Positions 1 through 64,000 of a stretch of 64,000 bases of DNA are shown here, piece after piece. A program made the position numbers and the translations under genes. How positions within the stretch are numbered: the first letter of the stretch is position 1; each line of letters begins with the position of its first letter. Under the pieces are notes generated by a model. It was not told where the DNA came from, made no database searches, and saw only the letters and a program-made list of their open reading frames with translations. The stretch is from the NCBI GenBank assembly GCA_965601665.1, contig OZ271833.1, positions 5,092 to 69,091 of the forward strand, in the 5' to 3' direction. Source of the stretch: Gammaproteobacteria bacterium. GTDB taxonomy: Bacteria > Pseudomonadota > Gammaproteobacteria > Eutrophobiales > Eutrophobiaceae.

Positions 1-1
1 A

Positions 2-913
2 AAGTGGTGGGAACTTAGAGCGAGCATTAAGCGTTCACGACGCACATACGTGACGGCGTGTATCGCATTTTTATTGCTGATCATATTCATCGTTCCCTGG
101 AAATCCACGGTTTCAATGCCGGCCATGTTGATGAGTGGACAAACCTTTACCGTCTTTGCACCCGGTGCAGCACAAATTCAAGTCAATAACATGCGAGAAG
201 GTCTGCGTGTTAGTAAAGGCGATATTTTAATTGAGCTAAGTGCGCAAGAGATTGATAAGGATATTGAGCTTACACGTTTACGTATTGAGCAGCTTAAACT
301 ACAGGCGAGACGTATCGCAGCCAGTGAGAAAGAGCTGGATAACGTACAGGTAATTATTCAGCAATTGCAGGAGAGTCGCTCACGCTTGAAATCGTTGCTC
401 GATCTGCAAAAGAAAATGCTGGTGCGTTCACCTATCAATGGTGTGCTGCAGGACGTGACCACCTCTTTGCACAACGGTCGCTGGATAGATCAAACATTAC
501 CACTTGCCAATATAGTCGTACCTAAAGACGTAGTGATCGAAGGCCTACTAGGTGAAGAACAGCTGCACCTGGTCAAGTTGCAGGCCCCGGCCAGGTTTGT
601 ACCGGACAACGCCCAGATCAAATCCATCTGGGGAATTGTTTTTGATATAGAAGAAGCGGACATGAAAGTACTGGATTTGCCGGCGTTGTCATCGGTAAAT
701 GGTGGTACGGTACCGTCTACACAGAATCAGGACGGCCAGCTAATACCCAATCGATCCATCTATCGATTGCGCGCCATGGTCAGCGAAGTAGAGCAGCTTG
801 AACTGGAACAGGTGTTAAGGGGCGTACTTCATGTTGAAGCAGAAAAAGAGAGTTTCCTGTCGCGAGCTTATAAACTGGTGATGACTGTGCTCATCAGGGA
901 GTCAGGCTTTTAA
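2..913 (+). CDS. HlyD-family membrane-fusion / secretion adaptor protein, C-terminal part (5' end outside window)
   Basis: ORF 50..913 stays open in frame back to position 2; coiled-coil stretch (IELTRLRIEQLKLQARRIAASEKEL) followed by beta-rich C-terminal region as in HlyD/MFP adaptors. Confidence 0.5.
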   Translation, partial: KWWELRASIKRSRRTYVTACIAFLLLIIFIVPWKSTVSMPAMLMSGQTFTVFAPGAAQIQVNNMREGLRVSKGDILIELSAQEIDKDIELTRLRIEQLKLQARRIAASEKELDNVQVIIQQLQESRSRLKSLLDLQKKMLVRSPINGVLQDVTTSLHNGRWIDQTLPLANIVVPKDVVIEGLLGEEQLHLVKLQAPARFVPDNAQIKSIWGIVFDIEEADMKVLDLPALSSVNGGTVPSTQNQDGQLIPNRSIYRLRAMVSEVEQLELEQVLRGVLHVEAEKESFLSRAYKLVMTVLIRESGF

Positions 914-926
914 AGCGAGTAATTGT

Positions 927-1403
927 CTAACCTTCGCTAATTTCATTCATATCAGGGGCAGTCTGCCAAATTCGATAATGCACTTCCGCTGCCTCCGGGA
1001 CATAGACGACAATGGGTAAACGGCTATTGTAACGCACCAGGAAGGGTTCCCCGCCAAGGCTTATAAATCGGTCTACCGATGCCGAATGGGGGTCAACAGC
1101 CATTAATGTGCCAATCATTTGACCAAGGTCAGGGACGATATAACGCGTATAGCCCCAGCCTTCGATGTTTTTCGATTCTATCTTGCCGGAAAAGAAATAG
1201 CGGTTTTGTGTGTCGGTTTTTACTGTCTTACCAATAATCAGTTCGACTTGATAGAGAGACTCGTCCTCCTGTTTTGGTAGTTCGAGGACATGCCTTGTCA
1301 TTCCCTGTGCGGCTTGCGGAAAGGCTTTCAAATTGTCTGCCGCATGTGCGGTCAGCATCGTAACGATCATCATGACCAGGGCGAATGTTATTTGTTTGTC
1401 CAT
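927..1403 (-). CDS. eco: ecotin, periplasmic serine-protease inhibitor
   Basis: 158 aa with signal peptide; matches E. coli ecotin, recalled from memory, along its length (PQAAQGM.RHV..LP.QEDES...VELIIGKT...GWGY..Y...RYNSRLPIVVYVP...V.YRIW). Confidence 0.9.
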   Translation of the reverse strand: MDKQITFALVMMIVTMLTAHAADNLKAFPQAAQGMTRHVLELPKQEDESLYQVELIIGKTVKTDTQNRYFFSGKIESKNIEGWGYTRYIVPDLGQMIGTLMAVDPHSASVDRFISLGGEPFLVRYNSRLPIVVYVPEAAEVHYRIWQTAPDMNEISEG

Positions 1404-1642
1404 GTTGGTTCCGTGTTTTAAAAGGTTAGTCCCGGGTTTGTTTTGTCAATCTTTCCTGTCCATCATACGTCTATCGGCTCTTGAAGTTAATAAGATACTG
1501 ATTTTAAATGTAAATACTCCTTGAAATAACGGCCGATTGTTGCTAAAGAATGATCAATATAGTCCGATAAAATACTAGTGGCTGCGCTTTACCAGAACAT
1601 GGATGTATGCCAGATTGTCAATCTTAAAAACAAATTGATTAC

Positions 1643-2899
1643 ATGTTTGTAAAAAACAAACCCGCGACGCTGGAAGGAACGAGAATCGGGCGCTACGATC
1701 TGAATAAAATCATTGGTAGCGGCACGTTTGGCGAAGTCTACAAGGCATTTGACCATGAACTGCGTAGGCACGTTGCAATAAAAGTACGTTCCGTGGACCT
1801 TGTTAATGGCAAATTTAACAAGGAATCGGTCATACGAGAGGCGCGTATACATGCCCTCGCCGAGCACTCCAATATTGTACCTGTGTATGACATCATCGAT
1901 TATAAAAAGTCAGTATTGATAGTCATGCGCCTCGTGAATGGTGGCGATCTGGACCAAATACTGGGCAACCAACGTCAACCGTTCAAGGTAAACCAGGCAT
2001 TAAAGATCATGCAAAAGATACTCTGGGCAATGGAGTATGCTCATAATCTGGGTATCGTTCATCTTGATCTCAAACCGGGTAATATCCGTATCAGTCTGAG
2101 TGGCGAAGTGCTCATTATGGATTTTGGTATTGCTACCTTTCTCGAAGAACAGTCCTTCCTGGACGGGAAACCGAACGGTACGCCGTCATATATGTCACCT
2201 GAGCATATCAATTGCGAGCATATGGATGCCCGCGCGGATATCTACTCTCTGGGCATTATTCTGTACAAGATGTTGACCGGCCGGCACCCGTTTACCAAGG
2301 CGAAAAATGTTAATGAAATGCTTAAAAGCCATCTGGAAACACCAGTTAGCAAACCTTCTGTTTTAGTTGACACAATACCGGACAAAGTTGATATGGTTTT
2401 GTTGAAGGCACTCGAAAAAAATCCACGTAAGCGCTTTCATTCCTGTCGAGAATTTGTGCAGGCACTTGAAAGGGCCGTGGGTATCGATACTGGCACTGAA
2501 GATATGGATAAGGAATTGCGCTGGGACCATCGCGCAGCCGTCACACTTAAAGTGCGAATTCAATGCCAGACTGATGCCGGTTTTATTTTTGCCGAAACAG
2601 TCAACCTGTCCGTTAGCGGCGCCAACTTGCGAGTAACATCCGACGTTGCAGTTGGCAGCCGGATCTTTCTCGAGTTTTACATCCCGTCAGATTCCGAGGA
2701 TGATTATTTAAAGGTGACGACCAACGCAACCGTACTATGGAAAGACATCAACCATGGCCAGGATGATATTTCTATTGGTGTCAGCTTCAATGATTTGCAG
2801 GACATGGAGCGTTACCGTATTAGTGTTTATGTACGTAATCGCATCATGGAAGGGGATATTGATGAATTACCTACTGAAAGAACAATGACGTATTCCTGA
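1643..2899 (+). CDS. Hanks-type Ser/Thr protein kinase fused to a C-terminal PilZ (c-di-GMP-binding) domain
   Basis: Glycine loop GSGTFGEV, VAIK lysine, catalytic loop HLDLKPGN (non-RD), DFG, SPE; C-terminal 120 aa carry the PilZ motifs RWDHR (RxxxR) and NLSVSG (D/NxSxxG). Confidence 0.8.
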   Translation: MFVKNKPATLEGTRIGRYDLNKIIGSGTFGEVYKAFDHELRRHVAIKVRSVDLVNGKFNKESVIREARIHALAEHSNIVPVYDIIDYKKSVLIVMRLVNGGDLDQILGNQRQPFKVNQALKIMQKILWAMEYAHNLGIVHLDLKPGNIRISLSGEVLIMDFGIATFLEEQSFLDGKPNGTPSYMSPEHINCEHMDARADIYSLGIILYKMLTGRHPFTKAKNVNEMLKSHLETPVSKPSVLVDTIPDKVDMVLLKALEKNPRKRFHSCREFVQALERAVGIDTGTEDMDKELRWDHRAAVTLKVRIQCQTDAGFIFAETVNLSVSGANLRVTSDVAVGSRIFLEFYIPSDSEDDYLKVTTNATVLWKDINHGQDDISIGVSFNDLQDMERYRISVYVRNRIMEGDIDELPTERTMTYS

Positions 2900-3200
2900 A
2901 AAACAGGCATATTCCGCAATTCCCTATCTAGCCTGCATCTCTTGATTTCTTGCCCTTGTAAAGAGCCCTTGACTTCAGCATTTAGCGAGGATAATTTAAG
3001 TTTAGATTGTTTCTAAATGTTTTATTAAAAATAGTAAAAACAATAAGTTATACATTTAGACGAGAGCGTAAATGGTGCAAAAACGCATACAATCTGAAGG
3101 GTAAATGTGAAAGTCAGTTTTATTGCTGCAAAATGCAACAAAATGCTTCCTTTGCCAGTTATTTCAATTAATGCATTGATTCTTAAACGATTTTATTACC

Positions 3201-3228
3201 TTGCATAAACAGGTTAAGGGTCTATAAT
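3201..3228 (+). promoter_or_regulatory. sigma70-type promoter TTGCAT-16-TATAAT for the small ORF at 3260
   Basis: ttgcat (3201-3206), 16-nt spacer, tataat (3223-3228), about 30 nt upstream of the ATG at 3260. Confidence 0.45.
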
Positions 3229-3259
3229 TTGTGCATTGCAACAATGGCCGTGATGTTTG

Positions 3260-3481
3260 ATGGATGCCAAAAGTCATATAAATACCGCTGAGCAACTCTC
3301 CGAGCTCAAGCAAAATATAGAGACGCTAATCTCTGATGTTCAGGATGTCAGGCTGGCGAATGAGCTAAGTAAACTTACCCAGGTAAGACTGGTTGATTTG
3401 CAATATTCTGCCAAGCTTGTCATTGAACAGTTAAAAGAGCACCTGGACGACGAGCAGGATGTCAGTAAAGATTGTGCCTGA
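3260..3481 (+). CDS. small helical protein of unknown function (73 aa)
   Basis: ORF with good upstream promoter; coiled-coil-like heptads; no recognisable domain (ORF track start 3257 is TTG; ATG at 3260). Confidence 0.35.
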   Translation: MDAKSHINTAEQLSELKQNIETLISDVQDVRLANELSKLTQVRLVDLQYSAKLVIEQLKEHLDDEQDVSKDCA

Positions 3482-3483
3482 GC

Positions 3484-4434
3484 TTATGCACTTTGCATAA
3501 GAAATTGATCATAACGTTTACAAAATTCATCCAGCATTTCAAAGTAAGATAAGGCGCCTGTTTCAAACACAGAAAATTGCCAATTGCTTTTCACTTGTAA
3601 CGTTTCTTTCCAGCAGTAGTTCGTGAAGTCTCCTCTTACGCCATGACTCATCCAGATTGGATGGGGCAGTGATTCGTAGATAGTATTAATATCCTGGCTA
3701 AACATAAAACCCGACAAAAAATAAAAGGGCGCATAGCATGCGCCGGGTTGCTTCGTCGATAGATACGAATATTCGTACATGACTTCGTCGATCTGCTTCG
3801 ACCCCCAGGTTTTTTGCAGGAAAAAACGCACGCTGCGACGGGATGTCAACAATGAGAATAGTGTCTCTCCGATGATGGAAAACCTAAGCACGCGCAGGAA
3901 GGCAGGCATGCCCCTGTTGCTTAAGGGTTCATCCTTGTATGGATATTGTTTATTAAAACCGGTAGGTGCTACGAATGCCAGGCTTTGGTAAGCGTCAGGT
4001 GATTCATGCGCTGCGCGTGCCAGGAATTCACAGGATGTCGAAACAGCGAGTGCATCGAGTGCCTTGCACTCATGATTTGACAGTATTCGGTTACAGATAG
4101 CGTGAACTGCATCAGTCATCAGGCGCGGAGTGTATTCTCGGTCGCTCCTTTCTGAAAAACCATAGCCAGGTAGGTCAATGGCATAAACAGGGCGCGTTTG
4201 ACGATAGTGCTCGTACAACGGCCTTATCTCATGCGCACCGGCAGCAGCATTAATAGTATGTATAAGTAATAGAGGCGTTGTATTCGCCGGGTTGTCGGGT
4301 GCGTCTGTGTAGTAACTAATGACGCCAGCGTCGGAGTCGAACGTCTCCCGTTTGCCCGGTAAAGCATGTTCAAGTGTCATGGTATTATGAAAACATGGCG
4401 TGGTCGCCAAGTTCCTGTCCGCTGTTACCTTCAT
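3484..4434 (-). CDS. alpha/beta-hydrolase fold protein (alternative start at 4380)
   Basis: 316-aa ORF; LLLIHTINAAAGAHE...YAIDLPGYGFSE is an alpha/beta-hydrolase N-terminal pattern; in apparent operon with the downstream NmrA-like gene (ATG at 4380 is 4 nt from its stop). Confidence 0.55.
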   Translation of the reverse strand: MKVTADRNLATTPCFHNTMTLEHALPGKRETFDSDAGVISYYTDAPDNPANTTPLLLIHTINAAAGAHEIRPLYEHYRQTRPVYAIDLPGYGFSERSDREYTPRLMTDAVHAICNRILSNHECKALDALAVSTSCEFLARAAHESPDAYQSLAFVAPTGFNKQYPYKDEPLSNRGMPAFLRVLRFSIIGETLFSLLTSRRSVRFFLQKTWGSKQIDEVMYEYSYLSTKQPGACYAPFYFLSGFMFSQDINTIYESLPHPIWMSHGVRGDFTNYCWKETLQVKSNWQFSVFETGALSYFEMLDEFCKRYDQFLMQSA

Positions 4435-5449
4435 CGATAACTCGCCTGTAGAAATCTTTCAACGTATCATTCCCATGGGAAGGGGTCATGTCAGCATCAT
4501 AACTGTTGGTTTCAGGATCCAGTAAGAGCATTGATTCTGTCGCGTAGTATTGACCGATTCGGGCAAATTCAATTTTGTCCCTGATCCTGGGTATAAGCCA
4601 TGACACGGGTGTTAATAAGGCAATGACTAACGTGAAAAGTTGCACCGGCACATGCCGGTAGCGAGGTGTTCGCTGACACAACTCAAACAGGAGTTGACCC
4701 TGTTCCAGCGGCGTAACGGCCGGGCCAGGCCCGCCAACAGGTAGTACTTGCCTGTGCTTGTTACTATCTTCCAGACAATCTGCGATGAAGCTTGCCAGAT
4801 CAGGTTCACTAATAGGTTTGCAGGAAGTGAGCTTGCCATCACCAAACACGATGAACGGTTTACCTTTCTTTACGGCCGCTACCTGCCCAGCGAGTGACTT
4901 AAAAAACGCGGTGGGACGCACAATGGAATAATTGATTCCCGAATCAACCAGTTCCTGTTCAAACCCAAGCTTGGCAAGTTGAAAGGCCAAGCGTGGTTTT
5001 TGTACGCAGATTGCAGATAGCAGGATGAACTGTGATATGCCACTTTGTTTAGCTGCAGCCAGTAATAAACTGTTTGCATGATAATCTATGCGGTTTGCAT
5101 CAGCGCTAGTACCGGTTCGTGAAGCAAGACAGGAGATAACCGCGTCAAAACCTTCATCGCAAAAACCCTGTTCAATAATCGATGACAGCTCACATACATT
5201 ACCAAACCGGACTTCAGAACCTTGCAGTTTTTCACGGGTCTGTTGCGGACCGCTCTTGCCGTTGATACCAGAGTGTTCGCGCGCAAAACTGACTACGTCG
5301 TAACCACGCTCAACCAGTTCCCTGACGACATGCCTGCCAATATAGCCGGTTGCCCCGGCTACGAATATTCGCTTTAACGGACGCTGGTTGTCTTTATGGA
5401 TTGGCATAATACTGCGTAATGTTATCGACAGAGTTGTAATAAAATACAA
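4385..5449 (-). CDS. NmrA-like NAD(P)H-binding protein resembling BciA-type 3,8-divinyl (proto)chlorophyllide 8-vinyl reductase (DVR); likely start at internal Met (5407)
   Basis: Rossmann motif IFVAGATGYIGRHVVRELVERGYDVVSFAREHSGINGK closely resembles the N-terminus of plant DVR / NmrA-family reductases as I recall them. Confidence 0.55.
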   Translation of the reverse strand: MYFITTLSITLRSIMPIHKDNQRPLKRIFVAGATGYIGRHVVRELVERGYDVVSFAREHSGINGKSGPQQTREKLQGSEVRFGNVCELSSIIEQGFCDEGFDAVISCLASRTGTSADANRIDYHANSLLLAAAKQSGISQFILLSAICVQKPRLAFQLAKLGFEQELVDSGINYSIVRPTAFFKSLAGQVAAVKKGKPFIVFGDGKLTSCKPISEPDLASFIADCLEDSNKHRQVLPVGGPGPAVTPLEQGQLLFELCQRTPRYRHVPVQLFTLVIALLTPVSWLIPRIRDKIEFARIGQYYATESMLLLDPETNSYDADMTPSHGNDTLKDFYRRVIDEGNSGQELGDHAMFS

Positions 5450-5571
5450 GTGCTAGTGTATTACTTCCTGCCCGTTACAAACAGGGGGCGACGATGCACT
5501 ATTTCCGTTCTATACTGATACTGAATACACAGTAATGATGTGGTCACAGAGGTTCAACATAAACATATCGG

Positions 5572-6000
5572 ATGATGAAGGGATTGGTATACATTAGCAG
5601 GGCTACAACCCCTTTTTCGGCTGAAGAGCTGAAGGCATTGGCGAAGCAGGCAGCTGCGAGAAATAGAAAGCATCATATTACCGGTTATCTTTCTTACGAT
5701 AGTGAAGACAGATTTATTCAGTATATTGAGGGCGAAGAAGAAGAGGTACAGCAACTGTTTGATCTTGTCTTCCGTGATAACCGCCATCGTATCACGCATT
5801 ATCTTCGCCACGATATTGAGACAAGGAAATTTTCCAGCTGGAACATGCACTTGATCATAGACAATGAGTTCAAGGATATTCATGATCTGATGATGAATCA
5901 TTTATTTCACATAACTTCTGCGCCGAGTATGGTCAACTTCAAGAACAGGCTTATCTGGAACACGGTTGATGCACTTGCCGAGGCCAGTGCCGTTCAATAA
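5572..6000 (+). CDS. BLUF-domain blue-light FAD photoreceptor (short, stand-alone)
   Basis: LVYISRA...ITGYLSY...QYIEG...RDNRH are the hallmark BLUF motifs (conserved Tyr, Gln, and N/RH). Confidence 0.85.
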
Positions 6001-6056
6001 TTACCGGTACCGGCAAGCACTGTATATCAGACCTACGTAGCAAATGGCATTTAACG

Positions 6057-8219
6057 ATGAGTGAATGCTGCCATCACAAGCATCAAGCTGAATCCGAACC
6101 GGTAGTCACTACTACCGGGTTTCTTTATATCTGTCCGATGTGCCCGGGCGTGGGCAGTATGAAGCCAGACAGTTGTCAAAAATGTGGCATGGCGCTTGAG
6201 CCCGCAGAGCCCTGGCTGGAACAGGACACGACAGAGTTAAGCGATATGTGGACCCGCTTGCTTGTGTGTTTGTTGTTGACCTTACCGGTTTTTATTAGCG
6301 CCATGTTTCCCCAGGTTTTGCAGGGAATATTTGAAGACAAGGCGAGGCAATGGCTTGAATTGGCCTTATCAATACCGGTGGTATTGTGGGGCGCATGGCC
6401 GTTTTTCAGGAAGGCATGGCTTTCCATAGTTTCGCGTCAACTGAATATGTTTACGCTCATTGGCCTCGGTGTCGGCGTGGCCTTTTTGTACAGCACAGCA
6501 GCGGTAATCATTCCTGACTCATTTCCAGCCACGGTGAAAAACGATGCTGGCCTGGTCATGGTGTACTTTGAAGCGGCAACCGTCATTACCTGCCTGGTCT
6601 TGCTTGGACAGGTACTTGAGTTACGTGCACGAGGTAAAACAAGTTCGGCAATACGGCAGTTACTGGCGCTGTCGCCACAGAGCGCGAACCTGCTTCACGA
6701 AGATGGTAGCGAGGAAACCATTGCCGTCTCTGCAGTTAAGGTTGCTGACAGGCTTCGCATTCGTCCCGGTGAAAAGATACCGGTAGATGGGGTCGTAGTT
6801 GAAGGCAGTAGCCATGTGGATGAATCCATGCTGAGCGGCGAACCGATGGCAATCGCGAAGCAACCGGGTGACAGGTTAATCGGCGCCACTATTAATGGTA
6901 GTGGCAGCCTGATCATGGAAGTAACCAGCATAGGTAAAGACACCTTGTTGGCGCAAATCGTGAAACTGGTAGCCGAGGCACAGCGTTCTCGTGCGCCTGT
7001 GCAGAAACTGGTTGATACAGTGGCAGCTTATTTTGTTCCTGCTGTTATTGTTGTGGCAGTGATAACGTTTTTTACCTGGTATCTTATTGGCCCGGAACCA
7101 GGACTGGCGTTTGCCGTTGTTAATGCTGTGGCCGTACTGATCATTGCCTGCCCCTGCGCGCTGGGACTGGCAACACCCATGTCTATCACGGTGGGGACAG
7201 GTCGTGGTGCAGAGATGGGTGTATTGATTCGTAATGGCGAAACGCTTGAGGCAATGGAAAAGATCGACACCGTGGTCGTGGATAAAACCGGTACGTTGAC
7301 CGAGGGCAAACCAGCATTGGTGAAAATACAAGTAGCAAGCGAGTTTTCAGAAGACGCCGTATTGCAACGACTCGCAAGCCTGGAAATGATAAGCGAACAT
7401 CCGCTTGCCGCTGCAATCGTATCTCATGCAAAACAGAAGGGACTAACGCTGTCGAGCTGTACTGAATTTGAGGCGCAGGCAGGGATTGGTATAAAGGGAA
7501 AGGTAGATGGTCACCTCGTTGCAGCAGGAAACGAACAAATGCTTGAAAGGTGTCGTATTGAGCAAAACAGGCTGACCAGGGATGCAGCGCAACTTCGCGA
7601 ACTTGGGCAAACCGTCGTGTATATACTTATTGACTCTTGCCTGGCTGGTCTCGTAAGCGTGACCGATCCGGTTAAACACTCAACACCTGCAGCAATTGAG
7701 CAACTACGTGCATCCGGAATAGATGTCGTCATGCTGACTGGTGATAATCACATAACGGCCCGTGCAGTAGCAAAGCAGCTGGATATTAAACATGTTTATG
7801 CCGACGTATTACCCACTGCCAAGGCAGACGTTATAAGGGACCTTCAGAATCAGGGACGCGTGGTGGCCATGGCGGGCGACGGCATCAATGATGCGCCGGC
7901 ATTGGCCAAGGCACAGGTTGGCATTGCCATGGGAACGGGTACCGATGTGGCGATAGAAAGTGCCGGTGTAACGCTGGTGAAAGGTGATTTGCTAGGTATC
8001 GTCAGGGCACAACACCTGAGCCGCGAGACCATGCGTAATATCAGGCAAAACCTGTTTTTTGCCTTTATCTATAATGCGATTGGTGTACCGGTTGCGGCAG
8101 GTGCCCTGTATCCATTGCTGGGTATCGTACTGTCGCCAATGCTCGCGGCATTGGCAATGAGCCTGAGTTCTATATCGGTAATCACCAACGCGCTGCGTTT
8201 GAAGACGGTGGCACTGTAG
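6057..8219 (+). CDS. copA: Cu(I)-translocating P1B-type ATPase
   Basis: CPC transmembrane motif ([13 protein letters not shown]), DKTGTLT phosphorylation site, GDGINDAP; N-terminal Cys-rich metal-binding region CPMCPG...CQKCGM. Confidence 0.9.
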
Positions 8220-8230
8220 GCCACCGGGCG

Positions 8231-9607
8231 CTAAATCATTTTAGAGAAACGTTTCGAAGGTTTGTCCTTACTCATATATTGGTCAAACACAGCGCATATA
8301 TTGCGAATAAAGAAGCGACCTGCTGCCATAATCCGAATTTTTTCATGATCAATGGTGAGCAAATTATCTTCTACCATAGGCGTAAGCCGCTCCAGCTCTC
8401 CTGCAAAGTATTCACGGAAGTCAATTCTGTAGAGCTTCTCTATCTCTGAGAAATAAACATTGAAATGACAGATTAATTGCGAAATCACATCACGTCGCAA
8501 CTCATCATCAAAGCTGAGTTGGTAGCCACGAAAAACCGGGATCTGTCCTTTCTCAATGGCGGCATGGTAGTCTTCCAGCGTGCGGTAATTCTGTGAGTAG
8601 CTGTTACCGATCTTGCTGATAGAAGTAACGCCCAGGCCTACGACGTCACAGTTTGCGTTGGTCGAATAGCCCTGGAAATTGCGATACAGGTGACCCTCGC
8701 GCTGTGCCACGGCCAATTCATCATCGGGTTTGGCAAAATGGTCCATACCGATATAGACGTAACCGGCGTCGGTGAGTGCGCGTATAGCCCGTTCAAGTAT
8801 TTCCAGTTTGATATCAGCCGTAGGCAGTTCAGCCTCGTTGATTTGTTTTTGTACCTTGAAGATATGTGGTAAGTGGGCGTAATTGTAAATCGCAATACGC
8901 TCCGGTGAGAGCGTAATGACCTTTTCAATAGTATCGGTGAATGTGGCGACTGTTTGTTTAGGCAAGCCATAAATCAGATCAATATTGACAGAATGAAAAC
9001 CAAACTCGCGGGCATCGTTGAACGCCGACAGGGTTTCCTCGTATGACTGGTTACGGTTAACGGCCGACTGCACTGCTGGATTAAAATCCTGCACACCAAG
9101 GCTCAATCGATTAAAGCCAAGGTTTCTTAACAGGGAGAGCGTTTTTGTGTCGACCTGGCGTGGATCAATCTCTATTGAATATTCACCTGTATCGTCTTCG
9201 AGGAATCTGAAATGCTTCTTTAGTTTCAACATCAAGCTCAGTATCTGCTCGTAGCTGATAAATGTTGGCGTACCGCCACCCCAGTGTAATTGCTTCACCA
9301 CGCGGTCGCCGTCGAACAGCCTGGCCTGCATCTCTATTTCACGGAACAGGTCCTGCAAATAGGGGCGGGCGCGCTCACGGTTTGCGGTAATAATCTTGTT
9401 ACAGGCACAGTAGTAACAAACGGTATTACAGAACGGCAGGTGAACGTATAGCGAAAGCGGCTTGGGTACAAGTTCCTCGTTGGTGCTTTCCGTCAGTTGC
9501 TGGTACTGGTCCATACCAAACTTTTCGTTGAATTCGAGCGCAGACGGGTAAGACGTGTAGCGTGGTCCGGATAAATCGTAGCGACCAATCAATTCCTTGT
9601 TAAACAT
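8231..9607 (-). CDS. hemN: oxygen-independent coproporphyrinogen III oxidase (radical SAM)
   Basis: 458 aa; N-terminus GPRYTSYPSALEF and CxxxCxxC cluster LPFCNTVCYYCACN, HemN-length protein. Confidence 0.93.
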   Translation of the reverse strand: MFNKELIGRYDLSGPRYTSYPSALEFNEKFGMDQYQQLTESTNEELVPKPLSLYVHLPFCNTVCYYCACNKIITANRERARPYLQDLFREIEMQARLFDGDRVVKQLHWGGGTPTFISYEQILSLMLKLKKHFRFLEDDTGEYSIEIDPRQVDTKTLSLLRNLGFNRLSLGVQDFNPAVQSAVNRNQSYEETLSAFNDAREFGFHSVNIDLIYGLPKQTVATFTDTIEKVITLSPERIAIYNYAHLPHIFKVQKQINEAELPTADIKLEILERAIRALTDAGYVYIGMDHFAKPDDELAVAQREGHLYRNFQGYSTNANCDVVGLGVTSISKIGNSYSQNYRTLEDYHAAIEKGQIPVFRGYQLSFDDELRRDVISQLICHFNVYFSEIEKLYRIDFREYFAGELERLTPMVEDNLLTIDHEKIRIMAAGRFFIRNICAVFDQYMSKDKPSKRFSKMI

Positions 9608-9668
9608 AGATCTCTTTACCTAAATCAAGGGTAGGATGAAAGTCTAGACAAGATTCAGCTTTGGCAGC

Positions 9669-9682
9669 TTGATTCAGATCAA
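9669..9682. promoter_or_regulatory. perfect FNR box TTGATTCAGATCAA upstream of hemN
   Basis: TTGAT-N4-ATCAA palindrome centred about 68 bp upstream of the hemN start codon; fnr gene present at 43574. Confidence 0.6.
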
Positions 9683-9904
9683 GTATTTGCCGCTCTGGAT
9701 GCTTTTCAGAGGCATTTTCGCCGGCTTCTATTGTGCTAGAATAGGGCGTAACTTCACCGGGTTACACACTGTGTCTGTAGCTCAACTGGATGACGTGCAG
9801 GATGCACGAATATCGCGAAGGCAGGACGCCGGGAGCGATGAGAGTATGCAGCGCGAAGCGCTGATAAATTCTTGTATAATGGCAGTAATGAAAACCTCTA
9901 TCGT

Positions 9905-9981
9905 GCGCCTGTAGCTCAACTGGATAGAGTATCGGGCTTCGAACCCGAGGGTTGGGGGTTCGAGTCCCTCCGGGCGCGCCA
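9905..9981 (+). tRNA. tRNA-Arg (anticodon read as UCG), 77 nt including encoded CCA
   Basis: Manual cloverleaf: acceptor GCGCCTG/CGGGCGC, D-arm GCTC..GAGT with GG in loop, anticodon stem TCGGG/CCCGA, loop C-U-UCG-A-A, T-arm GGGGG-TTCGAGT-CCCTC, CCA. The anticodon assignment should be confirmed with tRNAscan-SE. Confidence 0.8.
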
Positions 9982-10146
9982 TCCATAAAACAAGCCACCG
10001 TCAGGTGGTTTTTTTTATGGATTAGTATTGGTGGGACGAGAACGAAGTTCGACAAATCGGCAGGACAGCCGATTTGGGCAGACGCAGTCTGCACGAAGTG
10101 CGAGCTACACGGATGTAGCGAGTCAATCCCTCCGGGCGCGCCAATC
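9937..10146 (+). repeat. 210-bp direct repeat copy 1 (tRNA 3' half from the anticodon loop, plus terminator and about 160 bp downstream; ends with a second 18-nt copy of the tRNA 3' end)
   Basis: identical to 11129..11338. Confidence 0.85.
9991..10016 (+). terminator. rho-independent terminator directly after the tRNA
   Basis: hairpin CCACC-GTCA-GGTGG followed by T8. Confidence 0.7.
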
Positions 10147-10191
10147 GATTAATCAATCGACACTGACCCTATTGATTATCACAGTAAATTC

Positions 10192-10875
10192 TTACGTAAA
10201 TCTATACCGAGAGATGAGACTAAGTAGTGCGGAGAAAAAAAATATTAAAGATGATGGCAAAGGAACGGGTGATACTTCTATACGCATTGCTAATTCAGTA
10301 GCTAGCCCAGAATTGATAGTCCATTCTTCGCCAACAAACCTTTGAGCTATATACTCATCACCACAAGTAGTACCACAGCTATAAGCTCTAAAGTCTTCTT
10401 GAGCAATACGCCAACTACTAAAACCATCGATGGTTTTATTTTCAGCGATGATCCAATATTTTTCGTTTTCATTTAGTAGTGTCGTGTTTGTCCAATGAAA
10501 TTCGTACAAGGGCCAAGGGAATATTTGTTCTATTGTTGTTGGAGAAGAAATTTCTAAAATCGAACCTGGACTATTGTTATTATCATTCCATATCGACAGC
10601 TCAATTTCACTTTCATTTAAAAAACTACTCTCTGTGAAAGGCGCAATGATCTTGTCTAAATAGCCAGAAGCGGTTGGTATAAATTGCATGCCTGCTTGAA
10701 ATGGAGATGCATTTTCGCGAAACCACTCTGTGCCAGGGCCTGCAACAGCAAAGCCTCCGCGTACAGGGTTCGGAATAGTTGTCATAGTATTATCAAACAC
10801 TACCAAAGCTGCATCTGCTTTGGACGAAAAAAGCAATAAGATTAAAAGAAACTTAAAGCTGTCTTTCGCTTTCAT
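10192..10875 (-). CDS. secreted protein with PEP-CTERM-like (VPLP-type) C-terminal sorting signal
   Basis: signal peptide; C-terminus PVPLPSSLIFFFSALLSLISRYRFT has a proline motif, a TM helix and a basic tail; AT-rich cassette between tRNA-half repeats. Confidence 0.5.
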   Translation of the reverse strand: MKAKDSFKFLLILLLFSSKADAALVVFDNTMTTIPNPVRGGFAVAGPGTEWFRENASPFQAGMQFIPTASGYLDKIIAPFTESSFLNESEIELSIWNDNNNSPGSILEISSPTTIEQIFPWPLYEFHWTNTTLLNENEKYWIIAENKTIDGFSSWRIAQEDFRAYSCGTTCGDEYIAQRFVGEEWTINSGLATELAMRIEVSPVPLPSSLIFFFSALLSLISRYRFT

Positions 10876-11128
10876 GACTTGAGCATTAATCTCATATAGA
10901 TATAAAAGATAAGCATAATCTAGCTGCGTGTCATAATTGTTACAAACTGAATTTTAATAACGCTAGAGTCGATGATTTCATGCTTATACTATTATCCGCT
11001 TCTGGCCGATTTTTGACAAAAACTATGCAGCTAGATTGTGACTTATTTAGGCTTACTGTAGCTTTTCTTATAATATTGCGAGCGTTGCAAGTAGTTGAAA
11101 GTAATAAGATTGACTAATATTAGTTCCC

Positions 11129-11338
11129 CTTCGAACCCGAGGGTTGGGGGTTCGAGTCCCTCCGGGCGCGCCATCCATAAAACAAGCCACCGTCAGGTGG
11201 TTTTTTTTATGGATTAGTATTGGTGGGACGAGAACGAAGTTCGACAAATCGGCAGGACAGCCGATTTGGGCAGACGCAGTCTGCACGAAGTGCGAGCTAC
11301 ACGGATGTAGCGAGTCAATCCCTCCGGGCGCGCCAATC
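11129..11338 (+). repeat. 210-bp direct repeat copy 2 (tRNA-Arg 3' half plus downstream block); att-like
   Basis: identical to 9937..10146; preceded by the conserved arm (about 11076..11128). Confidence 0.85.
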
Positions 11339-11512
11339 ATACCAAAAGTTTAATGTAGTCTTATCCACTTATCGTCAATGACATGGTGGTTTGGCTGAGT
11401 TTCGTCCCGTGTTACTAGCACGGGGCATCTTGGTGCTCTCAATCGCTCGTATCCTCGCTCTGAATCGCACTAGATGCATACGAGAAATAAACATAAAAAA
11501 CAGTATTATTGA

Positions 11513-12100
11513 TTAAGGCTTTACAATTAAATGACAAAATAATGAAACTCCATCATATATTCTTTCAACTACTATTTGTTTAGATAAGGCAGATTGATCT
11601 GGTATTAATGAATCTGGATCATAAATAAAGAAAATCAGATTTCTACATGTAGGGTTATGCCTATAAGTTTCAATATCATCATGAAGTTCTTTTGTTATAT
11701 TTTTTCCATGGGAAGCATCTCTTATATATTTTACTTCAATAATAGTTTTTGCAGATGGGCTAATGAAATCTTTTATGGTGAATCTATTTGCAACTTTATC
11801 GGTAGGATTTTCTGGTGTTAGATCAAGTACCCAAGGCCTGAGCATTATATACAAAGCGTCTTGCACTGCTGCTTCAGAATCAAGTGTAAGTACTGTTTTT
11901 GTACTCCTGCGAGTATTCAAATACCGTACAACTTCTTGAAATTGTTCAAGCGCTGCAATAATTTGTGAAGTCTTTACAGTTCCAGCTTCTTCAGCATTGG
12001 GTTCAGATGAATGCTTTTTTGACAGTGTTGAAACAGCATTAGCTAATGCTGGTAAAGTTGATATATCAATCATCATTATTGCCTGAAACATCTCTGCCAA
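11513..12100 (-). CDS. hypothetical protein with a candidate PD-(D/E)xK nuclease motif
   Basis: 195 aa; D(FISPSAKTII)EVK fits D-x10-E-x-K; overlaps the upstream gene by 35 nt (operon); AT-rich cassette. Confidence 0.4.
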   Translation of the reverse strand: MAEMFQAIMMIDISTLPALANAVSTLSKKHSSEPNAEEAGTVKTSQIIAALEQFQEVVRYLNTRRSTKTVLTLDSEAAVQDALYIMLRPWVLDLTPENPTDKVANRFTIKDFISPSAKTIIEVKYIRDASHGKNITKELHDDIETYRHNPTCRNLIFFIYDPDSLIPDQSALSKQIVVERIYDGVSLFCHLIVKP

Positions 12101-12752
12101 AAATATAGCGAGCTATATCTTCAAAAATATATTCATAATCTCTTCTGCTTTTGTTTTCAGGTAAATGAATATGTAAATCAATATGAAACTGCGGACTATT
12201 GTCTTGACCAGGTGGATTATTTAAACCTGTTGCTCCAGAGTTTTGAGTACTAGAGGAGTTTACAGGTGCTATGCTTGCTCCAAAATCAGCATAATCACAT
12301 ATAGCTTTGAAAGTAGATATTTGATATTGAATAGCTCTGTCGCTACCACCTGAATGAACATTAAAATAATTTTTTAACGTATCATCAGACTCTCTATGAG
12401 GTTCATGTGAATTCTCAAAAATCGGTGCCCAGCAATTTTTTATTCCTTGAGCTAATATGCCTGGCCCAGATTCTGGCATCATAAACTGCTTATATTGATC
12501 TGTAGGTTCACCAGTTGAAGTTAATAAACCAACATTTTTGATAACTCGAAGTATTGTTGCATCGTTTGAATTTCTTAAACCCCATGACTTCAATGTCTCT
12601 CCTGTGATTTTGGTGGGTTTAGGTTTGGTTGGTACTAACTCTAAAAACCTTCTCAATGAGTTTGGGACGGTTGTATATGGAAATTTCGGGGTTGATATGC
12701 TTTCAGAACTTTTACTCCTTGTTTTCTTTTTAGCTACTTTTTTCTTTGCCAT
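12066..12752 (-). CDS. hypothetical protein with Lys-rich N-terminus (MAKKKVAKKKTRSK), partner of the nuclease-like gene
   Basis: 228-aa ORF, no recognisable domain; co-oriented and overlapping with 11513..12100. Confidence 0.4.
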   Translation of the reverse strand: MAKKKVAKKKTRSKSSESISTPKFPYTTVPNSLRRFLELVPTKPKPTKITGETLKSWGLRNSNDATILRVIKNVGLLTSTGEPTDQYKQFMMPESGPGILAQGIKNCWAPIFENSHEPHRESDDTLKNYFNVHSGGSDRAIQYQISTFKAICDYADFGASIAPVNSSSTQNSGATGLNNPPGQDNSPQFHIDLHIHLPENKSRRDYEYIFEDIARYIFGRDVSGNNDD

Positions 12753-12972
12753 ATCAATTCTCCATATCCATATTTATTTATGTTTCAAACGTATAGTGAA
12801 AGTATAACTAATAATAATTGTATGTCTTTAACAGATTTAATTTAACAAATTTGAGCGCTGCAATATGTTTTTAGAAAATGATTGTGAAAATTTCCTACAA
12901 AATTTTAACCAAAAGACGATGATTTGTATTTGTTACAAATAAGTTACATTAATATATGACCTAATCTGATCG

Positions 12973-13272
12973 TTATAACACCTTTTCAAATACCATTGTG
13001 GCTTGGATTTTATCTCCACCCAAAAATCCCTTTGAACCTGATGAAGTAGTCGAAATAGTATGTAATCTATATCCTTGAGCTACCTGCTTATTTATCGTCG
13101 ATTGTAAATTAGTGAGGCTGGTGCCTCCGGAGCCTGTTCCGACTAATTTTTCTGTCAAAACAACTTGTATGACTATATACATATCTCCTTTTTTTCCCTG
13201 TGCGGCAATCGCGTCTGCATCAAATCCAAATCCTGCCATTGTTATCTCCTGATTAATAATAAAATCTGCCAA
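12973..13272 (-). CDS. small hypothetical protein (99 aa)
   Basis: ORF in AT-rich cassette 2; no recognisable domain. Confidence 0.35.
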   Translation of the reverse strand: MADFIINQEITMAGFGFDADAIAAQGKKGDMYIVIQVVLTEKLVGTGSGGTSLTNLQSTINKQVAQGYRLHTISTTSSGSKGFLGGDKIQATMVFEKVL

Positions 13273-13395
13273 CGATAGTATTGTAGCTATTGTGCGTTTT
13301 AATAATACTTATTGTGACTTATTGTAGCTACAGTTGTACGAGTGCGAGCGTTGCAAGTCATTGAAATGTAATTAGATTGGATTTGCCGGGTTCCT

Positions 13396-13440
13396 CTTCG
13401 AACCCGAGGGTTGGGGGTTCGAGTCCCTCCGGGCGCGCCA
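13396..13440 (+). repeat. 45-nt direct repeat copy 3 of the tRNA-Arg 3' half (anticodon loop to CCA)
   Basis: cttcgaacccgagggttgggggttcgagtccctccgggcgcgcca identical to 9937..9981; preceded by the conserved arm (about 13343..13395); followed by its own hairpin aagccacc-ttgc-ggtggctt. Confidence 0.85.
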
Positions 13441-13492
13441 TAATTAACAAAGCCACCTTGCGGTGGCTTCGTTGTTTTACAAATTTAGTTCT

Positions 13493-14176
13493 CTAGAACC
13501 GATAACCAATTATTCCCATGGCTCTGAAAGTTTCAAATTCAGCTTCAGTGCCGGAAAAGTTAGCATCATACCTAAGGTAGGATGCATTAACTCCTATATA
13601 AGCATTCGCAGTAATGTCATAATCAAAGCCACCCATAAACTGGAATGCGAAATCTGAATCATCATCACTACCGCTTACACTAATGCCTGCAATATTTGCA
13701 CTAAGATCAACATCAGTAAATGCATAGCCAACACCGGCACCAATATAAGGATGAAAGCTGCTGTTGTTAAATGACGAGCCATCATTATCACGCCATAAAA
13801 AATTAACAGTGAACAAATCTGTTTCATACTCAATTTCAAGAGGAACCAATAAAACTAAATTAGCAAAAGTGTCACCAGGTGACCCTGAATAGTCAGCGTC
13901 AGTAATCCGATTATATTGGATGCCGAATGTAAATTCCGGATAAAGTGACCAGGCTTTATCGACATATAACCCGACGCCATATGAAAGTCCTTCATCTGTG
14001 TCAAGATCATCCGAAATACCAGCTTCGGAAAGCTCTGGGTCACCGGTAGCAATACCAAATTGACCCTCAAGTCTTGTCTCATATGCTGCAGTATTAAATG
14101 CAACAAGCGTTAGTATCGAACTTAACAACAAATATTTTTTTAATTTCACAACCCATCCCCTTTGAAAAAAAAACAA
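13493..14176 (-). CDS. OmpW-like 8-strand outer-membrane beta-barrel protein
   Basis: signal peptide (KLKKYLLLSSILTLVAFNTAA), alternating amphipathic strands, PYIGAGVGY and C-terminal GYRF as in OmpW. Confidence 0.55.
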   Translation of the reverse strand: MFFFQRGWVVKLKKYLLLSSILTLVAFNTAAYETRLEGQFGIATGDPELSEAGISDDLDTDEGLSYGVGLYVDKAWSLYPEFTFGIQYNRITDADYSGSPGDTFANLVLLVPLEIEYETDLFTVNFLWRDNDGSSFNNSSFHPYIGAGVGYAFTDVDLSANIAGISVSGSDDDSDFAFQFMGGFDYDITANAYIGVNASYLRYDANFSGTEAEFETFRAMGIIGYRF

Positions 14177-14329
14177 TACGGTAACACTCAGTGAAGGTAG
14201 CGTTGAATAGTAAGTAAGTACTATAAGAATATATTCAGGATATTTTCCTGTAGGACATGCTTACGAATTTGTTGCTGAGCGCGCCTTACAAATCATTGAA
14301 ATATAATAAGATTGAATTATCAGCCTTCT

Positions 14330-14448
14330 CTTCGAAACCGAGGGTTGGGGGTTCGACAACTTTGCAGGAGCAAAAGTTGAACCGCAGAAGGCGGGCCCCG
14401 TAGGGGTGGGGCACAAGGATGTGCCGAATAATACCTCCGGACGCGCCA
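14330..14448 (+). repeat. degenerate copy 4 of the tRNA-Arg 3' half, carrying a 76-nt structured insertion in the T-loop region
   Basis: cttcgaaAccgagggttgggggttcga + insertion (14358..14433) + cctccggAcgcgcca; preceded by the conserved arm (about 14276..14329). Confidence 0.75.
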
Positions 14449-14547
14449 TCTAGTTTTCTGGATATATAATTCCGTCAACTCATGTTTTTACATGGAACAG
14501 GAACCAACTGGCTTGATCTGGTTATATCCGGATTTGGAGAGGCGAAT

Positions 14548-14919
14548 ATGCGGTATTTATTGCTCATAATAGTTTTAACCCTTTCTTCTAATTTGAAGGC
14601 AGACTGGGTCGAGTATTCCACCAGGGTAAATGGTGATGTCTATTACTTTGATGATGCACGTGTACAAAAGAACGGTAGTCGGGTCACCGTTTGGAATAGG
14701 GCCCGGTACAAGACTTCGGTAATGGCCGCGTTCAGTTATCAAAGCCAGATTGTTATCGATTGTGCTACCTATTCAGTGGCAACAACAGAAAGTACCTTTT
14801 ACCTGGATAAGGATTGGCTCAAGCCTGCCATGGCGACTGACAGTACCGAGAAGCCCTGGGTAAGTATAGATGCTGAATCAGCAATCGGAGAACTGGCCAA
14901 CAAACTCTGCAAGGAATAG
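14548..14919 (+). CDS. small secreted protein of unknown function
   Basis: signal peptide MRYLLLIIVLTLSSNLKA; ORF track start 14482 probably too early. Confidence 0.4.
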   Translation: MRYLLLIIVLTLSSNLKADWVEYSTRVNGDVYYFDDARVQKNGSRVTVWNRARYKTSVMAAFSYQSQIVIDCATYSVATTESTFYLDKDWLKPAMATDSTEKPWVSIDAESAIGELANKLCKE

Positions 14920-15058
14920 GACTCCATACGGAGAGTTATGTCATAAAGGAAGGCTGAGTCTATTGATATAAACAAAATAAGTCTGTACTACAGCTTGCAA
15001 AAAAAATGCCCGCGCTATTTGCATAGCGCGAGCATCTTCTTTAGTAGGTTAGTTATAA

Positions 15059-16381
15059 TTACTTGGCTGTAATCTTATAAATTTCACCTTCATCGGTGGA
15101 CGCATACAGCGCATTATCCGGACCCATTACAAGCCCACGAAACCGCTTGGAAAAGCCGAGTGGCATGCGGACAACACTTTTGATCGATAAACCATCAGCT
15201 GCGATGTCATACATATCAATACGCGAGCCGGCTGGCGTGTCGCCAAAAGCGATGCCCATGATGCCCGCAGTTAAACGACCTTCATAGATACCCCAGTTAC
15301 TGCCTGTCAGGAACGCGGCAGATCCCGTGCCTTGAGAAAAACCGTTGTTATTCCATGCAGGCGGCATTAAATCCTTGAAGCGTGTATCACTCATGGGGGT
15401 GTACGCGGCACGTACGGCGGGATCCATCGCATCCATCTGATTAGGCTCGTAGCCACAGTACTGGTCCGGGCATTCACCTCTACCGCCTCTCTTTTCTGCA
15501 GGATCCCAGCCTGCGTTACCACCATTTACCAGGGCGGTAATCTCGTCGTTATGCCAGGGCCCATGCTCGGAAGTAAACGCTCTGCCGTCGCCAGGACGGA
15601 AATCGATACCTTGTACGTTTCTATGACCATAAGTATAGATACGCTTATCAAAACCAGCAGGTGGCTTGTTGCCTGAATGTGCTTTGCCATTACCATCGAT
15701 TCTGAGTACCTTGCCACATAGTAAGGTACCGTCCTGCGGACATACTCCTCTATGGCGATCACCGCCGGTTACCCACAGGTATCCTTCAGGACCAAAACGT
15801 AACCTGCCGCCATTATGCGCACCGGGGCCACCAAAGGGCTGGTTCGATTCGAACGGCTTATACTGGATGTCTGTGACGATATCTGTGCGGTTAGATACTT
15901 TCTTAAGATCCTTACTAACCTTGAATCTCATAACAATGTTGCCGTTGCATTTTTCAAAATTCGTCTTGCATCCATCGCCATGATATTTGTTAGAGGTGGA
16001 GTAAACATAGAGTGTGCGGTTCTTGGCAAACCCAGGATCGGCTACCACGCCCAACATGCCGGCCTGGCCATCACAAAAAAGATCATTGCCTGAAGCTTTG
16101 TAACCTTTAGAACCTTTCATTCCGTAAAGTGCATTCACATCACCGGATGCAGTTCTTACTGAAAGACCCTTACATTTTTCAGTGTAAAACATGGTACCGT
16201 CGGGCAAGAAGGCCATATCCCATGGGTTATCAAGTCCTTCCATTACCGCCGTTGATTCAATGGTTGGTACATTCATACCTTTATTTGCGTGTTCCTCTGC
16301 ATTGGCATTGGATGCCAATCCGACCAACATCACAGCAGACGCCGTGACTGTCGACAAAACCTTAGTAAATGATGGATTCAT
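15059..16381 (-). CDS. soluble PQQ-dependent sugar (aldose/sorbosone) dehydrogenase, beta-propeller
   Basis: signal peptide; GLDNPWDMAFLPDGTMFYTEK and repeated propeller blades typical of the sGDH/YliI family. Confidence 0.7.
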   Translation of the reverse strand: MNPSFTKVLSTVTASAVMLVGLASNANAEEHANKGMNVPTIESTAVMEGLDNPWDMAFLPDGTMFYTEKCKGLSVRTASGDVNALYGMKGSKGYKASGNDLFCDGQAGMLGVVADPGFAKNRTLYVYSTSNKYHGDGCKTNFEKCNGNIVMRFKVSKDLKKVSNRTDIVTDIQYKPFESNQPFGGPGAHNGGRLRFGPEGYLWVTGGDRHRGVCPQDGTLLCGKVLRIDGNGKAHSGNKPPAGFDKRIYTYGHRNVQGIDFRPGDGRAFTSEHGPWHNDEITALVNGGNAGWDPAEKRGGRGECPDQYCGYEPNQMDAMDPAVRAAYTPMSDTRFKDLMPPAWNNNGFSQGTGSAAFLTGSNWGIYEGRLTAGIMGIAFGDTPAGSRIDMYDIAADGLSIKSVVRMPLGFSKRFRGLVMGPDNALYASTDEGEIYKITAK

Positions 16382-16396
16382 CAGTTGTCTCCTTAA

Positions 16397-16720
16397 CTAA
16401 TTGTTATATTTCGCATCTTTTAAATACGCAGCCAGGTTTGCAATTTCTTCATCCGTCAGTGACTTGGCCATCATGATCATCAAGGCTGAATTAGGCCCAA
16501 TCTTTATCCCGTCTCTGTAAGTCTCTAGTTTTGATTTCACATAGGAAATCTCATTACCGGAAATTTTCGGGTAACTGGCCGCACCCTTGCCAGCAGGTCC
16601 GTGACAGTTGATGCAGGATTTTTTGTATCTTGCTTCGCCTGCCGCTTTATCACCAGCGACTGCAAACCCGGAAAAATTAAGAAAGAAAAAGATAAGAAAA
16701 AATTTAGCTAAGTTAACCAA
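16397..16720 (-). CDS. class I monoheme cytochrome c (likely electron acceptor of the dehydrogenase)
   Basis: signal peptide, single CINCH motif, Met ligand region; 16 nt downstream of the dehydrogenase gene. Confidence 0.7.
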   Translation of the reverse strand: MVNLAKFFLIFFFLNFSGFAVAGDKAAGEARYKKSCINCHGPAGKGAASYPKISGNEISYVKSKLETYRDGIKIGPNSALMIMMAKSLTDEEIANLAAYLKDAKYNN

Positions 16721-16913
16721 TGTCGGCCTTCCCTGATAAATAGAATTATTTACAAGTGTAGCTGGGACGTAATCTACAATAATGAGTAAGGTATTGAGTT
16801 AGGATTTATTCCTGAAATTGAGCCAATATGTGAACAGAATGTGAAAAGGAGAACTATTACCGTAACATAAAATTAGACTAACTTATTCGCGTCACAGCGG
16901 ACATGCCATCCAA

Positions 16914-17156
16914 TTGATGATCTGGACAAAGCTGGTCTCCTCCCCGTTATCTGAGGTCAAGAATAATAACGTTTACGTACGTGAATCGGCTAATATCAAC
17001 CTTGATAACGCCGTGCAGACCGATGAATCCGGTAGACGCCTGTTAGTCACTATTATTGAACCTGGCGACAACATTTATGGCTTCACAATTGATAAGTTTG
17101 AAGAATATTCTCGACAGTACATAATGAACAAGGCCGGCATATGCCGGCCTTGTTAA
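16914..17156 (+). CDS. hypothetical small protein
   Basis: 80-aa ORF followed by a palindromic hairpin (17128..17154); no domain recognised. Confidence 0.25.
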   Translation: MMIWTKLVSSPLSEVKNNNVYVRESANINLDNAVQTDESGRRLLVTIIEPGDNIYGFTIDKFEEYSRQYIMNKAGICRPC

Positions 17157-17188
17157 CTAAATTTAACTCTTTCAAGCTAATATTCAGT

Positions 17189-17722
17189 TTATGAAGCAGG
17201 TGGCAGAATTACGGTGTCAATCACGTGAATAACGCCGTTGGTTGCCATTACATCCGTCGCTACGACTGTTGCAGTATTGACCTTGACTGATTCCTGCTCT
17301 ACTGAAATAGATACATCTGCACCATTAACGGTTGTTGCACTATCCAGTTTGACCACGTCAGCTGCCATTACCTTACCTGAGACGACATGATAGGTCAGTA
17401 CAGCTTTCAGCTGCTCGATGTTTTCAGGCTTCAACAGGTTTTCAACGGTACCTGCTGGAAGTTTTGCAAATGCTTCGTCGGTCGGAGCAAATACGGTAAA
17501 AGGGCCATCCCCCTTTAAAACGTCGATTAAACCGCCAGCCTTCAGCGCGGCTGCCAGGGTATTAAAACTGCCATTTGCGACAGCAACATCAACGATGTCC
17601 TGGCTTTCTGCTTTTTTCTCAGCAGCACCTGCAACCATACTAATGGCAAGCAGGGAAGCCGCTATAGCACCTGACAGGACTCTCATCACGTTTGAACTGG
17701 TAATAGTAATTGAATTAGACAT
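17189..17722 (-). CDS. fasciclin (FAS1) domain secreted protein
   Basis: signal peptide; [11 protein letters not shown]...LTYHVV...[11 protein letters not shown]1 motifs. Confidence 0.8.
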
Positions 17723-18008
17723 ACAACACTCCGTTAATAAATAAACAAAAAGGAGCGGCGAAATTAAGAGTATTTATGTCAAAAAGATGTGTAAGAAATG
17801 GCTAAATTAAATCAAATTATTGATACCTGGATTGTAGTCTTTGTGTCACATTTCCTGTTAATGTTAACTTATTGATAATTATGAAGAATAATAATCTTTG
17901 AGCGTAATATATCAGCGCTTTATTTAGCGCCCTTTTTTACAATGATCTGAACAACGGAACCAACCATTTTAAAGTGACACCCAGTAGCTGCTTTATTACA
18001 CTTACATT

Positions 18009-18365
18009 ATGGATACAGAGGGCTTGAGTGAGCATATCTGTGCTCAGCTACAAATACTGGCACCGCAGATTAATGATGCCAGCTTGCTTGTTGAAGAGTG
18101 TCTTGCCAATGCAAGAAAATATTTAACGGACGATTTCATTGTAATGCTCAGTCCTCTTGCATGGGCAAAAATTACACTTACCTACCATAAACACTTTCTT
18201 GATAGTGGTGTTGACATCAGTATTGCAGAAATTATCACCGCTGTACTTCGCGATTCAATAACTACTAATAGAATGGATATGGTGACTTTATCTTTGGCAC
18301 AGCAGGCGCAGGAGATGAACAGGTCTGATGCTTCTACGCCCTCGCTTAAAGTCGTCAAAGAATAG
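18009..18365 (+). CDS. hypothetical protein
   Basis: 118-aa ORF, no recognisable domain. Confidence 0.35.
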   Translation: MDTEGLSEHICAQLQILAPQINDASLLVEECLANARKYLTDDFIVMLSPLAWAKITLTYHKHFLDSGVDISIAEIITAVLRDSITTNRMDMVTLSLAQQAQEMNRSDASTPSLKVVKE

Positions 18366-18366
18366 T

Positions 18367-19416
18367 TTAATTTAACCCATCCATTATTCCATTCTTGTTC
18401 GCATTGATTGTTTTAAGATAGTCAGCGTAGCCCAGAAATTCCTTTTCGTAACACTCCAGTGCCTTACGCAAATCATTGTCAGCAATTATCGGAGATAATG
18501 CCCGCGCCAGCACGTTACAGTTCCATAAGCCGATAACAGGTTGCTCTCCAAACGCGTAGCGTCCTTTCTCATCATTACTGCTGCTCACAAAGTTCGTATC
18601 GTGGTTCTCGGTAAAACTTGCTTCACCAAGATCCAGCGTGATCCCCAGTATGGATTGATTATCGGTATTCATCATGCCATGCGTGAAGCCAACATGTTGC
18701 CAATGAGCAATCAAACGCGCGGTACGTTTAACAACCTCTGAAAAAAAGTCTGCGTACTTATTTTTTTCATCATGAATGCAGTCTGAATAATAATAGTGGA
18801 TGACATAATCTGTTAATTGTGTGAGTGCCGCAGTATTTCGTTGAAAATAATAATTCTCAAAAGTACCAAAACGAATGAAGCCTGGGGCGACACGCGTAAT
18901 GATGGCCGCAGGCTCAAATTGACCTCTATAAACCTGTTCCTTGCCCGATATAACGCACAGGCTATGTGTACATGGCACGCCGAGCTTGATTAATTGCTGG
19001 CTTAAGTCGAATTCTCGTAAGCAACCGCTCAAGCTGGCACGGCCGTCAAAGTCTCGTGAGTAAGGTGTTTGTCCTGCGCCTTTCAGATGACATTCCCAAA
19101 AACCGGTTTCATTTTCTGTATCGAATAACAATATGGCCCGGCCATCGCCGAGCATCGGGTTGAAGTTGCCTAGCTGATGGCCTGCATAATCCTGTGCTAA
19201 TGGTTTGCTATCAGGAATTATCTTGTTCCCGCTAAACACCTGTAGAAATAGATCTGACTCGGTTTCATCTGCCGATAACCCTAACAATGTTGCCGTAATT
19301 GAATTAACAGTTTCGAACTCAGGATCGGTTAAACCCTGTGGCTGGAATTCGCAGTAGAAATGGTCGCCGAGTGAATAAAAGCGGTTTTTTACCGTGAGGT
19401 CTGTGAAAGAACCCAT
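18367..19416 (-). CDS. SelO/YdiU-family protein adenylyltransferase homologue, C-terminally short (349 aa against about 480)
   Basis: PLAQDYAGHQLGNFNPMLGDGRAILL and GFTHGMMNTDNQSILGITLD match SelO kinase-like core; ends near the position equivalent to about aa 365 of E. coli YdiU. Confidence 0.65.
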   Translation of the reverse strand: MGSFTDLTVKNRFYSLGDHFYCEFQPQGLTDPEFETVNSITATLLGLSADETESDLFLQVFSGNKIIPDSKPLAQDYAGHQLGNFNPMLGDGRAILLFDTENETGFWECHLKGAGQTPYSRDFDGRASLSGCLREFDLSQQLIKLGVPCTHSLCVISGKEQVYRGQFEPAAIITRVAPGFIRFGTFENYYFQRNTAALTQLTDYVIHYYYSDCIHDEKNKYADFFSEVVKRTARLIAHWQHVGFTHGMMNTDNQSILGITLDLGEASFTENHDTNFVSSSNDEKGRYAFGEQPVIGLWNCNVLARALSPIIADNDLRKALECYEKEFLGYADYLKTINANKNGIMDGLN

Positions 19417-19451
19417 ATGAATTACATCTGCGTCCTGCGAAAGCTATATAA

Positions 19452-19482
19452 AAAAAGGCCCCGGATTACCGGGGCCTTTTCC
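19452..19482. terminator. bidirectional intrinsic terminator
   Basis: GGCCCCGG-atta-CCGGGGCC flanked by A-run and T-run, between convergent SelO-like and aldehyde dehydrogenase genes. Confidence 0.7.
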
Positions 19483-19496
19483 AGAGTGTTGAAGAC

Positions 19497-21017
19497 CTAG
19501 AAGAAACCCAGTGGATTGATGTCGTAACTTACCAACATATTTTTTGTCTGTTGGTAATGGTCAAGCATCATCTTGTGTGTTTCACGACCAACGCCAGACT
19601 TTTTGTAACCACCAAAGGCAGCGTGAGCTGGATACTGGTGATAGCAGTTCATCCAAACTCGACCAGCCTGAATACCCCTGCCCATACGATAGGCCCGGTT
19701 GGTATCACGGGTCCAGACGCCGGCACCAAGACCAAACTCGGTGTCATTGGCGATAGCCAGTGCTTCTGCCTCGTCCTTGAACGTCGTTACTGAAACGACA
19801 GGTCCGAAGATTTCTTCCTGGAAAACGCGCATCTTGTTGTTGCCTTTAAGGAGCGTCGGCTTGATATAAAACCCGTCACATTGTGCACCTTCCAGAGATT
19901 CAGCTTCACCGCCTACCAGTACCTGCGCACCTTCGTCTCGGCCGATCTTGATATAGTTGAGGATCTGGTCGAATTGTTCCTGGGAGGCCTGTGCGCCTAC
20001 CATGACATCGGTATCAAGCGGGTTACCCCGTTTGATATCGCCAATGCGTTTTACAACCAGCTCGATGAACTGTTCGTAGATTGATTCCTGCACCAGCATA
20101 CGTGATGGGCACGTGCACACTTCGCCCTGGTTAAAGAAAGCGAGTACTGCGCCCTCTACAGCCTTACTGACGAAATCGTCTTCCTGGTCCATGATATCTT
20201 CAAAGAATACGTTCGGTGATTTACCACCCAGCTCCACGGTAGAAGGAATGATATTGTCAGCAGCATATTTCATGATCATGGAGCCTACCGGCGTAGAGCC
20301 GGTGAAAGCGATCTTGCTGATACGCGTACTCGTAGCCAGCGCCTTACCTGCCTCAGCACCAAAACCGTTTACAATATTCAGCACACCTTTTGGTAACAGG
20401 TCACTGATCAATTCGGCAAGAACCAGAATTGATGCCGGGGTTTGTTCTGCCGGTTTCATGATAATGCAGTTGCCTGCTGCAAGCGCGGGCGCCAGCTTCC
20501 ACGCTGCCATCAATAGTGGAAAGTTCCAGGGAATGATTTGACCTACGACGCCCAACGGTTCATGAAAGTGATAGGCAACCGTATTTTCATCAATTTCACT
20601 TAGGGAGCCTTCCTGTGACCTTAAGCATCCTGCGAAATAGCGGAAGTGGTCTGCAGACAGCGGCACATCGGCGTTGAGTGTTTCTCGAATTGCCTTCCCG
20701 TTGTCCCATGTTTCGGCGACAGCCAGCTTTTCCAGGTTTTCATCGATTCGGTCAGCAATTTTCAACAGTATATTTGAACGTGCTGCAGGTGAGGTACTCG
20801 CCCATTCGTCTTTCACTGCATGTGCCGCATCAAGCGCTTGTTCGATATCTTCATCGGTTGAGCGAGGTATTTTACAAAAGGCCTTGCCATTTACAGGGGA
20901 TATATTGTCAAAATATTCTCCCTTGGCAGGGGCTACCCATTCACCACCAATAAAGTTGTCATATTGCGGTTTGAAATCCACTACCGCGCCGTCTGTATTT
21001 GGATCAGAATAAATCAT
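19497..21017 (-). CDS. NAD(P)-dependent aldehyde dehydrogenase (AldB-like)
   Basis: 506 aa; ALDH family catalytic region (ELGGKSP, conserved Cys in VCTCPSR context). Confidence 0.85.
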
Positions 21018-21103
21018 GATTGCTATCCTCCTCTAATTACTCTGATAGTTATAGTTAACCGGTTTCTGGTGTCTTCAATAAACCAGAAGTGTTGCAAGGC
21101 CGA

Positions 21104-21403
21104 TTAATGTATTTTTCCGTCAGAATTTTTTATCTGCGTACAATTGAAGGCGCAACGAGCTCTCGCCTGGAGAAGTTCGTCACGCCAGATTGTTTGTGCC
21201 TGCATTACCACTACCTCAACGACCGGGTTGGCGGAAAACTCAGGATGTGTCTGTATTTGTTTCATCATATGCACCAGCGCCATGGCATGATTCACCGATG
21301 GTTCTTTGACGTAACAGGACATCAATCGTACTAGTGATGACAGAAGGGCACATAGATCTGGAAATTCGGCTGGGTCTTTATCTTTACTGAACTTATTTTG
21401 CAT
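21104..21403 (-). CDS. small Cys-containing hypothetical protein (99 aa), putatively Fur-regulated
   Basis: ORF with two Fur-box-like palindromes 45-130 bp upstream. Confidence 0.4.
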   Translation of the reverse strand: MQNKFSKDKDPAEFPDLCALLSSLVRLMSCYVKEPSVNHAMALVHMMKQIQTHPEFSANPVVEVVVMQAQTIWRDELLQARARCAFNCTQIKNSDGKIH

Positions 21404-21444
21404 ATTTACTGACGACGTCTTTTACATCGACATTCCTTATCTTA

Positions 21445-21460
21445 TTGATATTGTTATCAA
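21445..21460. promoter_or_regulatory. Fur-box-like palindrome TTGATATTGTTATCAA
   Basis: TGATA...TATCA inverted repeat resembling Fur 7-1-7 sites. Confidence 0.35.
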
Positions 21461-21521
21461 TATATTTTCTGAAACAGTTTTCAGCTTGCTCTATATTTTA
21501 ATGTACAAATATTAATATAAA

Positions 21522-21536
21522 TGATAATCGTTATCA
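21522..21536. promoter_or_regulatory. Fur box TGATAATCGTTATCA
   Basis: 14/15 match to the TGATAATnATTATCA Fur consensus. Confidence 0.5.
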
Positions 21537-21663
21537 ATATAAAGCAGTCGAAATGCAATAATTAGTTCTCTGTAGTGCCGGGAAAGAACAGCCGTAATCG
21601 GCATGATTACGGAGTTAAATGACAAAAGGATGGTTTTATTATGTCGTTGCAGTGTCTATTTCA

Positions 21664-21690
21664 AATATAAAAGATGACCGTCCCTGGTCA
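21664..21690 (-). terminator. intrinsic terminator of the heme operon (after the globin gene)
   Basis: hairpin TGACC-gtccct-GGTCA followed on the minus strand by TCTTTTATATTT. Confidence 0.55.
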
Positions 21691-21703
21691 CCATCATCTT
21701 GAT

Positions 21704-22117
21704 CTATGCGGCTTGTTTTGTTGCATCTATCATCACACCTGCAAGTGTCATGTAGGTTTCAGTCCATGCCGCTTTAACATCCTCGGTAAATCCATCTCCA
21801 AGCCCTTGCTCTAATGTCCATAATAACGCAGTGGCGACCTTGGCGTAGTCTTCTTCTTTTACACCGTAGCCGGCATGGCGTTTACCCATATCCTGTACCG
21901 CAGGAATGATGCTTTCCAGGTCATTCAGACTGCCTACGGCAGTATCAAGCATGGTCATGAGTTTCTTGCCTTGTTCCGTCATGTCATGGGTGAAAAGTGG
22001 TTTTACTTCAGGTGATAATTCAAACAACCTCGCATAAAACATTGCGGCCGCTTGTTCTGAAATCGGTTTTACCTGTGCCCATGTACTGGTAACCAGATCA
22101 ATTTGTTGTGGAGTCAT
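21704..22117 (-). CDS. single-domain bacterial hemoglobin (VHb-like, 3-on-3 globin), cytoplasmic
   Basis: 137 aa, no signal peptide; FYARLFELSPEVKPLF, distal Gln (QGKKL), proximal His (KRHAGYGV) align with Vitreoscilla hemoglobin, recalled from memory. Confidence 0.85.
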   Translation of the reverse strand: MTPQQIDLVTSTWAQVKPISEQAAAMFYARLFELSPEVKPLFTHDMTEQGKKLMTMLDTAVGSLNDLESIIPAVQDMGKRHAGYGVKEEDYAKVATALLWTLEQGLGDGFTEDVKAAWTETYMTLAGVMIDATKQAA

Positions 22118-22140
22118 TGTGTTGTCCTCGTAAGGTAGTT

Positions 22141-22506
22141 TTAAGGTTTGTGACTTTTTGCCAATTCGACCATGTAGTCCACAGCCGCCTTGACTTCTTC
22201 ATCTGTCAACTCAGGATTTCCACCGCGTTCGGGCATCATGCTGTCATCGGGACCAAAGAATCCATTGATAGCATGTTCGTAAAGTACTTCCTTGCCCTTA
22301 TCGATGCGAAAACCCCATTCTTCATAATCAAGGGGGATAGGTGCACCTGCTATCCCCCAGCCATGACAGCCCTCGCACGTGTCCATCCAGATTGCCTTTG
22401 CCTTGATTAAATGCGCGTCATCAAAATCCTTGTAACGGGATTTATCTTCAGCTTGAACAATCGAAGTAAAAAACAATATTGAAATAACAAGTGTGAGGGC
22501 ACGCAT
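22141..22506 (-). CDS. periplasmic class I monoheme cytochrome c (c5/c552-like)
   Basis: signal peptide, CEGCHG heme site, MPERGGNP Met-ligand region. Confidence 0.8.
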   Translation of the reverse strand: MRALTLVISILFFTSIVQAEDKSRYKDFDDAHLIKAKAIWMDTCEGCHGWGIAGAPIPLDYEEWGFRIDKGKEVLYEHAINGFFGPDDSMMPERGGNPELTDEEVKAAVDYMVELAKSHKP

Positions 22507-22510
22507 CGTA

Positions 22511-23098
22511 TTAACCCTTAACCGGTATACGAATCACGACGCCGCCCATGACATCGCCAAGTTTGAAATCACTCTTGGGCGTATCCTTGTGCTCGTTATG
22601 GCAACTGACACATACCGGTGCTACGGCGGGGTCAGCATAAACGGCAGTGAAATAAGTGGTACCACCAAGTTCTTCTACACCGTAGTAGTTCTCACCCTTG
22701 TTTTCGGCAACATAGGCAAGGCCAGCTTTTTCTACCTCCGTGCGTGGTGCATTTTGCTTGTTGATAGGCCACAACGATTGCAGCGAATAGGTGAACTGGT
22801 CGGTCTTTTTGGAAACTTCTTCAGCACCAAAACGGAACATCTGTGCCGGTAACACCAGTGCCTTGTCATCTTCGAAGTGTTCGCTGGCCTTGATGACCTT
22901 ATCTTTCTTGACTAGTCTGTTCACAATTTTTTTTGTGTAGACAGCGCGGTCAGTTGACATTACCAGGTGTAACCAGTCCGCCAATTGCTTGGGTGTGAAT
23001 GTAGGGGTTTCCGCGATTTCCGATGAAGCAGTTAGCGGTATAGCCAGAACTGCGACGATCGAACTCGTCAGTAACACTTTTTTTAGTCTAGACATCAT
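22511..23098 (-). CDS. periplasmic DUF3365 (Tll0287-like) PAS-like heme-c protein
   Basis: signal peptide; single CVSCH near the C-terminus; SLWPINKQNAPRTEVEKAGL and GDVMGGVVIRIPV resemble the DUF3365 signature (..SLKPRNP.N.PD.WE.. and ..GDLRGAISV.IP). Confidence 0.6.
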   Translation of the reverse strand: MMSRLKKVLLTSSIVAVLAIPLTASSEIAETPTFTPKQLADWLHLVMSTDRAVYTKKIVNRLVKKDKVIKASEHFEDDKALVLPAQMFRFGAEEVSKKTDQFTYSLQSLWPINKQNAPRTEVEKAGLAYVAENKGENYYGVEELGGTTYFTAVYADPAVAPVCVSCHNEHKDTPKSDFKLGDVMGGVVIRIPVKG

Positions 23099-23129
23099 AC
23101 TTCTCCTGTAGAAATGACAGTATTACGGT

Positions 23130-24566
23130 TTAAAACAATTCATTATTTTGCTGTTCACGAAGACGCTTTTTCTTTTCCTCTGCCTCAATCATCCGAACCT
23201 CGGCCATATCCATGCTTTCAATATGCACCGATGGTTGTCCGGAAAAATTATTTTTAATCAGTGCCAGATCAGCGAGTGCATCGATACTGAAGCCAAGGCT
23301 ATGGCAGTCCATGCAAACAGGTCTGATCATCTTTTCATTCGGTTTAAGCGTATCGTTCTGGTTATGCTGAACGATGCCCATATAAAACATGCCGTCCATG
23401 AATTCCTTTTCTATCCGTGGCATATGACAGGTAGCGCAGGTGACACCACTGTGTTCCGGTAGCTCGCCAACCTGTTCCTTTTTCCAGAGCTCGTGGTGCG
23501 GGGAATCGATATACGCCAGGCTATGTTCATCATTATGGCAACCCAGGCAGGCATCGATGGATGCGATTTTCGTATCGTAATCATGAGCACCATGACAGCT
23601 GTTGCAGGTTAGCTCCTCGTGTTTTGCGTCCTTTTTCATTGGCAGTTTTGCCATGGCAGGTGTCATGGGTGAAAGGTCGCGCTCCAGTTTTTCCACATCG
23701 AGACGCATACCGTGTTTACCTATGAGAAAGCCATCAACTTCTGGTGTGTGACAAGTTGCACAGGCCTTGTGGTCTGGCTTGTTCACCCAGACCGTTTCTT
23801 CCTCGATAGTTTGCTGATGGCAGGCATTACAATTCACACCGCTGTTGGCATGTGCAGTGTCGTACCAGGAATGGACGATCTCTATATCTACATCGATGTC
23901 CTGTGGGTAAACGGCTTCAACCAGTTTCAACCTCTCCAGTGGATAGTCCCTGCTGGGATAGTCGGGCAATACTGCTGCGTATTCAGCCAGGTTCAAATCA
24001 GGAGGTAGTTCCTGTCTATCCAGTATGTCGGGTTTATGCAGATGCTTGACCAGATAGTCTTCATACAGCGCCTGGTTGTCGTGATAATTGTGACAGCCGG
24101 CTGATGCACAGGTATCAAAGGCCATCCCTTCGTGGCTGGGTCTTTCCTTGGCAATGTCGTTGTGGCAAAGGTTGCAATAGTCCGGTGGCATGGTCAGGCC
24201 CATGTCCTGTGTGATTTCAGGATTGTGCTCCACGTGACAGGTGACGCAGTAGCGGGCGTCGAGTATTTCTACCCGGTCGGCATTCCTTGGATCGGTAAAT
24301 TTACTCTTTGGATGTTTATCCTTGTTTTCTTTCAATGCATCGCCATGGCAATTCATGCAGGCATTTTGTATCGCTTCTTCATCGGCGAACGATTCGCTAT
24401 GGCAGGCATTGCAGGCGAGTTCAATCTGGTGATGGCCATGGGTGGTTTCACCAGGAAGGAAAATGCTTTTATCTGCTGCCTTGTTATTAATCTTCATTAC
24501 CAGGTACGTTGTTAATGCAATCGTTAATAAAATCCATGTCAGCCATAGCCACGTGTTTCTTTTCAC
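23130..24566 (-). CDS. membrane-anchored multiheme c-type cytochrome (10 CxxCH plus one CX4CH-like CASAGCH)
   Basis: N-terminal TM anchor, then CNACH, CMNCH, CVTCH, CNLCH, CASAGCH, CNACH, CATCH, CNSCH, CLGCH, CATCH, CMDCH. Confidence 0.85.
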   Translation of the reverse strand: MKRNTWLWLTWILLTIALTTYLVMKINNKAADKSIFLPGETTHGHHQIELACNACHSESFADEEAIQNACMNCHGDALKENKDKHPKSKFTDPRNADRVEILDARYCVTCHVEHNPEITQDMGLTMPPDYCNLCHNDIAKERPSHEGMAFDTCASAGCHNYHDNQALYEDYLVKHLHKPDILDRQELPPDLNLAEYAAVLPDYPSRDYPLERLKLVEAVYPQDIDVDIEIVHSWYDTAHANSGVNCNACHQQTIEEETVWVNKPDHKACATCHTPEVDGFLIGKHGMRLDVEKLERDLSPMTPAMAKLPMKKDAKHEELTCNSCHGAHDYDTKIASIDACLGCHNDEHSLAYIDSPHHELWKKEQVGELPEHSGVTCATCHMPRIEKEFMDGMFYMGIVQHNQNDTLKPNEKMIRPVCMDCHSLGFSIDALADLALIKNNFSGQPSVHIESMDMAEVRMIEAEEKKKRLREQQNNELF

Positions 24567-24588
24567 CTAACTTGAATCCTTTCAATGC

Positions 24589-26604
24589 CTAGAAGTAATA
24601 GGTTTTGAAGATGTGAAAACCAAGCAAAACGGGGATTGGCCAGAACAACAGGATATGCAACCAGTTACCAAGGCTTCGAACCTGTCTGACTGTCCTGGCT
24701 TCCAGTTTGTGTTCAAGCGCTATGACCGAACCAACCACGGTGCCCACCAGTAGCAGCGCGGTAAAACTCATCATCAACAGGAAATTAATGTTGTCGCCAA
24801 GGCGAAAGCCGGTATGCACGAGTAAAGCAAAGATCGCAGAACCGCCTAACAAGGCATGCAGCAGTCTCCAGATTGGAAAGTCACCCCAACTGAACCATTT
24901 AATTCGTTTGCGCAATGAAAGGATTAACACCAACGTGGTCATGCCCAGTAGCGTAAAGCCGCTGATTTGTTTAAACAGGCTATCTGTCCACAGCATGTCC
25001 CAGCGCCAGGGAACCTGTACGGTGCTGTTATACGGCACCGCGGGTAACAGGTAGGCAATAGCACACATGATGAAAATTACTGCCGAGCCATACCACAAGG
25101 GTTTCCATGCCCTGACAGGTTCGATATCTTTCTGGCCCAGCATGTTAACCAGCAAAGGTTTGCATGACCCGCATACCGTCGATGCGCCTGTTTTTTCAGC
25201 CAGCGCCTGTACCGTGCTGCATCCGTTCTCAATCTCCTTAGCTAGATAGCCGCGGGACAGGCCATTGCAGGAACAAATGGTTGCCTCGGCTGGCCAAAGG
25301 TTTACTTCTTCAAGACTGTCACTGTCCCACAGCTCGCCAGTTTCAACGAAGTGTTTTAGTTGCCAGGGGAAGAGTAATTTGCCTTTCTTTACATGTTCTT
25401 TAAGTTGAATCAGCTCGGCCCATTCACCAATGGCGATCACGCCGAGCAGCTGACCACGATATACATTCAGGCGTCGATAGAGTTTGTCCTTTTGGAAAAT
25501 ATACTGCGTGTAGGTACGCGTGCTTTCGTCAACGTCGCCCATGCTAAATACTGGCAGACCAACAACTTTAAGGCTGGTTGCCAGTACCGTGCCCTTGTAC
25601 TTACTGGGTATACTGGCGATATTGCGGGCAGCAATGCCTGCCTGTTCAAAACCGGGCGCAACAATGCCGTACACTTCGCCCAGGTGTTCACAACATTCAC
25701 CAATAGCATAAATATCGGGATCGCTGGTCTGCATACTGTCATTGACCTTGATGCCACGACCAAAGGCCAGTTTTGACTGCCTGGCCAATTCAATGTTGGG
25801 TCGAATCCCGGTTGACACAATAAGCGTGTCGCAATGAATGGTTTCTCCAGATCGCAGTTCTATTGATCGGATTCGGTTTTCACTATCACCGTGTATCGCT
25901 TTGACACTATCTTGCAGATAGACATGAATACCCATGCTAATGACGTGCTGTTTGAATAGCTCTGCGGCTGTTTCATCAAGTTGACGGAACATTAAATAGC
26001 GGTTGTGTTCGATGACACTGACATCAGTACTATATCTTTGCATTGCCCTGGCTGCTTCCAGGCCAAGTAGCCCGCCACCCAGCACAACGGTACGGCGACT
26101 GCGGACGCGGCGCGCGATGAGTTTTTCTGCATCATCCATGCTGCGAAACTGGTAGATGCCTTCGAGATCGATGCCTGGTATTTCAGGAATGAATGGACTG
26201 GAACCAGTAGCAAGGATTAGTTGCTCGTATTCCTGTACATTGCCATATTCATCCTCAATAAGTTTGTTCTCACGGTCTATGCGCTCTACACGGCAATTAA
26301 AACGCTGGATGAGTAGACTTGAATCAGTATTCGCACCGGTAATGACGATGTCTTCGTGGTTTACCTCACCGGCAAGCAAAGACGATAACCTCACACGGTT
26401 GTAAGGGACCCATGATTCATCACCATAAATAACGACAGGTTGCCCGGTTGAATAATCAAGCAACTCACTGACGAAACGCATACCAACCGGGCCACTGCCA
26501 ATGATGACAATGGGCTTTTGGCCATTCATAAGAATGCTTTCCGCTTGTCTTGTATCCAGTTTTAATGCTGTATTCACAATTTTCTGACCCAAAAAAAACG
26601 CCAC
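24589..26604 (-). CDS. fusion of a NirB-type FAD/NAD(P)H oxidoreductase, a BFD-like [2Fe-2S] domain and a C-terminal 5-TM di-heme-b (ferric-reductase-like) membrane domain
   Basis: IVIIGSGPVGMRF dinucleotide fold, GGGLLGLEAA second Rossmann, CSCNG...CGSCKP BFD motif, then 5 predicted TM helices with His pairs H-x13-H in two helices (LLHALLGGSAIFALLVH; WLHILLFWPIPVLLGFH). Confidence 0.75.
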   Translation of the reverse strand: MAFFLGQKIVNTALKLDTRQAESILMNGQKPIVIIGSGPVGMRFVSELLDYSTGQPVVIYGDESWVPYNRVRLSSLLAGEVNHEDIVITGANTDSSLLIQRFNCRVERIDRENKLIEDEYGNVQEYEQLILATGSSPFIPEIPGIDLEGIYQFRSMDDAEKLIARRVRSRRTVVLGGGLLGLEAARAMQRYSTDVSVIEHNRYLMFRQLDETAAELFKQHVISMGIHVYLQDSVKAIHGDSENRIRSIELRSGETIHCDTLIVSTGIRPNIELARQSKLAFGRGIKVNDSMQTSDPDIYAIGECCEHLGEVYGIVAPGFEQAGIAARNIASIPSKYKGTVLATSLKVVGLPVFSMGDVDESTRTYTQYIFQKDKLYRRLNVYRGQLLGVIAIGEWAELIQLKEHVKKGKLLFPWQLKHFVETGELWDSDSLEEVNLWPAEATICSCNGLSRGYLAKEIENGCSTVQALAEKTGASTVCGSCKPLLVNMLGQKDIEPVRAWKPLWYGSAVIFIMCAIAYLLPAVPYNSTVQVPWRWDMLWTDSLFKQISGFTLLGMTTLVLILSLRKRIKWFSWGDFPIWRLLHALLGGSAIFALLVHTGFRLGDNINFLLMMSFTALLLVGTVVGSVIALEHKLEARTVRQVRSLGNWLHILLFWPIPVLLGFHIFKTYYF

Positions 26605-27228
26605 AAGTCAATTGATAGCCAATCAACCATGTGACGCCTTTGTCCCTTAAATAATCGAGTAACTAAAACGTTACTGTTTCTACATATATCAATCCCGCCA
26701 TTAGGATCGCTAATTAGTTTGCAGAATTTATGCCATTAACTCATTCCCGTTTAAGTAATTGTTTTTCATGTAAATGAAAAATTTGTTATGTGCGTAAGCA
26801 GTATTTTTCTGCACTGTTTTGATTAACGCTGCATCATTATTGAACAAGACGAGTCTGCAAACGTGCTGCCAGTTTGACTTAATAATAAAAATGACAAGCA
26901 CAAAAATGCACATGTTTTTATCTGACCATTACTCTTTAACCTTCTACAACAAAATTTTAAGCCTGAAGTTGACCATGCATTAGCGTTAATAACGTGTTGT
27001 TGAAAATGTTTGGCACTTAAATCGGGCAAACAGGTTTAATTACGTTCTATTGTTGTGCATGACAAACTGGTCTTATTAAGGTTTGAAAATAAAAAATACA
27101 GGAATATCAGCTTGATATAATGTTGGCCTGGAATTTGCTGATTAGGATTACAAAACGTGGGAGTAATTATTTATTGCCCAGCGTTAAGTTGATTACAAAG
27201 GCGTAGTCACCGTATTGAATTGGTAAAG

Positions 27229-27268
27229 GAGCCACGCACAGCGTCATGTCTGTGCTGGCTTTTTTTTT
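27229..27268 (+). terminator. intrinsic terminator in the leader of the porin gene (candidate NasT/ANTAR-controlled attenuator)
   Basis: AGCCA-CGCACAG-cgtcatgt-CTGTG-CTGGCT followed by T9, 25 nt before the porin start; no upstream + strand gene to terminate. Confidence 0.6.
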
Positions 27269-27293
27269 GCTTTTTAAAAATGGGAGAACTTAA

Positions 27294-28565
27294 GTGAACT
27301 ACATAAAAACAAAACGGAGACTCATTGTTACCGGATTAATGAGTATCCTGTTGTTCGGACAGGCCAATGCAGAAGATGATTTTATTTCTGCCCTGAAGGG
27401 AGGCACGTTTAATTTTCAATCTAACACGCGTTACGAATATATAGATGATGAGTTCAGGGCTGCAGGGAACCAGGAGGCCGATGCCTTAACAACCAGGACG
27501 GCCCTCGGTTACAAAACCGGCGACTTTTACAACCTGTTTGGCTTCCTCGAGTTTGAAAACGTAACGAACATCACCAATGATAAGCAATACAACGATACGC
27601 AAAATGGTTTGACCCAGTTGCCGGTTATTGCCGACCCTGCCGGTACCGAGGTCAACCAGGCCTACCTGGGCATGAAGCTACTGGAAGGTTCGACGGTTAT
27701 CAAAACCGGAAGACAGCAGATTACGCCGCGTAAGGCGCCGTTCCACCGCTTCCTCGGTACAGTCTTATGGCGTCAGAACTACATGATGCAGGATGCGGTG
27801 ACGATCACTAATACGTCGTTGCCTTCTACAAAAATAATGGCTGGATACATATGGAATAACAATTTCATCACTGGTGATGACCGGGACATGAGCGCTCCTA
27901 TTGTTAACGTCCAATACAGTGGCTTTAAGTATGCAAAACTGGAAGGCTACTACTATGATCTTGAATTCGATGATCTTACTGCCTTGTCAACAACGACTTA
28001 TGGTTTCCGCGCCAGTGGTGGTGTCCCTGTTTTCAATGACAAAACAAAGTTTATTTATGCTGGTGAGTATGCCAGACAGGAAGAGGGTGATAATGCCCCG
28101 GTCGCCTACGATGCTGACTACTACCTTGTCGAAGCAGGGTTTAAAATGGGCTTCGACAATGAGTATCTGAAATCAGTATTGTTCAAGGCAAGCTATGAAG
28201 TACTCGGCAGTGACAACGGCGTACAGTCGTTCCGTACACCGCTAGGTACCAACCATGCCTTCCAGGGCTGGGCTGATTTGTTCCTGAACACGCCAGCGGC
28301 TGGTATTGAGGATACTTACTTTACGATTGTTGCCACCGGTAAATACCAGACAAAAATCATACTAAGATACGACATGTTTGAAGCGGATGAGGGTGGCTTT
28401 GATTACGGTGATGAAATCGGTGTCTGGTTTACCAAGAAGTTTGCCAAGAACTACACGTTGGGTATCAAGTATGCCGGTTACATGGGTGATTCCAATGCCG
28501 GAAATGCGCCCAGGTTTGCCGCTGATCTAACCCGGTTCTGGACCTACTTCACGATCGATTTCTAG
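27294..28565 (+). CDS. outer-membrane porin (probably anion-selective) linked to the nitrate-assimilation locus
   Basis: signal peptide, beta-barrel periodicity, C-terminal aromatic (TIDF). Confidence 0.6.
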   Translation: MNYIKTKRRLIVTGLMSILLFGQANAEDDFISALKGGTFNFQSNTRYEYIDDEFRAAGNQEADALTTRTALGYKTGDFYNLFGFLEFENVTNITNDKQYNDTQNGLTQLPVIADPAGTEVNQAYLGMKLLEGSTVIKTGRQQITPRKAPFHRFLGTVLWRQNYMMQDAVTITNTSLPSTKIMAGYIWNNNFITGDDRDMSAPIVNVQYSGFKYAKLEGYYYDLEFDDLTALSTTTYGFRASGGVPVFNDKTKFIYAGEYARQEEGDNAPVAYDADYYLVEAGFKMGFDNEYLKSVLFKASYEVLGSDNGVQSFRTPLGTNHAFQGWADLFLNTPAAGIEDTYFTIVATGKYQTKIILRYDMFEADEGGFDYGDEIGVWFTKKFAKNYTLGIKYAGYMGDSNAGNAPRFAADLTRFWTYFTIDF

Positions 28566-28593
28566 TTAGTGACCGGGTAAACCGTTCTGTCAT

Positions 28594-28630
28594 AAACCTC
28601 CCCCGTTTGTTGCGGGAGAGGTTTATTTTT
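28594..28630 (+). terminator. intrinsic terminator after the porin gene
   Basis: AACCTCCCCCG-tttgtt-GCGGGAGAGGTT followed by T-run. Confidence 0.55.
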
Positions 28631-28676
28631 AATCAATATAAATATACTGTGCGTTTTTCATTCACGAATTACCTGT

Positions 28677-29273
28677 TTGATGAGCAAGGAAAAACAACAG
28701 TTAAATATCATGCTAATAGACGAGCTACCAGAGCGGTCTATGGCTATGGAGAAGCTGCTCACCAACCTGGGGCATAAAATAGTAGCTACTGTATCGGCAG
28801 GCGATGACCTGGCTGGCATGGTTAACCGCTATTCGCCTGACATCATCATTATCGATATGGACTCTCCTGATCGCGATACGATCGAACATATGCAAAGTAT
28901 CAGCGCAGAAAAACCGCGTCCGATCGTCATGTTTACCAATGATGATGATAGCAACACGATACAAAAGGCGGTAAAGGCCGGTGTAACGGCATACGTTGTT
29001 GATGGCATGCATCCAAACCGGGTCATGCCTATTCTTGATACGGCCATGGCACGGTTCAACGAGTACCAGGCGATCCGAAATGAACTGGAGAAGACCAGGA
29101 ACACGCTGGAGGAAAGAAAACTCATCGAGCGTGCCAAGGGCATCGTCATGAAGCAGACGAACCAGGATGAAGAAGCGGCCTTTAAGTCAATGCAACAAAC
29201 GGCAATGAGTAGAAACATGAAACTGGTCGAACTGGCGCGCAGCATTATCGCTGCAGCTGAACTCTTGAAATAG
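28677..29273 (+). CDS. nasT: nitrate/nitrite-responsive antiterminator, response-regulator receiver plus ANTAR domain
   Basis: receiver domain (IIIIDMDSPD...) and C-terminal ANTAR helix pair (LEERKLIERAKGIVM...AFKSMQQTAMSRNMKLVELARSII). Confidence 0.85.
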   Translation: MMSKEKQQLNIMLIDELPERSMAMEKLLTNLGHKIVATVSAGDDLAGMVNRYSPDIIIIDMDSPDRDTIEHMQSISAEKPRPIVMFTNDDDSNTIQKAVKAGVTAYVVDGMHPNRVMPILDTAMARFNEYQAIRNELEKTRNTLEERKLIERAKGIVMKQTNQDEEAAFKSMQQTAMSRNMKLVELARSIIAAAELLK

Positions 29274-29288
29274 AAACCGGAAATTAGC

Positions 29289-30581
29289 ATGCCTCAACAA
29301 CACTTTCCTATTCCAGAAAAAAGCGAATTGAAACTGGGATTTATTCCACTTATCGATTGCTGTGTTCTCGTTGCAGCGAAAGAAAAAGGGTTTTTTGACA
29401 AGTACGGCCTTGATGTTTCACTGTCGCGCGAGGCCTCATGGGCGAATATTCGCGACAAGGTGTGCGTGGGCGCACTTGATGGTGCGCAAATGCTGGCGGG
29501 TATGAGCATCGCAACTACGCTGGGACTGGGTTTTACAAAAAAACCCATGGTCACGTCATTCAGCATGAATCTTAACGGCAACGCTATTACGGTATCGAAT
29601 TCCCTGTATGAGCGCCTGTTAAAGGTCGATGCCGAGATCGAAACCGACCCCAATCGTTCTGCATTGGCCTTGAAGCAGCTGATAGAACAGGAACGTGTCG
29701 ACGGAAAACCCGCGATCACCTTCGCGATGGTGTACCCGTATTCTAACCATAATTATGAACTACGTTACTGGATGGCCAGTGCCGGCATTGATCCGGATCA
29801 GGACGTCGAACTCAGGGTGATTCCACCGCAGTATATGGTTGATAACCTGAAAGATGGTGTGATTGATGGATTCTGTGTCGGTGAACCCTGGAACAGCGCG
29901 GCTATCAACAAAGGTGTTGGTCATTTAATTACCAGTGGTTATCAAATCTGGAATAACTCACCGGAAAAGATCTTTGGTGTAACGCGGCAATGGGCTGGCA
30001 ATAACCCCAATACACATCTGAGTATCATCATGGCACTGATTGAAGCGGCGGCGTGGATAGACGATTTGCAGAATCGCCATGAGTTTGCCGAGGTACTGGC
30101 GGAGAGTCGATACATTGGTATCGAAGTAGATATTATTCGCAGCTCACTGGCAGGCGAATTTAACAATGCCAATAGCGTTAACGTAAGACAGATTAGCGAC
30201 ATGAATGTGTATCATCGCTACCTGTCAAATTTCCCCTGGTGTTCCCATGCCTGCTGGATCATTAGCCAGATGTACCGCTGGGGACAGTTACAGGATGTGA
30301 TTGATATCAAGCAAATAGCAGAAGCGGTTTACCGCCCGGATGTATATCGACTGGCAGCAACGCAGCTTGGCGTTTTGTACCCGTCGTTTAATTACAAGGA
30401 TGAGGGTATACATGGCTCCAACTGGGCCATGCAGGATGGTAACCAGTCATTTGAAATGGGTGCAGACAGCTTTATGGATGGTGTGACTTTCGATCCAGAT
30501 AACATTGTCAGCTACTTGTCAGGGTTCAGGATCAATCACTGCGACATCGAACTGGCGCAGTTGGAAAAGTTGAACTGTTAA
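29289..30581 (+). CDS. nasS: cytoplasmic NrtA-like nitrate-binding sensor partner of NasT
   Basis: no signal peptide; homologous to the nrtA gene downstream (LKLGFIPLIDC..., [12 protein letters not shown]). Confidence 0.8.
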   Translation: MPQQHFPIPEKSELKLGFIPLIDCCVLVAAKEKGFFDKYGLDVSLSREASWANIRDKVCVGALDGAQMLAGMSIATTLGLGFTKKPMVTSFSMNLNGNAITVSNSLYERLLKVDAEIETDPNRSALALKQLIEQERVDGKPAITFAMVYPYSNHNYELRYWMASAGIDPDQDVELRVIPPQYMVDNLKDGVIDGFCVGEPWNSAAINKGVGHLITSGYQIWNNSPEKIFGVTRQWAGNNPNTHLSIIMALIEAAAWIDDLQNRHEFAEVLAESRYIGIEVDIIRSSLAGEFNNANSVNVRQISDMNVYHRYLSNFPWCSHACWIISQMYRWGQLQDVIDIKQIAEAVYRPDVYRLAATQLGVLYPSFNYKDEGIHGSNWAMQDGNQSFEMGADSFMDGVTFDPDNIVSYLSGFRINHCDIELAQLEKLNC

Positions 30582-30797
30582 CTTGCGCCCAAGTTGTGCA
30601 CGAAATGCGCGCTAGCGAATATTTTGGTGCATCTCAAGTCGGTAACAGTCGATGTGCATTTCGAAAAATATAAGCAATATCAACATGTTTTCTTATTTAT
30701 CGCGATTGGCACACGTCTTGCGATATAGAATTGAGATTTAAGTATGAGGTTACGTTAGCCTCAAATTCATTACTGACAAATTGGTAATAAAGGGCAA

Positions 30798-30836
30798 AGG
30801 CGTCCTGAAGCTATCAGCTTCTGGACGCTTTTTTTA
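30798..30836 (+). terminator. leader terminator upstream of nrtA (likely NasT antitermination target)
   Basis: GGCGTCC-TGAAGC-tatca-GCTTC-TGGACGC followed by T7, 30 nt before the nrtA start. Confidence 0.65.
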
Positions 30837-30867
30837 TGCCTGAAATTCATAACTGGAGTAGGTATCA

Positions 30868-32232
30868 ATGAAACATTTATTTAAAGGGAAGGCGATAGGG
30901 CTTGTCATCTCGGCATCTTTAGCGCTGTTTACAACCTTGTCTGTGCAGGCGGTTGATGACCTGGAAAAAGAAGACTTGAAGTTTGGTTTTATCAAACTGA
31001 CTGATATGGCACCTCTGGCTATCGCCTATGAAAAGGGTTACTTCGAGGACGAGGGCCTGTATGTCACGTTGGAGCCCCAGGCTAACTGGAAGGTATTACT
31101 GGATCGCGTTATCGATGGTGAACTTGATGGTGCGCATATGCTTGCAGGACAGCCACTGGGCGCGACGATTGGTTTCGGTACCAAGGCCGATGTTATTACC
31201 GCGTTTAGTATGGACTTGAATGGTAACGGCATCACCGTATCCAACGACATCTGGGAACAGATGAAAGCCAACGTTCCCATGGGTGATGATGGTAAACCCG
31301 TGCATCCAATCAAGGCCGATTACCTGAAACCTGTTGTTGAAAAATACAAGGCTGAAGGTAAGCCGTTCAATATGGGCATGGTATTTCCGGTATCTACCCA
31401 TAACTATGAATTACGTTACTGGCTTGCCGCAGGTGGAATTCACCCTGGTTATTACTCTGCAACCGATATCACCGGTCAGATTAGTGCCGATGCATTGTTA
31501 TCTGTTACACCACCACCACAAATGCCGGCCACGCTTGAAGCAGGTACGATTTACGGCTACTGCGTAGGAGAGCCCTGGAACCAGCAGGCCGTGTTCAAGG
31601 GCATCGGTGTTCCGGTTATTACTGACTATGAAATCTGGAAAGACAATCCGGAAAAAGTATTTGGTGTGAGTAAGGCGTGGGCTGATGCCAACCCGAATAC
31701 ACACAAGGCGGTAGTAAAGGCGTTAATACGTGCCGGACAGTGGCTGGACGCGGACAACGGTGCTAACCGTAAAGAGGCAGTGGAAATATTATCGCGTTCG
31801 GAATACGTCGGTGCTGACTTTGACGTTATCGCCAACAGCATGACCGGTACTTTCGAATATGAAAAAGGCGATAAACGTTCGCTACCCGATTTCAACGTGT
31901 TCTACCGTTACTATGCAACCTATCCGTTTTACAGCGATGCAATCTGGTATCTAACCCAGATGCGACGTTGGGGCCAGATCACCGAGGGTAAACCTGACGA
32001 GTGGTACCACGATGTTGCAAAGAAAGTATATCGCCCGGATATCTACCTGGCTGCTGCCGAAGAACTGGTTGCGGATGGTCTCATCAAGAAAGAGGACATC
32101 CCATGGGATACCAGCGGTTACAAGCCGCCACAGACCGAGTTTATCGACAATATTACGTTTGATGGTAGTAAACCCAATGATTACCTCTCGCAGTTCCCGA
32201 TTGGTTTGAAAGGTGATGACAAGGTCGAGTGA
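30868..32232 (+). CDS. nrtA: nitrate ABC transporter periplasmic substrate-binding protein
   Basis: signal peptide; NrtA/TauA fold motifs ([25 protein letters not shown]). Confidence 0.85.
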
Positions 32233-32316
32233 CTTTCCCCCTCCGATAAAGACACTCTGCTCCGGCGCCTGCAATTGGGCAGGCGCCATAACAGTTTTAT
32301 AAACACATAGAGAAAG

Positions 32317-33435
32317 ATGATGGAAACAAATACGGCAATCAAACAGGAAGACCTGGCGGCTGAACCTGTTAGTGCACAAAAAGAACAGGTGACTGAAACC
32401 ATGCCTGCAGGTGTCGCCATGCCGACCCGGCTATGTAATTTTTTTGAACTGGTCGGGCTGACCTGGTTTATTCCCTTGGTCAAGCTGGGCGTTGGTGAAG
32501 ATCCCCAGGAACAATTCAAGCAGCTAATGCTATTGATTGGCGTGCCAGTCGTTGCCTTTGCGTTATTCCTGGCCTTGTGGAACTGGTCCGCTGCCAAGGT
32601 CGAGACCAGCCTGGGTGCGATACCCGGTCCGGCTGCGGTTTGGGAGCAGGCAGGTAACCTGGTAAGCGATCATTATCGCGAACGTGAAAAGGAAGCGGCT
32701 TTTTATCAGCGCCAGGTGGAACGTAACGAAAAGAAACTGGCCAAGAACCCTGATGCCGAAGTAAAGATCAGGCCTTATACCGGCCCACCGACGTATTTCG
32801 ATCAGATCGTAACAAGTCTATACACAGTATTTACAGGTTTCGTGCTGGCTACGCTGGTTGCTGTACCGTTGGGAATCCTCTGTGGCTTAAGCTCCATCAT
32901 CAACACAGCGTTGAATCCATTAATTCAAATATTCAAACCGGTATCGCCACTGGCGTGGTTGCCTATCGTTACCCTGGTCGTCAGTGCTACCTATGAGATC
33001 AATGACGACTCCTGGTTTGACAAGTCATTTTTGACCTCTGCGATTACCGTCACTTTGTGTTCATTATGGCCAACACTGATTAATACGGCCGTCGGTGTGG
33101 CATCAATTGATAAAGACCTGATGAATGTATCCAGGGTCTTGAAGCTAAGCTGGCTTAAGACGGTAACCAAAATTGTTTTGCCCAGCGCGTTGCCTTTGAT
33201 TTTTACCGGTCTGCGCCTGTCTCTGGGTGTGGGCTGGATGGTATTGATCGCGGCTGAAATGCTGGCGCAAAACCCGGGGCTGGGTAAATTTGTCTGGGAT
33301 GAATTCCAGAATGGTAGCTCGCAGTCACTGGGCAAGATCATGGTCGCTGTATTTACCATCGGTTTCATTGGTTTTCTGCTCGACCGCATCATGCTGACGC
33401 TGCAAAAGTTTTTCACTTTTGGCGAAAGTCGCTAG
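32317..33435 (+). CDS. nrtB: nitrate ABC transporter permease
   Basis: binding-protein-dependent transport inner-membrane component (EAA-like loop around LIAAEMLAQNPGLG). Confidence 0.85.
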   Translation: MMETNTAIKQEDLAAEPVSAQKEQVTETMPAGVAMPTRLCNFFELVGLTWFIPLVKLGVGEDPQEQFKQLMLLIGVPVVAFALFLALWNWSAAKVETSLGAIPGPAAVWEQAGNLVSDHYREREKEAAFYQRQVERNEKKLAKNPDAEVKIRPYTGPPTYFDQIVTSLYTVFTGFVLATLVAVPLGILCGLSSIINTALNPLIQIFKPVSPLAWLPIVTLVVSATYEINDDSWFDKSFLTSAITVTLCSLWPTLINTAVGVASIDKDLMNVSRVLKLSWLKTVTKIVLPSALPLIFTGLRLSLGVGWMVLIAAEMLAQNPGLGKFVWDEFQNGSSQSLGKIMVAVFTIGFIGFLLDRIMLTLQKFFTFGESR

Positions 33436-33445
33436 GAGAAGCTAA

Positions 33446-35122
33446 ATGTCATTTCTTAGTGTAACGAATCTAAATAAATCCTACGGTCATGGTAGCAATG
33501 CCACCCATGTGCTCAAGGACATTAACCTGACGATTACTGAAGGCGAGTTTGTCGCTATTGTTGGTTTTTCCGGTAGCGGCAAGACCACGCTGATCTCTGC
33601 CATCGCCGGTTTAATCCAGGGTGATGCAGGTAGTGTCATGCTGGATGGCAAGCAGGTTAAGGAACCCGGGCCAGAGCGTGGCGTGGTTTTCCAGAATTAT
33701 TCCCTCATGCCCTGGTTGACAGTGTATGGCAACGTCGCCCTGTCGGTAGATGCCATATACACGGACTGGTCGGCAGGACAGCGCCGCGCCCATACTGAAA
33801 AATATGTTGAAATGGTAGGTCTCTCTCACGCCACCAATCGAAGACCGGCTGAACTGTCCGGTGGTATGCGGCAGCGTGTGAACGTGGCGCGTGCCCTGGC
33901 TGCCAGTCCTGACGTGTTATTACTGGACGAACCCTTAAGCGCACTGGATGCACTGACACGGGCCAAGCTACAGGATGAAATTATTCGCATATGGGAGCAG
34001 GAAAAGAAAACCGTCATCCTGATTACCAACGACGTGGATGAGGGTCTCATCATGGCGGACCGCATTATTCCCCTGAATCCGGGACCGGATGCGACATTCG
34101 GGCCAGAGTTCATTGTCGATCTGGATCGGCCTCGTGATCGCAGCGCGATGAACCATGACGAAAAGTTTAAAAAACTGCGTGGCGAGATAACGCAGTATCT
34201 GATGAAGGTTGGCATCGATGAAACAGGTGGCAACACGGATAACGTCATACAACTGCCACCGGTAAAACCCATCGATCGTAGTGCCGAGGCAAGTAAAAGT
34301 ACCGTGCCAGGTGTTTTGCAGTCATATATGAAAAACCGCGGCGAACCCAAGTACCTGGAATTTTATAACCTGACCAAGGTGTACCCAACGCCGAAGGGGC
34401 CATTGACCGTTGTGGATGGCTTTAACCTGAACATGAATAAGGGTGAATTCATTTCCGTTATCGGTCACTCCGGTTGTGGTAAATCGACAGTGCTGTCAAT
34501 GACGGCAGGGCTGAATGACATCAGTGATGGTGGCATTGTGCTTGATAAACGTGAAATAGATGGCGCCGGTCCTGACCGCGCTGTCGTATTCCAGGCTCCC
34601 AGTCTATTCCCATGGATGACCGCATCAGAAAACGTGGCACTGGGTGTGGAAAGCGTTTATCCACATGCAACGTTAAAGGAGCGCAATGAAATCGTTGAAT
34701 ACTACCTGACCCGGGTTGGTCTTGGTGATGCATTACATAAAAAAGCATCAGAGCTTTCCAATGGCATGAAGCAACGCGTCGGCATAGCTCGCGCCTTCGC
34801 GCTGTCGCCAAAACTGTTATTACTGGATGAACCTTTCGGCATGTTGGACTCGTTAACACGCTGGGAATTACAGGAGGTGTTAATGGAAGTCTGGGCGCGC
34901 ACGCAGGTAACGGCCATCGTTGTTACCCATGATGTGGATGAGGCCATTCTCCTTGCCGACCGCGTGGTCATGATGACTAATGGACCCAACGCCAAAGTGG
35001 GGAAAGTCATGGAAGTTGACTTGCCACGCCCACGCAGCCGCAAGGCGTTGGTTTCGCACCCGGATTATTACCGCTACCGGGAAGAGTTAATTACGTTCCT
35101 TGCTGAATGTGACAACCATTAA
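33446..35122 (+). CDS. nitrate ABC transporter ATPase with two fused ATP-binding domains (NrtC/NrtD-like)
   Basis: two Walker A motifs (GFSGSGKTT; GHSGCGKST), two LSGG signatures. Confidence 0.85.
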
Positions 35123-35143
35123 TGTTGTGGATGTTAAAACGCT

Positions 35144-37657
35144 ATGAGTAAAAGTCGTATTGTCGTGATAGGTAATGGCATGGTTGGTCATTACTATGTC
35201 GAAAAATTGCTGCAGACCGAACTTGATGTTGCCATCACCGTGATTGGGGCCGAACCCAGGCCTGCCTACGATCGTGTTCATCTATCTGAATTTTTTGCCG
35301 GTAAAAAACCGGAAGAACTGGCCTTAACGACCCGTGAGTTTTACGAGGAACACAACGTTGAAGCCTGTTTTGGTGATCCGGTTACGGCGATCGATACTGA
35401 ACAAAAATCGGTATGCACTAAAAGCGGACGTTCATTCAGCTACGATAAACTGGTACTGGCAACCGGTTCCTATCCGTTTGTGCCGCCAATGCCCGGCCAT
35501 GACCTGCCTCATTGCCTGACCTACCGCACAATTGATGACCTGGGTGATATCAAGGCCAGTGCCCGGAAAAGTAAGGTTGGTGTTGTCGTGGGTGGTGGTT
35601 TACTGGGACTCGAATGCGCCAATGCATTAGTCAACCTTGGCCTTGAGACGCATGTTATCCAGATTTCATCGGGTTTGATGAACGTGCAGCTGGATGAGGG
35701 CGGTAGCCAGATGCTGAAAACCAAAATCGAGGACCTGGGTGTCAAGGTTCATACCAGTACGGTTACCGAGAAGATCGTTGAAGGCGATCAGCACCGTTTA
35801 AAAATGTGTTTTGCCGACGGCGGTGAACTGGAAACCGACATGATTGTGTTCTCAGCCGGGATTCGTCCCAACGATCAGCTGGCCGAGCCAAGCGGGCTGG
35901 AAAAGGGAGAGCGCGGCGGGTTTGTCGTTGATTACCATTGTCGTACCAGTAACAGTGATATTTATGCCATTGGTGAATGTGCAAACTGGGGCGGACAAAC
36001 GTTTGGTCTTGTTGGGCCGGGCTATCGTATGGCCGATGTGGCCATTAGCCAGTTACTGGATGAAAAAGTATTTTTCCAGGGTGCAGATATGAGCACCAAG
36101 TTAAAACTTCTTGGTGTAGATGTTGGATCGATTGGCGACTCGCTTGGTAACACAGCTGGAAGTCAACGCTATGTTTATTGCAACCCGCGTGAACAGGTAT
36201 ATAAAAGCATCGTAGTCCGTGCCGATGGCAAGAAATTATGGGGTGCCGTACTGGTTGGTGATACTTCCGATTACGATAACCTGTTGCAATATTACCTGAA
36301 CGGTATTGACCTTCCTGCAGAGCCTGAATCACTCATCCTGCCAACAATCGAAGGCAACAGTGCGGCGCTCGGGCCAGATCTATTACCGGATACAGCGACA
36401 ATATGTTCATGCCATAACGTCAGTAAAGGTGCGATCATCTCGGCAATGGACAATGGCTGTTGCTCTGTTGCTGACGTCAAAGCAGAAACGGCAGCTTCTA
36501 CCGGCTGCGGTGGTTGTGCCGCATTATTAAAGTCCATTGTCGATCTTGAAATGGAAAAACGCGGTATGGAAGTCAATCGTGATATCTGCGAACACTTTCC
36601 TTATACACGCCAGGATCTGTACATGCTCATCCGAGCAGAAGGAACCAAAACGTTCGAGGAACTGATTGCCAAACATGGTAAGGGCAAGGGCTGCGATATT
36701 TGCAAGCCCGCCGTGGGCTCTATCCTCGCATCATGCTGGAATGACTTTGTATTGAAAAACTCTCTTGCGCAGTTACAGGATACCAACGATCACTTCCTTG
36801 CCAATATGCAAAAGAACGGCACTTATTCCGTCGTACCGCGTGTTGCGGGGGGAGAGATAACGCCGGATAAATTGATTGTGCTCGGTGAAGTAGCGAAGAA
36901 ATACCAGCTCTATACCAAGATTACCGGTGGTCAGCGCATTGACTTATTCGGTGCCAGGGTCGACCAGTTGCCATCGATCTGGGAAGAACTGATTGCAGCC
37001 GGTTTCGAGTCAGGCCATGCCTATGCCAAGGCCCTGCGAACGGTCAAATCATGTGTTGGTAGCACCTGGTGTCGATATGGCGTACAGGATAGTGTGAAGA
37101 TGGCTATCGATCTCGAAAACCGTTACAAGGGCTTACGTTCACCGCATAAGATGAAGATGGCGGTATCCGGTTGCACGCGCGAATGTGCCGAAGCGCAAAG
37201 TAAGGATGTGGGTGTGATTGCAACCGAGAACGGCTGGAATCTATATGTCTGTGGTAACGGCGGCATGAAACCGCGTCACGCTGACTTGTTTGCCTCTGAT
37301 CTCGATGATGAAACCTTGATCAAATACATCGATCGGTTTTTCATGTTTTACATACGTACGGCAGATCGACTGCAACGAACAGCCACATGGATGGATAACC
37401 TGGAAGGTGGTCTGGATTATCTCAGGGAAGTGATTATTGACGATAAGCTGGGAATCTGCGCCGAGCTTGAAAAAGAAATGCTCAATATTATTGATACCTA
37501 CCAATGCGAATGGAAGACAACCATAGAAGACGAGCAAAAAGTAAAACGTTTCCGACATTTTGTTAACAGTGATAAGAAAGATAACAAGGTGGTTTTTGTT
37601 CAGGAACGTAACCAGGTACGCCCGGCAACAGAAGAAGAACTGGCCGAAACAGCATAG
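35144..37657 (+). CDS. nirB: assimilatory NAD(P)H nitrite reductase large subunit
   Basis: 837 aa; FAD/NAD fold, two BFD-like 2Fe-2S motifs, sirohaem/4Fe-4S region (CVGSTWCRYG, SGCTRECAEA). Confidence 0.92.
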   Translation: MSKSRIVVIGNGMVGHYYVEKLLQTELDVAITVIGAEPRPAYDRVHLSEFFAGKKPEELALTTREFYEEHNVEACFGDPVTAIDTEQKSVCTKSGRSFSYDKLVLATGSYPFVPPMPGHDLPHCLTYRTIDDLGDIKASARKSKVGVVVGGGLLGLECANALVNLGLETHVIQISSGLMNVQLDEGGSQMLKTKIEDLGVKVHTSTVTEKIVEGDQHRLKMCFADGGELETDMIVFSAGIRPNDQLAEPSGLEKGERGGFVVDYHCRTSNSDIYAIGECANWGGQTFGLVGPGYRMADVAISQLLDEKVFFQGADMSTKLKLLGVDVGSIGDSLGNTAGSQRYVYCNPREQVYKSIVVRADGKKLWGAVLVGDTSDYDNLLQYYLNGIDLPAEPESLILPTIEGNSAALGPDLLPDTATICSCHNVSKGAIISAMDNGCCSVADVKAETAASTGCGGCAALLKSIVDLEMEKRGMEVNRDICEHFPYTRQDLYMLIRAEGTKTFEELIAKHGKGKGCDICKPAVGSILASCWNDFVLKNSLAQLQDTNDHFLANMQKNGTYSVVPRVAGGEITPDKLIVLGEVAKKYQLYTKITGGQRIDLFGARVDQLPSIWEELIAAGFESGHAYAKALRTVKSCVGSTWCRYGVQDSVKMAIDLENRYKGLRSPHKMKMAVSGCTRECAEAQSKDVGVIATENGWNLYVCGNGGMKPRHADLFASDLDDETLIKYIDRFFMFYIRTADRLQRTATWMDNLEGGLDYLREVIIDDKLGICAELEKEMLNIIDTYQCEWKTTIEDEQKVKRFRHFVNSDKKDNKVVFVQERNQVRPATEEELAETA

Positions 37658-37665
37658 GAAAAAAG

Positions 37666-38031
37666 ATGGAAGCAGCAGCTAACTGTAACACAGGCGAACA
37701 ACAATCAGATGACTGGGTCTCTGTATGTAGAATTAACGACGTGATCGATAACATCGGGATCTGTGCGTTACTGGAAAGTGAACAGGTGGCAGTCTTCAAG
37801 TTCAGCGACGGTTCACTGTACGCCATCGATAATTACGACCCTTTTAGCAACGCTAATGTGATATCCAGGGGAATCAGCGGCGATCTGCAAGGTCAGCCCG
37901 TTGTTGCGTCGCCAATTTACAAGCAACACTTCAACCTGGAAACCGGTCAATGCCTTGAAGACGAATCCGTGACGCTGACGACTTACTTGGTTAGCGTGAT
38001 TGACGGAGTAGTTCATATCGCCAGGAAATAA
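37666..38031 (+). CDS. nirD: nitrite reductase small subunit (Rieske-like)
   Basis: 121 aa immediately after nirB, NirD-like beta-sandwich sequence. Confidence 0.85.
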   Translation: MEAAANCNTGEQQSDDWVSVCRINDVIDNIGICALLESEQVAVFKFSDGSLYAIDNYDPFSNANVISRGISGDLQGQPVVASPIYKQHFNLETGQCLEDESVTLTTYLVSVIDGVVHIARK

Positions 38032-38038
38032 ACAGGGC

Positions 38039-39304
38039 ATGTCGATGTCGGGTAAAAAAATTATCGTAATCGGCAATGGCATGGCCGCGATTCGATTCCT
38101 CGAGCAGCTATTTGAAGATGACGCATCTACGTGTCGCGTTACCGTCTTTGGCCAGGAGCCCCACGCGGGTTATAACCGGATACTGTTATCACCATTGTTA
38201 AGCGGTGAGCAAACACTGGAAGACGTCATTACACACCCTCGTAGTTGGTATCAGGATAGAAATATCGAATTAATTACCAACACGCGTATTGACAACATCG
38301 ATAGCGAAAACAAATGCATTACGGACCATAATGGCGACATACATCATTATGACCAGTTGATTATTGCGACAGGCTCCAGGCCATTTGTCCCTGATTTACC
38401 GGGTACGGATCTTGATGGCGTATTTACCTATCGTACGATTGATGATGTAGATGCCATGCTGACTGCTGGCAATCAGGGTAAACATGCCGTTGTAATCGGT
38501 GGAGGATTACTTGGACTGGAAGTTGCCTATGGTCTTAAAGCCAGGGGTTTGGATGTCAGCGTTTGCCATCGGCACTGTACACTAATGGAAAAACAGCTGG
38601 ATGACACCGCCTCCCGGCATCTTTCGTCCATACTGGCACAAAAAGATATAGAGATACTTACCGAGGCCAACACCTTGAAACTGGAAGGTGATGCGCGAGT
38701 AAAGTCTGTCGTGCTCGATGATGGCAGGCAATTACCCGCGGATATAGTCGTGTTTGCTGTTGGCATTGTGCCCGACATCACGCTGGCAACGGCTGCGGGT
38801 ATCGACTGTGAGAAAGGCATACTGGTAGATGAAAAAATGCAAACCTCGGTGCCTGATATTTTTGCTATTGGTGAATGTGCTCAGCATGATGGCGTTACCT
38901 ACGGGCTGGTAGCGCCTCTCTATGAGCAGGCAACAGTACTCGCCAGCTATCTTAACGGCGATAGACAGGCGGCCTACCAGGGCTCAATCAATGCAACAGG
39001 TTTAAAAGTAACCGGTGTCCATCTCTATTCTGCCGGTCAATTTAACGAAGACGAACAATGTAAAACCATGCAGCTGAGTGATGCTGCCAATAGGCTCTAC
39101 CGTAAGCTTGTTTTCAAAAACAGCAGGTTGATTGGTGTGCTGTTGTTTGGTGATATACGCGGCTCCAACTGGTTCCATGAACTTATCGAAACCGGGCAAA
39201 CTATCGACAACATTGATCCGTTAATGATCTTTGGCGAACCGGAATGGTTGTTACCCCTCTCGAATGAAGATGACATGACGCTGGCCGAGGCGAGCTATGC
39301 CTGA
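38039..39304 (+). CDS. NasC-like FAD/NAD(P)H oxidoreductase (electron-transfer subunit for assimilatory nitrate reductase), paralogous to the NirB N-terminal domain
   Basis: 421 aa; IIVIGNGMAAIRF, GGGLLGLEVA, GECAQHDG; overlaps the nasA start by 8 nt. Confidence 0.8.
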   Translation: MSMSGKKIIVIGNGMAAIRFLEQLFEDDASTCRVTVFGQEPHAGYNRILLSPLLSGEQTLEDVITHPRSWYQDRNIELITNTRIDNIDSENKCITDHNGDIHHYDQLIIATGSRPFVPDLPGTDLDGVFTYRTIDDVDAMLTAGNQGKHAVVIGGGLLGLEVAYGLKARGLDVSVCHRHCTLMEKQLDDTASRHLSSILAQKDIEILTEANTLKLEGDARVKSVVLDDGRQLPADIVVFAVGIVPDITLATAAGIDCEKGILVDEKMQTSVPDIFAIGECAQHDGVTYGLVAPLYEQATVLASYLNGDRQAAYQGSINATGLKVTGVHLYSAGQFNEDEQCKTMQLSDAANRLYRKLVFKNSRLIGVLLFGDIRGSNWFHELIETGQTIDNIDPLMIFGEPEWLLPLSNEDDMTLAEASYA

Positions 39305-41969
39305 CAACAAATCCTGTGCAGTGAAAACAACCTGTCCCTACTGCGGTGTTGGCTGTGGTGTCATAGCAACGGTGAATGAGAAGGGTAACGTCTCTATACA
39401 GGGGGACAAGGATCATCCTGCAAATTTTGGTCGGCTGTGCTCCAAGGGATCGGCACTGGGCGAGACCGTTGATCTCGACCATCGATTGTTAAGACCGCAG
39501 GTGAATCAACAGGTTGTCAGTTGGGAACAGGCACTGGATGAGGTGGCAGAACGATTCAGGGAAACGATCGCAATGCACGGCAAGGAATCCGTTGCGTTTT
39601 ACGTGTCAGGCCAGTTGTTGACCGAAGACTACTATGTTGCCAATAAACTCATGAAGGGCTTTATTGGCAGTGGCAATATTGATACGAACTCACGCCTTTG
39701 CATGTCTTCTGCTGTTGCCGGGCATAAACGTGCCTTCGGTAACGACACCGTAGGTCTTTGTTATGAAGACCTGGAACAGGCAGACGTTATTACGCTCATC
39801 GGCTCGAACGTAGTCTGGTGCCACCCGGTACTGTATCAGCGCATTGAAGCGGCGAGAAAAAAACATAATACGAAGATAGTTGTTGTTGATCCCAGGCAGA
39901 CCCACAGTTGTGAAGGGGCCGATCTGCATCTACCGATTAAGCCGGGAACAGATGCCACGTTATTCAACGGACTGTTAAGTTATCTGGCTGAAAACGAGCT
40001 GCTGGATAACGATTATATAAAAAACCATACCAACGGTTTTGATGCTGCTATAGACGTAGCCAGGAAAACTGCAGGCGATATCGACACCGTGGCAAGGTGC
40101 TGTGATATTGGAGTTGGTGATTTGCTTCAGTTTTACAAGCTATTTGCAGCCACAGAAAAAAACATCAGCTTTTTTTCCATGGGCATCAACCAGTCGTCCA
40201 GCGGCGTCGACAAGGTGAATACCATTATTAATGTGCACCTTGCCACCGGTCGCATTGGCAAACCGGGTATGGGCGCCTTTTCGATCACCGGGCAACCTAA
40301 TGCAATGGGTGGCAGGGAAGTTGGCGGGCTGGCATCGACGTTGGCAGCCCATATGGATTTCACCGACACACATATTGATCGGGTTGGCCGTTTCTGGGGA
40401 ACTGACAACGTTGCCACAGGACCCGGATTGAAAGCCGTAGACCTGTTTCGCAACATTGACGAGGGCAAGGTCAAGGCACTATGGGTGATGGCAACCAATC
40501 CGGCAGTGAGTATCCCTGATGCCAGCGCGGTAGAGCGTGCCATTAGCAAATGTAATTTTGTTGTGGTCTCGGATTGTATTAGTAATACAGATACGACGCG
40601 ACATGCTGATGTACTGTTGCCGGCGCTGGGCTGGGGAGAAAAATCCGGCACGGTGACCAATTCGGAAAGACGTATTTCAAGACAGCGAACATTCCTGTCG
40701 CCGCCTGCAGAGGCAAAACCGGACTGGTGGATCATCTGCCAGGTAGCGCGTCGACTTGGCTTTGAGGACGGGTTTGATTTCCGGTCAGAAGCCGATATTT
40801 TTCGTGAACATGCAGCCTTGTCGGGTTATGAAAACCAGGGCACAAGGGATTTCGATATTAGTGCTTACACCAATATTGATGATAACGCCTATGATAACCT
40901 GGTGCCGGTGCAATGGCCTGTAAATGATTCACACCCGGAAGGCACACAGCGTCTGTTGACCAATGGTCATTTTTATACTGCCGATAATAAGGCCTGCTTT
41001 ATTGCTGTTACTCCAAGACTGCCAGTTGAAATTACCAGTAACAGCTATCCCCTGGTGTTAAATACCGGTCGTGTCAGGGACCACTGGCATACAATGACAC
41101 GCACTGCAAAATCAAAGCGATTGTCACGTCACATACGCGAACCCTTTGCGCAGTTGCATCCTGCGACGGCTGCCGATTACAACATCAGCCACGATCAACT
41201 GGTAGAGATTACAAGTCAATGGGGTAGCGTGGTAGTGCGTGCCGACATTACCAATAGACAGCGCAGAGGTGAAATATTCGTTCCACTGCACTGGAATGAT
41301 CAATTTTCTGCAAGGGCGCGCGTAGATACGGTGGTGAATCCACATGTCGATCCTGTCTCCGGACAACCTGAGTTCAAACACACGCCGGTTAACATCACAC
41401 CTGTACAACATCAGTGGTTTGGTTTCATGTTGAGCCGCAAGGAATATTCACTACCCATGATTTACTGGACGAAACTACGCGAGGAAAAAAGCTGGCGTTA
41501 CGAGTTTTCGGATACTTGCCCGTATACAATTGACTGGTTTAAGCAACGGATGCGAAATGGCCGCGACTACGATTGGGTCGAGTTTGTCGATGAGATCAAT
41601 AATGTAACACGCTATCTATGGTTCGATGAGCAGGAATTGCAGGGCTGCATATTCACAGCAGACAGCTACGAGGCATTACCTGCAAGAAACTGGTTATCCA
41701 GTCAATTTTCCCGGTTAGAACTGGCAATGTCACAACGAACGCAGTTACTAACTGCTTCAGGCGAGAACAACATTGAAGATCAGGGTGAAGTGATCTGTTC
41801 CTGCTTTAACGTGGGTAAAAACGCCATACTTGATTGCATTAATAAATCCTGTTCATCCAGTGTTGATACGATAGGTGTGGCTTTAAAGGCCGGAACCAAC
41901 TGTGGCAGTTGTAAGCCGGAGATCAAGCATCTCATCAGTAACAGCAACAGGCAGCAATCACCTGATTAA
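39297..41969 (+). CDS. nasA: assimilatory nitrate reductase catalytic subunit (molybdopterin, 4Fe-4S, C-terminal BFD 2Fe-2S)
   Basis: N-terminal CPYCGVGCG cluster, MopB domains, C-terminal ICSCFNVG...CGSCKPEI. Confidence 0.92.
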   Translation: MPDNKSCAVKTTCPYCGVGCGVIATVNEKGNVSIQGDKDHPANFGRLCSKGSALGETVDLDHRLLRPQVNQQVVSWEQALDEVAERFRETIAMHGKESVAFYVSGQLLTEDYYVANKLMKGFIGSGNIDTNSRLCMSSAVAGHKRAFGNDTVGLCYEDLEQADVITLIGSNVVWCHPVLYQRIEAARKKHNTKIVVVDPRQTHSCEGADLHLPIKPGTDATLFNGLLSYLAENELLDNDYIKNHTNGFDAAIDVARKTAGDIDTVARCCDIGVGDLLQFYKLFAATEKNISFFSMGINQSSSGVDKVNTIINVHLATGRIGKPGMGAFSITGQPNAMGGREVGGLASTLAAHMDFTDTHIDRVGRFWGTDNVATGPGLKAVDLFRNIDEGKVKALWVMATNPAVSIPDASAVERAISKCNFVVVSDCISNTDTTRHADVLLPALGWGEKSGTVTNSERRISRQRTFLSPPAEAKPDWWIICQVARRLGFEDGFDFRSEADIFREHAALSGYENQGTRDFDISAYTNIDDNAYDNLVPVQWPVNDSHPEGTQRLLTNGHFYTADNKACFIAVTPRLPVEITSNSYPLVLNTGRVRDHWHTMTRTAKSKRLSRHIREPFAQLHPATAADYNISHDQLVEITSQWGSVVVRADITNRQRRGEIFVPLHWNDQFSARARVDTVVNPHVDPVSGQPEFKHTPVNITPVQHQWFGFMLSRKEYSLPMIYWTKLREEKSWRYEFSDTCPYTIDWFKQRMRNGRDYDWVEFVDEINNVTRYLWFDEQELQGCIFTADSYEALPARNWLSSQFSRLELAMSQRTQLLTASGENNIEDQGEVICSCFNVGKNAILDCINKSCSSSVDTIGVALKAGTNCGSCKPEIKHLISNSNRQQSPD

Positions 41970-42165
41970 CGCTTTTATCGAAGTCATACCCGGCTCGATA
42001 GTGTTTGTATGTGCCGGGTAACAAACCATGACATTGCGTTAATCGTAACAATCATACTGTGCCAGCACAGGCCCTGATTTTGTAACCTGGTTCACTTATT
42101 TTTTCCGGAAAGAATCGCTACACTTGCGGTCTGATTCAGTGTGTACATTAATTAAACGAGGCAAT

Positions 42166-42825
42166 ATGAATACTGTAAAAAAACAACAAGCGTTTGTATT
42201 AGCAATGCTGGTTTCACTGTCAGCATGTACCACCACTAATCCGAACACGGGCGAGAAAGAGGCCTACCGTACCGGTACCGGGGCACTGGTCGGGGCTGCG
42301 GCGGGTGCGCTTGCCGGCGGGTTGATTGGCGATAGCAAGAAAGCCGCAATCATCGGCGCAGGTATCGGTGCTATTGGCGGCGCTGCCGTGGGTGCTTACA
42401 TGGATAAACAGGAGGCCGCACTGAGAAAGAACCTGGAAGGCACCGGCGTCGAAGTTGTACGCCAGGGTGACAATATCAAGCTGAATATGCCATCTTCGAT
42501 TACGTTTGATACCAACCAGTCCCGGATCAAACCGGGTTTTTACCCCATCCTTAACGAAATCAGTGGCACGCTTGCCGACTATGAGTCGACTATCGTTTAC
42601 ATTGCCGGGCATACCGATAGCACCGGGTCCGATGACTATAACCAGCAGTTATCAATGAGTCGTGCAAACAGCGTGAGTTATTACATGGTCAATAACGGTG
42701 TTATTGAGGAAAGGATAGTCAGTACCGGTTATGGAGAATCACTCCCGGTTGCTGAAAATTCAACAGCATCTGGCCGACAGGCTAACCGACGTGTTGAAAT
42801 CACGCTGCAGCCGCTGACAGAGTAA
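42166..42825 (+). CDS. OmpA-family lipoprotein with glycine-zipper region
   Basis: lipobox LSAC, Gly-zipper GAAAGALAGGLIG, C-terminal OmpA domain (GHTDSTGSDDYNQQLSMSRA...RRVEI); ORF track start 42124, RBS favours 42166. Confidence 0.8.
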   Translation: MNTVKKQQAFVLAMLVSLSACTTTNPNTGEKEAYRTGTGALVGAAAGALAGGLIGDSKKAAIIGAGIGAIGGAAVGAYMDKQEAALRKNLEGTGVEVVRQGDNIKLNMPSSITFDTNQSRIKPGFYPILNEISGTLADYESTIVYIAGHTDSTGSDDYNQQLSMSRANSVSYYMVNNGVIEERIVSTGYGESLPVAENSTASGRQANRRVEITLQPLTE

Positions 42826-42844
42826 GCTGCAAAAAACCCAAAAA

Positions 42845-42869
42845 AAACCCGCCGCCTGCGGGTTTTTTT
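42845..42869 (+). terminator. intrinsic terminator
   Basis: CCCGCCGC-ctgc-GGG (as CCCGC...GCGGG) followed by T7. Confidence 0.6.
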
Positions 42870-42882
42870 ATCCAGCTGCCTG

Positions 42883-43395
42883 TCAGGCGGGGGCAGTTTC
42901 ATGCTGTTTACCGATATTGTTTATTTTTTGCTGCAGGCTTAATGCATCCAGCTTATCCAGGGGCAGGGCGGTAAGCAGTTTGATACGCGAATCTAGTTCC
43001 CAGTAGGTCTTTTTCATCAGCCTGATCTGCATATCATCTGGCATGTCAGGACGATCCGGATCTTCAATATCCCAGTGCGCTGTCATCGGTTGCCCGGGCC
43101 ATACCGGGCAGGGTTCATTGGCAGCGTTATCACAAACGGTAATGACAAAATCGAGGTCAATGCCAGGCAGAGCCGCTATTTCATTCCAGCTTTTGCTGCG
43201 CAAGTCACTGGTCGGGTGATTGTTTTCCTGCAGGATCCGCAGTGCGAGGGGGTTTACTTGTCCGCGCGGTCTGCTACCGGCACTGTAGACCACGAAGTCG
43301 CCAAGACCCTGGCGCTGCAACAACGCCTCTGCCATGATGCTGCGGCAGGAATTACCGGTACAAAGGAAGAGGGTTTCAAAACGGCCGTTATTCAT
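42883..43395 (-). CDS. LMW-PTP-family protein: thioredoxin-coupled arsenate reductase ArsC or low-molecular-weight protein tyrosine phosphatase
   Basis: P-loop CTGNSCRS at N-terminus; two further Cys as in Bacillus-type ArsC. Confidence 0.7.
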   Translation of the reverse strand: MNNGRFETLFLCTGNSCRSIMAEALLQRQGLGDFVVYSAGSRPRGQVNPLALRILQENNHPTSDLRSKSWNEIAALPGIDLDFVITVCDNAANEPCPVWPGQPMTAHWDIEDPDRPDMPDDMQIRLMKKTYWELDSRIKLLTALPLDKLDALSLQQKINNIGKQHETAPA

Positions 43396-43573
43396 GTTTT
43401 GACTCCATTTGTAGACAACCTAATACTAAAGAATAAATATGTAAGATTTGTTACCGGTATGGTCTGATTAGTGTTGTGTAAACCGGGAGCAGGGTTATAC
43501 AATGCATTAAATTGCTGATGTAATCCCATCAATTCATTGTATCTACTGTCTGGTTGAAGCGACTGAATAGAGT

Positions 43574-44341
43574 ATGAGCAAACACGAGCAACTCATCGAC
43601 TTTTCCAGGATCAAGGCGTCCTGTTCGAATTGCAATATGCAGGAGCTCTGTTTGCCGCGGGGACTGGACCCGGAAGATCTTGAGCAACTCGAACACGTGG
43701 TCAAGGGCTCTCGCCCGGTGCACAAGGGCGAGCATCTATTCAGAACGAATGACGAATTTACTGCTTTTTACGCGGTACGTAGTGGTTCAGTTAAATCCTA
43801 TATTATTGATGAAAACGGCGACGAGCAGGTTACCGGTTTTTATTTTCCCGGTGAGATAATGGGGTTTGATGCCATCGAAAACCACAAGCACAGTTGTTCT
43901 GTAGTTGCCATGGAAACGACGACCTACTGCACATTACCATACAACAAGCTGAACGAGATTAGTCAGAGTATTCCCGATCTGCAGAATCAGTTATTCCGTT
44001 TGTTGAGTCGCGAATTCACCAAGGAAAACCAGCTGCTACTGTCCATCAATCGCCGCTCTGCAGAAGAACGTATCGCCACGTTTTTGGTTAGCCTGTCCGG
44101 TCGTTTCAAGCGCATGGGCTATTCAGAGTGTGCATTTAATCTTCCCATGTCCCGCCAGGAGATTGGTAATTATCTTGGCCTTACAATCGAAACGGTCAGC
44201 CGTTTTTTGAGTCGTTTCCAGAGTAACGGTTTGATTGATATCAATCGCAAGGAAATACGCATCAATGATTTGCCTGCACTGCATGAAATCTGTGATGGCA
44301 ACCGTTCATTGAGTGCCAAGAAAAATAATTCCGCTGCCTGA
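43574..44341 (+). CDS. fnr: FNR, oxygen-sensing Crp/Fnr-family transcription regulator
   Basis: N-terminal Cys cluster C-x2-C-x5-C (CSNCNMQELC) plus the fourth Cys (CSVVAM), cNMP-like fold, C-terminal HTH EIGNYLGLTIETVSR. Confidence 0.85.
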   Translation: MSKHEQLIDFSRIKASCSNCNMQELCLPRGLDPEDLEQLEHVVKGSRPVHKGEHLFRTNDEFTAFYAVRSGSVKSYIIDENGDEQVTGFYFPGEIMGFDAIENHKHSCSVVAMETTTYCTLPYNKLNEISQSIPDLQNQLFRLLSREFTKENQLLLSINRRSAEERIATFLVSLSGRFKRMGYSECAFNLPMSRQEIGNYLGLTIETVSRFLSRFQSNGLIDINRKEIRINDLPALHEICDGNRSLSAKKNNSAA

Positions 44342-44377
44342 TTACCGCCAGTTTTTCTTTTCGCAGGATTCATTACT

Positions 44378-45112
44378 GTGTGGTTAAGTTCACTCGTTGC
44401 TTTCAACCTTGGCCTGATTAGTAGTTTGCACTGTATTGCCATGTGTGGCGGTATCATTACATTGCTGATGCGTCAGGCAGCAGACGAACAGTCAAGCAAA
44501 AAGCAATTGTTAGGCTTCAGCCTGCTCTACAATCTTGGCAGGATCAGCAGTTATACATTGGCAGGTATTGTGGCCGGTGTGTTTGGTGCGACATTTATCC
44601 AGGTGTTTCAGGACTATAAAGCGCATTTTTACCTGCAGCTAATCGCTGCACTGGTATTAATAATGATAGCGTTGAATATTCTTGGCATTGCCTTGTTTAC
44701 ACGTCGCCTGGAAAGCGTCGGTCAATTGTTATGGAGTAAACTACAGCTGCTGGGCCGGAAACTTGCGCCGTTGAATAGCCCGCTAAAGATTTTTTCGTTC
44801 GGCATGGTGTGGGGCTGGTTGCCATGTGGCCTGGTTTATTCTGCATTGCTGTACAGTATGACTACCGCCGACCCCACGCACGCAGCAGTCGCGATGTTGT
44901 GTTTTGGGCTGGGCACGTTGCCATCAATGCTATCTGCCGGTTATTTGTTTGAATACCTGCAACAACTCTCAAGTAAAAAACAGTTGCGCGTATTGTCGGC
45001 ACTGCTGTTAATAGTTATCGCGATTAGTCTACCGGTATCATCATGGTATTTTTCCAACCATCATGACCATGGTAGCCATCAGCAAGAACATTCGCATTCT
45101 CATCATCACTAA
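44378..45112 (+). CDS. DsbD_2/TauE-like 6-TM membrane protein with HCxxMCGG motif and C-terminal His-rich tail (putative metal transporter associated with cbb3 assembly genes)
   Basis: LHCIAMCGG in TM1, tail HHDHGSHQQEHSHSHHH. Confidence 0.5.
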   Translation: MWLSSLVAFNLGLISSLHCIAMCGGIITLLMRQAADEQSSKKQLLGFSLLYNLGRISSYTLAGIVAGVFGATFIQVFQDYKAHFYLQLIAALVLIMIALNILGIALFTRRLESVGQLLWSKLQLLGRKLAPLNSPLKIFSFGMVWGWLPCGLVYSALLYSMTTADPTHAAVAMLCFGLGTLPSMLSAGYLFEYLQQLSSKKQLRVLSALLLIVIAISLPVSSWYFSNHHDHGSHQQEHSHSHHH

Positions 45113-45282
45113 TCGCCCTGCTTTTTTTCAGTGCCCTGGGTATCGTCATCGTCCATCAATATCTGGTGCCCCTGTCTTTCAACGTCATCATATTGGCCTG
45201 ATTTAATTGACCAGTAAAAAATGCCGGCTATCAACAAGACGAACACCAGCGAGACAAGAATGAGTAAAAAAATGACTTCCAT
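45109..45282 (-). CDS. ccoS: cbb3 oxidase maturation protein CcoS/FixS (57 aa; below the ORF-track cutoff)
   Basis: manual translation [47 protein letters not shown]...; ATG overlaps the ccoI stop (ATGA). Confidence 0.75.
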   Translation of the reverse strand: MEVIFLLILVSLVFVLLIAGIFYWSIKSGQYDDVERQGHQILMDDDDTQGTEKKQGD

Positions 45283-47726
45283 CAGCGTTTAACTGTTTTT
45301 GCAATACGTGTAGCGTTCAATACTACAACCAGTGAACTCAAAGACATACCCAGTGCCGCCATCCATGGTGCGAGCCAGCCTGCTATCGCAAACGGTAATG
45401 CAACAAGATTATAACCAATGGCCCAGCCGAAGTTGGCACGTATCGTCGTTGATGCCTTTCTGGCGATAGTCAGTAAATTGCCAATACTATTTATATCCTG
45501 GTTTAGTAACAGGATGTCTGCATTCAACTTTGTCAGGTCACTGGCCTCGGTCATAGCAATAGCCACGTTGGCCTGAGCAAACGCCGGCGCGTCGTTGATT
45601 CCGTCCCCGACTATGCAGACTATATGTCCCTGTTGTTGCAGTGCGGCAAGCTGGGCAAGCTTGTCATCGGGTTTGAGCTCGGCCAGGTAATTTTCTATGC
45701 CCAGGTTTTCCGCACACTGCTGTACAGCACTGTGATGATCGCCGCTCATGAGCATAACCTGGTAGCCCTTGCGCTGTAATGATGACACCAGCTCAGCACT
45801 GTTTTGCCTGAGCGTATCCTCGAAGTACAGGCTGGCGACAATTTCAGTATCGGTGGCCATGACGATTCGACGTAAATCCGGTTCAGCATGTTGCAGCTGC
45901 GCTGATTCTTCACGACAACATGAACGTACAAACTGCTCGGTACCTATATACCAGTTTTGGCCATCAATGTTGCCGGCGATACCCTCGCCCGGAAAGTTGC
46001 GTAACTCGTCGTTGATTAGGTTGCCCTTGATATCACTTGCATTAAGTATGGCTTTTGCCAGTGGATGTTCAGAGCCTGATTCCAGTCTTGCAGCAAGATT
46101 AACGATTGCTTCCCTGCTATACCCGTCTGCGTAAATGTCGATATGTTTTAATTCAAGCTGTCCGGTAGTCAACGTGCCGGTTTTGTCGAATACGAAACAA
46201 TCAACCTTGGTTAACGATTCCAGCGCATTACGTTCCAGCAGCGCCATGCCTTTTTGTATCAGCGTACTTGCTGCAACCGACATCGCGGTAGGCATGGCCA
46301 GGGACAACGCGCACGGGCAACTGACCACCAGTACCGCCACCGTAATCGGCAACCACCTGGCAGGGTCAGAGATGTACCAGTAACTGGCAACTGCTGCAGC
46401 GATAGAAAGGATGGCGATGATAAATATTGACACAAGCCGATCGGCAAACTGTATCGTGCGTGTTTTTTGTGAGCCAGCCGCTTCGATCATCCTTGTCACG
46501 CCTGATAAAAACGTGGCCTCGCCAATCTGTTTTACCTGTACCGTCAGGGGTGATTCGATATTGACGCTTCCGCCGATCACATTCATGCCCGAACGCTTTT
46601 CAAGTGGCAGGCTTTCACCTGAAAGTATTGATTCATCAACGGTTGAATGCCCGGAGACGACCGTGCCGTCTACCGGTATTACTTCACCAGGCTTGACGAG
46701 GATGAGTTCATCTACTGCCAACCTGCCGATATCAATTGCCTCGGTTTCCCCGTCCTCACCAAGTCGGGTGGCATAGGCCGGTAGTACAGACAGGATATTA
46801 TCGAGATAGGCCACAGACTTTTTACGGGACATAAATTCAAAGTAACGACCGGCAAGCACGAAAAACACAAACATGACGATGGAATCATAATAAACATGCC
46901 CGCTTCCCTTGAGGGTTGCCGTAATGCTGCCCACCATCGCAATCAGTAACCCGAGTGATATGGGAATATCCATACCTGGATGCCGGTTCCTGATATCCCG
47001 AAATGCACCCATGAAGATCTTTCTTGCCGAGTAAAGCAATACAGGCAGTGTCAACACCAGGCTGATCCAGGACAGGAAGCGTCGATAAACATCTTCGATG
47101 CCCGAGTATTCGCCGAAATATAGCGCGATGGCAATCATCATGACCTGCATACCAAACAGGCCGGCGATACCCAGACTGATAAGCTGTGATTTGCGTTCGT
47201 CCTCGTAGAACTGTTCGCGCTGTTGATGATTGTAAGGCTGGCTTTTATAGCCGAGCCGGAGAATGGCAGCGAGAATATCACTTAAGCGTATTTTTTGTTC
47301 CTGCCAGCTAACGCGGCAGCGCTGGGTGGTGAAGTTGACCTGGATTGCGTCGATCCCTTCCATGGCCGCAATGCGCGATTCGATCAGCCATGTGCAGGCA
47401 GGACAGCTGATGCCATCGATGATTAACGAGGCTTCTTTTGAATCAGCATTGAGCGCCTGCACGAACCCGTCCTGTACCTGCGGCAGATTAAATACATCCA
47501 GCTTGCGCAGTTCGTCCGGTACCAGTTCAGATGGCTTCTCGGGTAGTTCTGTCCGGTGACGATAATAATCCGTTAATCCCATAGTAATTATCTGCTCGGC
47601 AACGGCCTGACAGCCAGGGCAGCACATGGGTTGCGGCGTATTCTCTATAGTCACGCTCAGTTTTATTGAGCTAGGCACGGGTTCGCCGCAGTGAAAACAG
47701 GTGTTTAGGCGCTGATCCATAATCAC
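45282..47726 (-). CDS. ccoI: Cu-translocating P1B-type ATPase for cbb3 oxidase assembly (CcoI/FixI)
   Basis: N-terminal CxxC and HMA (GISCPACTW), [18 protein letters not shown]. Confidence 0.9.
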
Positions 47727-47838
47727 GAAAAAAGCTTGATCTCCTGCTGCAGTGCAATATAATGTTGCAATGCAATATGAAAACGCAAAAATATAGTTAA
47801 CTTACTGATATTAATAAAATTATTTAAGGGTCAATACA

Positions 47839-47967
47839 ATGTCACTAGTCTCAGCTACTTTGCTTACTGCCATATCAGGCACTCTGGTTATCTCAACCTT
47901 ACTACTCACAAGGGCCATTATTGACAATCTTCGCTCCGGTGATACGGACAATAACGTCACACTGTAA
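47839..47967 (+). CDS. putative 42-aa hydrophobic peptide gene
   Basis: ATG with AAGGG 9 nt upstream, single predicted TM segment, followed within 25 nt by a strong terminator. Confidence 0.25.
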   Translation: MSLVSATLLTAISGTLVISTLLLTRAIIDNLRSGDTDNNVTL

Positions 47968-47990
47968 ACCCCGCCCTACTGTTACAACAT

Positions 47991-48019
47991 CAAAAGCCGA
48001 ATCGAGTTCGGCTTTTTTT
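47991..48019 (+). terminator. intrinsic terminator
   Basis: GCCGAA-tcgagt-TTCGGC followed by T7. Confidence 0.7.
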
Positions 48020-48074
48020 ATGGCCGCCTAGTATACGGTCTACCATTACCCGTTTTGTTGCAATGCCGTATTTT

Positions 48075-48088
48075 TTGATCTGGATCAA
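48075..48088. promoter_or_regulatory. perfect FNR box TTGATCTGGATCAA
   Basis: TTGAT-N4-ATCAA, centred about 67 bp upstream of the ATG at 48149; possible -10 tatagataat. Confidence 0.6.
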
Positions 48089-48148
48089 GATACCTTGCGC
48101 ATGGGTATAGATAATGTCCTCACTGATAAAAACACAGATAAAGACATT

Positions 48149-48514
48149 ATGAACCTAGTATCTATCTTAATCATTGCTATCCCGGTGCTGACACTGGTGG
48201 TAGTCACCGTACAGTTGGTGCGTGCACTGGCTGGAAACGTTACCAACGGCAAACGGGTCCGCGAGGATCTGGCCGATCAGATTAACGGATTGCCCTTTGG
48301 CAACATGCTTGCTGTAGAGGGAGTTGACCAGAACACCTTATTACATCGTGTTTCCCTGGTTGATGTCAGGCAGGACATTGTTCGCTGTCGCGGATGTGAA
48401 GAAAAGCAGGCCTGCAAGACTGTACTGGATGACGCGGAACAGGGCGGCAATGCTGAAATACCTGATTTTTGCGCTAACCAGAACGCCATTCAACAACACA
48501 AGCTATCTATGTAA
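48149..48514 (+). CDS. FNR-box-associated membrane-anchored protein with Cys cluster (hypothetical)
   Basis: N-terminal TM helix (LVSILIIAIPVLTLVVVTV), C-terminal CRGCEEKQAC...C; ORF track start 48095 would overlap the FNR-dependent promoter. Confidence 0.45.
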   Translation: MNLVSILIIAIPVLTLVVVTVQLVRALAGNVTNGKRVREDLADQINGLPFGNMLAVEGVDQNTLLHRVSLVDVRQDIVRCRGCEEKQACKTVLDDAEQGGNAEIPDFCANQNAIQQHKLSM

Positions 48515-48548
48515 TTAATTTTCACATTAAAGACAGAGGATTTTTCTA

Positions 48549-49259
48549 ATGAAAAACAACAATAAATTGCTACTCACTACAGGCCTTGTTTTGGCTACGC
48601 TGCTTACCAGCACCATTTCCACCAGCGCTTACGCTGTCGATGAAAAATGGAAAGTACGTTTTCGCGGTATTGGTATTATTCCTGATGATTCAAGTAATAA
48701 TATTACCGCAAATGGTACGACGGGATTGAATGCCGGCGTGGAAGTAAATGAAGCATTCGTGCCGGAGTTCGATATTACCTACATGATAACGCCGCACTGG
48801 GGTGTTGAAGCTATAGCGGGAATAGCAAAACATGATGTATCAATAGAAGGCAGCGACGGTGTCTTGTTGACCGGTCTTGGTATTAATGACGGGTTCGAGA
48901 TTTTTGACACCTGGGTTCTACCGCCGACAGTAACACTGCAATATCACTTCATGCCAGAGAGTAACATTCGCCCTTATGTAGGCGTGGGTGTTAACTACAC
49001 GGCAACCCTGTTTGATGATGCGACGGATCAATTAGAGGCTATATTGGGCCCGGTTGATGTCTCTACTAGCAATAGCTGGGGTTATGCGCTTCAGGCAGGT
49101 CTCGATTACGACATCAACGACAGCTGGTTTTTCAACGTCGATGTAAAATACATAGATATCAATACCACAGCCAAACTGGGATTCACCGGCGGCAACCTGG
49201 AAGTCGACCTGGACATCAATCCATTTGTCGTGGGCGCTGGTGTTGGTTATCGTTTCTAG
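48549..49259 (+). CDS. ompW: outer-membrane protein W
   Basis: signal peptide, 8-strand barrel periodicity, C-terminal GVGYRF. Confidence 0.8.
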   Translation: MKNNNKLLLTTGLVLATLLTSTISTSAYAVDEKWKVRFRGIGIIPDDSSNNITANGTTGLNAGVEVNEAFVPEFDITYMITPHWGVEAIAGIAKHDVSIEGSDGVLLTGLGINDGFEIFDTWVLPPTVTLQYHFMPESNIRPYVGVGVNYTATLFDDATDQLEAILGPVDVSTSNSWGYALQAGLDYDINDSWFFNVDVKYIDINTTAKLGFTGGNLEVDLDINPFVVGAGVGYRF

Positions 49260-49273
49260 ATTAAACCTTTGAG

Positions 49274-49306
49274 CAAGGCTTGGTACAAAATATTTACCAA
49301 GCCTTG
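49274..49306 (+). terminator. hairpin after ompW (weak terminator / attenuator before ccoN)
   Basis: CAAGGCTTGGTA-caaaatattt-TACCAAGCCTTG, T-poor tail. Confidence 0.4.
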
Positions 49307-49387
49307 TGGTAATTATTAATTCAGGGTTTATACTACGAATCATAACTATAAAAAGATGTATTTACAGATACCAAGTAGGAGTGTTTT

Positions 49388-50845
49388 ATGTCTGAGAGTG
49401 TAGCCGCGCAGGCCTCTACAATTTTGGACGACAGTTCGACTTATAACTACAAAGTAGTACGACAGTTTGCCATTATGACCATTGTTTGGGGATTGGTCGG
49501 CATGCTTGTCGGAGTCTTACTTGCCGCCCAGCTGGCATGGCCAGTTCTTAACTTTGATATACCTTACCTGACGTTCAGCCGACTTCGGCCCTTGCATACC
49601 AATGCGGTGATATTTGCGTTTGGTGGTTGTGCCTTGTTTGCCACGTCATATTACGTTGTGCAGCGCACAGCACATGCGCGATTGTTCAGTGACAAACTTG
49701 CCGCATTTACCTTTTGGGGTTGGCAGGCTGTTATCGTTTCCGCGGCAATTACCCTGCCGCTAGGCATAACGACCTCAAAGGAATACGCAGAGCTTGAATG
49801 GCCCATTGATATTCTGATTGCCGTCGTCTGGGTCGCGTATGCCATCAACTTTTTTGGCACGCTGGTCATGCGCAAGGTTAAACATATTTACGTGGCTAAC
49901 TGGTTTTTCGGTGCATTTATTATCACCGTAGCCGTTCTGCATATATTTAACAGCATGGCCTTGCCGGTCAGCCTGACCAAATCCTACTCTGCGTATGCCG
50001 GCGTACAGGACGCCATGGTGCAGTGGTGGTACGGACATAACGCGGTTGGGTTCTTCCTGACAGCCGGCTTCCTTGGCATGATGTACTACTTCGTGCCCAA
50101 GCAGGCCAACCGTCCTGTGTTTTCGTATCGACTTTCTATTGTGCATTTCTGGGCGTTGACGTTTACCTATATCTGGGCTGGTCCGCACCATTTGCATTAC
50201 ACAGCATTACCGGACTGGACCCAGTCACTGGGTATGGTGATGTCGATTATCCTGCTGGCGCCATCATGGGGCGGTATGATTAACGGTATCATGACGCTAT
50301 CAGGCGCCTGGCATAAGTTACGCACCGACCCGGTATTACGACTGTTAATTGTTTCGCTGTCTTTCTATGGCATGTCGACGTTTGAAGGTCCGATGATGTC
50401 GATTAAGACGGTTAACGCGTTATCGCATTTCACCGACTGGACCATTGGTCACGTGCATTCCGGTGCCCTGGGGTGGGTGGCATTCATCAGCCTGGGTGCC
50501 ATTTATTACCTGATGCCACGACTATACGGCCGTGAAATTTACAGTGTGAAGCTGATTGAAGTTCACTTCTGGGTTTCAACCATCGGCATCGTTCTTTACA
50601 TCGTTGCGATGTGGGTGGCGGGTATCATGCAAGGTTTGATGTGGCGCGCAGTGAATGATGATGGCACGCTGACATACAGCTTTATTGAGTCTGTTGAAGC
50701 GATGCATCCTTTTTATATCTTACGTTTCCTGGGTGGCTTGTTATTCCTGCTGGGTACAGCAGTAATGGCCTACAACCTGTGGATGACAGTCAAGGGAAGC
50801 AAACCGGTGACGGCCGCAATACCGCAGCCAGCCGGTGCGCACTAG
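49388..50845 (+). CDS. ccoN: cbb3-type cytochrome c oxidase subunit I
   Basis: 485 aa, 12 TM, heme-copper oxidase His ligands. Confidence 0.93.
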
Positions 50846-50855
50846 GGGGTGAATC

Positions 50856-51470
50856 ATGGCTTTTAATCACTCGGTTATCGAAAAGAATATCGGCCTGATG
50901 ATAATCCTGATTGTGCTCACGATTAGCGTGGGTGCCCTGGTGCAAATCGTGCCACTGTTTTTCCAACATTCAACCACTGAACCGGTCGAGGGGCTTGAGC
51001 CTTATTCACCACTTGAAATTGTTGGTCGAGATGTCTATGTGCGCGAGGGTTGTTACACATGCCACTCACAGATGATTCGACCCTTCCGTGCAGAGGTGGA
51101 ACGCTACGGACACTACTCACTGGCAGGCGAATTTGTCTATGACCGTCCTTTCCAGTGGGGTTCAAAGCGTACCGGTCCTGACCTGCATCGAGTCGGCGGT
51201 CGTTATAGTGATGATTGGCATCGGGTGCATTTGATTAATCCACGCGATGTGGTGCCTGAATCTATCATGCCGGGTTATCCATGGCTGCAAACGGCTGAAC
51301 TGGATGACAGGAACATTCAGAAAAAGATGGAAGTGTTGCGTACATTAGGCGCGCCTTACACTGACGAGCAAATAGCAAAGGCCCCGGAGGAACTGGTAGG
51401 TAAAACCGAGATGGATGCCATCATCGCTTATCTACAAGACCTGGGCACTTCAGTTACGACGAGGCGTTAG
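50856..51470 (+). CDS. ccoO: cbb3 oxidase monoheme subunit II
   Basis: N-terminal TM, single CYTCH. Confidence 0.92.
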
Positions 51471-51472
51471 GC

Positions 51473-51643
51473 ATGAGTACGATTCTTTCTATCTGGACTG
51501 TCGCGGTCTTTGTGATCTTCGTCGGTATCGTCTTCTGGGTCTTGTCCAAAAGCAAAGAAGACTTCGATGAACAGGCCAATATACCGTTCAACGAAGAAGA
51601 TAATCCTGAAAAAAAATTAACAAATAAGGAGGCGCAGCATGGC
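51473..51643 (+). CDS. ccoQ: cbb3 oxidase subunit CcoQ (56 aa; below ORF-track cutoff)
   Basis: manual translation MSTILSIWTVAVFVIFVGIVFWVLSKSKEDFDEQANIPFNEED...; stop overlaps the ccoP start. Confidence 0.7.
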
Positions 51644-52553
51644 TGATTTTACCAGTGATATATGGTCCTGGTTTATAGCCCTGACGACCATCATAAGCAT
51701 CGTTGTTCTATTTATAATGGTGTTTATCCTATCCTCCGGCAAAAAACCCACGGATAAGGACGGCAACGTTGAAACCATGGGGCATGTCTGGGATGAGAAC
51801 CTGGAAGAGTACAACAATCCGTTGCCACGCTGGTGGTTATACATGTTTATCGTCACCTTGGTTTGGGGTTGCGCCTACCTGATCTTCTATCCGGGACTCG
51901 GCGCCTATGCCGGTGTAGGCGAATGGACTTCAAAGGGGCAGTATGAAAACGAAAAGGCCCAGGCCGATGAAAAATACAGCCCTATCTTTGAGCAGTATCA
52001 CAATACTGATATGAAACAGCTGGTCGGTAATGCAGATGCCATGGAAATAGGTGAAAGATTGTATGCCAGTTACTGTACACAATGTCACGGTTCCGATGCA
52101 CGTGGTGCCAGGGGCTATCCAAACTTGCGTGATGATGACTGGTTGTACGGGGGTGAACCTGACAATATATACAAGACCATTGTCAATGGCCGCAAGGCAG
52201 CAATGCCTGCATGGGCCGATCTTCTCAGCAATGAAGATATTTTCAATGTCGTGAGTTATGTTGAGTCAATGTCAGGCAGAACTGTTGATGGCAAGCATGC
52301 AGCGCTGGGTAAGGACATTTATAACACTAACTGTGCGATTTGCCATGGCGGAGACGGCAAGGGCAACTACATGTTTGGAGCACCAAACCTGACTGATGAT
52401 ATCTGGTTATATGGTGGTTCGCAGAAGAAAATAACGGAATCTGTTGTTAAAGGACGGAACGGTATCATGCCTGCGCACAAGGAGTTCCTGGGCGAAGCCA
52501 AGATACATATTCTTTCAGCTTACATATATAGCCTGTCTAACGAAACCAACTAG
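51639..52553 (+). CDS. ccoP: cbb3 oxidase diheme subunit III
   Basis: N-terminal TM, CTQCHG and CAICHG. Confidence 0.92.
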   Translation: MADFTSDIWSWFIALTTIISIVVLFIMVFILSSGKKPTDKDGNVETMGHVWDENLEEYNNPLPRWWLYMFIVTLVWGCAYLIFYPGLGAYAGVGEWTSKGQYENEKAQADEKYSPIFEQYHNTDMKQLVGNADAMEIGERLYASYCTQCHGSDARGARGYPNLRDDDWLYGGEPDNIYKTIVNGRKAAMPAWADLLSNEDIFNVVSYVESMSGRTVDGKHAALGKDIYNTNCAICHGGDGKGNYMFGAPNLTDDIWLYGGSQKKITESVVKGRNGIMPAHKEFLGEAKIHILSAYIYSLSNETN

Positions 52554-52556
52554 ATA

Positions 52557-52844
52557 ATGGAAATCATTGCTGGCATCGGCAAGACCGCAACGTTTTACCG
52601 GGTCGCCGCTGTCATGTGGCTTTCATTCCTGATGGCGGGCGTTGCCACAGGTGCCTTTTTTTCGGCGATTGACCCGCTGCAGTTGAAACCCTGTGTTGAT
52701 TTTCCGGAAGTGGGCCGCACCGCGGCCTATTCGATTGGCTTCTTGTTATTCTGGTTATTGACATCGTCTTCCAGTCTACTGTCGGTATTTTTCCTATACC
52801 CGACAAAAGACGATAAATCATCGGCTCAAGAAAACGATCATTAG
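52557..52844 (+). CDS. small membrane protein between ccoP and ccoG (hypothetical)
   Basis: 95 aa, two predicted TM helices. Confidence 0.4.
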   Translation: MEIIAGIGKTATFYRVAAVMWLSFLMAGVATGAFFSAIDPLQLKPCVDFPEVGRTAAYSIGFLLFWLLTSSSSLLSVFFLYPTKDDKSSAQENDH

Positions 52845-52859
52845 TTGTAACGTGTTGCT

Positions 52860-54266
52860 ATGAGCATGCAGGACCCATCAGTTTCCAGCGCGGCATCAGC
52901 CGCGCAAAAAGAATCCGAGCTTCTTTACGAGAAGCGCGAGAAGATTTATCCGCGAGAAGTACATGGTATTTTTGCACGGCTGCGTTCTTCTGCTGCGATG
53001 GCCATGCTCGCGCTGTATTTTGTACAACCGTGGATAGATTTAAAAGGTGAACAAATTGTATTGTTTGATTTACCGGCCAGGAAATTTCATATCTATGGCC
53101 TGACTTTCTGGCCGCAGGATTTCCTGTTTCTTGCATTCATACTGATTATTCTTGCTTTTAGCCTGTTTTTTTTTACTGCATTGGCCGGTCGCCTATGGTG
53201 CGGATATGCCTGCCCGCAAACCGTATGGACGGAAGTCTATTTCTGGGTTGAACGTAAGCTGGAGGGTACACCTAACCAGCAACGCAAGCTGGATAAAAGT
53301 TCATTGTCAGGCAAGAAAGCCTTGCTAAAGGCGAGTAAACATTTTATCTGGTTAGCGATTGCCTTTTTGACCGCGTTTACATTTGTCGCTTACTTCAGCC
53401 CGGCCAAGGAATTAAGTCGGGACTTGATGACGTTTGATGCGCACGGTTGGGAAGTGTTCTGGATTTTCTTCTTCACTATGGCCACCTATGTGAATGCCGG
53501 CTGGATGCGCGAGCAGGTTTGTAAATATATGTGTCCCTATGCGCGTTTCCAGAGTGCCATGTTCGACGACGAAACATTGATCATTTCCTACGATGAGAAG
53601 CGCGGTGAACCAAGGGGCTCACGTCGATCTGATTCTGCTAAAGAAGGGCTGGGTGACTGCATCAACTGTACGATGTGCGTGCAGGTTTGCCCGACCGGCA
53701 TAGATATACGTGATGGCTTGCAATACGAGTGTATTGGCTGTTCTGCCTGTGTCGACGTTTGTGATCAGGTCATGGAGAAAATGAATTATCCGAAGGGGCT
53801 GATACGCTACACAACACAAAATGCGATGGAAGGTAAGAAAAGTCGGATCATCAGACCGCGTATTGTGATCTACTTTTGTATCCTGTCGTTACTCAGTACG
53901 ATTTTCCTTGTTACCATACTGACGCGCTCGGTGATTGATCTGAATATTATTCGTGACAGAAACCAGTTGTTCCGTGAAACCCAGGGTTATATTGAGAATA
54001 TCTATACCTTGAAATTGATTAATATGGATAACGTTGCCCATCAATTCGTCGTTACTGCAGATGGTATTGATGGTCTGATTCTCATGAAGGACAAGGAGGC
54101 AGTGCAGGTCGCTGCCGGTGACGTGGTTGAGCTACCGGTACGGCTGCGGGCCCGCGAAGATGAACTTGCAGGTCAGCGCACAGAGGTGTTCTTTAACCTG
54201 GTTGCTGAAGACACGGAAGATATGTCTATCAGGCAAAAAGCCGCTTTTATTGGACCATTACCATGA
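52860..54266 (+). CDS. ccoG: cbb3 oxidase assembly ferredoxin-like membrane protein CcoG/FixG
   Basis: TM helices plus two 4Fe-4S motifs CINCTMCVQVCP and CIGCSACVDVCD. Confidence 0.9.
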   Translation: MSMQDPSVSSAASAAQKESELLYEKREKIYPREVHGIFARLRSSAAMAMLALYFVQPWIDLKGEQIVLFDLPARKFHIYGLTFWPQDFLFLAFILIILAFSLFFFTALAGRLWCGYACPQTVWTEVYFWVERKLEGTPNQQRKLDKSSLSGKKALLKASKHFIWLAIAFLTAFTFVAYFSPAKELSRDLMTFDAHGWEVFWIFFFTMATYVNAGWMREQVCKYMCPYARFQSAMFDDETLIISYDEKRGEPRGSRRSDSAKEGLGDCINCTMCVQVCPTGIDIRDGLQYECIGCSACVDVCDQVMEKMNYPKGLIRYTTQNAMEGKKSRIIRPRIVIYFCILSLLSTIFLVTILTRSVIDLNIIRDRNQLFRETQGYIENIYTLKLINMDNVAHQFVVTADGIDGLILMKDKEAVQVAAGDVVELPVRLRAREDELAGQRTEVFFNLVAEDTEDMSIRQKAAFIGPLP

Positions 54267-54742
54267 GCCGCACTAACGACGAACATCCGGTCAAACCCTG
54301 GCACAGGGAATACTATGTCTGGATGGTGATATTTTTCCCAATGCTCGCCGTAGTTGCGGGTGTTTATACAATCCATCTTGCGATCACTTCCGATGATGGA
54401 CTGGTTGTTGATGACTATTACAAGAAGGGCCTGGAAATTAACCGCACGCTTGAGCGTGATCAGATTGCCAGTAGTTATGATCTTAAAGCGGATGTCAGTT
54501 TTGAGCCCGCACTCAAGGAAGTCATCATCGTACTCTCTGCTAACAATGAATTTTCTTACCCCGAAACGATTGAAGCCGTATTTCTTAACGCAACCCGTGC
54601 CGGTCTTGATGAAACAGCGAGGCTTATACATACCGGTGACCATGTTTACCGGGGGCAACTTCCCGCGCTGACAACAGGTAAATGGTATCTGCAATTACAA
54701 GATAATAACTGGCGTCTGAGCCAGGAATTACTCGTAGACTAG
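54263..54742 (+). CDS. ccoH: CcoH/FixH cbb3 assembly protein
   Basis: 159 aa, N-terminal TM, overlaps ccoG stop. Confidence 0.75.
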   Translation: MSRTNDEHPVKPWHREYYVWMVIFFPMLAVVAGVYTIHLAITSDDGLVVDDYYKKGLEINRTLERDQIASSYDLKADVSFEPALKEVIIVLSANNEFSYPETIEAVFLNATRAGLDETARLIHTGDHVYRGQLPALTTGKWYLQLQDNNWRLSQELLVD

Positions 54743-54905
54743 GCATATCCGATAGCAGTCGGCAGTCTTCTTTGCCGTCATGAAAATTCCCGGTAAAAGC
54801 CCCGAAAGGAACTGTTTGTGTTCGGCTTCATTCATAATTAGTTGTTATTTCTCAATAAGCAACCTATTATAATTAATTCTGATTCTTTAAATATAACATA
54901 ACTAT

Positions 54906-55250
54906 TTGTTTATTATGAATAATATAGCCAAAGATATCCCGGCAATCGCGCTAATCCTGTTTATGGCTGCCGGCTGTATGCAAAAAATACATGAGCCGCA
55001 ACTAACCGCTGGCAATGACAAGGTGCTGTATATCTATGAAGACGGGCAGATGGTGTTTCGTTCCAGGTTCGTGCATCAAAGTGATGTTTATTTATATGAT
55101 GATGGCCTTGGTGGTGAACGAGCTGCAATCAAGGTACGTAGTCCGTTGCATCCGGATTTCTATCGTGACTCAACGGTGATCAGGATGACGAGTCAGGAAG
55201 GCAGCAGCATCAGGAAAAATGATGCAGTGAAGCAATATCAAATAAATTAA
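54906..55250 (+). CDS. small lipoprotein of unknown function
   Basis: signal peptide with lipobox AAGC. Confidence 0.4.
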   Translation: MFIMNNIAKDIPAIALILFMAAGCMQKIHEPQLTAGNDKVLYIYEDGQMVFRSRFVHQSDVYLYDDGLGGERAAIKVRSPLHPDFYRDSTVIRMTSQEGSSIRKNDAVKQYQIN

Positions 55251-55398
55251 CACTTTATCGACCGCCCTTTTGAATAGCTGCTTTTTTTCTGGAAGCGGCT
55301 GAATGAATCGTCTATCCTTTAATTGGTATTGCCTGATCAAGACAATAATTATTCGGGCAATATTTACATTACATTAAGAAGTAGGGGAGTTGTTAAGT

Positions 55399-55605
55399 AT
55401 GATAAGTGGCAAAGTGAAATGGTTTAGTGAGTCCAAAGGTTATGGATTCATCGAACCAGAGGGAGGTGGCGAAGACATATTCGTTCATTATTCGTCTATC
55501 AAGGTAGACGGCTTCAAAACCTTAAACGAGGGCCAGGCTGTTACCTATAACGCAGAGAAAGGTCCGAAGGGTATGCATGCGGTAGAGGTGGAAGTAGCAT
55601 CCTGA
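55399..55605 (+). CDS. cold-shock protein (CspA family)
   Basis: MISGKVKWFSESKGYGFIEPEGGGEDIFVHYSSI, RNP1/RNP2 motifs. Confidence 0.92.
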   Translation: MISGKVKWFSESKGYGFIEPEGGGEDIFVHYSSIKVDGFKTLNEGQAVTYNAEKGPKGMHAVEVEVAS

Positions 55606-55623
55606 TACTAAAATGTTATCCGA

Positions 55624-55651
55624 AAAAAACCCTGCCATGCAGGGTTTTTTT
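55624..55651 (+). terminator. intrinsic terminator after csp
   Basis: CCCTG-ccatg-CAGGG followed by T7. Confidence 0.75.
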
Positions 55652-55896
55652 ATGTCCAGGGATGGACTGTATATCGCGAGAGGACAGGAAGTCCGGAGCG
55701 ATGAATGTACATGATTGTAATGGTCGGTAATAGCTCCTGCATTACCGACATTCCCGCCATCCATGGCGGTCATATGCCGGTTTTGCACAACTGCATGGAT
55801 GCAGTTGGTAGAACGACACAGGATTCAAAGCCGAGGAACAAAAAACCGGCGAATGTCCATTGCAGCAAGCGATCAATTTCCAGGGATATGGATTGC

Positions 55897-57870
55897 CTAA
55901 CCTTCCAGCATGAACCGTTCAGCATTAATTAATGCCCCGGGTCGGCCCTCAATAACCACGGTGTCACCAGCCTCGAAATGAAAATCCTGATTAACGGGTT
56001 CGATACGATTCGGCCCACGACGTACCGCAATCAATGTCGCACCCATCGGCTCCAGTTCAAGTTCTGCCGGAGTTTTTCCGATGGCAAAACAGTCTTCCAA
56101 CAACGTGACATTATGAAAGCGCAGTGCCTGCGTCTCATCTACGCCAAACGCTTCCTCACCTCGAAAAAAGCCCCTGAGTTTCTTGTAATCATCTTTTCTT
56201 GCCTGGTCCACAAAGGCCATGCAGCGCGATGCAGATATACCCAGGTGCTGTAATAAGTGTATAGCCAGCACCATGCTTGCTTCAAAACTTTCCGGAACCA
56301 CGTTGGTCGCGCCCTGGTCATGCAGCTGATCCATATGTCTGTCATCCTTACTCCTGACAATGACAGGTATTGTTTTATTAAGACTGCGCGTGGCAAGAAT
56401 CACTTTTTCCGCAATTTGTGGATCATGAAAGGTTATGATTAAGGCGCTGGCCCGTTCAACCTCGGCTTTATCCAGTATTTCACTATGCGTGCTGTCACCA
56501 TAGAACACCTGTTCACCGGCTTCCCAGGCCTCTCTGATAATACTGTGATCCAGGTCCAGCGCAATGTAGCTGATATCCAATTCATTGAGAATGTTCGCCA
56601 GGTTTTGGCCTATACGACCAAAGCCGCAAATGATGACGTGGTTGCGAATCGATATACAGGCCTGTTCCAGATCCTTGGGTGGTACGTTGGCGCCCATGGT
56701 ATAGCGGCCCCTGAATAGCCATTCGGCCAGCTGACTGTTATAGCGGATTAGCACAGGACTGATGATCATACTTAACAGGGCCGAAGCCATAATGGGTTGC
56801 GTTTGTTGTAAGCTGATCAAACCATTACTGATTGCAAGGATTAATATCGCGAAGCCAAATTCACCGGCTTGTCCAAGTACCAGACCGGTCCGAAAAGCAA
56901 CCGGTGGTTGGTAGCCAAACAGGCGGGTTAATATCATGATAACCACGCCTTTACCAACGATTAGGCCCGAAGTCAGTAAACCAATCCAGAACCATTCCCG
57001 AATAATGACAGTCATGTCCAGCTGCGCCCCGATACTGATAAAAAACAGTCCCATCAATACATCCCGGAATGGCCTTATGTCTGTTTCAATCTGGTGTTTA
57101 TATTCGGTTTCACTCAGCATCAGTCCGGCCAGGAAAGCGCCCAGTGCCAACGATAATTCCAGCGCGTGTGTTAACCAGGCCGCGGCCAATACGACAAGTA
57201 ATGTGGCCAGTGTAAATATTTCCGATGAGCGCGTACTGGCGACCAGGTGATAAAAAGGTCGTAATAGATGGCGGCCAATTTGAAATAACAGTACAAATGC
57301 GAGCAAGCCCTTGGCCAGTGCCAGCAGGATAGGCATGGTCATGGATTGATCGCTATTAACCGTAAGGATAGGGATGATGACCAACAACGGAACCACGGCA
57401 AGGTCCTGGAATAGCAGAATACCGATGGCAAGCAGGCCATGGCGGCCTTGCATTTCCAGCTGATCAGAGAGTTGTTTGGCAACGATGGCCGTTGATGACA
57501 ATGCCAGCGCACCACCCACAACCAGTGCTGCCTGCCATTCAATGCCTGTCATCCAGGCAATCGTTCCGCCCGACATGGAAGAAATGATGACCTGAATGCT
57601 ACCAAGTCCAAACACCGTGTTGCGCATGGCAATCAGGCGGGAGATGGCAAACTCCAGCCCAATCATAAACAGCAGGAATACGACGCCTATCTCGGCCAGC
57701 AGCTGAATACTGTCAAGTTCGGGAATCCAGCCCAGTGCGTTTGGCCCTACCAGAATGCCAACAAACAGGTAGCCGAGTATCGGGGTAAACTTTAATCTTT
57801 TCAGTATCCATACCATCAATACGGATAGCGAAAGTAAAATCAGGCCTTCATTAAGTGCGCTATGGTCCAT
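55897..57870 (-). CDS. CPA2-family K+(Na+)/H+ antiporter with RCK (TrkA-N/TrkA-C) domains, KefB/KefC-like
   Basis: 657 aa; N-terminal Kef-type membrane domain, GxGxxG Rossmann in RCK (ICGFGRIGQ), C-terminal TrkA-C. Confidence 0.85.
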   Translation of the reverse strand: MDHSALNEGLILLSLSVLMVWILKRLKFTPILGYLFVGILVGPNALGWIPELDSIQLLAEIGVVFLLFMIGLEFAISRLIAMRNTVFGLGSIQVIISSMSGGTIAWMTGIEWQAALVVGGALALSSTAIVAKQLSDQLEMQGRHGLLAIGILLFQDLAVVPLLVIIPILTVNSDQSMTMPILLALAKGLLAFVLLFQIGRHLLRPFYHLVASTRSSEIFTLATLLVVLAAAWLTHALELSLALGAFLAGLMLSETEYKHQIETDIRPFRDVLMGLFFISIGAQLDMTVIIREWFWIGLLTSGLIVGKGVVIMILTRLFGYQPPVAFRTGLVLGQAGEFGFAILILAISNGLISLQQTQPIMASALLSMIISPVLIRYNSQLAEWLFRGRYTMGANVPPKDLEQACISIRNHVIICGFGRIGQNLANILNELDISYIALDLDHSIIREAWEAGEQVFYGDSTHSEILDKAEVERASALIITFHDPQIAEKVILATRSLNKTIPVIVRSKDDRHMDQLHDQGATNVVPESFEASMVLAIHLLQHLGISASRCMAFVDQARKDDYKKLRGFFRGEEAFGVDETQALRFHNVTLLEDCFAIGKTPAELELEPMGATLIAVRRGPNRIEPVNQDFHFEAGDTVVIEGRPGALINAERFMLEG

Positions 57871-57996
57871 TCATCTCTCTTGGTACGAAACCCGGCAGTG
57901 TAAAGTAATCGACTTCACGCTTGAATAGTTTAACAATGACGCAATCTGATTAGTAAAGATATGAAACAAATCAACTAAACCGGAGATCGATCTACG

Positions 57997-58185
57997 ATGT
58001 CTACTTGGGAACAGGTGCTGCTGGGTATCGCGGCAGTAGCGATACTCTTTTTCTTCTGGCCGGGCGCAAAAAAAATGCTGGAGCAGAGCCAGCAGGCCGA
58101 AAACAAGGACTGGCAGGGTGCGCTGGTACCGCTTGGTTTTGTCGTGCTATTCGTTATCGTGTTGATCGCACTCGCCAGAGGCTAG
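57997..58185 (+). CDS. small membrane protein (62 aa)
   Basis: two hydrophobic helices; low confidence. Confidence 0.3.
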   Translation: MSTWEQVLLGIAAVAILFFFWPGAKKMLEQSQQAENKDWQGALVPLGFVVLFVIVLIALARG

Positions 58186-58327
58186 CTTTTTTCCGGAACC
58201 CTTTTCGCCAAACTCCCTCAAAAATCATTCAAGACCTCGTCTTGCTATATCGTGCGGTGCCGCTGCCAACGGCGACGAGGAATGATACACTGATATTTGC
58301 CACGCTGTGGCTTCCAGAGGATTTACA

Positions 58328-58711
58328 ATGACATATTTCAAAAAATTACCTGCTATTTTCGCCATCGTTTTGGTAACGCTATGCCAGCCAGCAATGGCAG
58401 AGGAAGAAGAGTTGATGACCGCCGGCGAATTACTCAACAACTGCAACGAAGGCTACAGTCCTGGTTCCCCAACACCATTCTGCATGAAATACGTAGGTGA
58501 CTTTGTGTTTATGATGATGGCGCTACAACAGGCAGAGCAGAGTCCACCAATATTCTGTATTAATCCGCAGATGCATCCATTGGAAGAAGTGACCGAGAAA
58601 GTCCATGGTTACCTGCGGGCCAAGACATCACGTGCGAGCCAGCCGGCACAGGACCTCGTTATAGAAGCGCTCAACAAGGGCTATCCTTGTTCCCTGAATA
58701 ATCAGACCTGA
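58328..58711 (+). CDS. small secreted Cys-containing protein (hypothetical)
   Basis: signal peptide [24 protein letters not shown], 4 Cys. Confidence 0.4.
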
Positions 58712-58721
58712 AACTATCCAG

Positions 58722-59576
58722 ATGGCCGCGCCAGCGCAAAAGCAGCAATACAACCATAACAAGCTACACAAGCGACTGCGTCGCAACGTGGGCAAGGCGA
58801 TTGCAGATTACAACATGATCGAGCAGGGTGATCGCGTCATGGTATGTTTATCTGGAGGCGCGGATTCCTACACCATGCTTGATGTCCTGCTAAGCATGCA
58901 GAAAACGGCGCCGGTCGACTTTGAACTGGTCGCCGTTAACCTGGATCAGAAGCAGCCTGACTTTCCTGAACATGTGTTGCCTGCTTACCTGGATGAGCTT
59001 GGCATCGATTACCACATACTTGAAGAAGACACTTATAGTGTAGTGAAGCGCGTTATTCCCGAGAATAAAACGTTTTGTGGTCTTTGTTCTCGCTTGCGCC
59101 GCGGAGTACTGTACCGGTTTGCTAAAGAACAGGGTTTTACCAAAATTGCGCTGGGCCATCATCGTGAAGATATTATCGAGACGCTGTTTCTCAACATGTT
59201 TTATGGTGGCAAGCTAAAATCGATGCCACCCAAATTGAAGAGCGATGATGGTGAAAATATCGTAATTCGTCCATTGGCGTACTGCGCTGAAAAAGATATC
59301 AAGGCCTATGCAGAAGCACAGCAATTTCCGATTATTCCTTGCAACCTTTGTGGGTCGCAGGACAACCTGCAACGCCAGGCTATCAAGCAAATGCTGTCTG
59401 AATGGGGGCGCAAACATCCTGGCCGGGTACAAACTATTTTTTCCAGTCTGCAAAACATTGTGCCTTCTCACTTGCTCGATACCAACGCCTATGACTTCAA
59501 GCATTTCGCCCGGGATGATGCATCCACGCCCGATGGCGGTGCGTGGTTGCTTGGCAAGCAAGACCAGCAACAATAA
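58722..59576 (+). CDS. ttcA: tRNA 2-thiocytidine(32) synthetase
   Basis: [34 protein letters not shown]-loop and [10 protein letters not shown] Fe-S Cys motifs, full-length similarity to E. coli TtcA, recalled from memory. Confidence 0.9.
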
Positions 59577-59588
59577 GTCCTCACTGCC

Positions 59589-60385
59589 ATGCGAGACCTT
59601 CCTGTTTTGTATCAAATCCTGATCTGGAGCGTGCCGGTACTGTTTGCCATTACGCTACACGAGGTGGGTCATGGCTGGGCTGCCCGGCAACTGGGCGATC
59701 CGACTGCTGAACAGCAGGGCAGGCTGTCACTAAACCCACTGAAACACATTGATCCAATGGGCACGGTTGTCGTACCGCTGATTGCTTTTTTTGTTAGCGG
59801 CTTCATCTTTGGCTGGGCGAAACCGGTACCTGTGAACTGGGCCAGGTTGAGAAACCGTAAACGCGATATCGCGCTGGTCGCGCTGGCAGGGCCTGCAGCC
59901 AATCTGGGCATGATTATCATCTGGTTATTACTCGCCATGCTGTTTATGGACGGTGCTGAACAGCAAAACATCTTTGCCATGGTGGTAGTGTGGATGGCAT
60001 GGGCTGGCATTATCATCAATAGTTTGCTGATGATATTGAACCTCTTTCCCATACCTCCGCTCGATGGCAGCCGCGTAGTGTACGCGATGTTACCTGAACC
60101 AATGGCAAGACAGTATCTGCGACTGGAACCTTATGGTTTGATTATCCTGGTGATATTGTTGGTCAGCGGCATCCTGTACCTCCGCTCGATGGCAGCCGCG
60201 TAGTGTACGCGATGTTACCTGAACCAATGGCAAGACAGTATCTGCGACTGGAACCTTATGGTTTGATTATCCTGGTGATATTGTTGGTCAGCGGCATCCT
60301 GTTCAAAATCATGGGGCCGATACTCATTGGATTTCAGCAGCTGATGTTCTCTTTATTGATCTGGCCCTTGTCATGGACAAAATGA
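59589..60385 (+). pseudogene. M50-family (site-2 protease-like) zinc metalloprotease disrupted by a 125-bp tandem duplication (frameshift; fragments 59589..60203 and 60203..60385)
   Basis: HEVGH zinc site in TM helix; removal of one 125-bp copy restores a continuous 223-aa ORF. Confidence 0.7.
60052..60301 (+). repeat. perfect 2 x 125-bp tandem duplication
   Basis: 60052..60176 identical to 60177..60301, verified base by base. Confidence 0.9.
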
Positions 60386-60450
60386 CTGGTCTGAATTTAT
60401 CCGTCATGCCATGGTCATAGCAACATAATAAATATACTCTGGAAATTCCA

Positions 60451-61254
60451 ATGCCAAAATTTGCTACCTTATTTGCCTTACTACTATTCCCGCTCGCCGT
60501 ATTCGCTGTCGATTATAATGAGACCTACCAGGCCTATAAAAATGAGGATTACACCAAGGCACTGGCGGGTTTCACAGAGCTTGCCGAGCGGAACCATATG
60601 AAGGCCCAGTTTTACCTGGGCACGATGTATCGTGAAGGCCTGGGTGTTGAAAAGAGTTATGCCACTTCACTGGAATGGTATCGTAAGGCCGCCGAACATG
60701 GTGAACCAAAGGCCATGCACAACGTGGCAATGTTTTACCACAATGGCATCGTGGTAAAACGTAGTTTCCCAACCGCCGCCGAATGGTATGAACAGGCAGC
60801 CGAAAAGGATTACGTGCCCTCCATGACGAATGTGGCACGCTTGTATTACAAGGGTGATGGCATCGAGAAAGATATTCCGCGTGCTATCCACTGGTGGCAA
60901 CGTGCCGCAGAGTTAGGCAGCAAGGGTGCCCAGCACAATATGGGTCTGATGTATTTCCTGGGCGAGGGTGGCTTTGAAAAAGACTATGCCAGGGCAGCGG
61001 AGTGGTATCGCAAGGCCGCCCAAAACGGTTCCAAGGAAGCGCAGAACAGTTTGGGCACCATGTATTTCGATGGTAACGGTGTCGAAAAAGACATCAACGA
61101 AGCCTATGCCTGGTTTAAACTGGCCGCACGTGCCGAGTTTGAACAAGCTATATTAAACGTGTCTGTCATCGAGGCCAATCTCAACGAAGAAGAATTGGCG
61201 GCAGCGATGGCAAAAGCAGAAGACTACCTGGCAAAATATCCGTCTGAAAAATAA
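60451..61254 (+). CDS. Sel1-repeat (TPR-like) secreted protein
   Basis: signal peptide; six repeats of the ...A..WYRKAAEQG...A...LG.MY..G.GV.KD pattern. Confidence 0.85.
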   Translation: MPKFATLFALLLFPLAVFAVDYNETYQAYKNEDYTKALAGFTELAERNHMKAQFYLGTMYREGLGVEKSYATSLEWYRKAAEHGEPKAMHNVAMFYHNGIVVKRSFPTAAEWYEQAAEKDYVPSMTNVARLYYKGDGIEKDIPRAIHWWQRAAELGSKGAQHNMGLMYFLGEGGFEKDYARAAEWYRKAAQNGSKEAQNSLGTMYFDGNGVEKDINEAYAWFKLAARAEFEQAILNVSVIEANLNEEELAAAMAKAEDYLAKYPSEK

Positions 61255-61423
61255 GGTTTCAGGCTGGCAGCAGGATGCCAGCTTCTAAATAACTGTTGCT
61301 TAAAAGCAGCGAAATCATACTTTTTATGATCTTGCTCTGGCTATGAATTTGCTGATGACTGCTTTTCTGTATCAGCGTATCTTGGCGACATTGTGATAGT
61401 ACTGTTGATTACAAGCATCCGCG

Positions 61424-62332
61424 ATGATTAAAACCCTGCTGCTTTCGCTAGGTTTGTTTCAGGTTAGTTGCCTGGTGTCTGCGGATACCAACTGTGCTGA
61501 TTCCGGTATATCGGTACAGATATTGGGTTCCGGTGGGCCAGAGCTTGATGATGCACGGGCATCCAGTGGTTATATCCTGTGGTATAACGGTAGAGCCAGG
61601 CTGCTTGTTGATATAGGTAGCGGCAGTCTGTTACGTTTCGAACAAAGTGGCGCATCATTGGAAAATCTGGATGCCATTCTCATCAGTCATTTGCACGTCG
61701 ATCACACCAGCGATTTGCCAGCCTTAATCAAGGCGTCGTATTTTACTGAACGTAATCGTGACCTGAACCTGTATGGTCCTGAAGGCAATGCGTTAATGCC
61801 GTCTACAAGCAGCTTCATTCAAGGACTGTTCGGCCCGGATGGTGTTTACCGTTATCTACGTCAATATCTTTCCGGCGTCGAAGATTACCGGCTGATACCG
61901 AATGATATTGATATCAAGAATAAATCAGCACAGCTTGTCATTTCTGACAGTAGCTATCAGGTTCATGCCTTATCCGTGCATCATGGGCCGTTACCGGCTT
62001 TGGCCTGGCGGGTGAACATAGACGGTAAACGAATTGTGTTCAGTGGCGATATGAACAATGAATACGGCACTTTATCTGGATTTGCAAAAAATGCAGACAT
62101 GCTGATAGCACATCATGCTATTCCTGAAGGCGCCAGTGGTGTAGCCAGAAACTTACACATGCCACCATCAGAAATAGGACGCATTGCTAAAGAGGCCGGC
62201 GTCAAGCGTCTTGTTCTATCTCACCGAATGAATCGTTCAATTGGCAAGGAATCATTTACACTCGAGGAAATACGTAAACGTTTTGATGGTGTCGTTAAGT
62301 TTGCCGAAGACTTACAGTGTTACAGTCTATAA
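61424..62332 (+). CDS. secreted MBL-fold metallo-hydrolase
   Basis: signal peptide; HLHVDHTSD (HxHxDH) motif. Confidence 0.75.
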   Translation: MIKTLLLSLGLFQVSCLVSADTNCADSGISVQILGSGGPELDDARASSGYILWYNGRARLLVDIGSGSLLRFEQSGASLENLDAILISHLHVDHTSDLPALIKASYFTERNRDLNLYGPEGNALMPSTSSFIQGLFGPDGVYRYLRQYLSGVEDYRLIPNDIDIKNKSAQLVISDSSYQVHALSVHHGPLPALAWRVNIDGKRIVFSGDMNNEYGTLSGFAKNADMLIAHHAIPEGASGVARNLHMPPSEIGRIAKEAGVKRLVLSHRMNRSIGKESFTLEEIRKRFDGVVKFAEDLQCYSL

Positions 62333-62399
62333 TTCATTAATTGAGCTAAATAAAACGTATTGTCTTTGTATTTTTATCCTGATTTTACAGGAATAAATC

Positions 62400-62843
62400 A
62401 TGTATGGTTGGGTTTTACTTTTTCATGTACTGGGGGCGACCATATGGACAGGCGGGCATATTGTTTTAAGTGTCGTCATTCTGCCAAAAGTGCTACGCGA
62501 GAAATCGCCGGAAAAACTGATTGAATTTGAGTCAGTCTACGAGAAAATTGGCATGCCAGCACTCATTATACAGATACTTAGTGGATTATATCTTGCCAAA
62601 GCCATGATCCCCGACGTCTCTGCATGGTTTGATCTTGACCAATCAGTATCGCGTGTTGTTTTGATCAAGTTAGCGTTGCTAATGCTAACCTTTGCATTTG
62701 CATTAGACGCAAAGTTAAGAGTAATACCAAAATTGAATGAAGATAATCTGACAGATATGGCGTTTCATATTATTCCTGTAACAGTATTATCAATTCTGTT
62801 TGTAATCACCGGGGTTTCTTTTCGAACTGGATGGTTTTATTAG
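62400..62843 (+). CDS. 4-TM membrane protein of unknown function
   Basis: hydrophobicity pattern only. Confidence 0.4.
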   Translation: MYGWVLLFHVLGATIWTGGHIVLSVVILPKVLREKSPEKLIEFESVYEKIGMPALIIQILSGLYLAKAMIPDVSAWFDLDQSVSRVVLIKLALLMLTFAFALDAKLRVIPKLNEDNLTDMAFHIIPVTVLSILFVITGVSFRTGWFY

Positions 62844-62894
62844 TTTGTAGTTTAAATAGCCGAAACAGCAATCAATCGTATTGACAAACGTAAT

Positions 62895-63347
62895 ATGCAT
62901 ATCTGGATCGATGCCGATGCCTGCCCCGGAGTAATCAAGGACATCCTGTTTCGTGCATCTGAACGCAGCGGCATTCCATTAACACTGGTAGCAAACCACG
63001 TGCTATCGCATCCCCGTTCGTCACTTATCAGGATGCTGGTGGTATCGCATGGTTTTGATGTGGCAGACAACGAGATTGTGCGGCAGGTCAATCATGGCGA
63101 TCTGGTTATTACCAGTGATATTCCGTTGGCTGCTGAGGTAATTAACAAGGGTGCCCTGGCACTTAATCCTCGTGGCGAACTTTACACGACAGACACGATA
63201 AAGGCACGATTGACCATGCGTGATTTTATGGATACGTTGCGTTCAAGCGGTATACAAACAGGCGGACCGTCTTCATTGAACCAGCGTGACAGGCAACGAT
63301 TTGCCAATCAGCTGGATAAATGGTTACAACAGGCAAACCGACAATGA
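62895..63347 (+). CDS. yaiI: UPF0178 protein YaiI (DUF188)
   Basis: [21 protein letters not shown]...[12 protein letters not shown]...[14 protein letters not shown]...[21 protein letters not shown] aligns along full length with E. coli YaiI, recalled from memory. Confidence 0.85.
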
Positions 63348-63350
63348 ACC

Positions 63351-63827
63351 ATGGAAATTATTGACCTTAGTGAACAACCTGAGCATATTCCTCTACTTGC
63401 GAGCTGGCACCATGCACAGTGGCGCGATATCAACCCTGGCCAGACACTGCGGCATCGAATTGACAAAATGCAGGCCTACCTTGATGACAACCTTGTGCCC
63501 AGTACTTTTGTCGCCATGAAAGATGACCGTGTACTTGGCTCTGCGGCAATTGTTGAATACGATTTGAAGATAGAGGGCTGCAGCCCATGGTTGGCGAGTG
63601 TGTATGTTTACCCTGACTACAGGAAACAGGGAATAGGTTCAACACTGGTGAGGCACGCGACAACCGAGGCACGCAATGCGGGCGTAAAAGAGATTTATCT
63701 GTTTACGCCGGATAAGGCCGGTTTTTACCAACGTCTTGGTTGGGATGTTATGTCTAAAGAATCTTACCATGGTCGTAATATCACGATAATGAAATACAGG
63801 TTGACTACACCGGGAGGGGATTCATGA
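63351..63827 (+). CDS. GNAT-family N-acetyltransferase
   Basis: acetyl-CoA binding motif YRKQGIGSTLVRHA. Confidence 0.75.
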   Translation: MEIIDLSEQPEHIPLLASWHHAQWRDINPGQTLRHRIDKMQAYLDDNLVPSTFVAMKDDRVLGSAAIVEYDLKIEGCSPWLASVYVYPDYRKQGIGSTLVRHATTEARNAGVKEIYLFTPDKAGFYQRLGWDVMSKESYHGRNITIMKYRLTTPGGDS

Positions 63828-64000
63828 CCACAGCAATCTATGCCTGCATCCTTGCATTACTGATTTGCCATTTATCGATTAATGTCATTAAAGCAAGACG
63901 CAAAAACAGGGTTAAATATGCAGATGGTGATTGCGAGGAGTTGATCATTGCCCGCTCGGCGCAGTCCAACGCAGTCGATTATTGTCCTGTTGCTATTATG
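63824..64000 (+). CDS. MAPEG-family inner-membrane protein YecN-like, N-terminal part (runs off the window)
   Basis: MTTAIYACILALLICHLSINVIKARRKNRVKYADG...AVDYCPVAI resembles the YecN N-terminus. Confidence 0.5.
   Translation, partial: MTTAIYACILALLICHLSINVIKARRKNRVKYADGDCEELIIARSAQSNAVDYCPVAIM

Follow-up and report, generated by a model that had tools for sequence, protein, structure and literature searches.

[quoted passage not shown] PknB-like Ser/Thr kinases typically sense through transmembrane and extracellular regions, and PknB autophosphorylates a conserved Thr pair of its activation loop. In the literature searched, the only characterised protein found to combine such a kinase with a PilZ domain is Pkn1 (MXAN_1467) of Myxococcus xanthus, which, like the protein described here, carries an N-terminal Ser/Thr kinase and a C-terminal PilZ in one polypeptide. 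[quoted passage not shown] The architecture is thus not new, and the remark in a preliminary description of this locus that no characterised example was known has to be withdrawn. The kinase-PilZ family described here has intact c-di-GMP motifs, unlike Pkn1. For c-di-GMP control of any Hanks-type kinase our search returned only the Pkn1 papers; it covered few subscription journals, so this absence is weak evidence.

The gene lies at positions 1643..2899 of the + strand of the window, by which we mean the whole 64-kb stretch of DNA that was analysed; the features described within the gene are on the same strand. In the list of open reading frames it encodes 418 amino acids, from an ATG start to a stop codon at 2897-2899, and the start Met is the same in full-length relatives of 95-34% identity. 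The preliminary description had read this frame as a kinase fused to a PilZ domain, which both Pfam profiles bear out (Pkinase 191.5 bits, PilZ 38.7 bits), and translation recovers in place every motif that it named (G-loop, VAIK, HLDLKPGN, DFG, SPE, RWDHR and NLSVSG). The Kyte-Doolittle mean reaches a maximum of 1.31 over any 19-residue window of the protein, and by this measure no transmembrane-like segment is present in the 418 residues. Because no such window exceeds 1.31, we take the protein to be soluble. We consider it reasonably probable that its product is a Hanks-type Ser/Thr kinase, soluble, cytoplasmic and stand-alone, with a canonical PilZ c-di-GMP receptor as its sensor module; a protein of this composition would probably link the second messenger of biofilm formation and motility to protein phosphorylation.

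The catalytic domain spans residues 18-278 (1694..2476), on the evidence of Pfam, the nearest solved sequences and the AlphaFold kinase fold. The Pfam match (PF00069; residues 18-269, E 2.4e-56) covers profile positions 1-255 of 263 and lies far above the gathering score of 31.7. The nearest solved sequences are M. tuberculosis PknE, PknB and PknA together with pneumococcal StkP (E 1e-41 to 1e-34), and the NCBIfam model of Stk1/PknB PASTA kinases (NF033483) matches nothing beyond the kinase domain and gives 257 bits, short of its equivalog cut-off of 450. We evaluated conservation in an alignment of 38 full-length relatives (95-35% identity) and in a further 13 representatives at 30-41% identity. 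In the glycine-rich ATP loop GSGTFGEV (residues 25-32; 1715..1738), G25 and G27 are present in 38/38 relatives and G30 in 31/38. Lys47 of the VAIK motif (residues 44-47; 1772..1783), which anchors ATP, and its salt-bridge partner E66 are found in all 38, as are H140, D142, K144 and N147 of the catalytic loop HLDLKPGN (residues 140-147; 2060..2083) and D160, F161, G162, P186 and E187 of the activation segment, which runs from DFG to SPE (residues 160-187; 2120..2203). R264 is likewise invariant in the 38 sequences. The profile match, the ATP-binding residues, the catalytic loop and the DFG and APE elements thus all conform to a Hanks-type kinase, and the only replacement is that of the HRD arginine.

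That replacement makes the enzyme a non-RD kinase, with Leu141 in place of the Arg. Among the 38 closer relatives position 141 is L in 28, S in 5, Q in 3 and K in 2, and R in none; HRD is kept in 3/13 of the more divergent representatives. Loss of the HRD Arg marks active non-RD kinases, not pseudokinases, and the preliminary description's view that the catalytic signatures are complete agrees with the invariance of the catalytic residues (38/38). Judged by its residues, the domain is a catalytically complete, non-RD kinase rather than a non-kinase. The activation segment is acidic (LEEQ). No conserved Ser/Thr was found in the middle of the loop in the 38-sequence alignment, where positions vary, and the sole conserved hydroxyl residue of the segment is T180 in the GTP motif. 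Together, the non-RD loop and an acidic activation loop without a conserved phospho-acceptor suggest that the kinase probably needs no phosphorylation of that loop, and the PilZ module would then be left as its main regulatory input. This argument holds for the 38 closer relatives and not for the whole superfamily, as 3 of the 13 divergent relatives are RD kinases.

The PilZ domain comprises residues 293-403 (2519..2851), a β-barrel followed by a long C-terminal α-helix. Pfam PilZ (PF07238) matches residues 293-392 (E 1.4e-9; gathering score 22.5) over profile positions 3-95 of 102. Residue 293 aligns to profile position 3, and by these coordinates RWDHR would fall on the N-terminal Arg motif of the profile. 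This first c-di-GMP motif, of the form RxxxR, occupies residues 293-297 (2519..2533) at the junction of linker and barrel, and the second, NLSVSG, of the form [D/N]hSxxG, occupies residues 321-326 (2603..2620); 23 residues separate them. Both had been recognised in the preliminary description, and both persist in orthologues: R293, R297, S323 and G326 are present in 38/38 relatives. W294 is equally invariant, and D295 is found in 35/38, with N in the other 3. Position 321 is N in 31 sequences, D in 4 and S in 3, and Ser at this position is compatible with binding in PA2989. A canonical PilZ needs a hydrophobic residue at the 'h' position (Galperin and Chou); here position 322 is L in 26, I in 11 and V in 1, and so hydrophobic in all 38. 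Among the 13 more divergent representatives, R-W-[DNH]-P-R occurs in 12 and R293 with R297 in 13, and the combined catalytic and PilZ motif pattern is likewise retained in 12.

Canonical PilZ domains are told apart from xPilZ by a six-stranded β-barrel followed by a long C-terminal α-helix. In the present case the profile threshold is exceeded, RxxxR stands at the N-terminal edge, [D/N]hSxxG follows, and barrel and helix are both predicted. The motifs by themselves are weak evidence, because the pattern RxxxR-(15-35)-[DN]xSxxG occurs by chance once more among the six-frame ORFs of the window, in an unrelated ORF of 896 aa. We regard the PilZ assignment as secure because profile score, predicted fold and conservation support it. 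A phmmer search of the domain against PDB sequences gave no meaningful match, the best being a chance match to Csm4 (E 0.38). Foldseek with the domain-only model returned PilZ structures as all of its best 42 PDB matches and as every significant neighbour, including MotI/DgrA 5vx6 (E 3.8e-5), BcsA 4p00, Alg44 4rt0, PlzD 2rde and YcgR 5y6g. Most of these PilZ matches were solved with c-di-GMP bound, and identity to solved PilZ domains is only 10-20%.

The full-length AlphaFold model (pLDDT 84.3, pTM 0.85) lays out a kinase fold with pLDDT mostly above 85, a disordered linker leading into RxxxR, the β-barrel and the C-terminal helix. The PilZ strands and the helix (residues 387-403; 2801-2851) appear in both the full-length and the domain-only models. 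The interdomain linker, VGIDTGTEDMDKEL (residues 279-292, 14 residues; 2477..2518), is predicted to be disordered, with pLDDT below 50 at residues 284-293 of the full-length model, and it is the least constrained segment of the protein (pN 0.17). A second disordered segment, the C-terminal tail GDIDELPTERTMTYS (residues 404-418; 2852..2896), has pLDDT below 50 in both models. The tail carries the clade-specific motif [DE][DE]LP[ST][ED][RK]TxT[FY], in which T414 is present in 27/27 of the tail-bearing sequences; compared over 13 codons with that of the 86% orthologue it has a single non-synonymous difference, and it is missing in more distant clades. In this conserved tail (…ELPTERTMTY) we see a candidate site of autophosphorylation or docking.

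Clustering at 50% identity divides the family into about 13 groups, most of them from uncultured Gammaproteobacteria. The close relatives all come from uncultured organisms, so work would start from recombinant protein. Two of the proteins lie on contigs of equal length (2,852,178 bp), a hint that a genome may carry two paralogues. Orthologues are kept at 95, 86, 83, 82 and 73% identity. Comparison with the 86% orthologue gives pN 0.079 and pS 0.79, a pN/pS of about 0.10 overall; this ratio was used instead of dN/dS because synonymous sites are saturated. The PilZ domain (pN 0.064, pN/pS 0.076) is constrained at least as strongly as the kinase domain in this comparison. By these sequence measures both domains are under strong purifying selection, and the family extends down to about 30% identity. 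A search of 50,697 phage and 72,556 plasmid records found no full-length match to the protein, and every phage or plasmid match that was found lacks a PilZ match. One plasmid match (H5, Variovorax) with 80% query coverage was rejected, as it is a 1,346-aa kinase-cyclase-NTPase-TPR protein without PilZ. A contig search with the family alignment, for which the kinase peptides were over-general, returned 80 ordinary kinases aligned over residues 1 to ~330 and no member of the fusion family.

Upstream, the gene shares a 239-bp intergenic region (1404..1642) with a divergent ecotin gene (927..1403, - strand). From ORF layout and sequence we presume this region to hold the promoter; a consensus scan of it found no convincing + strand sigma-70 site, and a promoter and terminator consensus scan around the kinase-PilZ gene gave nothing above shuffle expectation. 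The preliminary description took ecotin to be unrelated, and this stands: the gene is indeed ecotin (Pfam Ecotin 149 bits), and it is missing upstream of the 86% orthologue's gene. Its observation that no phosphatase or FHA gene adjoins the kinase can be widened, since neither signature, nor any of GGDEF/EAL (diguanylate cyclase, phosphodiesterase), was found in the whole window. Across eight family neighbourhoods no common partner, phosphatase or FHA gene was found, and the neighbours are housekeeping genes. Downstream, a 74-aa ORF (3257..3481) has no Pfam or PADLOC match and is 68% identical in the 86% orthologue's locus; it was rejected as a family-wide partner, being unrelated to the small ORFs beside distant members. 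On the sequence evidence the kinase-PilZ gene stands alone, without a conserved neighbour. GGDEF genes do lie within 6 kb of two other family members, one of which (L089) is also near a YcgR-like PilZ gene; these neighbours indicate that the genomes of those two members use c-di-GMP.

These data allow us to propose how the protein may work. The PilZ module would stand in for the transmembrane and extracellular sensor of PknB-like kinases. The ligand would be held between NLSVSG on the barrel and RWDHR, which ends the short flexible linker that follows immediately on the last kinase helix. In the manner of other two-domain PilZ proteins, binding would order this 'switch' linker and could reposition the barrel and the charged C-terminal helix against the kinase C-lobe, with a consequent rise or fall in kinase output, whether in catalytic activity or in substrate access. 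This interdomain mechanism is proposed by analogy and from the pTM. A non-RD kinase without a conserved activation-loop phospho-site fits allosteric control by c-di-GMP, and the substrates would be encoded elsewhere than at this locus. In its most specific form, which we put forward tentatively, c-di-GMP could bind PilZ and directly switch catalysis of the non-RD kinase, the RWDxR linker acting as allosteric hinge and the Thr-rich tail as phospho-docking site.

Other readings of the architecture bear on this proposal. The PilZ domain might serve as a ligand-independent adaptor for protein interaction or localisation, with the kinase regulated otherwise and c-di-GMP not involved; this is suspected for Pkn1 and has been reported for PlpA. 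The presence of the motifs does not guarantee c-di-GMP binding: PlpA carries them yet is reported not to bind. Pkn1 functions in development without them, and proteins are known to interact through the charged C-terminal PilZ helix, for example in MapZ-CheR. An adaptor would, however, have no reason to keep R293, R297, S323, G326 and the hydrophobic 'h' invariant from 95% to about 30% identity, and PilZ lineages that stop binding c-di-GMP typically lose these motifs. We therefore judge the adaptor reading unlikely. Less probable again is the reverse logic, in which the kinase would phosphorylate its own PilZ or tail, or other PilZ proteins, and so tune c-di-GMP binding or effector output. The invariant T414 in the disordered tail near the PilZ helix would suit such a role, and a kinase with this non-RD, acidic activation loop may be constitutively competent; against this, distant clades without the tail still keep both domains and all motifs, and no precedent was found in the literature searched.

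A role in anti-phage defence, as a single-gene kinase of the PD-T4-6, Stk2 or MADS type, is very improbable. It is suggested by PADLOC scores (PD-T4-6 models up to 256 bits, mad6 230 bits), by 158 bits to NCBIfam MAD6 and by a DpnII-type restriction enzyme gene about 9 kb away. A Hanks-type kinase domain is what our protein has in common with PD-T4-6 and MADS Mad6, and the matches are limited to that domain and score no better than generic PknB. The NCBIfam scores fall well below cut-off (MAD6 158 against 460; PglW of BREX 75 against 990), and the PADLOC PD-T4-6 models also flag the core PASTA kinase of every S. thermophilus genome (PMC11514479). We consequently rejected the PD-T4-6 and mad6 matches as defence evidence, being confined to the kinase domain and drawn from non-specific models. 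The graded series of orthologues under strong purifying selection, the housekeeping neighbours without defence-island context and the lack of full-length matches in the phage and plasmid records also speak against defence. The least probable reading is a pseudokinase or scaffold in which PilZ alone is functional. The Leu that replaces the HRD arginine and the third G-loop glycine, variable in 7/38 sequences, would be its support; the phosphotransfer residues K47, E66, D142, K144, N147, D160 and the APE Glu are nevertheless all invariant, and loss of the HRD Arg is a mark of active non-RD kinases.

Should c-di-GMP regulate the kinase as we favour, this would directly join two major currencies of bacterial signalling and be the first direct wire from c-di-GMP to bacterial Ser/Thr phosphorylation to be demonstrated. 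A new class of c-di-GMP outputs could then come to light through phosphoproteomics of these marine Gammaproteobacteria. The family offers a small (~420 aa), soluble, single-gene test case with intact ligand motifs, and if there is no binding, the strict conservation of RWDxR and NxSxxG itself calls for explanation.

Set beside Pkn1, compared here by description only, the family differs in that both PilZ motifs are invariant, whereas those of Pkn1 are degenerate, and in lineage, Pkn1 belonging to the Myxococcota and the present family mostly to uncultured Gammaproteobacteria. With the myxobacterial PilZ paralogue model TIGR02266 (cut-off 68.7) the PilZ domain reaches only 33.6 bits. The catalytic domain most resembles the receptor kinases PknB, PknE and StkP and has all Hanks subdomain signatures, but the protein lacks a transmembrane helix, PASTA repeats or another extracellular sensor and has H-L-D in place of their H-R-D catalytic loop; its activation loop is shorter than that of PknB and without the conserved Thr pair. 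As in BcsA, Alg44, PixB, MotI/DgrA and YcgR/PlzD, the flexible segment that bears RxxxR is located at the barrel's N-terminal edge, beside the partner domain. From canonical PilZ effectors the family is set apart by its own form of the motif, RWDxR, with an invariant Trp and a near-invariant Asp. The logic that it shares with these proteins is that of a c-di-GMP receptor which is joined to an enzymatic or mechanical output or acts on one.

The kinase-PilZ gene is an ORF of 418 codons in the ORF list (window 1643-2899, + strand), and both of its Pfam domains score above their gathering scores: a kinase domain at residues 18-269 (191.5 bits versus 31.7) and a PilZ domain at residues 293-392 (38.7 bits, E 1.4e-9, versus 22.5). 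The fusion proposed in the preliminary description is therefore real. Translation of the exact coordinates recovered every kinase and PilZ motif that it had named, all on the + strand: GSGTFGEV (1715-1738), VAIK (1772-1783), HLDLKPGN (2060-2083), DFG…SPE (2120-2203), RWDHR (2519-2533) and NLSVSG (2603-2620). The PilZ motifs alone are weak proof, because the bare pattern occurs once by chance in another, unrelated ORF of the window; the PilZ assignment rests on profile score, fold and conservation.

A full-length AlphaFold2 model, computed from 38 family sequences, was confident (mean pLDDT 84.3, pTM 0.85). In this model the kinase fold extends to residue 278, residues 284-293 are disordered and lead into RWDHR, the β-barrel spans residues 303-382 and is followed by a long helix (387-403), and the C-terminal tail (406-418) is disordered. 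When residues 285-418 were modelled on their own (pLDDT 80.5) and the result was compared with the PDB using Foldseek, the best 42 matches were all PilZ domains, the majority of them c-di-GMP-bound structures. These matches included MotI/DgrA (5vx6; E 3.8e-5, TM 0.64), BcsA (4p00), P. aeruginosa PilZ (4xrn), Alg44 (4rt0), PlzD (2rde), YcgR (5y6g), PlzA, MrkH and MapZ; sequence search alone with the window PilZ domain reached none of the PilZ structures in the PDB. Canonical PilZ domains are set apart from divergent xPilZ domains by the barrel and C-terminal helix (bioRxiv 10.1101/814665). Judged from sequence and model, the window domain is canonical, with intact binding motifs, and is predicted to bind c-di-GMP. 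The kinase domain, which is catalytically complete in its residues, is closest to the mycobacterial PknE, PknB and PknA and pneumococcal StkP. Unlike these, the window protein has no hydrophobic segment (maximum Kyte-Doolittle 19-residue mean 1.31); it is therefore a cytoplasmic, soluble kinase whose sole accessory domain is PilZ.

A search of 5.8 billion proteins yielded ~45 that carry both Pfam domains and are 397-458 aa long, with identities to the window protein from 95% down to 34%. Nearly all are of metagenome or MAG origin, the names on their records are limited to 'Gammaproteobacteria bacterium' and 'serine/threonine protein kinase', and the family has so far been found in uncultured bacteria only. 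Alignment of 38 of these relatives showed that K47, E66, H140, D142, K144, N147, D160-F161-G162, P186-E187 and R264 of the kinase domain are invariant, as are R293, W294, R297, S323 and G326 of the PilZ domain. The first position of NLSVSG is Asn in 31 sequences, Asp in 4 and Ser in 3, and its hydrophobic position is Leu, Ile or Val throughout (38/38). When 1.84 billion representatives were searched with a profile of PilZ alone, 6,233 PilZ proteins matched at E ≤ 0.001. Among the best 150 of these, 13 full-length kinase-PilZ clusters (50% identity level) were recognised with a local kinase HMM, alongside 3 further fragments carrying the kinase; the remaining close PilZ relatives were chiefly short proteins with two PilZ domains. 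R-W-[DNH]-P-R, [DN]xSxxG and all catalytic residues were kept in 12 of the 13 clusters. The PilZ motifs, whose loss in orthologues would have told against the preliminary description, are thus clearly conserved. Comparison with the 86% orthologue gave a pN of 0.079 and a pS of 0.79 overall, with a pN of 0.064 for PilZ, 0.081 for the kinase and 0.17 for the linker. Both domains are under purifying selection, PilZ being constrained at least as strongly as the kinase and the linker being the least constrained segment. The contig recorded for P0125, from the 95%-identity cluster, is 2,852,178 bp long, as is that of P0039, a family member of 40% identity. This points to two divergent paralogues in some genomes; the window holds no second copy.

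As described previously, an ecotin gene lies upstream (divergent; Pfam 149 bits). Among the loci examined, no PP2C phosphatase, FHA protein or any other gene recurs beside family members. Downstream follow a 357-bp AT-rich spacer (window 2900-3256; GC ~0.37 in the 3001-3500 bin) with no Rfam match or consensus terminator, a 74-aa ORF (3257-3481, +) and a convergent α/β-hydrolase. The 74-aa ORF looks helical or coiled-coil, has no Pfam or PADLOC match and is not related to the small ORFs next to distant members of the family. The 86% orthologue has a 72-aa ORF in the equivalent downstream position (locus L081, 9620-9838), with which the 74-aa ORF shares 68% identity; it is therefore likely to be a genuine gene, specific to the lineage. 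That locus also keeps the α/β-hydrolase and, further downstream, a BLUF gene (14988-15416), which in the orthologous loci lies ~5.7 kb downstream of the kinase, its upstream side being recA-recX-alaS-lysC-csrA, unlike the window. In the window, a stand-alone BLUF blue-light sensor of 142 aa (5572-6000, +; Pfam 86 bits) is encoded downstream of the kinase, at a distance of ~2.7 kb. In some bacteria, c-di-GMP phosphodiesterases are under the control of short BLUF proteins, and a functional link here is conceivable but unsupported. More distant family members have entirely different neighbours; GGDEF genes lie ≤6 kb from two of the family, with a YcgR-like PilZ gene near one of these, and the 64-kb window contains no GGDEF, EAL or HD-GYP signatures. 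No neighbour recurs across loci; the kinase-PilZ gene thus stands alone as a signalling gene, and its partners act in trans.

The window's other genes are housekeeping. A SelO (protein adenylyltransferase) and aldehyde dehydrogenase pair (18367-21017, -), ~15.5 kb from the kinase, is also found on a metagenomic contig (L092, 9300-11911) ~2 kb from a 44%-identity family member; the arrangement could be a remnant of synteny that insertions broke up in the lineage of the window. Window 9905-12752 may be a small tRNA-associated island, comprising a tRNA-Arg (TCG) gene (9905-9981) and, after it, a 227-aa ORF that matches no Pfam family (10192-10875), a gene for a restriction endonuclease of the DpnII/MboI type (11513-12100, -) and one for a DUF5343 protein (12066-12752, -). 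A cluster of redox and nitrate-assimilation genes (22511-41969) includes a multihaem cytochrome c (23130-24566), a nitrite-reductase-like flavoprotein (24589-26604), an ANTAR response regulator (28677-29273), two NMT1_2 nitrate-binding-type proteins and an ABC permease and ATPase; to all appearances this is routine metabolism with no connection to the kinase.

The catalytic loop of the window kinase reads H-L-D in place of H-R-D. Across the alignment residue 141 is Leu (28), Ser (5), Gln (3) or Lys (2) and never Arg (0/38); of 13 representatives that are more divergent, 3 have an RD loop. The activation loop is acidic (LEEQ), and apart from the structural Thr in its GTP motif it has no conserved hydroxyl residue. 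In general kinase biochemistry, non-RD kinases are not known to depend on phosphorylation of their activation loop. By analogy, the PilZ module would be the source of kinase regulation: c-di-GMP would be clamped between NLSVSG and the first binding motif, RWDHR, which lies in the short flexible linker; the bound ligand would order this linker, and the barrel with its charged helix would then be repositioned on the kinase C-lobe. In two-domain PilZ proteins, RxxxR motifs carried on a linker work by such ordering and repositioning (bioRxiv 10.1101/814665). The invariant Trp294 and near-invariant Asp295 within RxxxR are not required by the canonical motif and may mark a family-specific contact. 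The disordered tail (window 2852-2896, +; residues 404-418) carries the motif [DE][DE]LP[ST][ED][RK]TxT[FY], with T414 present in 27/27 tail-bearing members, and is clade-specific, being missing from more distant clades. We speculate that it may serve as an autophosphorylation or phospho-Thr docking site.

The PilZ domain could alternatively be a ligand-independent adaptor, as suspected for Pkn1 (Myxococcus xanthus MXAN_1467) and reported for PlpA, but such a role is hard to square with ligand-contact residues invariant across such divergence, and we consider it unlikely though worth keeping in view. The reverse logic, whereby the protein's PilZ domain or tail is modified by its own kinase, seems a good deal less probable than not, at long odds. 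A pseudokinase has scarcely any probability, being ruled out by the invariance of the catalytic residues. It is very improbable that the protein is an anti-phage defence kinase: the PADLOC PD-T4-6 and mad6 models do match it, but only over the kinase domain and with scores like generic PknB, and PADLOC defence-kinase models also flag core PASTA kinases (PMC11514479). The protein also falls far under the cut-offs of the NCBIfam defence equivalogs, and collections of 50,697 phage and 72,556 plasmid records held no full-length match. One apparent match at 80% coverage was a different kinase of 1,346 aa, not a family member.

Taken together, the results support the preliminary interpretation in part: the fusion and its motif conservation hold, and gating of the kinase by c-di-GMP is a candidate function. 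The novelty suggested in the preliminary description was overstated, as the architecture is already on record in Pkn1 and among the PilZ fusion proteins listed by Galperin and Chou (bioRxiv 10.1101/814665). Our literature search, in which coverage of subscription journals was thin, found no report of c-di-GMP control of a Hanks-type kinase. The protein is a clean candidate for direct coupling of c-di-GMP to Ser/Thr phosphorylation, albeit one that joins two very well-known domains in a recorded architecture. The family is best placed among the PilZ-output fusion proteins, an established class, and has the architecture of Pkn1; the window PilZ domain scores under the cut-off of the myxobacterial PilZ model TIGR02266. 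Four features set the family apart from Pkn1: its ligand motifs are intact, its catalytic loop is mostly non-RD, its linker is very short and its tail is conserved.

Follow-up and report, generated by a model that had tools for sequence, protein, structure and literature searches.

A tRNA-Arg gene bounding an array of small gene cassettes and non-coding inserts in a gammaproteobacterium

The tRNA gene, its partial copies and the cassettes

The only tRNA detected in the 64-kb stretch of gammaproteobacterial DNA analyzed here (the window) is a tRNA-Arg(TCG) (ARAGORN; Rfam score 66.4 bits), at which three small cassettes with genes and two very short non-coding inserts form an array, all of them bounded by tRNA-derived repeats (Table 1). 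The last 45 nt of the gene, which open with base 1 of the anticodon loop and end in CCA, recur with 100% identity in two downstream copies, so that the intact tRNA and exact copies reported in a preliminary description of this DNA are borne out by ARAGORN, Rfam and sequence comparison. Identity sets in at that same base in all copies, and a copy of the tRNA terminator lies 3' of every full core copy. The 210-nt block described previously, including that terminator (9982-10022), is likewise 100% identical between 9937-10146 and 11129-11338. The 3'-terminal 15-mer of the tRNA occurs six times at 0-1 mismatch, against a chance expectation of 0.95 for matches with up to 3 mismatches. The core-adjacent left half-sites read TTCCC, TTCCT and TTCTC, none of which is the inverted repeat of CCCGA that would be expected in a symmetric core.

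Table 1. Features of the tRNA-Arg locus (window coordinates)
Feature	Position	Strand	Description
Putative displaced ancestral tRNA 5' end, nt 1-21	9771-9791	+	19/21 identical; left direct repeat of the D-loop unit
D-loop unit interior	9792-9904	+	GGA-loop hairpins (9792-9863), then putative replacement promoter and leader for the tRNA
Intact tRNA-Arg(TCG)	9905-9981	+	last 45 nt (9937-9981) are core copy 1
Post-tRNA block T165	9982-10146	+	terminator, spacer, GTTCGA and four hairpins, 17-nt repeat
Cassette 1 cargo	10192-10875	-	secreted protein: choice-of-anchor R domain, VPLP, TM and basic tail (PEP-CTERM-like)
Cassette 1 arm	11041-11128	+	tandem CTTATTTAGG/CTTACTGTAG, GCGAGCGTTGCAAGT, TTGAAAGTAATAAGATTG, 17-nt spacer; nhmmer E = 1e-39
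Core copy 2	11129-11173	+	45/45 identical
T165, second copy	11174-11338	+	100% identical to 9982-10146
Cassette 2 cargo, DpnII-MboI-type REase-fold gene	11513-12100	-	Pfam PF18742 2e-28; PADLOC Aga_Helical-REase 1.7e-22
Cassette 2 cargo, DUF5343 / PDC-M34A-like gene	12066-12752	-	Pfam PF17278 1.7e-28; PADLOC PDC-M34A 1.1e-34
Cassette 2 cargo, 99-aa ORF	12973-13272	-	Pfam matches sub-threshold only
Cassette 2 arm	13307-13395	+	tandem CTTATTGTGA/CTTATTGTAG, GCGAGCGTTGCAAGT, TTGAAATGTAATTAGATTG, spacer; nhmmer E = 1e-43
Core copy 3	13396-13440	+	45/45 identical; then terminator of the tRNA's native type (13450-13469)
Cassette 3 cargo	13493-14176	-	outer-membrane beta-barrel protein (OmpW/AcfA-like); Pfam PF13505 1.3e-10; NCBIfam matches weak
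Cassette 3 arm	14240-14329	+	most diverged; nhmmer E = 5e-26
Core copy 4, split	14330-14448	+	two tRNA pieces around a 77-nt hairpin module

The most distal copy had been described as degenerate. Its position stands, but its degeneracy is not random: tRNA nt 33-59 (14330-14356, 26/27 identical) and the 3' 15 nt of the tRNA (14434-14448, 14/15) flank a hairpin module (14357-14433) that is homologous to the hairpin insert of the block at 10047-10143 and shares its T-loop breakpoint. Based on the common junction GTTCGA/CAA, copy 4 may represent a core plus a T165-type block minus the stretch between the GTTCGA of the tRNA and the block-internal GTTCGA.

A conserved arm precedes each of copies 2-4, as first noted, although it spans about 90 nt instead of about 50 nt. 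At its start lies a 10-nt motif in tandem (ACTTAYTGTR x2), matched twice in the window versus 0.07 expected, and the arm is common to three unrelated cargoes. The modules are 0.9-2.3 kb in size and carry one to three genes each. In agreement with the preliminary description, the cargo is AT-rich (GC of 30-39% versus 45-50% in the flanks) and antisense to the tRNA, with every cargo ORF on the minus strand. The cassette 1 protein (GC 37-42%) matches NCBIfam NF041539 at 36.4 bits (cut-off 30) and has no Pfam match. In cassette 2 (GC 30-35%), the DUF5343 and REase-fold genes overlap (11513-12752), and their domain matches make the pair a candidate anti-phage module.

Like integron cassettes, the modules are small, share one orientation, form an array at one fixed place in the chromosome and each carry a conserved end for recombination, and they could accordingly be read as an integron-like platform that captures cassettes via folded single-stranded sites, with the tRNA as primary attachment site. 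We regard this as highly improbable. No intI-like gene was found, and no attI or attC; arm and core lack a conserved attC-like hairpin (the core-adjacent stems are 7, 4, and 3 bp long in the three copies), and the site is of the double-stranded att type, with an arm and a tRNA-derived core. Moreover, the cargo genes have AT-rich spacers of their own upstream, with predicted promoter-like sites ahead of cassettes 1 and 2.

Occupancy of the locus in related genomes

In the closest relative (97% HemN identity), homology to the window ends at 10047 and restarts at 14581, and the gap is occupied by a GAF gene and a GGDEF gene; one contig (L130) carries hemN, the tRNA, the GAF gene, the GGDEF gene, Adhesin_E and GSDH. 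The flanks are thus kept (hemN and the tRNA to the left, Adhesin_E and GSDH to the right) whereas the genes inside differ, which means that the array exactly fills a synteny break. The preliminary description had contrasted serial integration with an ancient array in which close relatives would share the same cassettes; close relatives turn out to lack these cassettes, and the proposal of serial integration withstands this comparison. Different cargo at the same spot points to a real gene-swapping hotspot, and the complete difference from a relative with 97% HemN identity indicates recent turnover.

Two other species also carry the arm at this tRNA, with glyoxalase cargo in one (L092) and GAF cargo in the other (L093/L130), although no recognizable core follows the L093/L130 arm. 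Across the window and these relatives, all seven cargo genes in five modules are oriented towards the tRNA. The conservation of the arm across unrelated cargo and species, together with the differing cassettes of relatives, supports the earlier proposal of serial integration of related small elements at one tRNA.

The absence of an integrase at the array, also noted earlier, was upheld: no integrase domain occurs among the ORFs of 10.2-16.7 kb, and none of the open frames of the window contains a tyrosine-recombinase box II motif. The whole 64 kb showed neither an integrase nor an excisionase or relaxase (by eye and motif only beyond 10.2-16.7 kb), and no integrase was found within 10 kb of the locus in relatives; in L092 this stretch also lacks an excisionase and a relaxase. 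An autonomous element with the arm was not detected in the viral, metagenome, phage, and plasmid collections searched, and the cassettes yielded neither an empty site nor a circular junction.

The lack of an integrase nearby could mean that the array is a fossil, the remains of once-autonomous islands or of a single composite island whose mobility genes were deleted, leaving the cassettes fixed and immobile. Fixed tandem islands of this kind are known (PMC3146451), and in the L092 species the same one-cassette state, with a degenerate distal core, is found in every sampled contig reaching that far (L092, L131-L136, L138; 96-99% identity). In the window, the distal copy 4 and its arm are decayed. 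Nevertheless, we consider a fossil array unlikely. Five modules in three species are all tiny and integrase-less yet retain the full arm, which would take five separate deletions at comparable places; moreover, two cores match at all 45 positions, the 210-bp block is perfectly conserved, and the cargo appears to have turned over recently.

Non-coding units at the D-loop and T-loop

The preliminary description listed a tRNA 5' fragment, a nested second copy of the last tRNA nucleotides and the degenerate fourth copy with the cassette series. We instead find that these three features mark two separate non-coding units. The 5' fragment is present as described, but comprises nt 1-21 of the tRNA and not 17 nt at 9772-9793. 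The hemN-tRNA intergenic homology of four relatives (L092, L093, L094, L095) runs into this fragment, aligning up to window position 9791, and the fragment thus appears to be the ancestral tRNA 5' end, separated from the gene when a non-coding unit of 134 nt entered the D-loop, a feature that is new here. A putative promoter element for the tRNA, TTGTATAAT, was read by eye at 9881-9889. Homologous units occur at the same breakpoint (CTGGAT/GA) in L096, L097, and L133, and are missing from L092-type strains (conspecific with L133) and from L093. Identity to L133 is 94% over the hairpins and 59% over the promoter part.

Immediately downstream of the tRNA, block T165 consists of a bidirectional terminator, a spacer and GTTCGA with four hairpins (10047-10126), and closes with the nested copy of the tRNA terminus noted previously (10127-10143), which matches over 17/17 nt and not 18. 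This repeat bounds a second non-coding unit (terminator and hairpins), 162 nt from repeat to repeat, at the T-loop, also new here. The block is 90% identical to that of L092, versus 66% for the neighboring intergenic DNA, and is cleanly missing in L133. The HemN proteins of L133 and L092 fall in one 90%-identity cluster, and their loci differ by a 136-nt D-loop unit (with perfect 21-nt flanking repeats), a 161-nt T-loop unit and one base. Both units are clean presence/absence polymorphisms within one related species, which could reflect deletion between the 17-21-nt repeats instead of insertion.

Conserved GGA-loop hairpins are found in both units. Like those of Csr/Rsm sponge sRNAs (CsrB, RsmX/Y/Z), they are short, several per unit and on one strand, and GCACAAGGATGT (11/12) and CTACACGGATGT (10/12) are close to the CsrA SELEX consensus RUACARGGAUGU (PMC7652899). 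However, there are only 2-3 GGA per unit, the 5-9-bp stems are longer than at typical CsrA sites, no canonical terminator or GacA-type box was seen, and no Rfam model matched the hairpin modules (best 14-22 bits versus thresholds of 56-57).

Recombination at the tRNA and known systems

The three breakpoints of this locus, which delimit segments from the anticodon loop to CCA, from the T-loop to the 3' end and, with the insert lying upstream, from the 5' end to the D-loop, coincide with reported integrase sublocations, the last of them upstream of tRNA-Arg, as for the islands upstream of arg2 in Klebsiella (bioRxiv 10.1101/2020.11.02.365908). That preprint cites Williams 2002 for the use of tRNA sublocations. 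The earlier identification of the anticodon-loop-to-end half as an integrase crossover core thus agrees with a documented sublocation. In contrast to the reported cases, all three sublocations are occupied at one gene here, and what sits at the D-loop and the T-loop are non-coding units of 134-162 nt instead of islands with genes.

These breakpoints also bear on whether modules might be swapped by RecA-dependent homologous exchange on the arm, core, terminator, and T165 anchors (about 150-300 bp), for example through DNA uptake or unequal crossing-over, with no site-specific recombinase acting today. The perfect 210-bp direct repeat around cassette 1 is long enough for RecA, no recombinase is present in cis, and the 17-21-nt repeats beside the small units could mediate deletion. 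We find this explanation quite doubtful, however, since every copy becomes identical precisely at the opening base of the anticodon loop, the breaks of the small units fall precisely inside the D-loop and the T-loop, the arm has tandem repeats as in arm-type sites, and homology alone leaves the origin of the first partial tRNA copies unexplained.

We favor, as reasonably probable, a tRNA-Arg(TCG) that serves as an integration hotspot used at three positions by recombinases encoded elsewhere. Three cassette-sized modules would have integrated serially and site-specifically in the 45-nt core, each incoming module displacing older ones outward and bringing a new tRNA 3' half and terminator. An age gradient speaks for this reading: copies 2 and 3 are exact, the distal copy 4 and its arm have diverged most, and the distal core of the L092 species is degenerate. 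The module end would be attP-like (arm with tandem 10-nt repeats, 16-17-nt spacer, core), and because no module has its own integrase, movement would rely on a tyrosine integrase acting in trans, as proposed for CIMEs. At the T-loop position, the 162-nt unit between the tRNA 3' end and its 17-nt repeat would travel with the cassettes because it is placed between two cores, while at the D-loop position the 134-nt unit (hairpins, new promoter, and tRNA nt 1-21) would have moved the ancestral 5' end upstream. Counting against this reading are the negative results for mobility genes, autonomous elements, empty sites and circular junctions given above, the asymmetric half-sites and the lack of a recognizable core behind the L093/L130 arm.

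CIMEs and the Dehalococcoides ssrA islands, although much larger than the 0.9-2.3-kb modules of one to three genes found here, are similarly stacked 3' of an intact tRNA or tmRNA gene, with direct repeats of its 3' end at their borders. They also lack their own recombinase and transfer genes and are thought to be moved by the integrase of a neighbor or another element, whereas here neither the locus nor the collections searched yielded an integrase-bearing partner. In Dehalococcoides, where tandem islands without integration modules were read as CIMEs, a serine recombinase does the work, and its site is in the T-loop of the tmRNA (PMC3146451). Prochlorococcus tycheposons are likewise stacked by successive integrations at one tRNA that push older elements outward, with partial tRNAs between units, niche and defense cargo, and common degenerate remnants (bioRxiv 10.1101/2020.12.28.424599); unlike the modules of this gammaproteobacterium, they have an integrase and usually a replication module. 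Overall, the general kind of locus, a tRNA hotspot for gene swapping, is already known, and the form that it takes here is unusually miniature.

Modules delimited by copies of the tRNA-Arg core

The tRNA-Arg(TCG) gene is the only tRNA found in the window by ARAGORN, and Rfam returned no other RNA family over the 64 kb at gathering or permissive thresholds. The exact copies of its last 45 nt (the core), the 210-bp repeat and the degenerate fourth copy reported in the preliminary description were all recovered, and the nested repeat of the tRNA 3′ end proved to be 17 rather than 18 nt long. The 3′-terminal 15-mer of the tRNA occurs six times at 0–1 mismatch, compared with 0.95 times in shuffles at up to 3 mismatches. 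Displaced tRNA 3′ fragments thereby stand as direct repeats beyond the intact gene, a hallmark of islands, and the repeat boundaries sit at recognised sublocations: the 45-mer begins with the first base of the anticodon loop, the 17-mer begins within the T-loop and a 21-mer ends in the D-loop. These three breakpoint classes match those described in Klebsiella, where integrases use anticodon-loop-to-CCA and T-loop sublocations and, for islands upstream of a tRNA-Arg gene, a novel D-loop sublocation (bioRxiv 10.1101/2020.11.02.365908).

Every module has a core copy at each end and a conserved arm on one side, the flank structure of the att sites of a cis-mobilizable element (CIME). The arm, previously put at about 50 nt, is indeed conserved before every downstream core and measures about 90 nt (in short, ACTTAYTGTR twice ... 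GCGTTGCAAGT ... TTGAAA.TAAT.AGATTG). It begins with a tandem 10-nt repeat, seen in two arms as CTTATTTAGG/CTTACTGTAG and CTTATTGTGA/CTTATTGTAG (2 in the window versus 0.07 expected), followed by GCT and about 20 variable bases, GAGCGTTGCAAGT, TTGAAA-(1–2 nt)-TAAT-N-AGATTG and a 16–17-nt spacer that leads directly into the core. A profile of arm plus core found exactly three copies and nothing elsewhere in the window. Each of the three full cores (copies 1–3) is followed by a terminator of the tRNA's native type (AAGCCACC-loop-GGTGG(C/T)TT), so that every module restores the whole tRNA 3′ half together with its terminator. TTGCAA, conserved in the arm, was considered as a common −35 box and rejected, as the −10 spacing varies between arms (by eye) and predicted promoter-like sites fall outside the arms.

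The segments between repeats are AT-rich, as first noticed (GC 30–39% versus 45–50% in the flanks), and every cargo ORF lies on the minus strand, opposite to the tRNA. The secreted protein suspected in cassette 1 has the domain and tail of a sorting-signal protein, and no recombination or transfer functions were found among the cargo domains. The five cassette proteins, searched as one concatenated query against 5.8 billion proteins, had no scoring match, which indicates only that close homologues are not on record; distant ones were probably crowded out.

Features of the tRNA-Arg locus and of related regions (window positions unless a contig is named)
Feature	Position	Strand	Description
tRNA-Arg(TCG)	9905-9981	+	66.4 bits in Rfam
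Core, copy 1	9937-9981	+	within the intact gene
Core, copy 2	11129-11173		0 mismatches
Core, copy 3	13396-13440		0 mismatches
Core, copy 4	14330-14356; 14434-14448		26/27 and 14/15, 77 nt in between
210-nt exact repeat	9937-10146; 11129-11338		
Post-tRNA block (T165)	9982-10146		165 nt
Repeat of tRNA 3′ end	10127-10143		17/17
Displaced tRNA 5′ end	9771-9791		nt 1-21, 19/21
Cassette 1 cargo	10192-10875	-	choice-of-anchor R domain (NCBIfam 36.4 bits, cut-off 30); VPLP, hydrophobic stretch, basic tail
Cassette 2 cargo a		-	DUF5343 protein; matches candidate defence protein PDC-M34A, 1.1e-34
Cassette 2 cargo b		-	REase-fold protein overlapping the DUF5343 gene; PF18742, 2e-28
Cassette 2 cargo c		-	99-aa ORF without solid match
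Cassette 3 cargo		-	outer-membrane beta-barrel; PF13505, 1.3e-10
Region of chemoreceptor gene in relatives	16846-16952		gene absent from window
Fasciclin-globin insert	17815-21670		about 3.9 kb; ORFs of 118, 349, 506 and 99 aa
cspA-like gene	about 55399-55605		
Terminator after cspA-like gene	55627-55652		
GGA-rich intergenic stretch	55653-55895	+	about 240 nt; 10 GGA motifs
Nested D-loop unit homologue	L096 30-245	-	
Promoter unit and tRNA nt 1-21	L097 1-135	-	
Contig broken near tRNA-Arg	L093 1-1240		
Provirus arm motif	L114 5700-6100	-	IMG/VR
Provirus arm motif	L116 11990-12300	+	IMG/VR
Provirus with exact tRNA 35-mer	L091 31-710		IMGVR_UViG_3300010361_000489

The locus in related genomes

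Among GTDB species representatives compared via HemN, encoded beside the tRNA, the nearest is 66% identical, lacks a tRNA beside hemN and is too distant for synteny. A large protein collection searched with HemN yielded closer relatives at 97%, 96%, 82%, 81% and 79% identity, and tRNA-Arg(TCG) lies beside hemN in every one of them with readable DNA. In the 97% relative, homology spans hemN, the tRNA and the terminator up to position 10047 and restarts at 14581 inside an Adhesin_E-like gene, continuing through GSDH, cytochrome c and fasciclin; this break was seen against L093, L128 and L130. L130 (GCA_029976205.1), a single contig over the whole locus, carries in order hemN, the tRNA, a GAF-domain gene, a GGDEF-domain gene, Adhesin_E and GSDH. 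Given this order and the limits of homology, the array fills the synteny break, in which the relative has other genes. Comparison with related genomes, proposed earlier as a check, turned up different cargo within shared flanks, an outcome that the original interpretation withstands.

The 82% species (L092) has, downstream of its tRNA, a homologue of the 165-nt block and then a single minus-strand gene of the glyoxalase/VOC family. The module ends in an arm with a tandem repeat (ACTTACTGTA/ACTTATTGTAGC ... AGCGTTACAAGTTATTG) and a degenerate tRNA 3′ half (TTTCGAAC..ATGGTTCGAGTTCCTCGG). In the 97% relative an arm (CCGTTGCAAGTTGTTGAAAGATAATGA) precedes the GAF gene, with no clear core after it. 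Across five modules, all seven cargo genes point at the tRNA. The same glyoxalase module is found in every sampled contig of the 82% species that reaches the downstream side of the tRNA (L092, L131–L136, L138), at 98.5–99% identity in six contigs and 96% in L133, and so appears to be fixed in a species where the distal core has decayed.

Differences extend further downstream. In L127, L128 and L130, cytochrome c and fasciclin are separated by a 683-aa MCP-type chemoreceptor gene that the window lacks, and the insert between fasciclin and globin in the window is without counterpart in L127 and L130; judged from these alignments, the entire 10–21.7-kb stretch 3′ of the tRNA is variable between the window and its relatives. 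Several of the relatives' metagenome contigs break about 100–250 nt from tRNA-Arg (L093, the ends of L094 and L095, the starts of L137 and L140), as would be expected from strain variation or repeats in short-read assemblies.

Two non-coding units and their hairpins

The fragment of the tRNA 5′ end noted upstream in the preliminary description is present, and is better described as the displaced ancestral 5′ end of the tRNA, since the hemN-tRNA intergenic homology of the relatives leads straight into it. Its place has been taken by a 134-nt D-loop unit comprising hairpins, a promoter-like TTGTATAAT (by eye), a leader and new tRNA nt 1–21. Homologues occur at the identical breakpoint (between ..CTGGAT and GA) in L096 (HemN 81%) and L097 (HemN 79%). 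In L096, the loop of the unit's first hairpin contains about 50 nt of additional small hairpins, and a 17-nt hairpin (TTTATGCCCGTAGGGTG) is inserted within the old 5′ tRNA fragment; in L097, the promoter unit is followed by tRNA nt 1–21 that are broken again at the D-loop by another module. Such nesting suggests that insertion, or tandem amplification, has happened repeatedly. A second, 162-nt T-loop unit is bounded by the tRNA's own 3′ end and its 17-nt repeat, and contains the terminator, a spacer, GTTCGA and four hairpins.

The 82% species is polymorphic for both units. L133, whose HemN belongs to the same 90%-identity cluster as that of L092 (an identical HemN sequence, P0129, is common to L131–L140), carries the D-loop unit, whose perfect 21-nt repeats are spaced 136 nt apart, and has no T-loop unit: the CCA of its tRNA leads directly into tttattatctagc. 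Conversely, L092, L131, L132, L134, L135, L136 and L138 have the T-loop unit and lack the D-loop unit. Minus both units, L092 and L133 are identical except for one base deleted in the distal repeat of L092. The glyoxalase module would be the natural example for a reading in which the modules are fixed fossils, a reading that we consider unlikely.

Copy 4 has the junction of the T-loop unit (GTTCGA to CAA), followed by hairpins and the tRNA 3′ end, and on the simplest reading would be a core plus T-loop unit that has lost everything between the tRNA's GTTCGA and the one inside the unit. As the T-loop unit has the tRNA core on one side and the following core on the other, excision between these cores would take it along as the tRNA-proximal end of a module, and re-integration of such a module would place an identical copy beside the tRNA. 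Such carry-along would fit both the 210-bp perfect repeat and the occurrence of the same block (90% identical) at the tRNA in another species. Gene conversion between tandem T-loop-unit copies could also be the source of the 100% identity; homology-driven exchange as the mechanism for the array, with its boundaries at tRNA sublocations, strikes us as improbable.

Between the window and the 82% species, the T-loop unit is 90% identical and the hairpin part of the D-loop unit 94%, compared with 59% for the promoter/leader part of the same unit, 66% for the hemN-tRNA intergenic region and 47% for hemN third codon positions. Paired substitutions were counted by hand over three sequences. The window T-loop unit and copy 4 differ by three double changes in the nine pairs of hairpin 1 and two in the six pairs of hairpin 4; when the window is compared with L092, hairpin 2 shows a single G-C to A-T change, plus two G-T changes that pair on the plus strand only. 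This stem covariation among three sequences is suggestive, not statistical, and single sequences fold modestly better than shuffled ones (z −2.0 to −2.7). That the hairpins are under constraint, as these comparisons indicate, is a firmer point than their reading as CsrA/Rsm-type ligands.

For the latter, GGA stands in the loop of five of the seven perfect module hairpins on the plus strand and of none of the seven on the minus strand (window background 9.6% and 5.2%, respectively), and all module GGA motifs are unpaired in MFE folds; GGA density by itself is unremarkable. The CsrA SELEX consensus RUACARGGAUGU (PMC7652899) is approached by GCACAAGGATGT (14411, 11/12) and CTACACGGATGT (10105, 10/12), and near-matches are not enriched window-wide (22 found versus 15 expected). 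No curated Rfam Csr/Rsm model was matched: RsmY scored 14.2 bits on the hairpin modules (threshold 57), L096 and L097 gave nothing, and rsmX reached 21.6 bits at 55.6 kb, on the wrong strand. The window contains no csrA gene. The D-loop unit is homologous to the GGA-rich stretch 3′ of a cspA-like gene and to a GGA-hairpin region of about 170 nt after a terminator in L004, a more distant relative. We regard a CsrA/Rsm-type ligand as a low-confidence lead. A REP/BIME-like genome-wide repeat was rejected, the hairpins occurring in the window nowhere but at the tRNA locus and in a single further intergenic region.

The GGA-rich stretch that follows the cspA-like gene and its terminator has several of its GGA motifs in hairpin loops (GTCCA-GGGA-TGGAC; ATCGC..GGAC-AGGAA-GTCC..GCGAT; CAACTGCA-TGGA-TGCAGTTG). 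It matches the L004 region at E = 2e-6 and no Rfam family, and may encode a Csr/Rsm-type sponge sRNA.

The missing recombinase and known systems

The absence of an integrase from 9.9–17 kb was borne out: no Phage_integrase domain was found in ORFs of 10.2–16.7 kb, and no tyrosine-recombinase box II motif in an open frame anywhere in the window, the remainder of which holds housekeeping genes (by eye; nitrate/nitrite uptake and reduction, cbb3 oxidase and others). No integrase lies within 10 kb of the L092 locus. Searches of the window, the flanks in relatives, IMG/VR, phages and plasmids, together with the metagenome pattern scan, turned up no integrase-bearing element on the same att site. 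The arm-plus-core pattern had no match in the viral collection and 10 in the metagenome scan, all chance and none running on into the tRNA; matches of the arm and the 165-nt block to phages and plasmids were limited to the tRNA-derived part, the tandem arm repeat had five chance matches in IMG/VR, and core-like matches in L048 were dismissed as an ordinary tRNA cluster.

The short arm motif AGCGTTRCAAGT.. had 24 matches in IMG/VR, mostly chance, with two groups in att arms beside integrase genes. In these proviruses (L114 and L116), the motif AGCGTTGCAAGT.RTTGA common to the window arm adjoins a tRNA 3′ fragment and a tmRNA-like 3′ end, respectively, with the integrase gene adjacent in both; that of L116 looks P4-type from its N-terminus (by eye only). 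The motif is too short for a claim of homology, yet its setting is unexpected for chance matches. One unrelated high-GC provirus (L091) contains the window's exact 35-mer in a tRNA-Arg(TCG) 3′ half directly preceded by the 3′ end of an integrase-like gene, and serves only as a precedent for phage att use of this core.

That tRNA genes carry tandem islands is well established, and these are normally recognised via their integrase. The array has the repeats, sublocation, synteny break and foreign GC of a tRNA-targeted island of the tyrosine-integrase type, but not its integrase. In structure it corresponds to a CIME (att flanks, no recombination or transfer genes), whose mobilisation would depend on a cognate integrase-bearing element using the same att site; 15 tandem islands without integration modules at Dehalococcoides ssrA have been read as CIMEs (PMC3146451). 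Tycheposons likewise form stacks at tRNAs, separated by partial tRNAs and with degenerate remnants left behind, but are defined by a site-specific integrase, usually a replication module, and cargo (bioRxiv 10.1101/2020.12.28.424599), and the array has neither integrase nor replication module. An integron was rejected: the array is anchored on a tRNA gene and has no IntI gene with attI and Pc, and arm plus core has no conserved long attC-like hairpin (stems beside the core are 7, 4 and 3 bp). Compared with known tandem islands, the units are smaller (single genes and non-coding units of about 135–160 nt), all modules keep the full arm, whatever the species, a single gene is occupied at three sublocations, and no integrase-bearing partner is detectable in the data searched. 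The general kind, stacked elements at a tRNA, is thus known, whereas the miniature size and the polymorphic non-coding att-bounded units set this array apart.

The preliminary description saw serial integration of related small elements into one tRNA gene, and sequence comparison, as far as it goes, supports this; between decayed islets and islets mobilised in trans, we infer that trans-acting site-specific recombination is the best-supported mechanism, and a fairly probable one, with fixed fossils and homology-driven exchange as the less likely rivals still in play. A broader and doubtful reading would make tRNA-Arg a docking platform shared in the clade by gene-free or near-gene-free att elements. 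A trans-acting integrase would capture and shuffle cassette-sized modules, making the locus, built on a tRNA att site, functionally analogous to an integron; the two miniature integrative elements (about 135–160 nt) would rewire the tRNA promoter and terminator, and both would deliver conserved GGA-loop hairpin RNAs as CsrA/Rsm-type ligands, with the displaced ancestral tRNA promoter driving the hairpins of the D-loop unit.

Follow-up would pay most for the two polymorphic units and their conserved hairpins. One tRNA gene can gather modules down to single genes and even non-coding units, all keeping att-type ends and none with a recombinase, which integrase-first island finders would miss. The locus is a compact, testable system in which a single 77-nt gene has three sublocations, clean filled and empty alleles occur in the same species and exact repeats lend themselves to junction PCR. 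It is suited to asking how integrase-less DNA is mobilised in trans and whether elements that replace a tRNA promoter or terminator thereby express structured RNAs. Its cargo, a surface-anchored protein, an outer-membrane barrel and a candidate anti-phage pair, is the type of gene set that shapes phage-host interactions.

Follow-up and report, generated by a model that had tools for sequence, protein, structure and literature searches.

The window, a stretch of 64,000 nucleotides of gammaproteobacterial DNA analysed as a whole, carries two overlapping genes that in our view probably, although by no means certainly, form a self-contained, horizontally mobile and toxin-like nuclease module acting in defence or addiction. 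Gene A encodes a DUF5343 protein, and gene B, immediately downstream, encodes a small PD-(D/E)xK nuclease. DUF5343 is the obligatory partner of this nuclease: the nuclease gene lies directly downstream of that for DUF5343 in 40 of the 41 reference-genome loci studied, which originate from more than 10 phyla, and the same bicistronic arrangement, with the partner upstream and on the same strand, is found in 40 loci. Furthermore, the two proteins co-diverge (Mantel r 0.68, a value reached by 0 of 2000 permutations). The first-pass annotation of this DNA, which viewed the pair as a candidate defence or addiction system, had anticipated that the two genes would be conserved together in other genomes, and this is what we observed.

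The two genes and their tRNA-bounded islet

The positions of the genes, of their functionally relevant segments and of the islet boundaries are compiled in Table 1. Both of the minus-strand reading frames that the first-pass annotation had described are present and they overlap, but the length of 35 nt that had been given for this overlap probably does not hold. It depends on a TTG codon at position 12100, an alternative start of gene B that would yield a protein of 195 amino acids (11513..12100). Since the gene B protein consists of 187 amino acids in the public annotation (P0121) and its homologues comprise between 182 and 193 residues, the ATG at position 12076 is the likely start codon, and the overlap between the two genes is therefore likely to be 11 nt. 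The two genes are translationally coupled whether the overlap amounts to 11 or 35 nt. Gene A starts with ATG, and the sequence GGAG precedes it at positions 12760-12763. Its AT-rich leader contains two palindromes (inverted repeats at 12844-12869 and 12884-12909) and a promoter-like site, the score of which (9 of 12 consensus positions) does not exceed the shuffled background.

Table 1. Features of the two-gene module, its islet and the tRNA gene whose 3' half is repeated
Feature	Position	Strand	Evidence
Gene A (228-aa DUF5343 protein, PADLOC PDC-M34A-like)	12066..12752	-	ORF; Pfam PF17278; PADLOC PDLC04589
Variable Lys/Ser-rich N-terminal extension of gene A protein (residues 1-24)	12681..12752	-	Column identity; pLDDT
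DUF5343 globular domain (residues 25-159)	12276..12680	-	pLDDT 85-96; column identity 0.66
Linker (residues 160-188), low-complexity, variable, disordered	12189..12275	-	pLDDT <50; column identity 0.28
Near-invariant C-terminal tail FHIDLHIHLPENKSRRDYEYIFEDIARYIFGR (residues 189-222)	12087..12188	-	Column identity 0.82
Gene B (187-aa PD-(D/E)xK nuclease, REase_DpnII-MboI / AgaN clade)	11513..12076	-	Pfam PF18742; PADLOC; AF2
Catalytic D-x10-E-V-K (D103, E114, K116 in 187-aa numbering)	11729..11770	-	Alignment
Promoter-like site AAGACA-16-TATACT in 220-nt AT-rich leader	12801..12828	-	Consensus scan, 9/12 matches
tRNA-Arg(tcg), integration target, 3' half repeated	9905..9981	+	ARAGORN; Rfam 66.4 bits
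Islet left boundary, exact 45-nt tRNA-Arg 3'-half copy	11129..11173	+	Repeat search
Islet right boundary, exact 45-nt tRNA-Arg 3'-half copy	13396..13440	+	Repeat search

The islet that harbors the pair measures 2.3 kb. It had been described from the first reading as an AT-rich cassette flanked by att-like tRNA-half repeats, and this description is accurate: the GC content is 0.30-0.35 over 11.5-13 kb versus about 0.47 elsewhere in the window, and at either end of the islet the 3' half of a tRNA-Arg gene recurs as an exact 45-nt copy. The 45-nt repeat occurs a third time at 9937-9981, within the tRNA-Arg(tcg) gene itself, while 0 exact repeats of this length are expected by chance (100 shuffles). 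A terminator-like hairpin (13450-13469) is situated just past the right boundary repeat. No integrase is encoded among the ORFs at 9.9-14.5 kb of the window; mobilisation of the islet would therefore have to occur in trans. A methyltransferase gene is likewise absent from the islet. The neighbours of the pair in the window are an 88-aa ORF, an OMP gene and the tRNA repeats. The 88/99-aa ORF (12973-13272) was considered as a part of the module and then excluded because it co-occurs with the pair in no locus. Rfam matches within the islet (BSR0602, Anti-Q) were disregarded as sub-threshold and far under the respective gathering scores.

The nuclease, its DUF5343 partner and the conserved tail

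The gene B protein is a member of the Pfam family PF18742 (REase_DpnII-MboI), which it matches over residues 49-176 with a score of 99.3 bits versus a cut-off of 27 (E 2e-28). In its motif DFISPSAKTIIEVKY, the aspartate is encoded at positions 11768-11770 and E-V-K at 11729-11737, and a further residue upstream, E68, completes an E...D...ExK set; 30 homologues retain E68, D103, E114 and K116 without exception. The gene B profile also retrieves the structurally solved DNase EcbAgaN with a match that spans the entire core (E 1.3e-6; chain residues 250-366 of 390), with the motif aligned to D298/E309/V310/K311 of that enzyme. Because it lies within the PF18742 match, consists of invariant residues and aligns with the catalytic residues of EcbAgaN, the motif is not a chance resemblance, and the reading of D-x10-E-V-K as a PD-(D/E)xK core, as originally put forward, is well founded. 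Among the PADLOC models, gene B is matched only by those for Aga_Helical-REase (E up to 1; profile positions 222-365 of 378), and the sole match in PHROGs is an unannotated family. The AF2 model of the protein (pLDDT 84.7) exhibits an alpha-beta-beta-beta-alpha-beta order of secondary structure elements; its best Foldseek matches are the Type II enzymes EcoO109I, SgrAI and BstYI, all of them non-significant (E at least 0.02). In EcbAgaN, the D-EVK residues are essential for DNase activity, and the nuclease domain on its own is toxic and requires both a regulatory domain and a sensor (PMC13535254). By analogy with this homologue, gene B can be expected to encode a small Mg-dependent DNase effector.

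The upstream protein, in which no domain could be named at first, proved to be a DUF5343 protein (Pfam PF17278; E 1.7e-28, residues 25-159). The family is large: we found 292 homologues, and it comprises 1,884 clusters at 50% identity. In addition, residues 24-213 of the gene A protein match the PADLOC model PDC-M34A (PDLC04589) with an E value of 1.1e-34 over profile positions 5-203 of 208. Its N-terminal extension (MAKKKVAKKKTRSK) is indeed basic, as the first-pass annotation had emphasized, but it varies between members of the family (mean column identity 0.43), is modelled with low pLDDT, and is missing from a short DUF5343 subfamily. The globular domain is predicted to be mostly helical, with an H-H-H-hairpin order that is winged-helix-like and is followed by a helical bundle; the winged-helix assignment is without statistical support (best Foldseek E 0.36). 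DUF5343 has no sequence match in the PDB, by single sequence or by profile, and a Foldseek search of its model against the PDB and BFVD yielded nothing significant. NCBIfam contains no family for either of the two proteins, and a literature search by name retrieved no relevant paper on DUF5343, PDC-M34 or AF1680. The match to P0374 (1,617 aa, 22 stretches) is a low-complexity artefact.

The best-conserved segment of DUF5343 is its C-terminal tail of about 35 amino acids (column identity 0.82 vs 0.66 for the globular domain), which consists of a beta-strand, a proline and then a helix. This tail persists where the globular domain has been deleted or replaced: at locus L044, a 93-aa mini-ORF keeps it in frame and the nuclease is intact, at L070/L071 the remnant retains the tail alone, and at L089 it is present on a different N-domain (domain-swapped). 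At L007 and L008, the nuclease is disrupted and gene A is intact. The sequence of the tail diverges according to the type of partner. From its conservation and from the decay patterns in these few loci (n=3-4), we infer that the tail may be the element that contacts the effector. Two AF_1680 genes (L087 and L106; n=2) possess neither DUF5343 nor a tail upstream; hence, the dependence of the effector on the tail is not absolute.

AF_1680 is the partner of a sister clade of short DUF5343 proteins, the genes of which precede it in 76 of 78 loci, and also in Archaeoglobus fulgidus. AF_1680 is an all-alpha protein with an HEPN-like R-x4-H motif, R140-N-E-C-A-H145-P, that is invariant in 21 sequences. 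Comparisons with four families of the HEPN clan, DUF4145, HEPN_RiboL-PSP, HEPN_Swt1 and Hypoth_Ymh, gave sub-threshold matches only (E 0.017-0.09), and AF_1680 has no significant HEPN profile match and no match in the PDB. The notion that it is a cryptic REase was rejected (hhalign probability <=0.2%).

Distribution, proposed mode of action and rival readings

In each of 46 loci, the GC content of the pair is below that of the flanks. Among the 150 ORFs that flank the 41 loci, 131 unrelated Pfam families are represented, and housekeeping genes are often found there; neither recurrent methyltransferases, integrases or phage genes nor an Argonaute were detected in this census of neighbours. PADLOC matches among the 150 neighbours number 12, all of them single, and the typical setting is thus a lone two-gene insertion amid housekeeping genes and not the defence island that had initially been envisaged. 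One copy resides inside a Type I R-M system, between hsdS and hsdR, and one copy adjoins an integrase, a TIR protein and BrnT/BrnA. In 6 loci, the distance to an upstream tRNA gene is below 600 nt, and no att-type repeats of at least 14 nt accompany the other tRNA-adjacent copies. A search of 72,556 plasmids did not detect DUF5343, which likewise has no match in IMG/VR and occurs in none of 50,697 phage records, in agreement with the initial supposition that homologues lie outside prophage structural modules. Its distribution is sporadic across phyla while identity stays at 45-70%; for the window copy, no relative of more than 90% identity exists among 15 billion proteins.

In the mode of action that we favor, gene B would provide a toxin-like DNase effector and gene A its regulator or sensor. 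Protein A may bind protein B via its C-terminal beta-strand/helix tail, through which the nuclease would be kept harmless or be directed, while the basic N-terminus and the winged-helix-like domain may bind nucleic acid, either as an infection sensor or as an autoregulator. Perturbation of the partner by phage infection or by loss of the module would then allow the nuclease to degrade DNA, with abortive infection or post-segregational killing as the potential outcome. Several observations count against this explanation: the pair rarely adjoins recognised defence genes, the partner genes match no PDC-M34B model, two AF_1680 genes lack an upstream DUF5343 or tail, and a highly conserved "antitoxin" of 228 amino acids is atypical of type II toxin-antitoxin systems. 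More speculatively, DUF5343 might define a family of modular two-gene conflict systems that extends across the prokaryotes and has so far escaped description, in which the portable tail serves as a universal handle that tethers and gates interchangeable nucleases (a PD-(D/E)xK DNase or a HEPN-like RNase) and in which the N-domain can be deleted or swapped; the window copy would then be a divergent, AT-rich member on an integrase-less tRNA islet. We advance this broader proposal tentatively and with less confidence than the defence or addiction role itself.

An addiction module of the plain type II toxin-antitoxin kind, without any anti-phage role and with a REase toxin that stabilises its islet, has a modest chance of being the correct description. 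DUF5343 would in this case be the antitoxin, its N-terminal part acting as a DNA-binding autorepressor and its C-terminal tail neutralising the toxin. The operon, with its overlapping genes and an antitoxin-like gene in first place, accords with this interpretation, and so do the organization of the partner, whose folded N-domain is joined by a disordered linker to a short conserved C-terminal element, the setting in a lone islet rather than a defence island, and the fact that HEPN-type toxins are classical toxin-antitoxin toxins. Decay is asymmetric as well: the toxin is lost with gene A intact at L007 and L008, and L044 and L070 retain the tail alongside an intact toxin. However, antitoxins are usually fast-evolving proteins of 70-100 amino acids, whereas the partner here has 228 residues and a tail that is near-invariant across phyla; DUF5343 is missing from plasmids, where addiction modules thrive, and one copy lies within a Type I R-M operon, the very kind of embedding by which the family was nominated. 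This interpretation overlaps heavily with the best explanation, the biological role being the sole difference. We regard as rather improbable that the pair is a methylase-less restriction enzyme (Type IV-like or solitary Type II-like) with DUF5343 as its DNA-recognition subunit or C-protein-like controller. Although the Pfam family is named after the DpnII/MboI restriction enzymes and the best Foldseek matches are Type II enzymes, these matches are non-significant, and among solved structures the closest relative is an effector DNase of no specificity rather than a restriction enzyme. The winged-helix-like helix order and basic tail of the partner, the resemblance of a small upstream regulator overlapping a REase gene to C-protein operons, and the copy within a Type I R-M locus would fit a restriction enzyme; but methyltransferases are neither recurrent in the set of 150 neighbours nor present in the window islet, and the service of the same partner to an unrelated HEPN-like (RNase-type) protein is hard to square with a DNA-specificity subunit.

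A selfish homing-type element, whose nuclease cuts empty sites into which the two-gene unit copies itself, would explain a minimal insertion devoid of an integrase, and lone low-GC two-gene insertions do occur in many genomes, six of the loci have a tRNA gene close upstream, and one copy is inserted between hsdS and hsdR. The genomic contexts, however, are nearly all different (131 families among 150 neighbours) without a common target site, the other tRNA-adjacent loci lack flanking repeats, and the att-type repeats in the window are of the sort usually left when an integrase acts in trans; we therefore judge homing to be very improbable. Even less credence is given to a housekeeping nuclease for DNA repair or recombination with an accessory factor. 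PD-(D/E)xK nucleases do include repair enzymes and the neighbours are often housekeeping genes, but the sporadic occurrence across phyla of proteins that hold 45-70% identity, a GC content always under that of the flanks, the lack of conserved synteny and the absence of any close relative of the window copy all speak against such a role.

If the favored explanation of a defence or addiction module is correct, the pair is among the most compact and widespread nuclease-based immune or addiction modules (about 415 codons; 1,884 clusters at 50% identity), with members that span CPR bacteria to Archaeoglobus, and one short, near-invariant peptide handle would control two unrelated nucleases. DUF5343 and AF_1680 would gain a function, a PADLOC candidate would gain validation, and a minimal peptide-gated DNase/RNase pair might become available for engineering. 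The family is also an example of defence-like cargo outside defence islands, which is missed by enrichment-based discovery.

Comparison with known systems

With type II toxin-antitoxin systems (of the RelBE/CcdAB type; HEPN-MNT for the sister clade), the pair shares the overlapping operon with the regulator first, nuclease-type effectors, and a partner in which a disordered linker separates a folded N-domain from a short conserved element at the C-terminus. It differs from them in that DUF5343 has no sequence relation to known antitoxins, is large and unusually conserved, and is absent from plasmids. DpnII and MboI share with gene B the Pfam nuclease family PF18742 and the PD-(D/E)xK catalytic core; in contrast to these enzymes, the window pair has no cognate methyltransferase, its protein is far smaller, and its obligate partner is not a methylase. 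Like other tRNA-targeting integrative islets, that in the window possesses direct repeats of a tRNA 3' end, but it has no element-encoded integrase.

PDC-M34 is a two-gene cassette (FAM_01148>>FAM_01657) from a set of 145 candidate systems that were nominated by their embedding in Type I R-M operons (Payne et al., bioRxiv 10.1101/2024.01.29.577857). The window pair is likewise a two-gene cassette, gene A matches the PDC-M34A model almost end to end, and one relative of the pair likewise sits within a Type I R-M operon. The PDC-M34B models, in contrast, match neither the REase (that of the window and two homologues) nor the AF_1680 partners; therefore, PADLOC would not call the window pair as a system. 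Hence, the earlier statement that the pair corresponds to no named system needs to be qualified for gene A, which is catalogued as a component of a PADLOC candidate.

The BPAN system, which combines a long-B prokaryotic Argonaute with bAgaN (EcbAgaN, PDB 23wq; PMC13535254, PMC10620215), possesses a nuclease core homologous to that of gene B, including D-EVK. The window locus differs in that it contains no Argonaute, its DUF5343 partner has no similarity to pAgo, and its nuclease lacks the autoinhibitory (regulatory) N-domain of about 220 amino acids present in bAgaN. The proposed logic may nevertheless be shared, with an intrinsically toxic DNase that would be restrained until its partner acts.

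The DUF5343 + AF_1680 pair differs from that of the window in its HEPN-like effector, which is unrelated to the REase, in the sequence of the tail, and in the lack of a basic N-terminal extension. The two pairs nevertheless have in common the upstream DUF5343 scaffold, the pattern of the tail, the order of the genes and their coupling, and they are equally obligate. Since DUF5343 serves a second, unrelated effector, it would be the constant regulatory component of these modules, and the nuclease their interchangeable weapon.

Nuclease and DUF5343 partner

The downstream one of the two minus-strand genes (gene B) encodes a protein that matches the Pfam family REase_DpnII-MboI (PF18742; E 2e-28, 99 bits against a cut-off of 27); across 30 aligned homologues, residues E68, D103, E114 and K116 do not vary. 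The D-x10-E-V-K segment, read as PD-(D/E)xK-like in the first-pass annotation, corresponds to D103, E114 and K116, and its assignment is thus borne out. An AF2 model (pLDDT 84.7) runs alpha-beta-beta-beta-alpha-beta, as the restriction-endonuclease fold does, and its top Foldseek matches, none of them significant, are all nucleases of this fold (EcoO109I, Can2, Mus81, SgrAI, BstYI). EcbAgaN is the sole solved relative by sequence (E 1.6e-4 with a single sequence, 1.3e-6 with a profile) and is matched over the whole core; in PADLOC, the 'Aga_Helical-REase' models, which are Argonaute-associated, are matched in their C-terminal nuclease part only. Plasmid relatives are only distant (25-43% identity) and form the C-terminal domains of larger proteins adjoining a KAP NTPase, nucleotide cyclase or TIR gene. 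On the Enterobacter plasmid pCP102 (locus L063), such a protein of 266 aa lies directly 3' of a gene whose annotation reads adenylate/guanylate cyclase; this locus may be a cyclic-nucleotide-signalling defence pair with an effector from the same nuclease clade.

The upstream gene A was initially thought to encode no nameable domain; its product is in fact matched by DUF5343 (PF17278; E 1.7e-28, residues 25-159) and by the PADLOC model PDC-M34A (E 1.1e-34). An alignment of 28 homologues reveals four segments, for which mean column identities are 0.43 (basic N-terminus), 0.66 (domain), 0.28 (low-complexity linker) and 0.82 (the near invariant tail, IHIDLHIHLPENKSRRDYEYIFEDIARYI). The strongly basic N-terminus described earlier is present but variable, like the linker, and nucleic-acid binding by it is conjectural. 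The AF2 model is confident and helical at residues 21-160, with a disordered linker and one helix in the tail; its helix-helix-helix-hairpin start is reminiscent of a winged helix. No significantly similar solved or viral structure was found by PDB sequence search or by Foldseek against PDB and BFVD, and the literature searched holds no mention of DUF5343.

A GGAG motif lies 7 nt 5' of the gene A start codon. Since the publicly annotated gene B product (P0121) comprises 187 aa and its homologues 182-193 aa, translation of gene B probably starts at ATG 12076; the overlap with the gene A stop noted earlier persists with this start, but shrinks from 35 to 11 nt.

Features of the tRNA-Arg region and of loci used for comparison
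Feature	Position	Strand	Remarks
tRNA-Arg(tcg)	9905-9981
Choice-of-anchor-R surface protein	10192-10875		array cargo
Gene B (nuclease)	11513..12100	minus	195 aa from TTG start
Gene A (DUF5343)	12066..12752	minus	228 aa, ATG start
88-aa ORF	12973-13239	minus	array cargo, same islet as the pair; AGGAG ribosome-binding site; listed 99-aa version begins upstream at TTG
OMP beta-barrel	13493-14176		array cargo
tRNA 3'-half copies, exact	11129-11173; 13396-13440
tRNA 3'-half copy, degenerate	14324-14375
Perfect 210-nt duplication	9937-10146 = 11129-11338		takes in tRNA terminator hairpin
60-nt segment pair	11041-11100; 13307-13366		77% identical
tRNA-Arg 5'-end copy	9770-9791		22 nt, 91%; 134 nt upstream of tRNA gene
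AF_1680 genes	L047:5617-6153; L058:4001-4594 (A. fulgidus)		alignment A5
L063, cyclase and nuclease	L063:2924-4537		C-terminal DpnII-MboI domain
L044, pair in Type I R-M system	L044:2686-7185
L007, split nuclease gene	L007:8653-10463		deltaproteobacterial copy
L089, tail-swap protein	L089:549-1319		257 aa

Conservation and mobility of the pair

With each species represented by a single genome, a scan yielded 41 loci with a gene A homologue, derived from Acidobacteriota, Planctomycetota, Verrucomicrobiota, Nitrospinota, Myxococcota, several Proteobacteria, Bdellovibrionales and two CPR phyla. The nuclease (48-68% identity) is located immediately 3' of DUF5343 on the same strand in 40 of these, the remaining locus being at a contig edge, so that the pair is indeed kept together elsewhere; the same pairing is seen on annotated contigs. 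The distance matrices of the two proteins are correlated (Mantel r 0.68; 0/2000 permutations as high). In each of the 46 loci evaluated, the pair has a lower GC content than the flanking DNA (mean difference 8 points). Some contexts are mobile or defence-like: the copy of a lucinid symbiont adjoins a tyrosine integrase, a TIR protein and BrnT/BrnA, and at L044 the pair is inserted between hsdS and hsdR. No DUF5343 relatives were found in IMG/VR, 50,697 phage records or 72,556 plasmids, which speaks against a place of the homologues in prophage structural modules. In the L007 copy, the nuclease gene is split by an insertion of ~1.2 kb, possibly an IS element, whose two ORFs (294 aa and 101 aa) are encoded on the opposite strand.

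GC content is 0.30-0.35 over 11.5-13 kb, against ~0.47 in the remaining window, and the final 45 nt of tRNA-Arg(tcg) are repeated exactly on both sides of the pair (none expected by chance); it therefore resides in a 2.3-kb att-bounded islet, in line with the first description. A tRNA is found <600 nt upstream of the pair in six loci; att repeats are seen at the window copy alone. Searches for ORFs and families detected no integrase gene in this islet, nor is there one within the whole array (9905-14375), in which three tiny cargo islets follow the tRNA gene in tandem, each terminating in a tRNA 3'-half copy. The 60-nt segments directly precede the att copies that close islets 1 and 2 on the right, which suggests one element family with a common terminal (possibly arm-type) sequence. 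The tRNA 5'-end piece may be what is left of a former tRNA copy or of a rearrangement. The 88-aa ORF has a match to phrog_22683 (E 1.7e-29), a phage family without annotation, and a weak one to DUF4177; this ORF was not found near the pair at any other locus. An Adhesin_E-family surface protein is encoded directly after the array, with other exported proteins close by (14482-14919, 17189-17722), and the region seems to collect surface-protein genes.

Effector exchange and natural variants

An exhaustive profile search gave 1,884 DUF5343 clusters, including a shorter clade (~205 aa) that retains the tail pattern and whose downstream gene encodes PF27235 AF_1680. Viewed from the AF_1680 side, DUF5343 is directly upstream in A. 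fulgidus, on another long contig and in 76/78 informative metagenome loci. AF_1680 is unrelated to the REase; hence DUF5343 stays constant while its partner is one of two unrelated, putatively nuclease-type effectors. AF_1680 is all-alpha with R-N-E-C-A-H-P as an invariant motif, and Pfam gives nothing for it beyond sub-threshold matches to four HEPN-clan families; it is therefore probably a HEPN-type RNase, a predicted function for a family not recognised as HEPN so far.

The tail is invariant in the REase-partnered clade and different in the AF_1680 clade. At L044, DUF5343 is reduced to a 93-aa ORF whose N-terminus is fused straight to linker and tail, with the nuclease intact; at two further loci (L070, L071) only the final ~80 residues are left upstream of an intact AF_1680. 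The L089 protein, which also precedes an intact AF_1680, is a natural domain swap: its N-terminal domain is unrelated to DUF5343 (no Pfam match), and its tail is of the DUF5343 type. Conversely, DUF5343 is intact and the nuclease interrupted or truncated at L007 and L008. These few variant loci, together with tail conservation, suggest that the tail is a candidate effector-contacting element and that the N-domain, with a sensing or DNA-binding role, can be replaced. Dependence on the partner is not absolute, since two AF_1680 genes stand without one upstream.

Proposed function and known systems

We regard as established that the catalytic residues are conserved, that the pairing is obligate, that the unit bears a mobility signature and that the effector differs between the clades; the nuclease fold is supported by the model. 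We lean somewhat towards the pair being a toxin-like nuclease module. Gene B would then provide a DNase effector, presumably active and toxic, to which gene A may bind through its tail, either restraining it until a trigger arrives or directing it; gene A might also bind nucleic acid. This would lead to abortive infection or post-segregational killing, and the earlier reading of a defence or addiction system, corrected as described, finds support as a predicted role.

The pair is proposed to work like toxin-antitoxin and abortive-infection pairs, but by sequence gene A is not related to known antitoxins; that the pair is purely an addiction toxin-antitoxin module appears rather unlikely to us. 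We give still less credence to a methylase-less restriction enzyme with gene A as specificity or controller subunit. The 150 neighbouring ORFs represent 131 Pfam families, each seen at most twice and mainly housekeeping, with just 12 single PADLOC matches; methyltransferases, integrases and phage genes do not recur among them. A homing-type selfish element is improbable, and a housekeeping nuclease is the explanation we would least expect.

DNase activity of EcbAgaN requires D298-E309-V310-K311; its nuclease domain is toxic in isolation, is autoinhibited by an N-terminal domain, and is activated through assembly by the sensor pAgo (PMC13535254). The window nuclease shares the nuclease core of EcbAgaN but lacks its regulatory N-terminal domain. 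Identity with BPAN was rejected, as both the Argonaute gene and the bAgaN N-domain are absent, and identity with Type II R-M systems was rejected as there is no methylase. The two-gene cassette PDC-M34 (97 occurrences) was nominated as a candidate via 'guilt-by-embedding' in BREX, DISARM and Type I R-M loci (bioRxiv 10.1101/2024.01.29.577857). Gene A matches the PDC-M34A model, whereas neither partner type (REase, AF_1680) matches PDC-M34B, so the pair can be no more than a variant of this candidate. We rate it among the small nuclease-plus-regulator conflict modules. That a portable peptide handle gates interchangeable nucleases in this family is a plausible reading, and one that is open to direct test.
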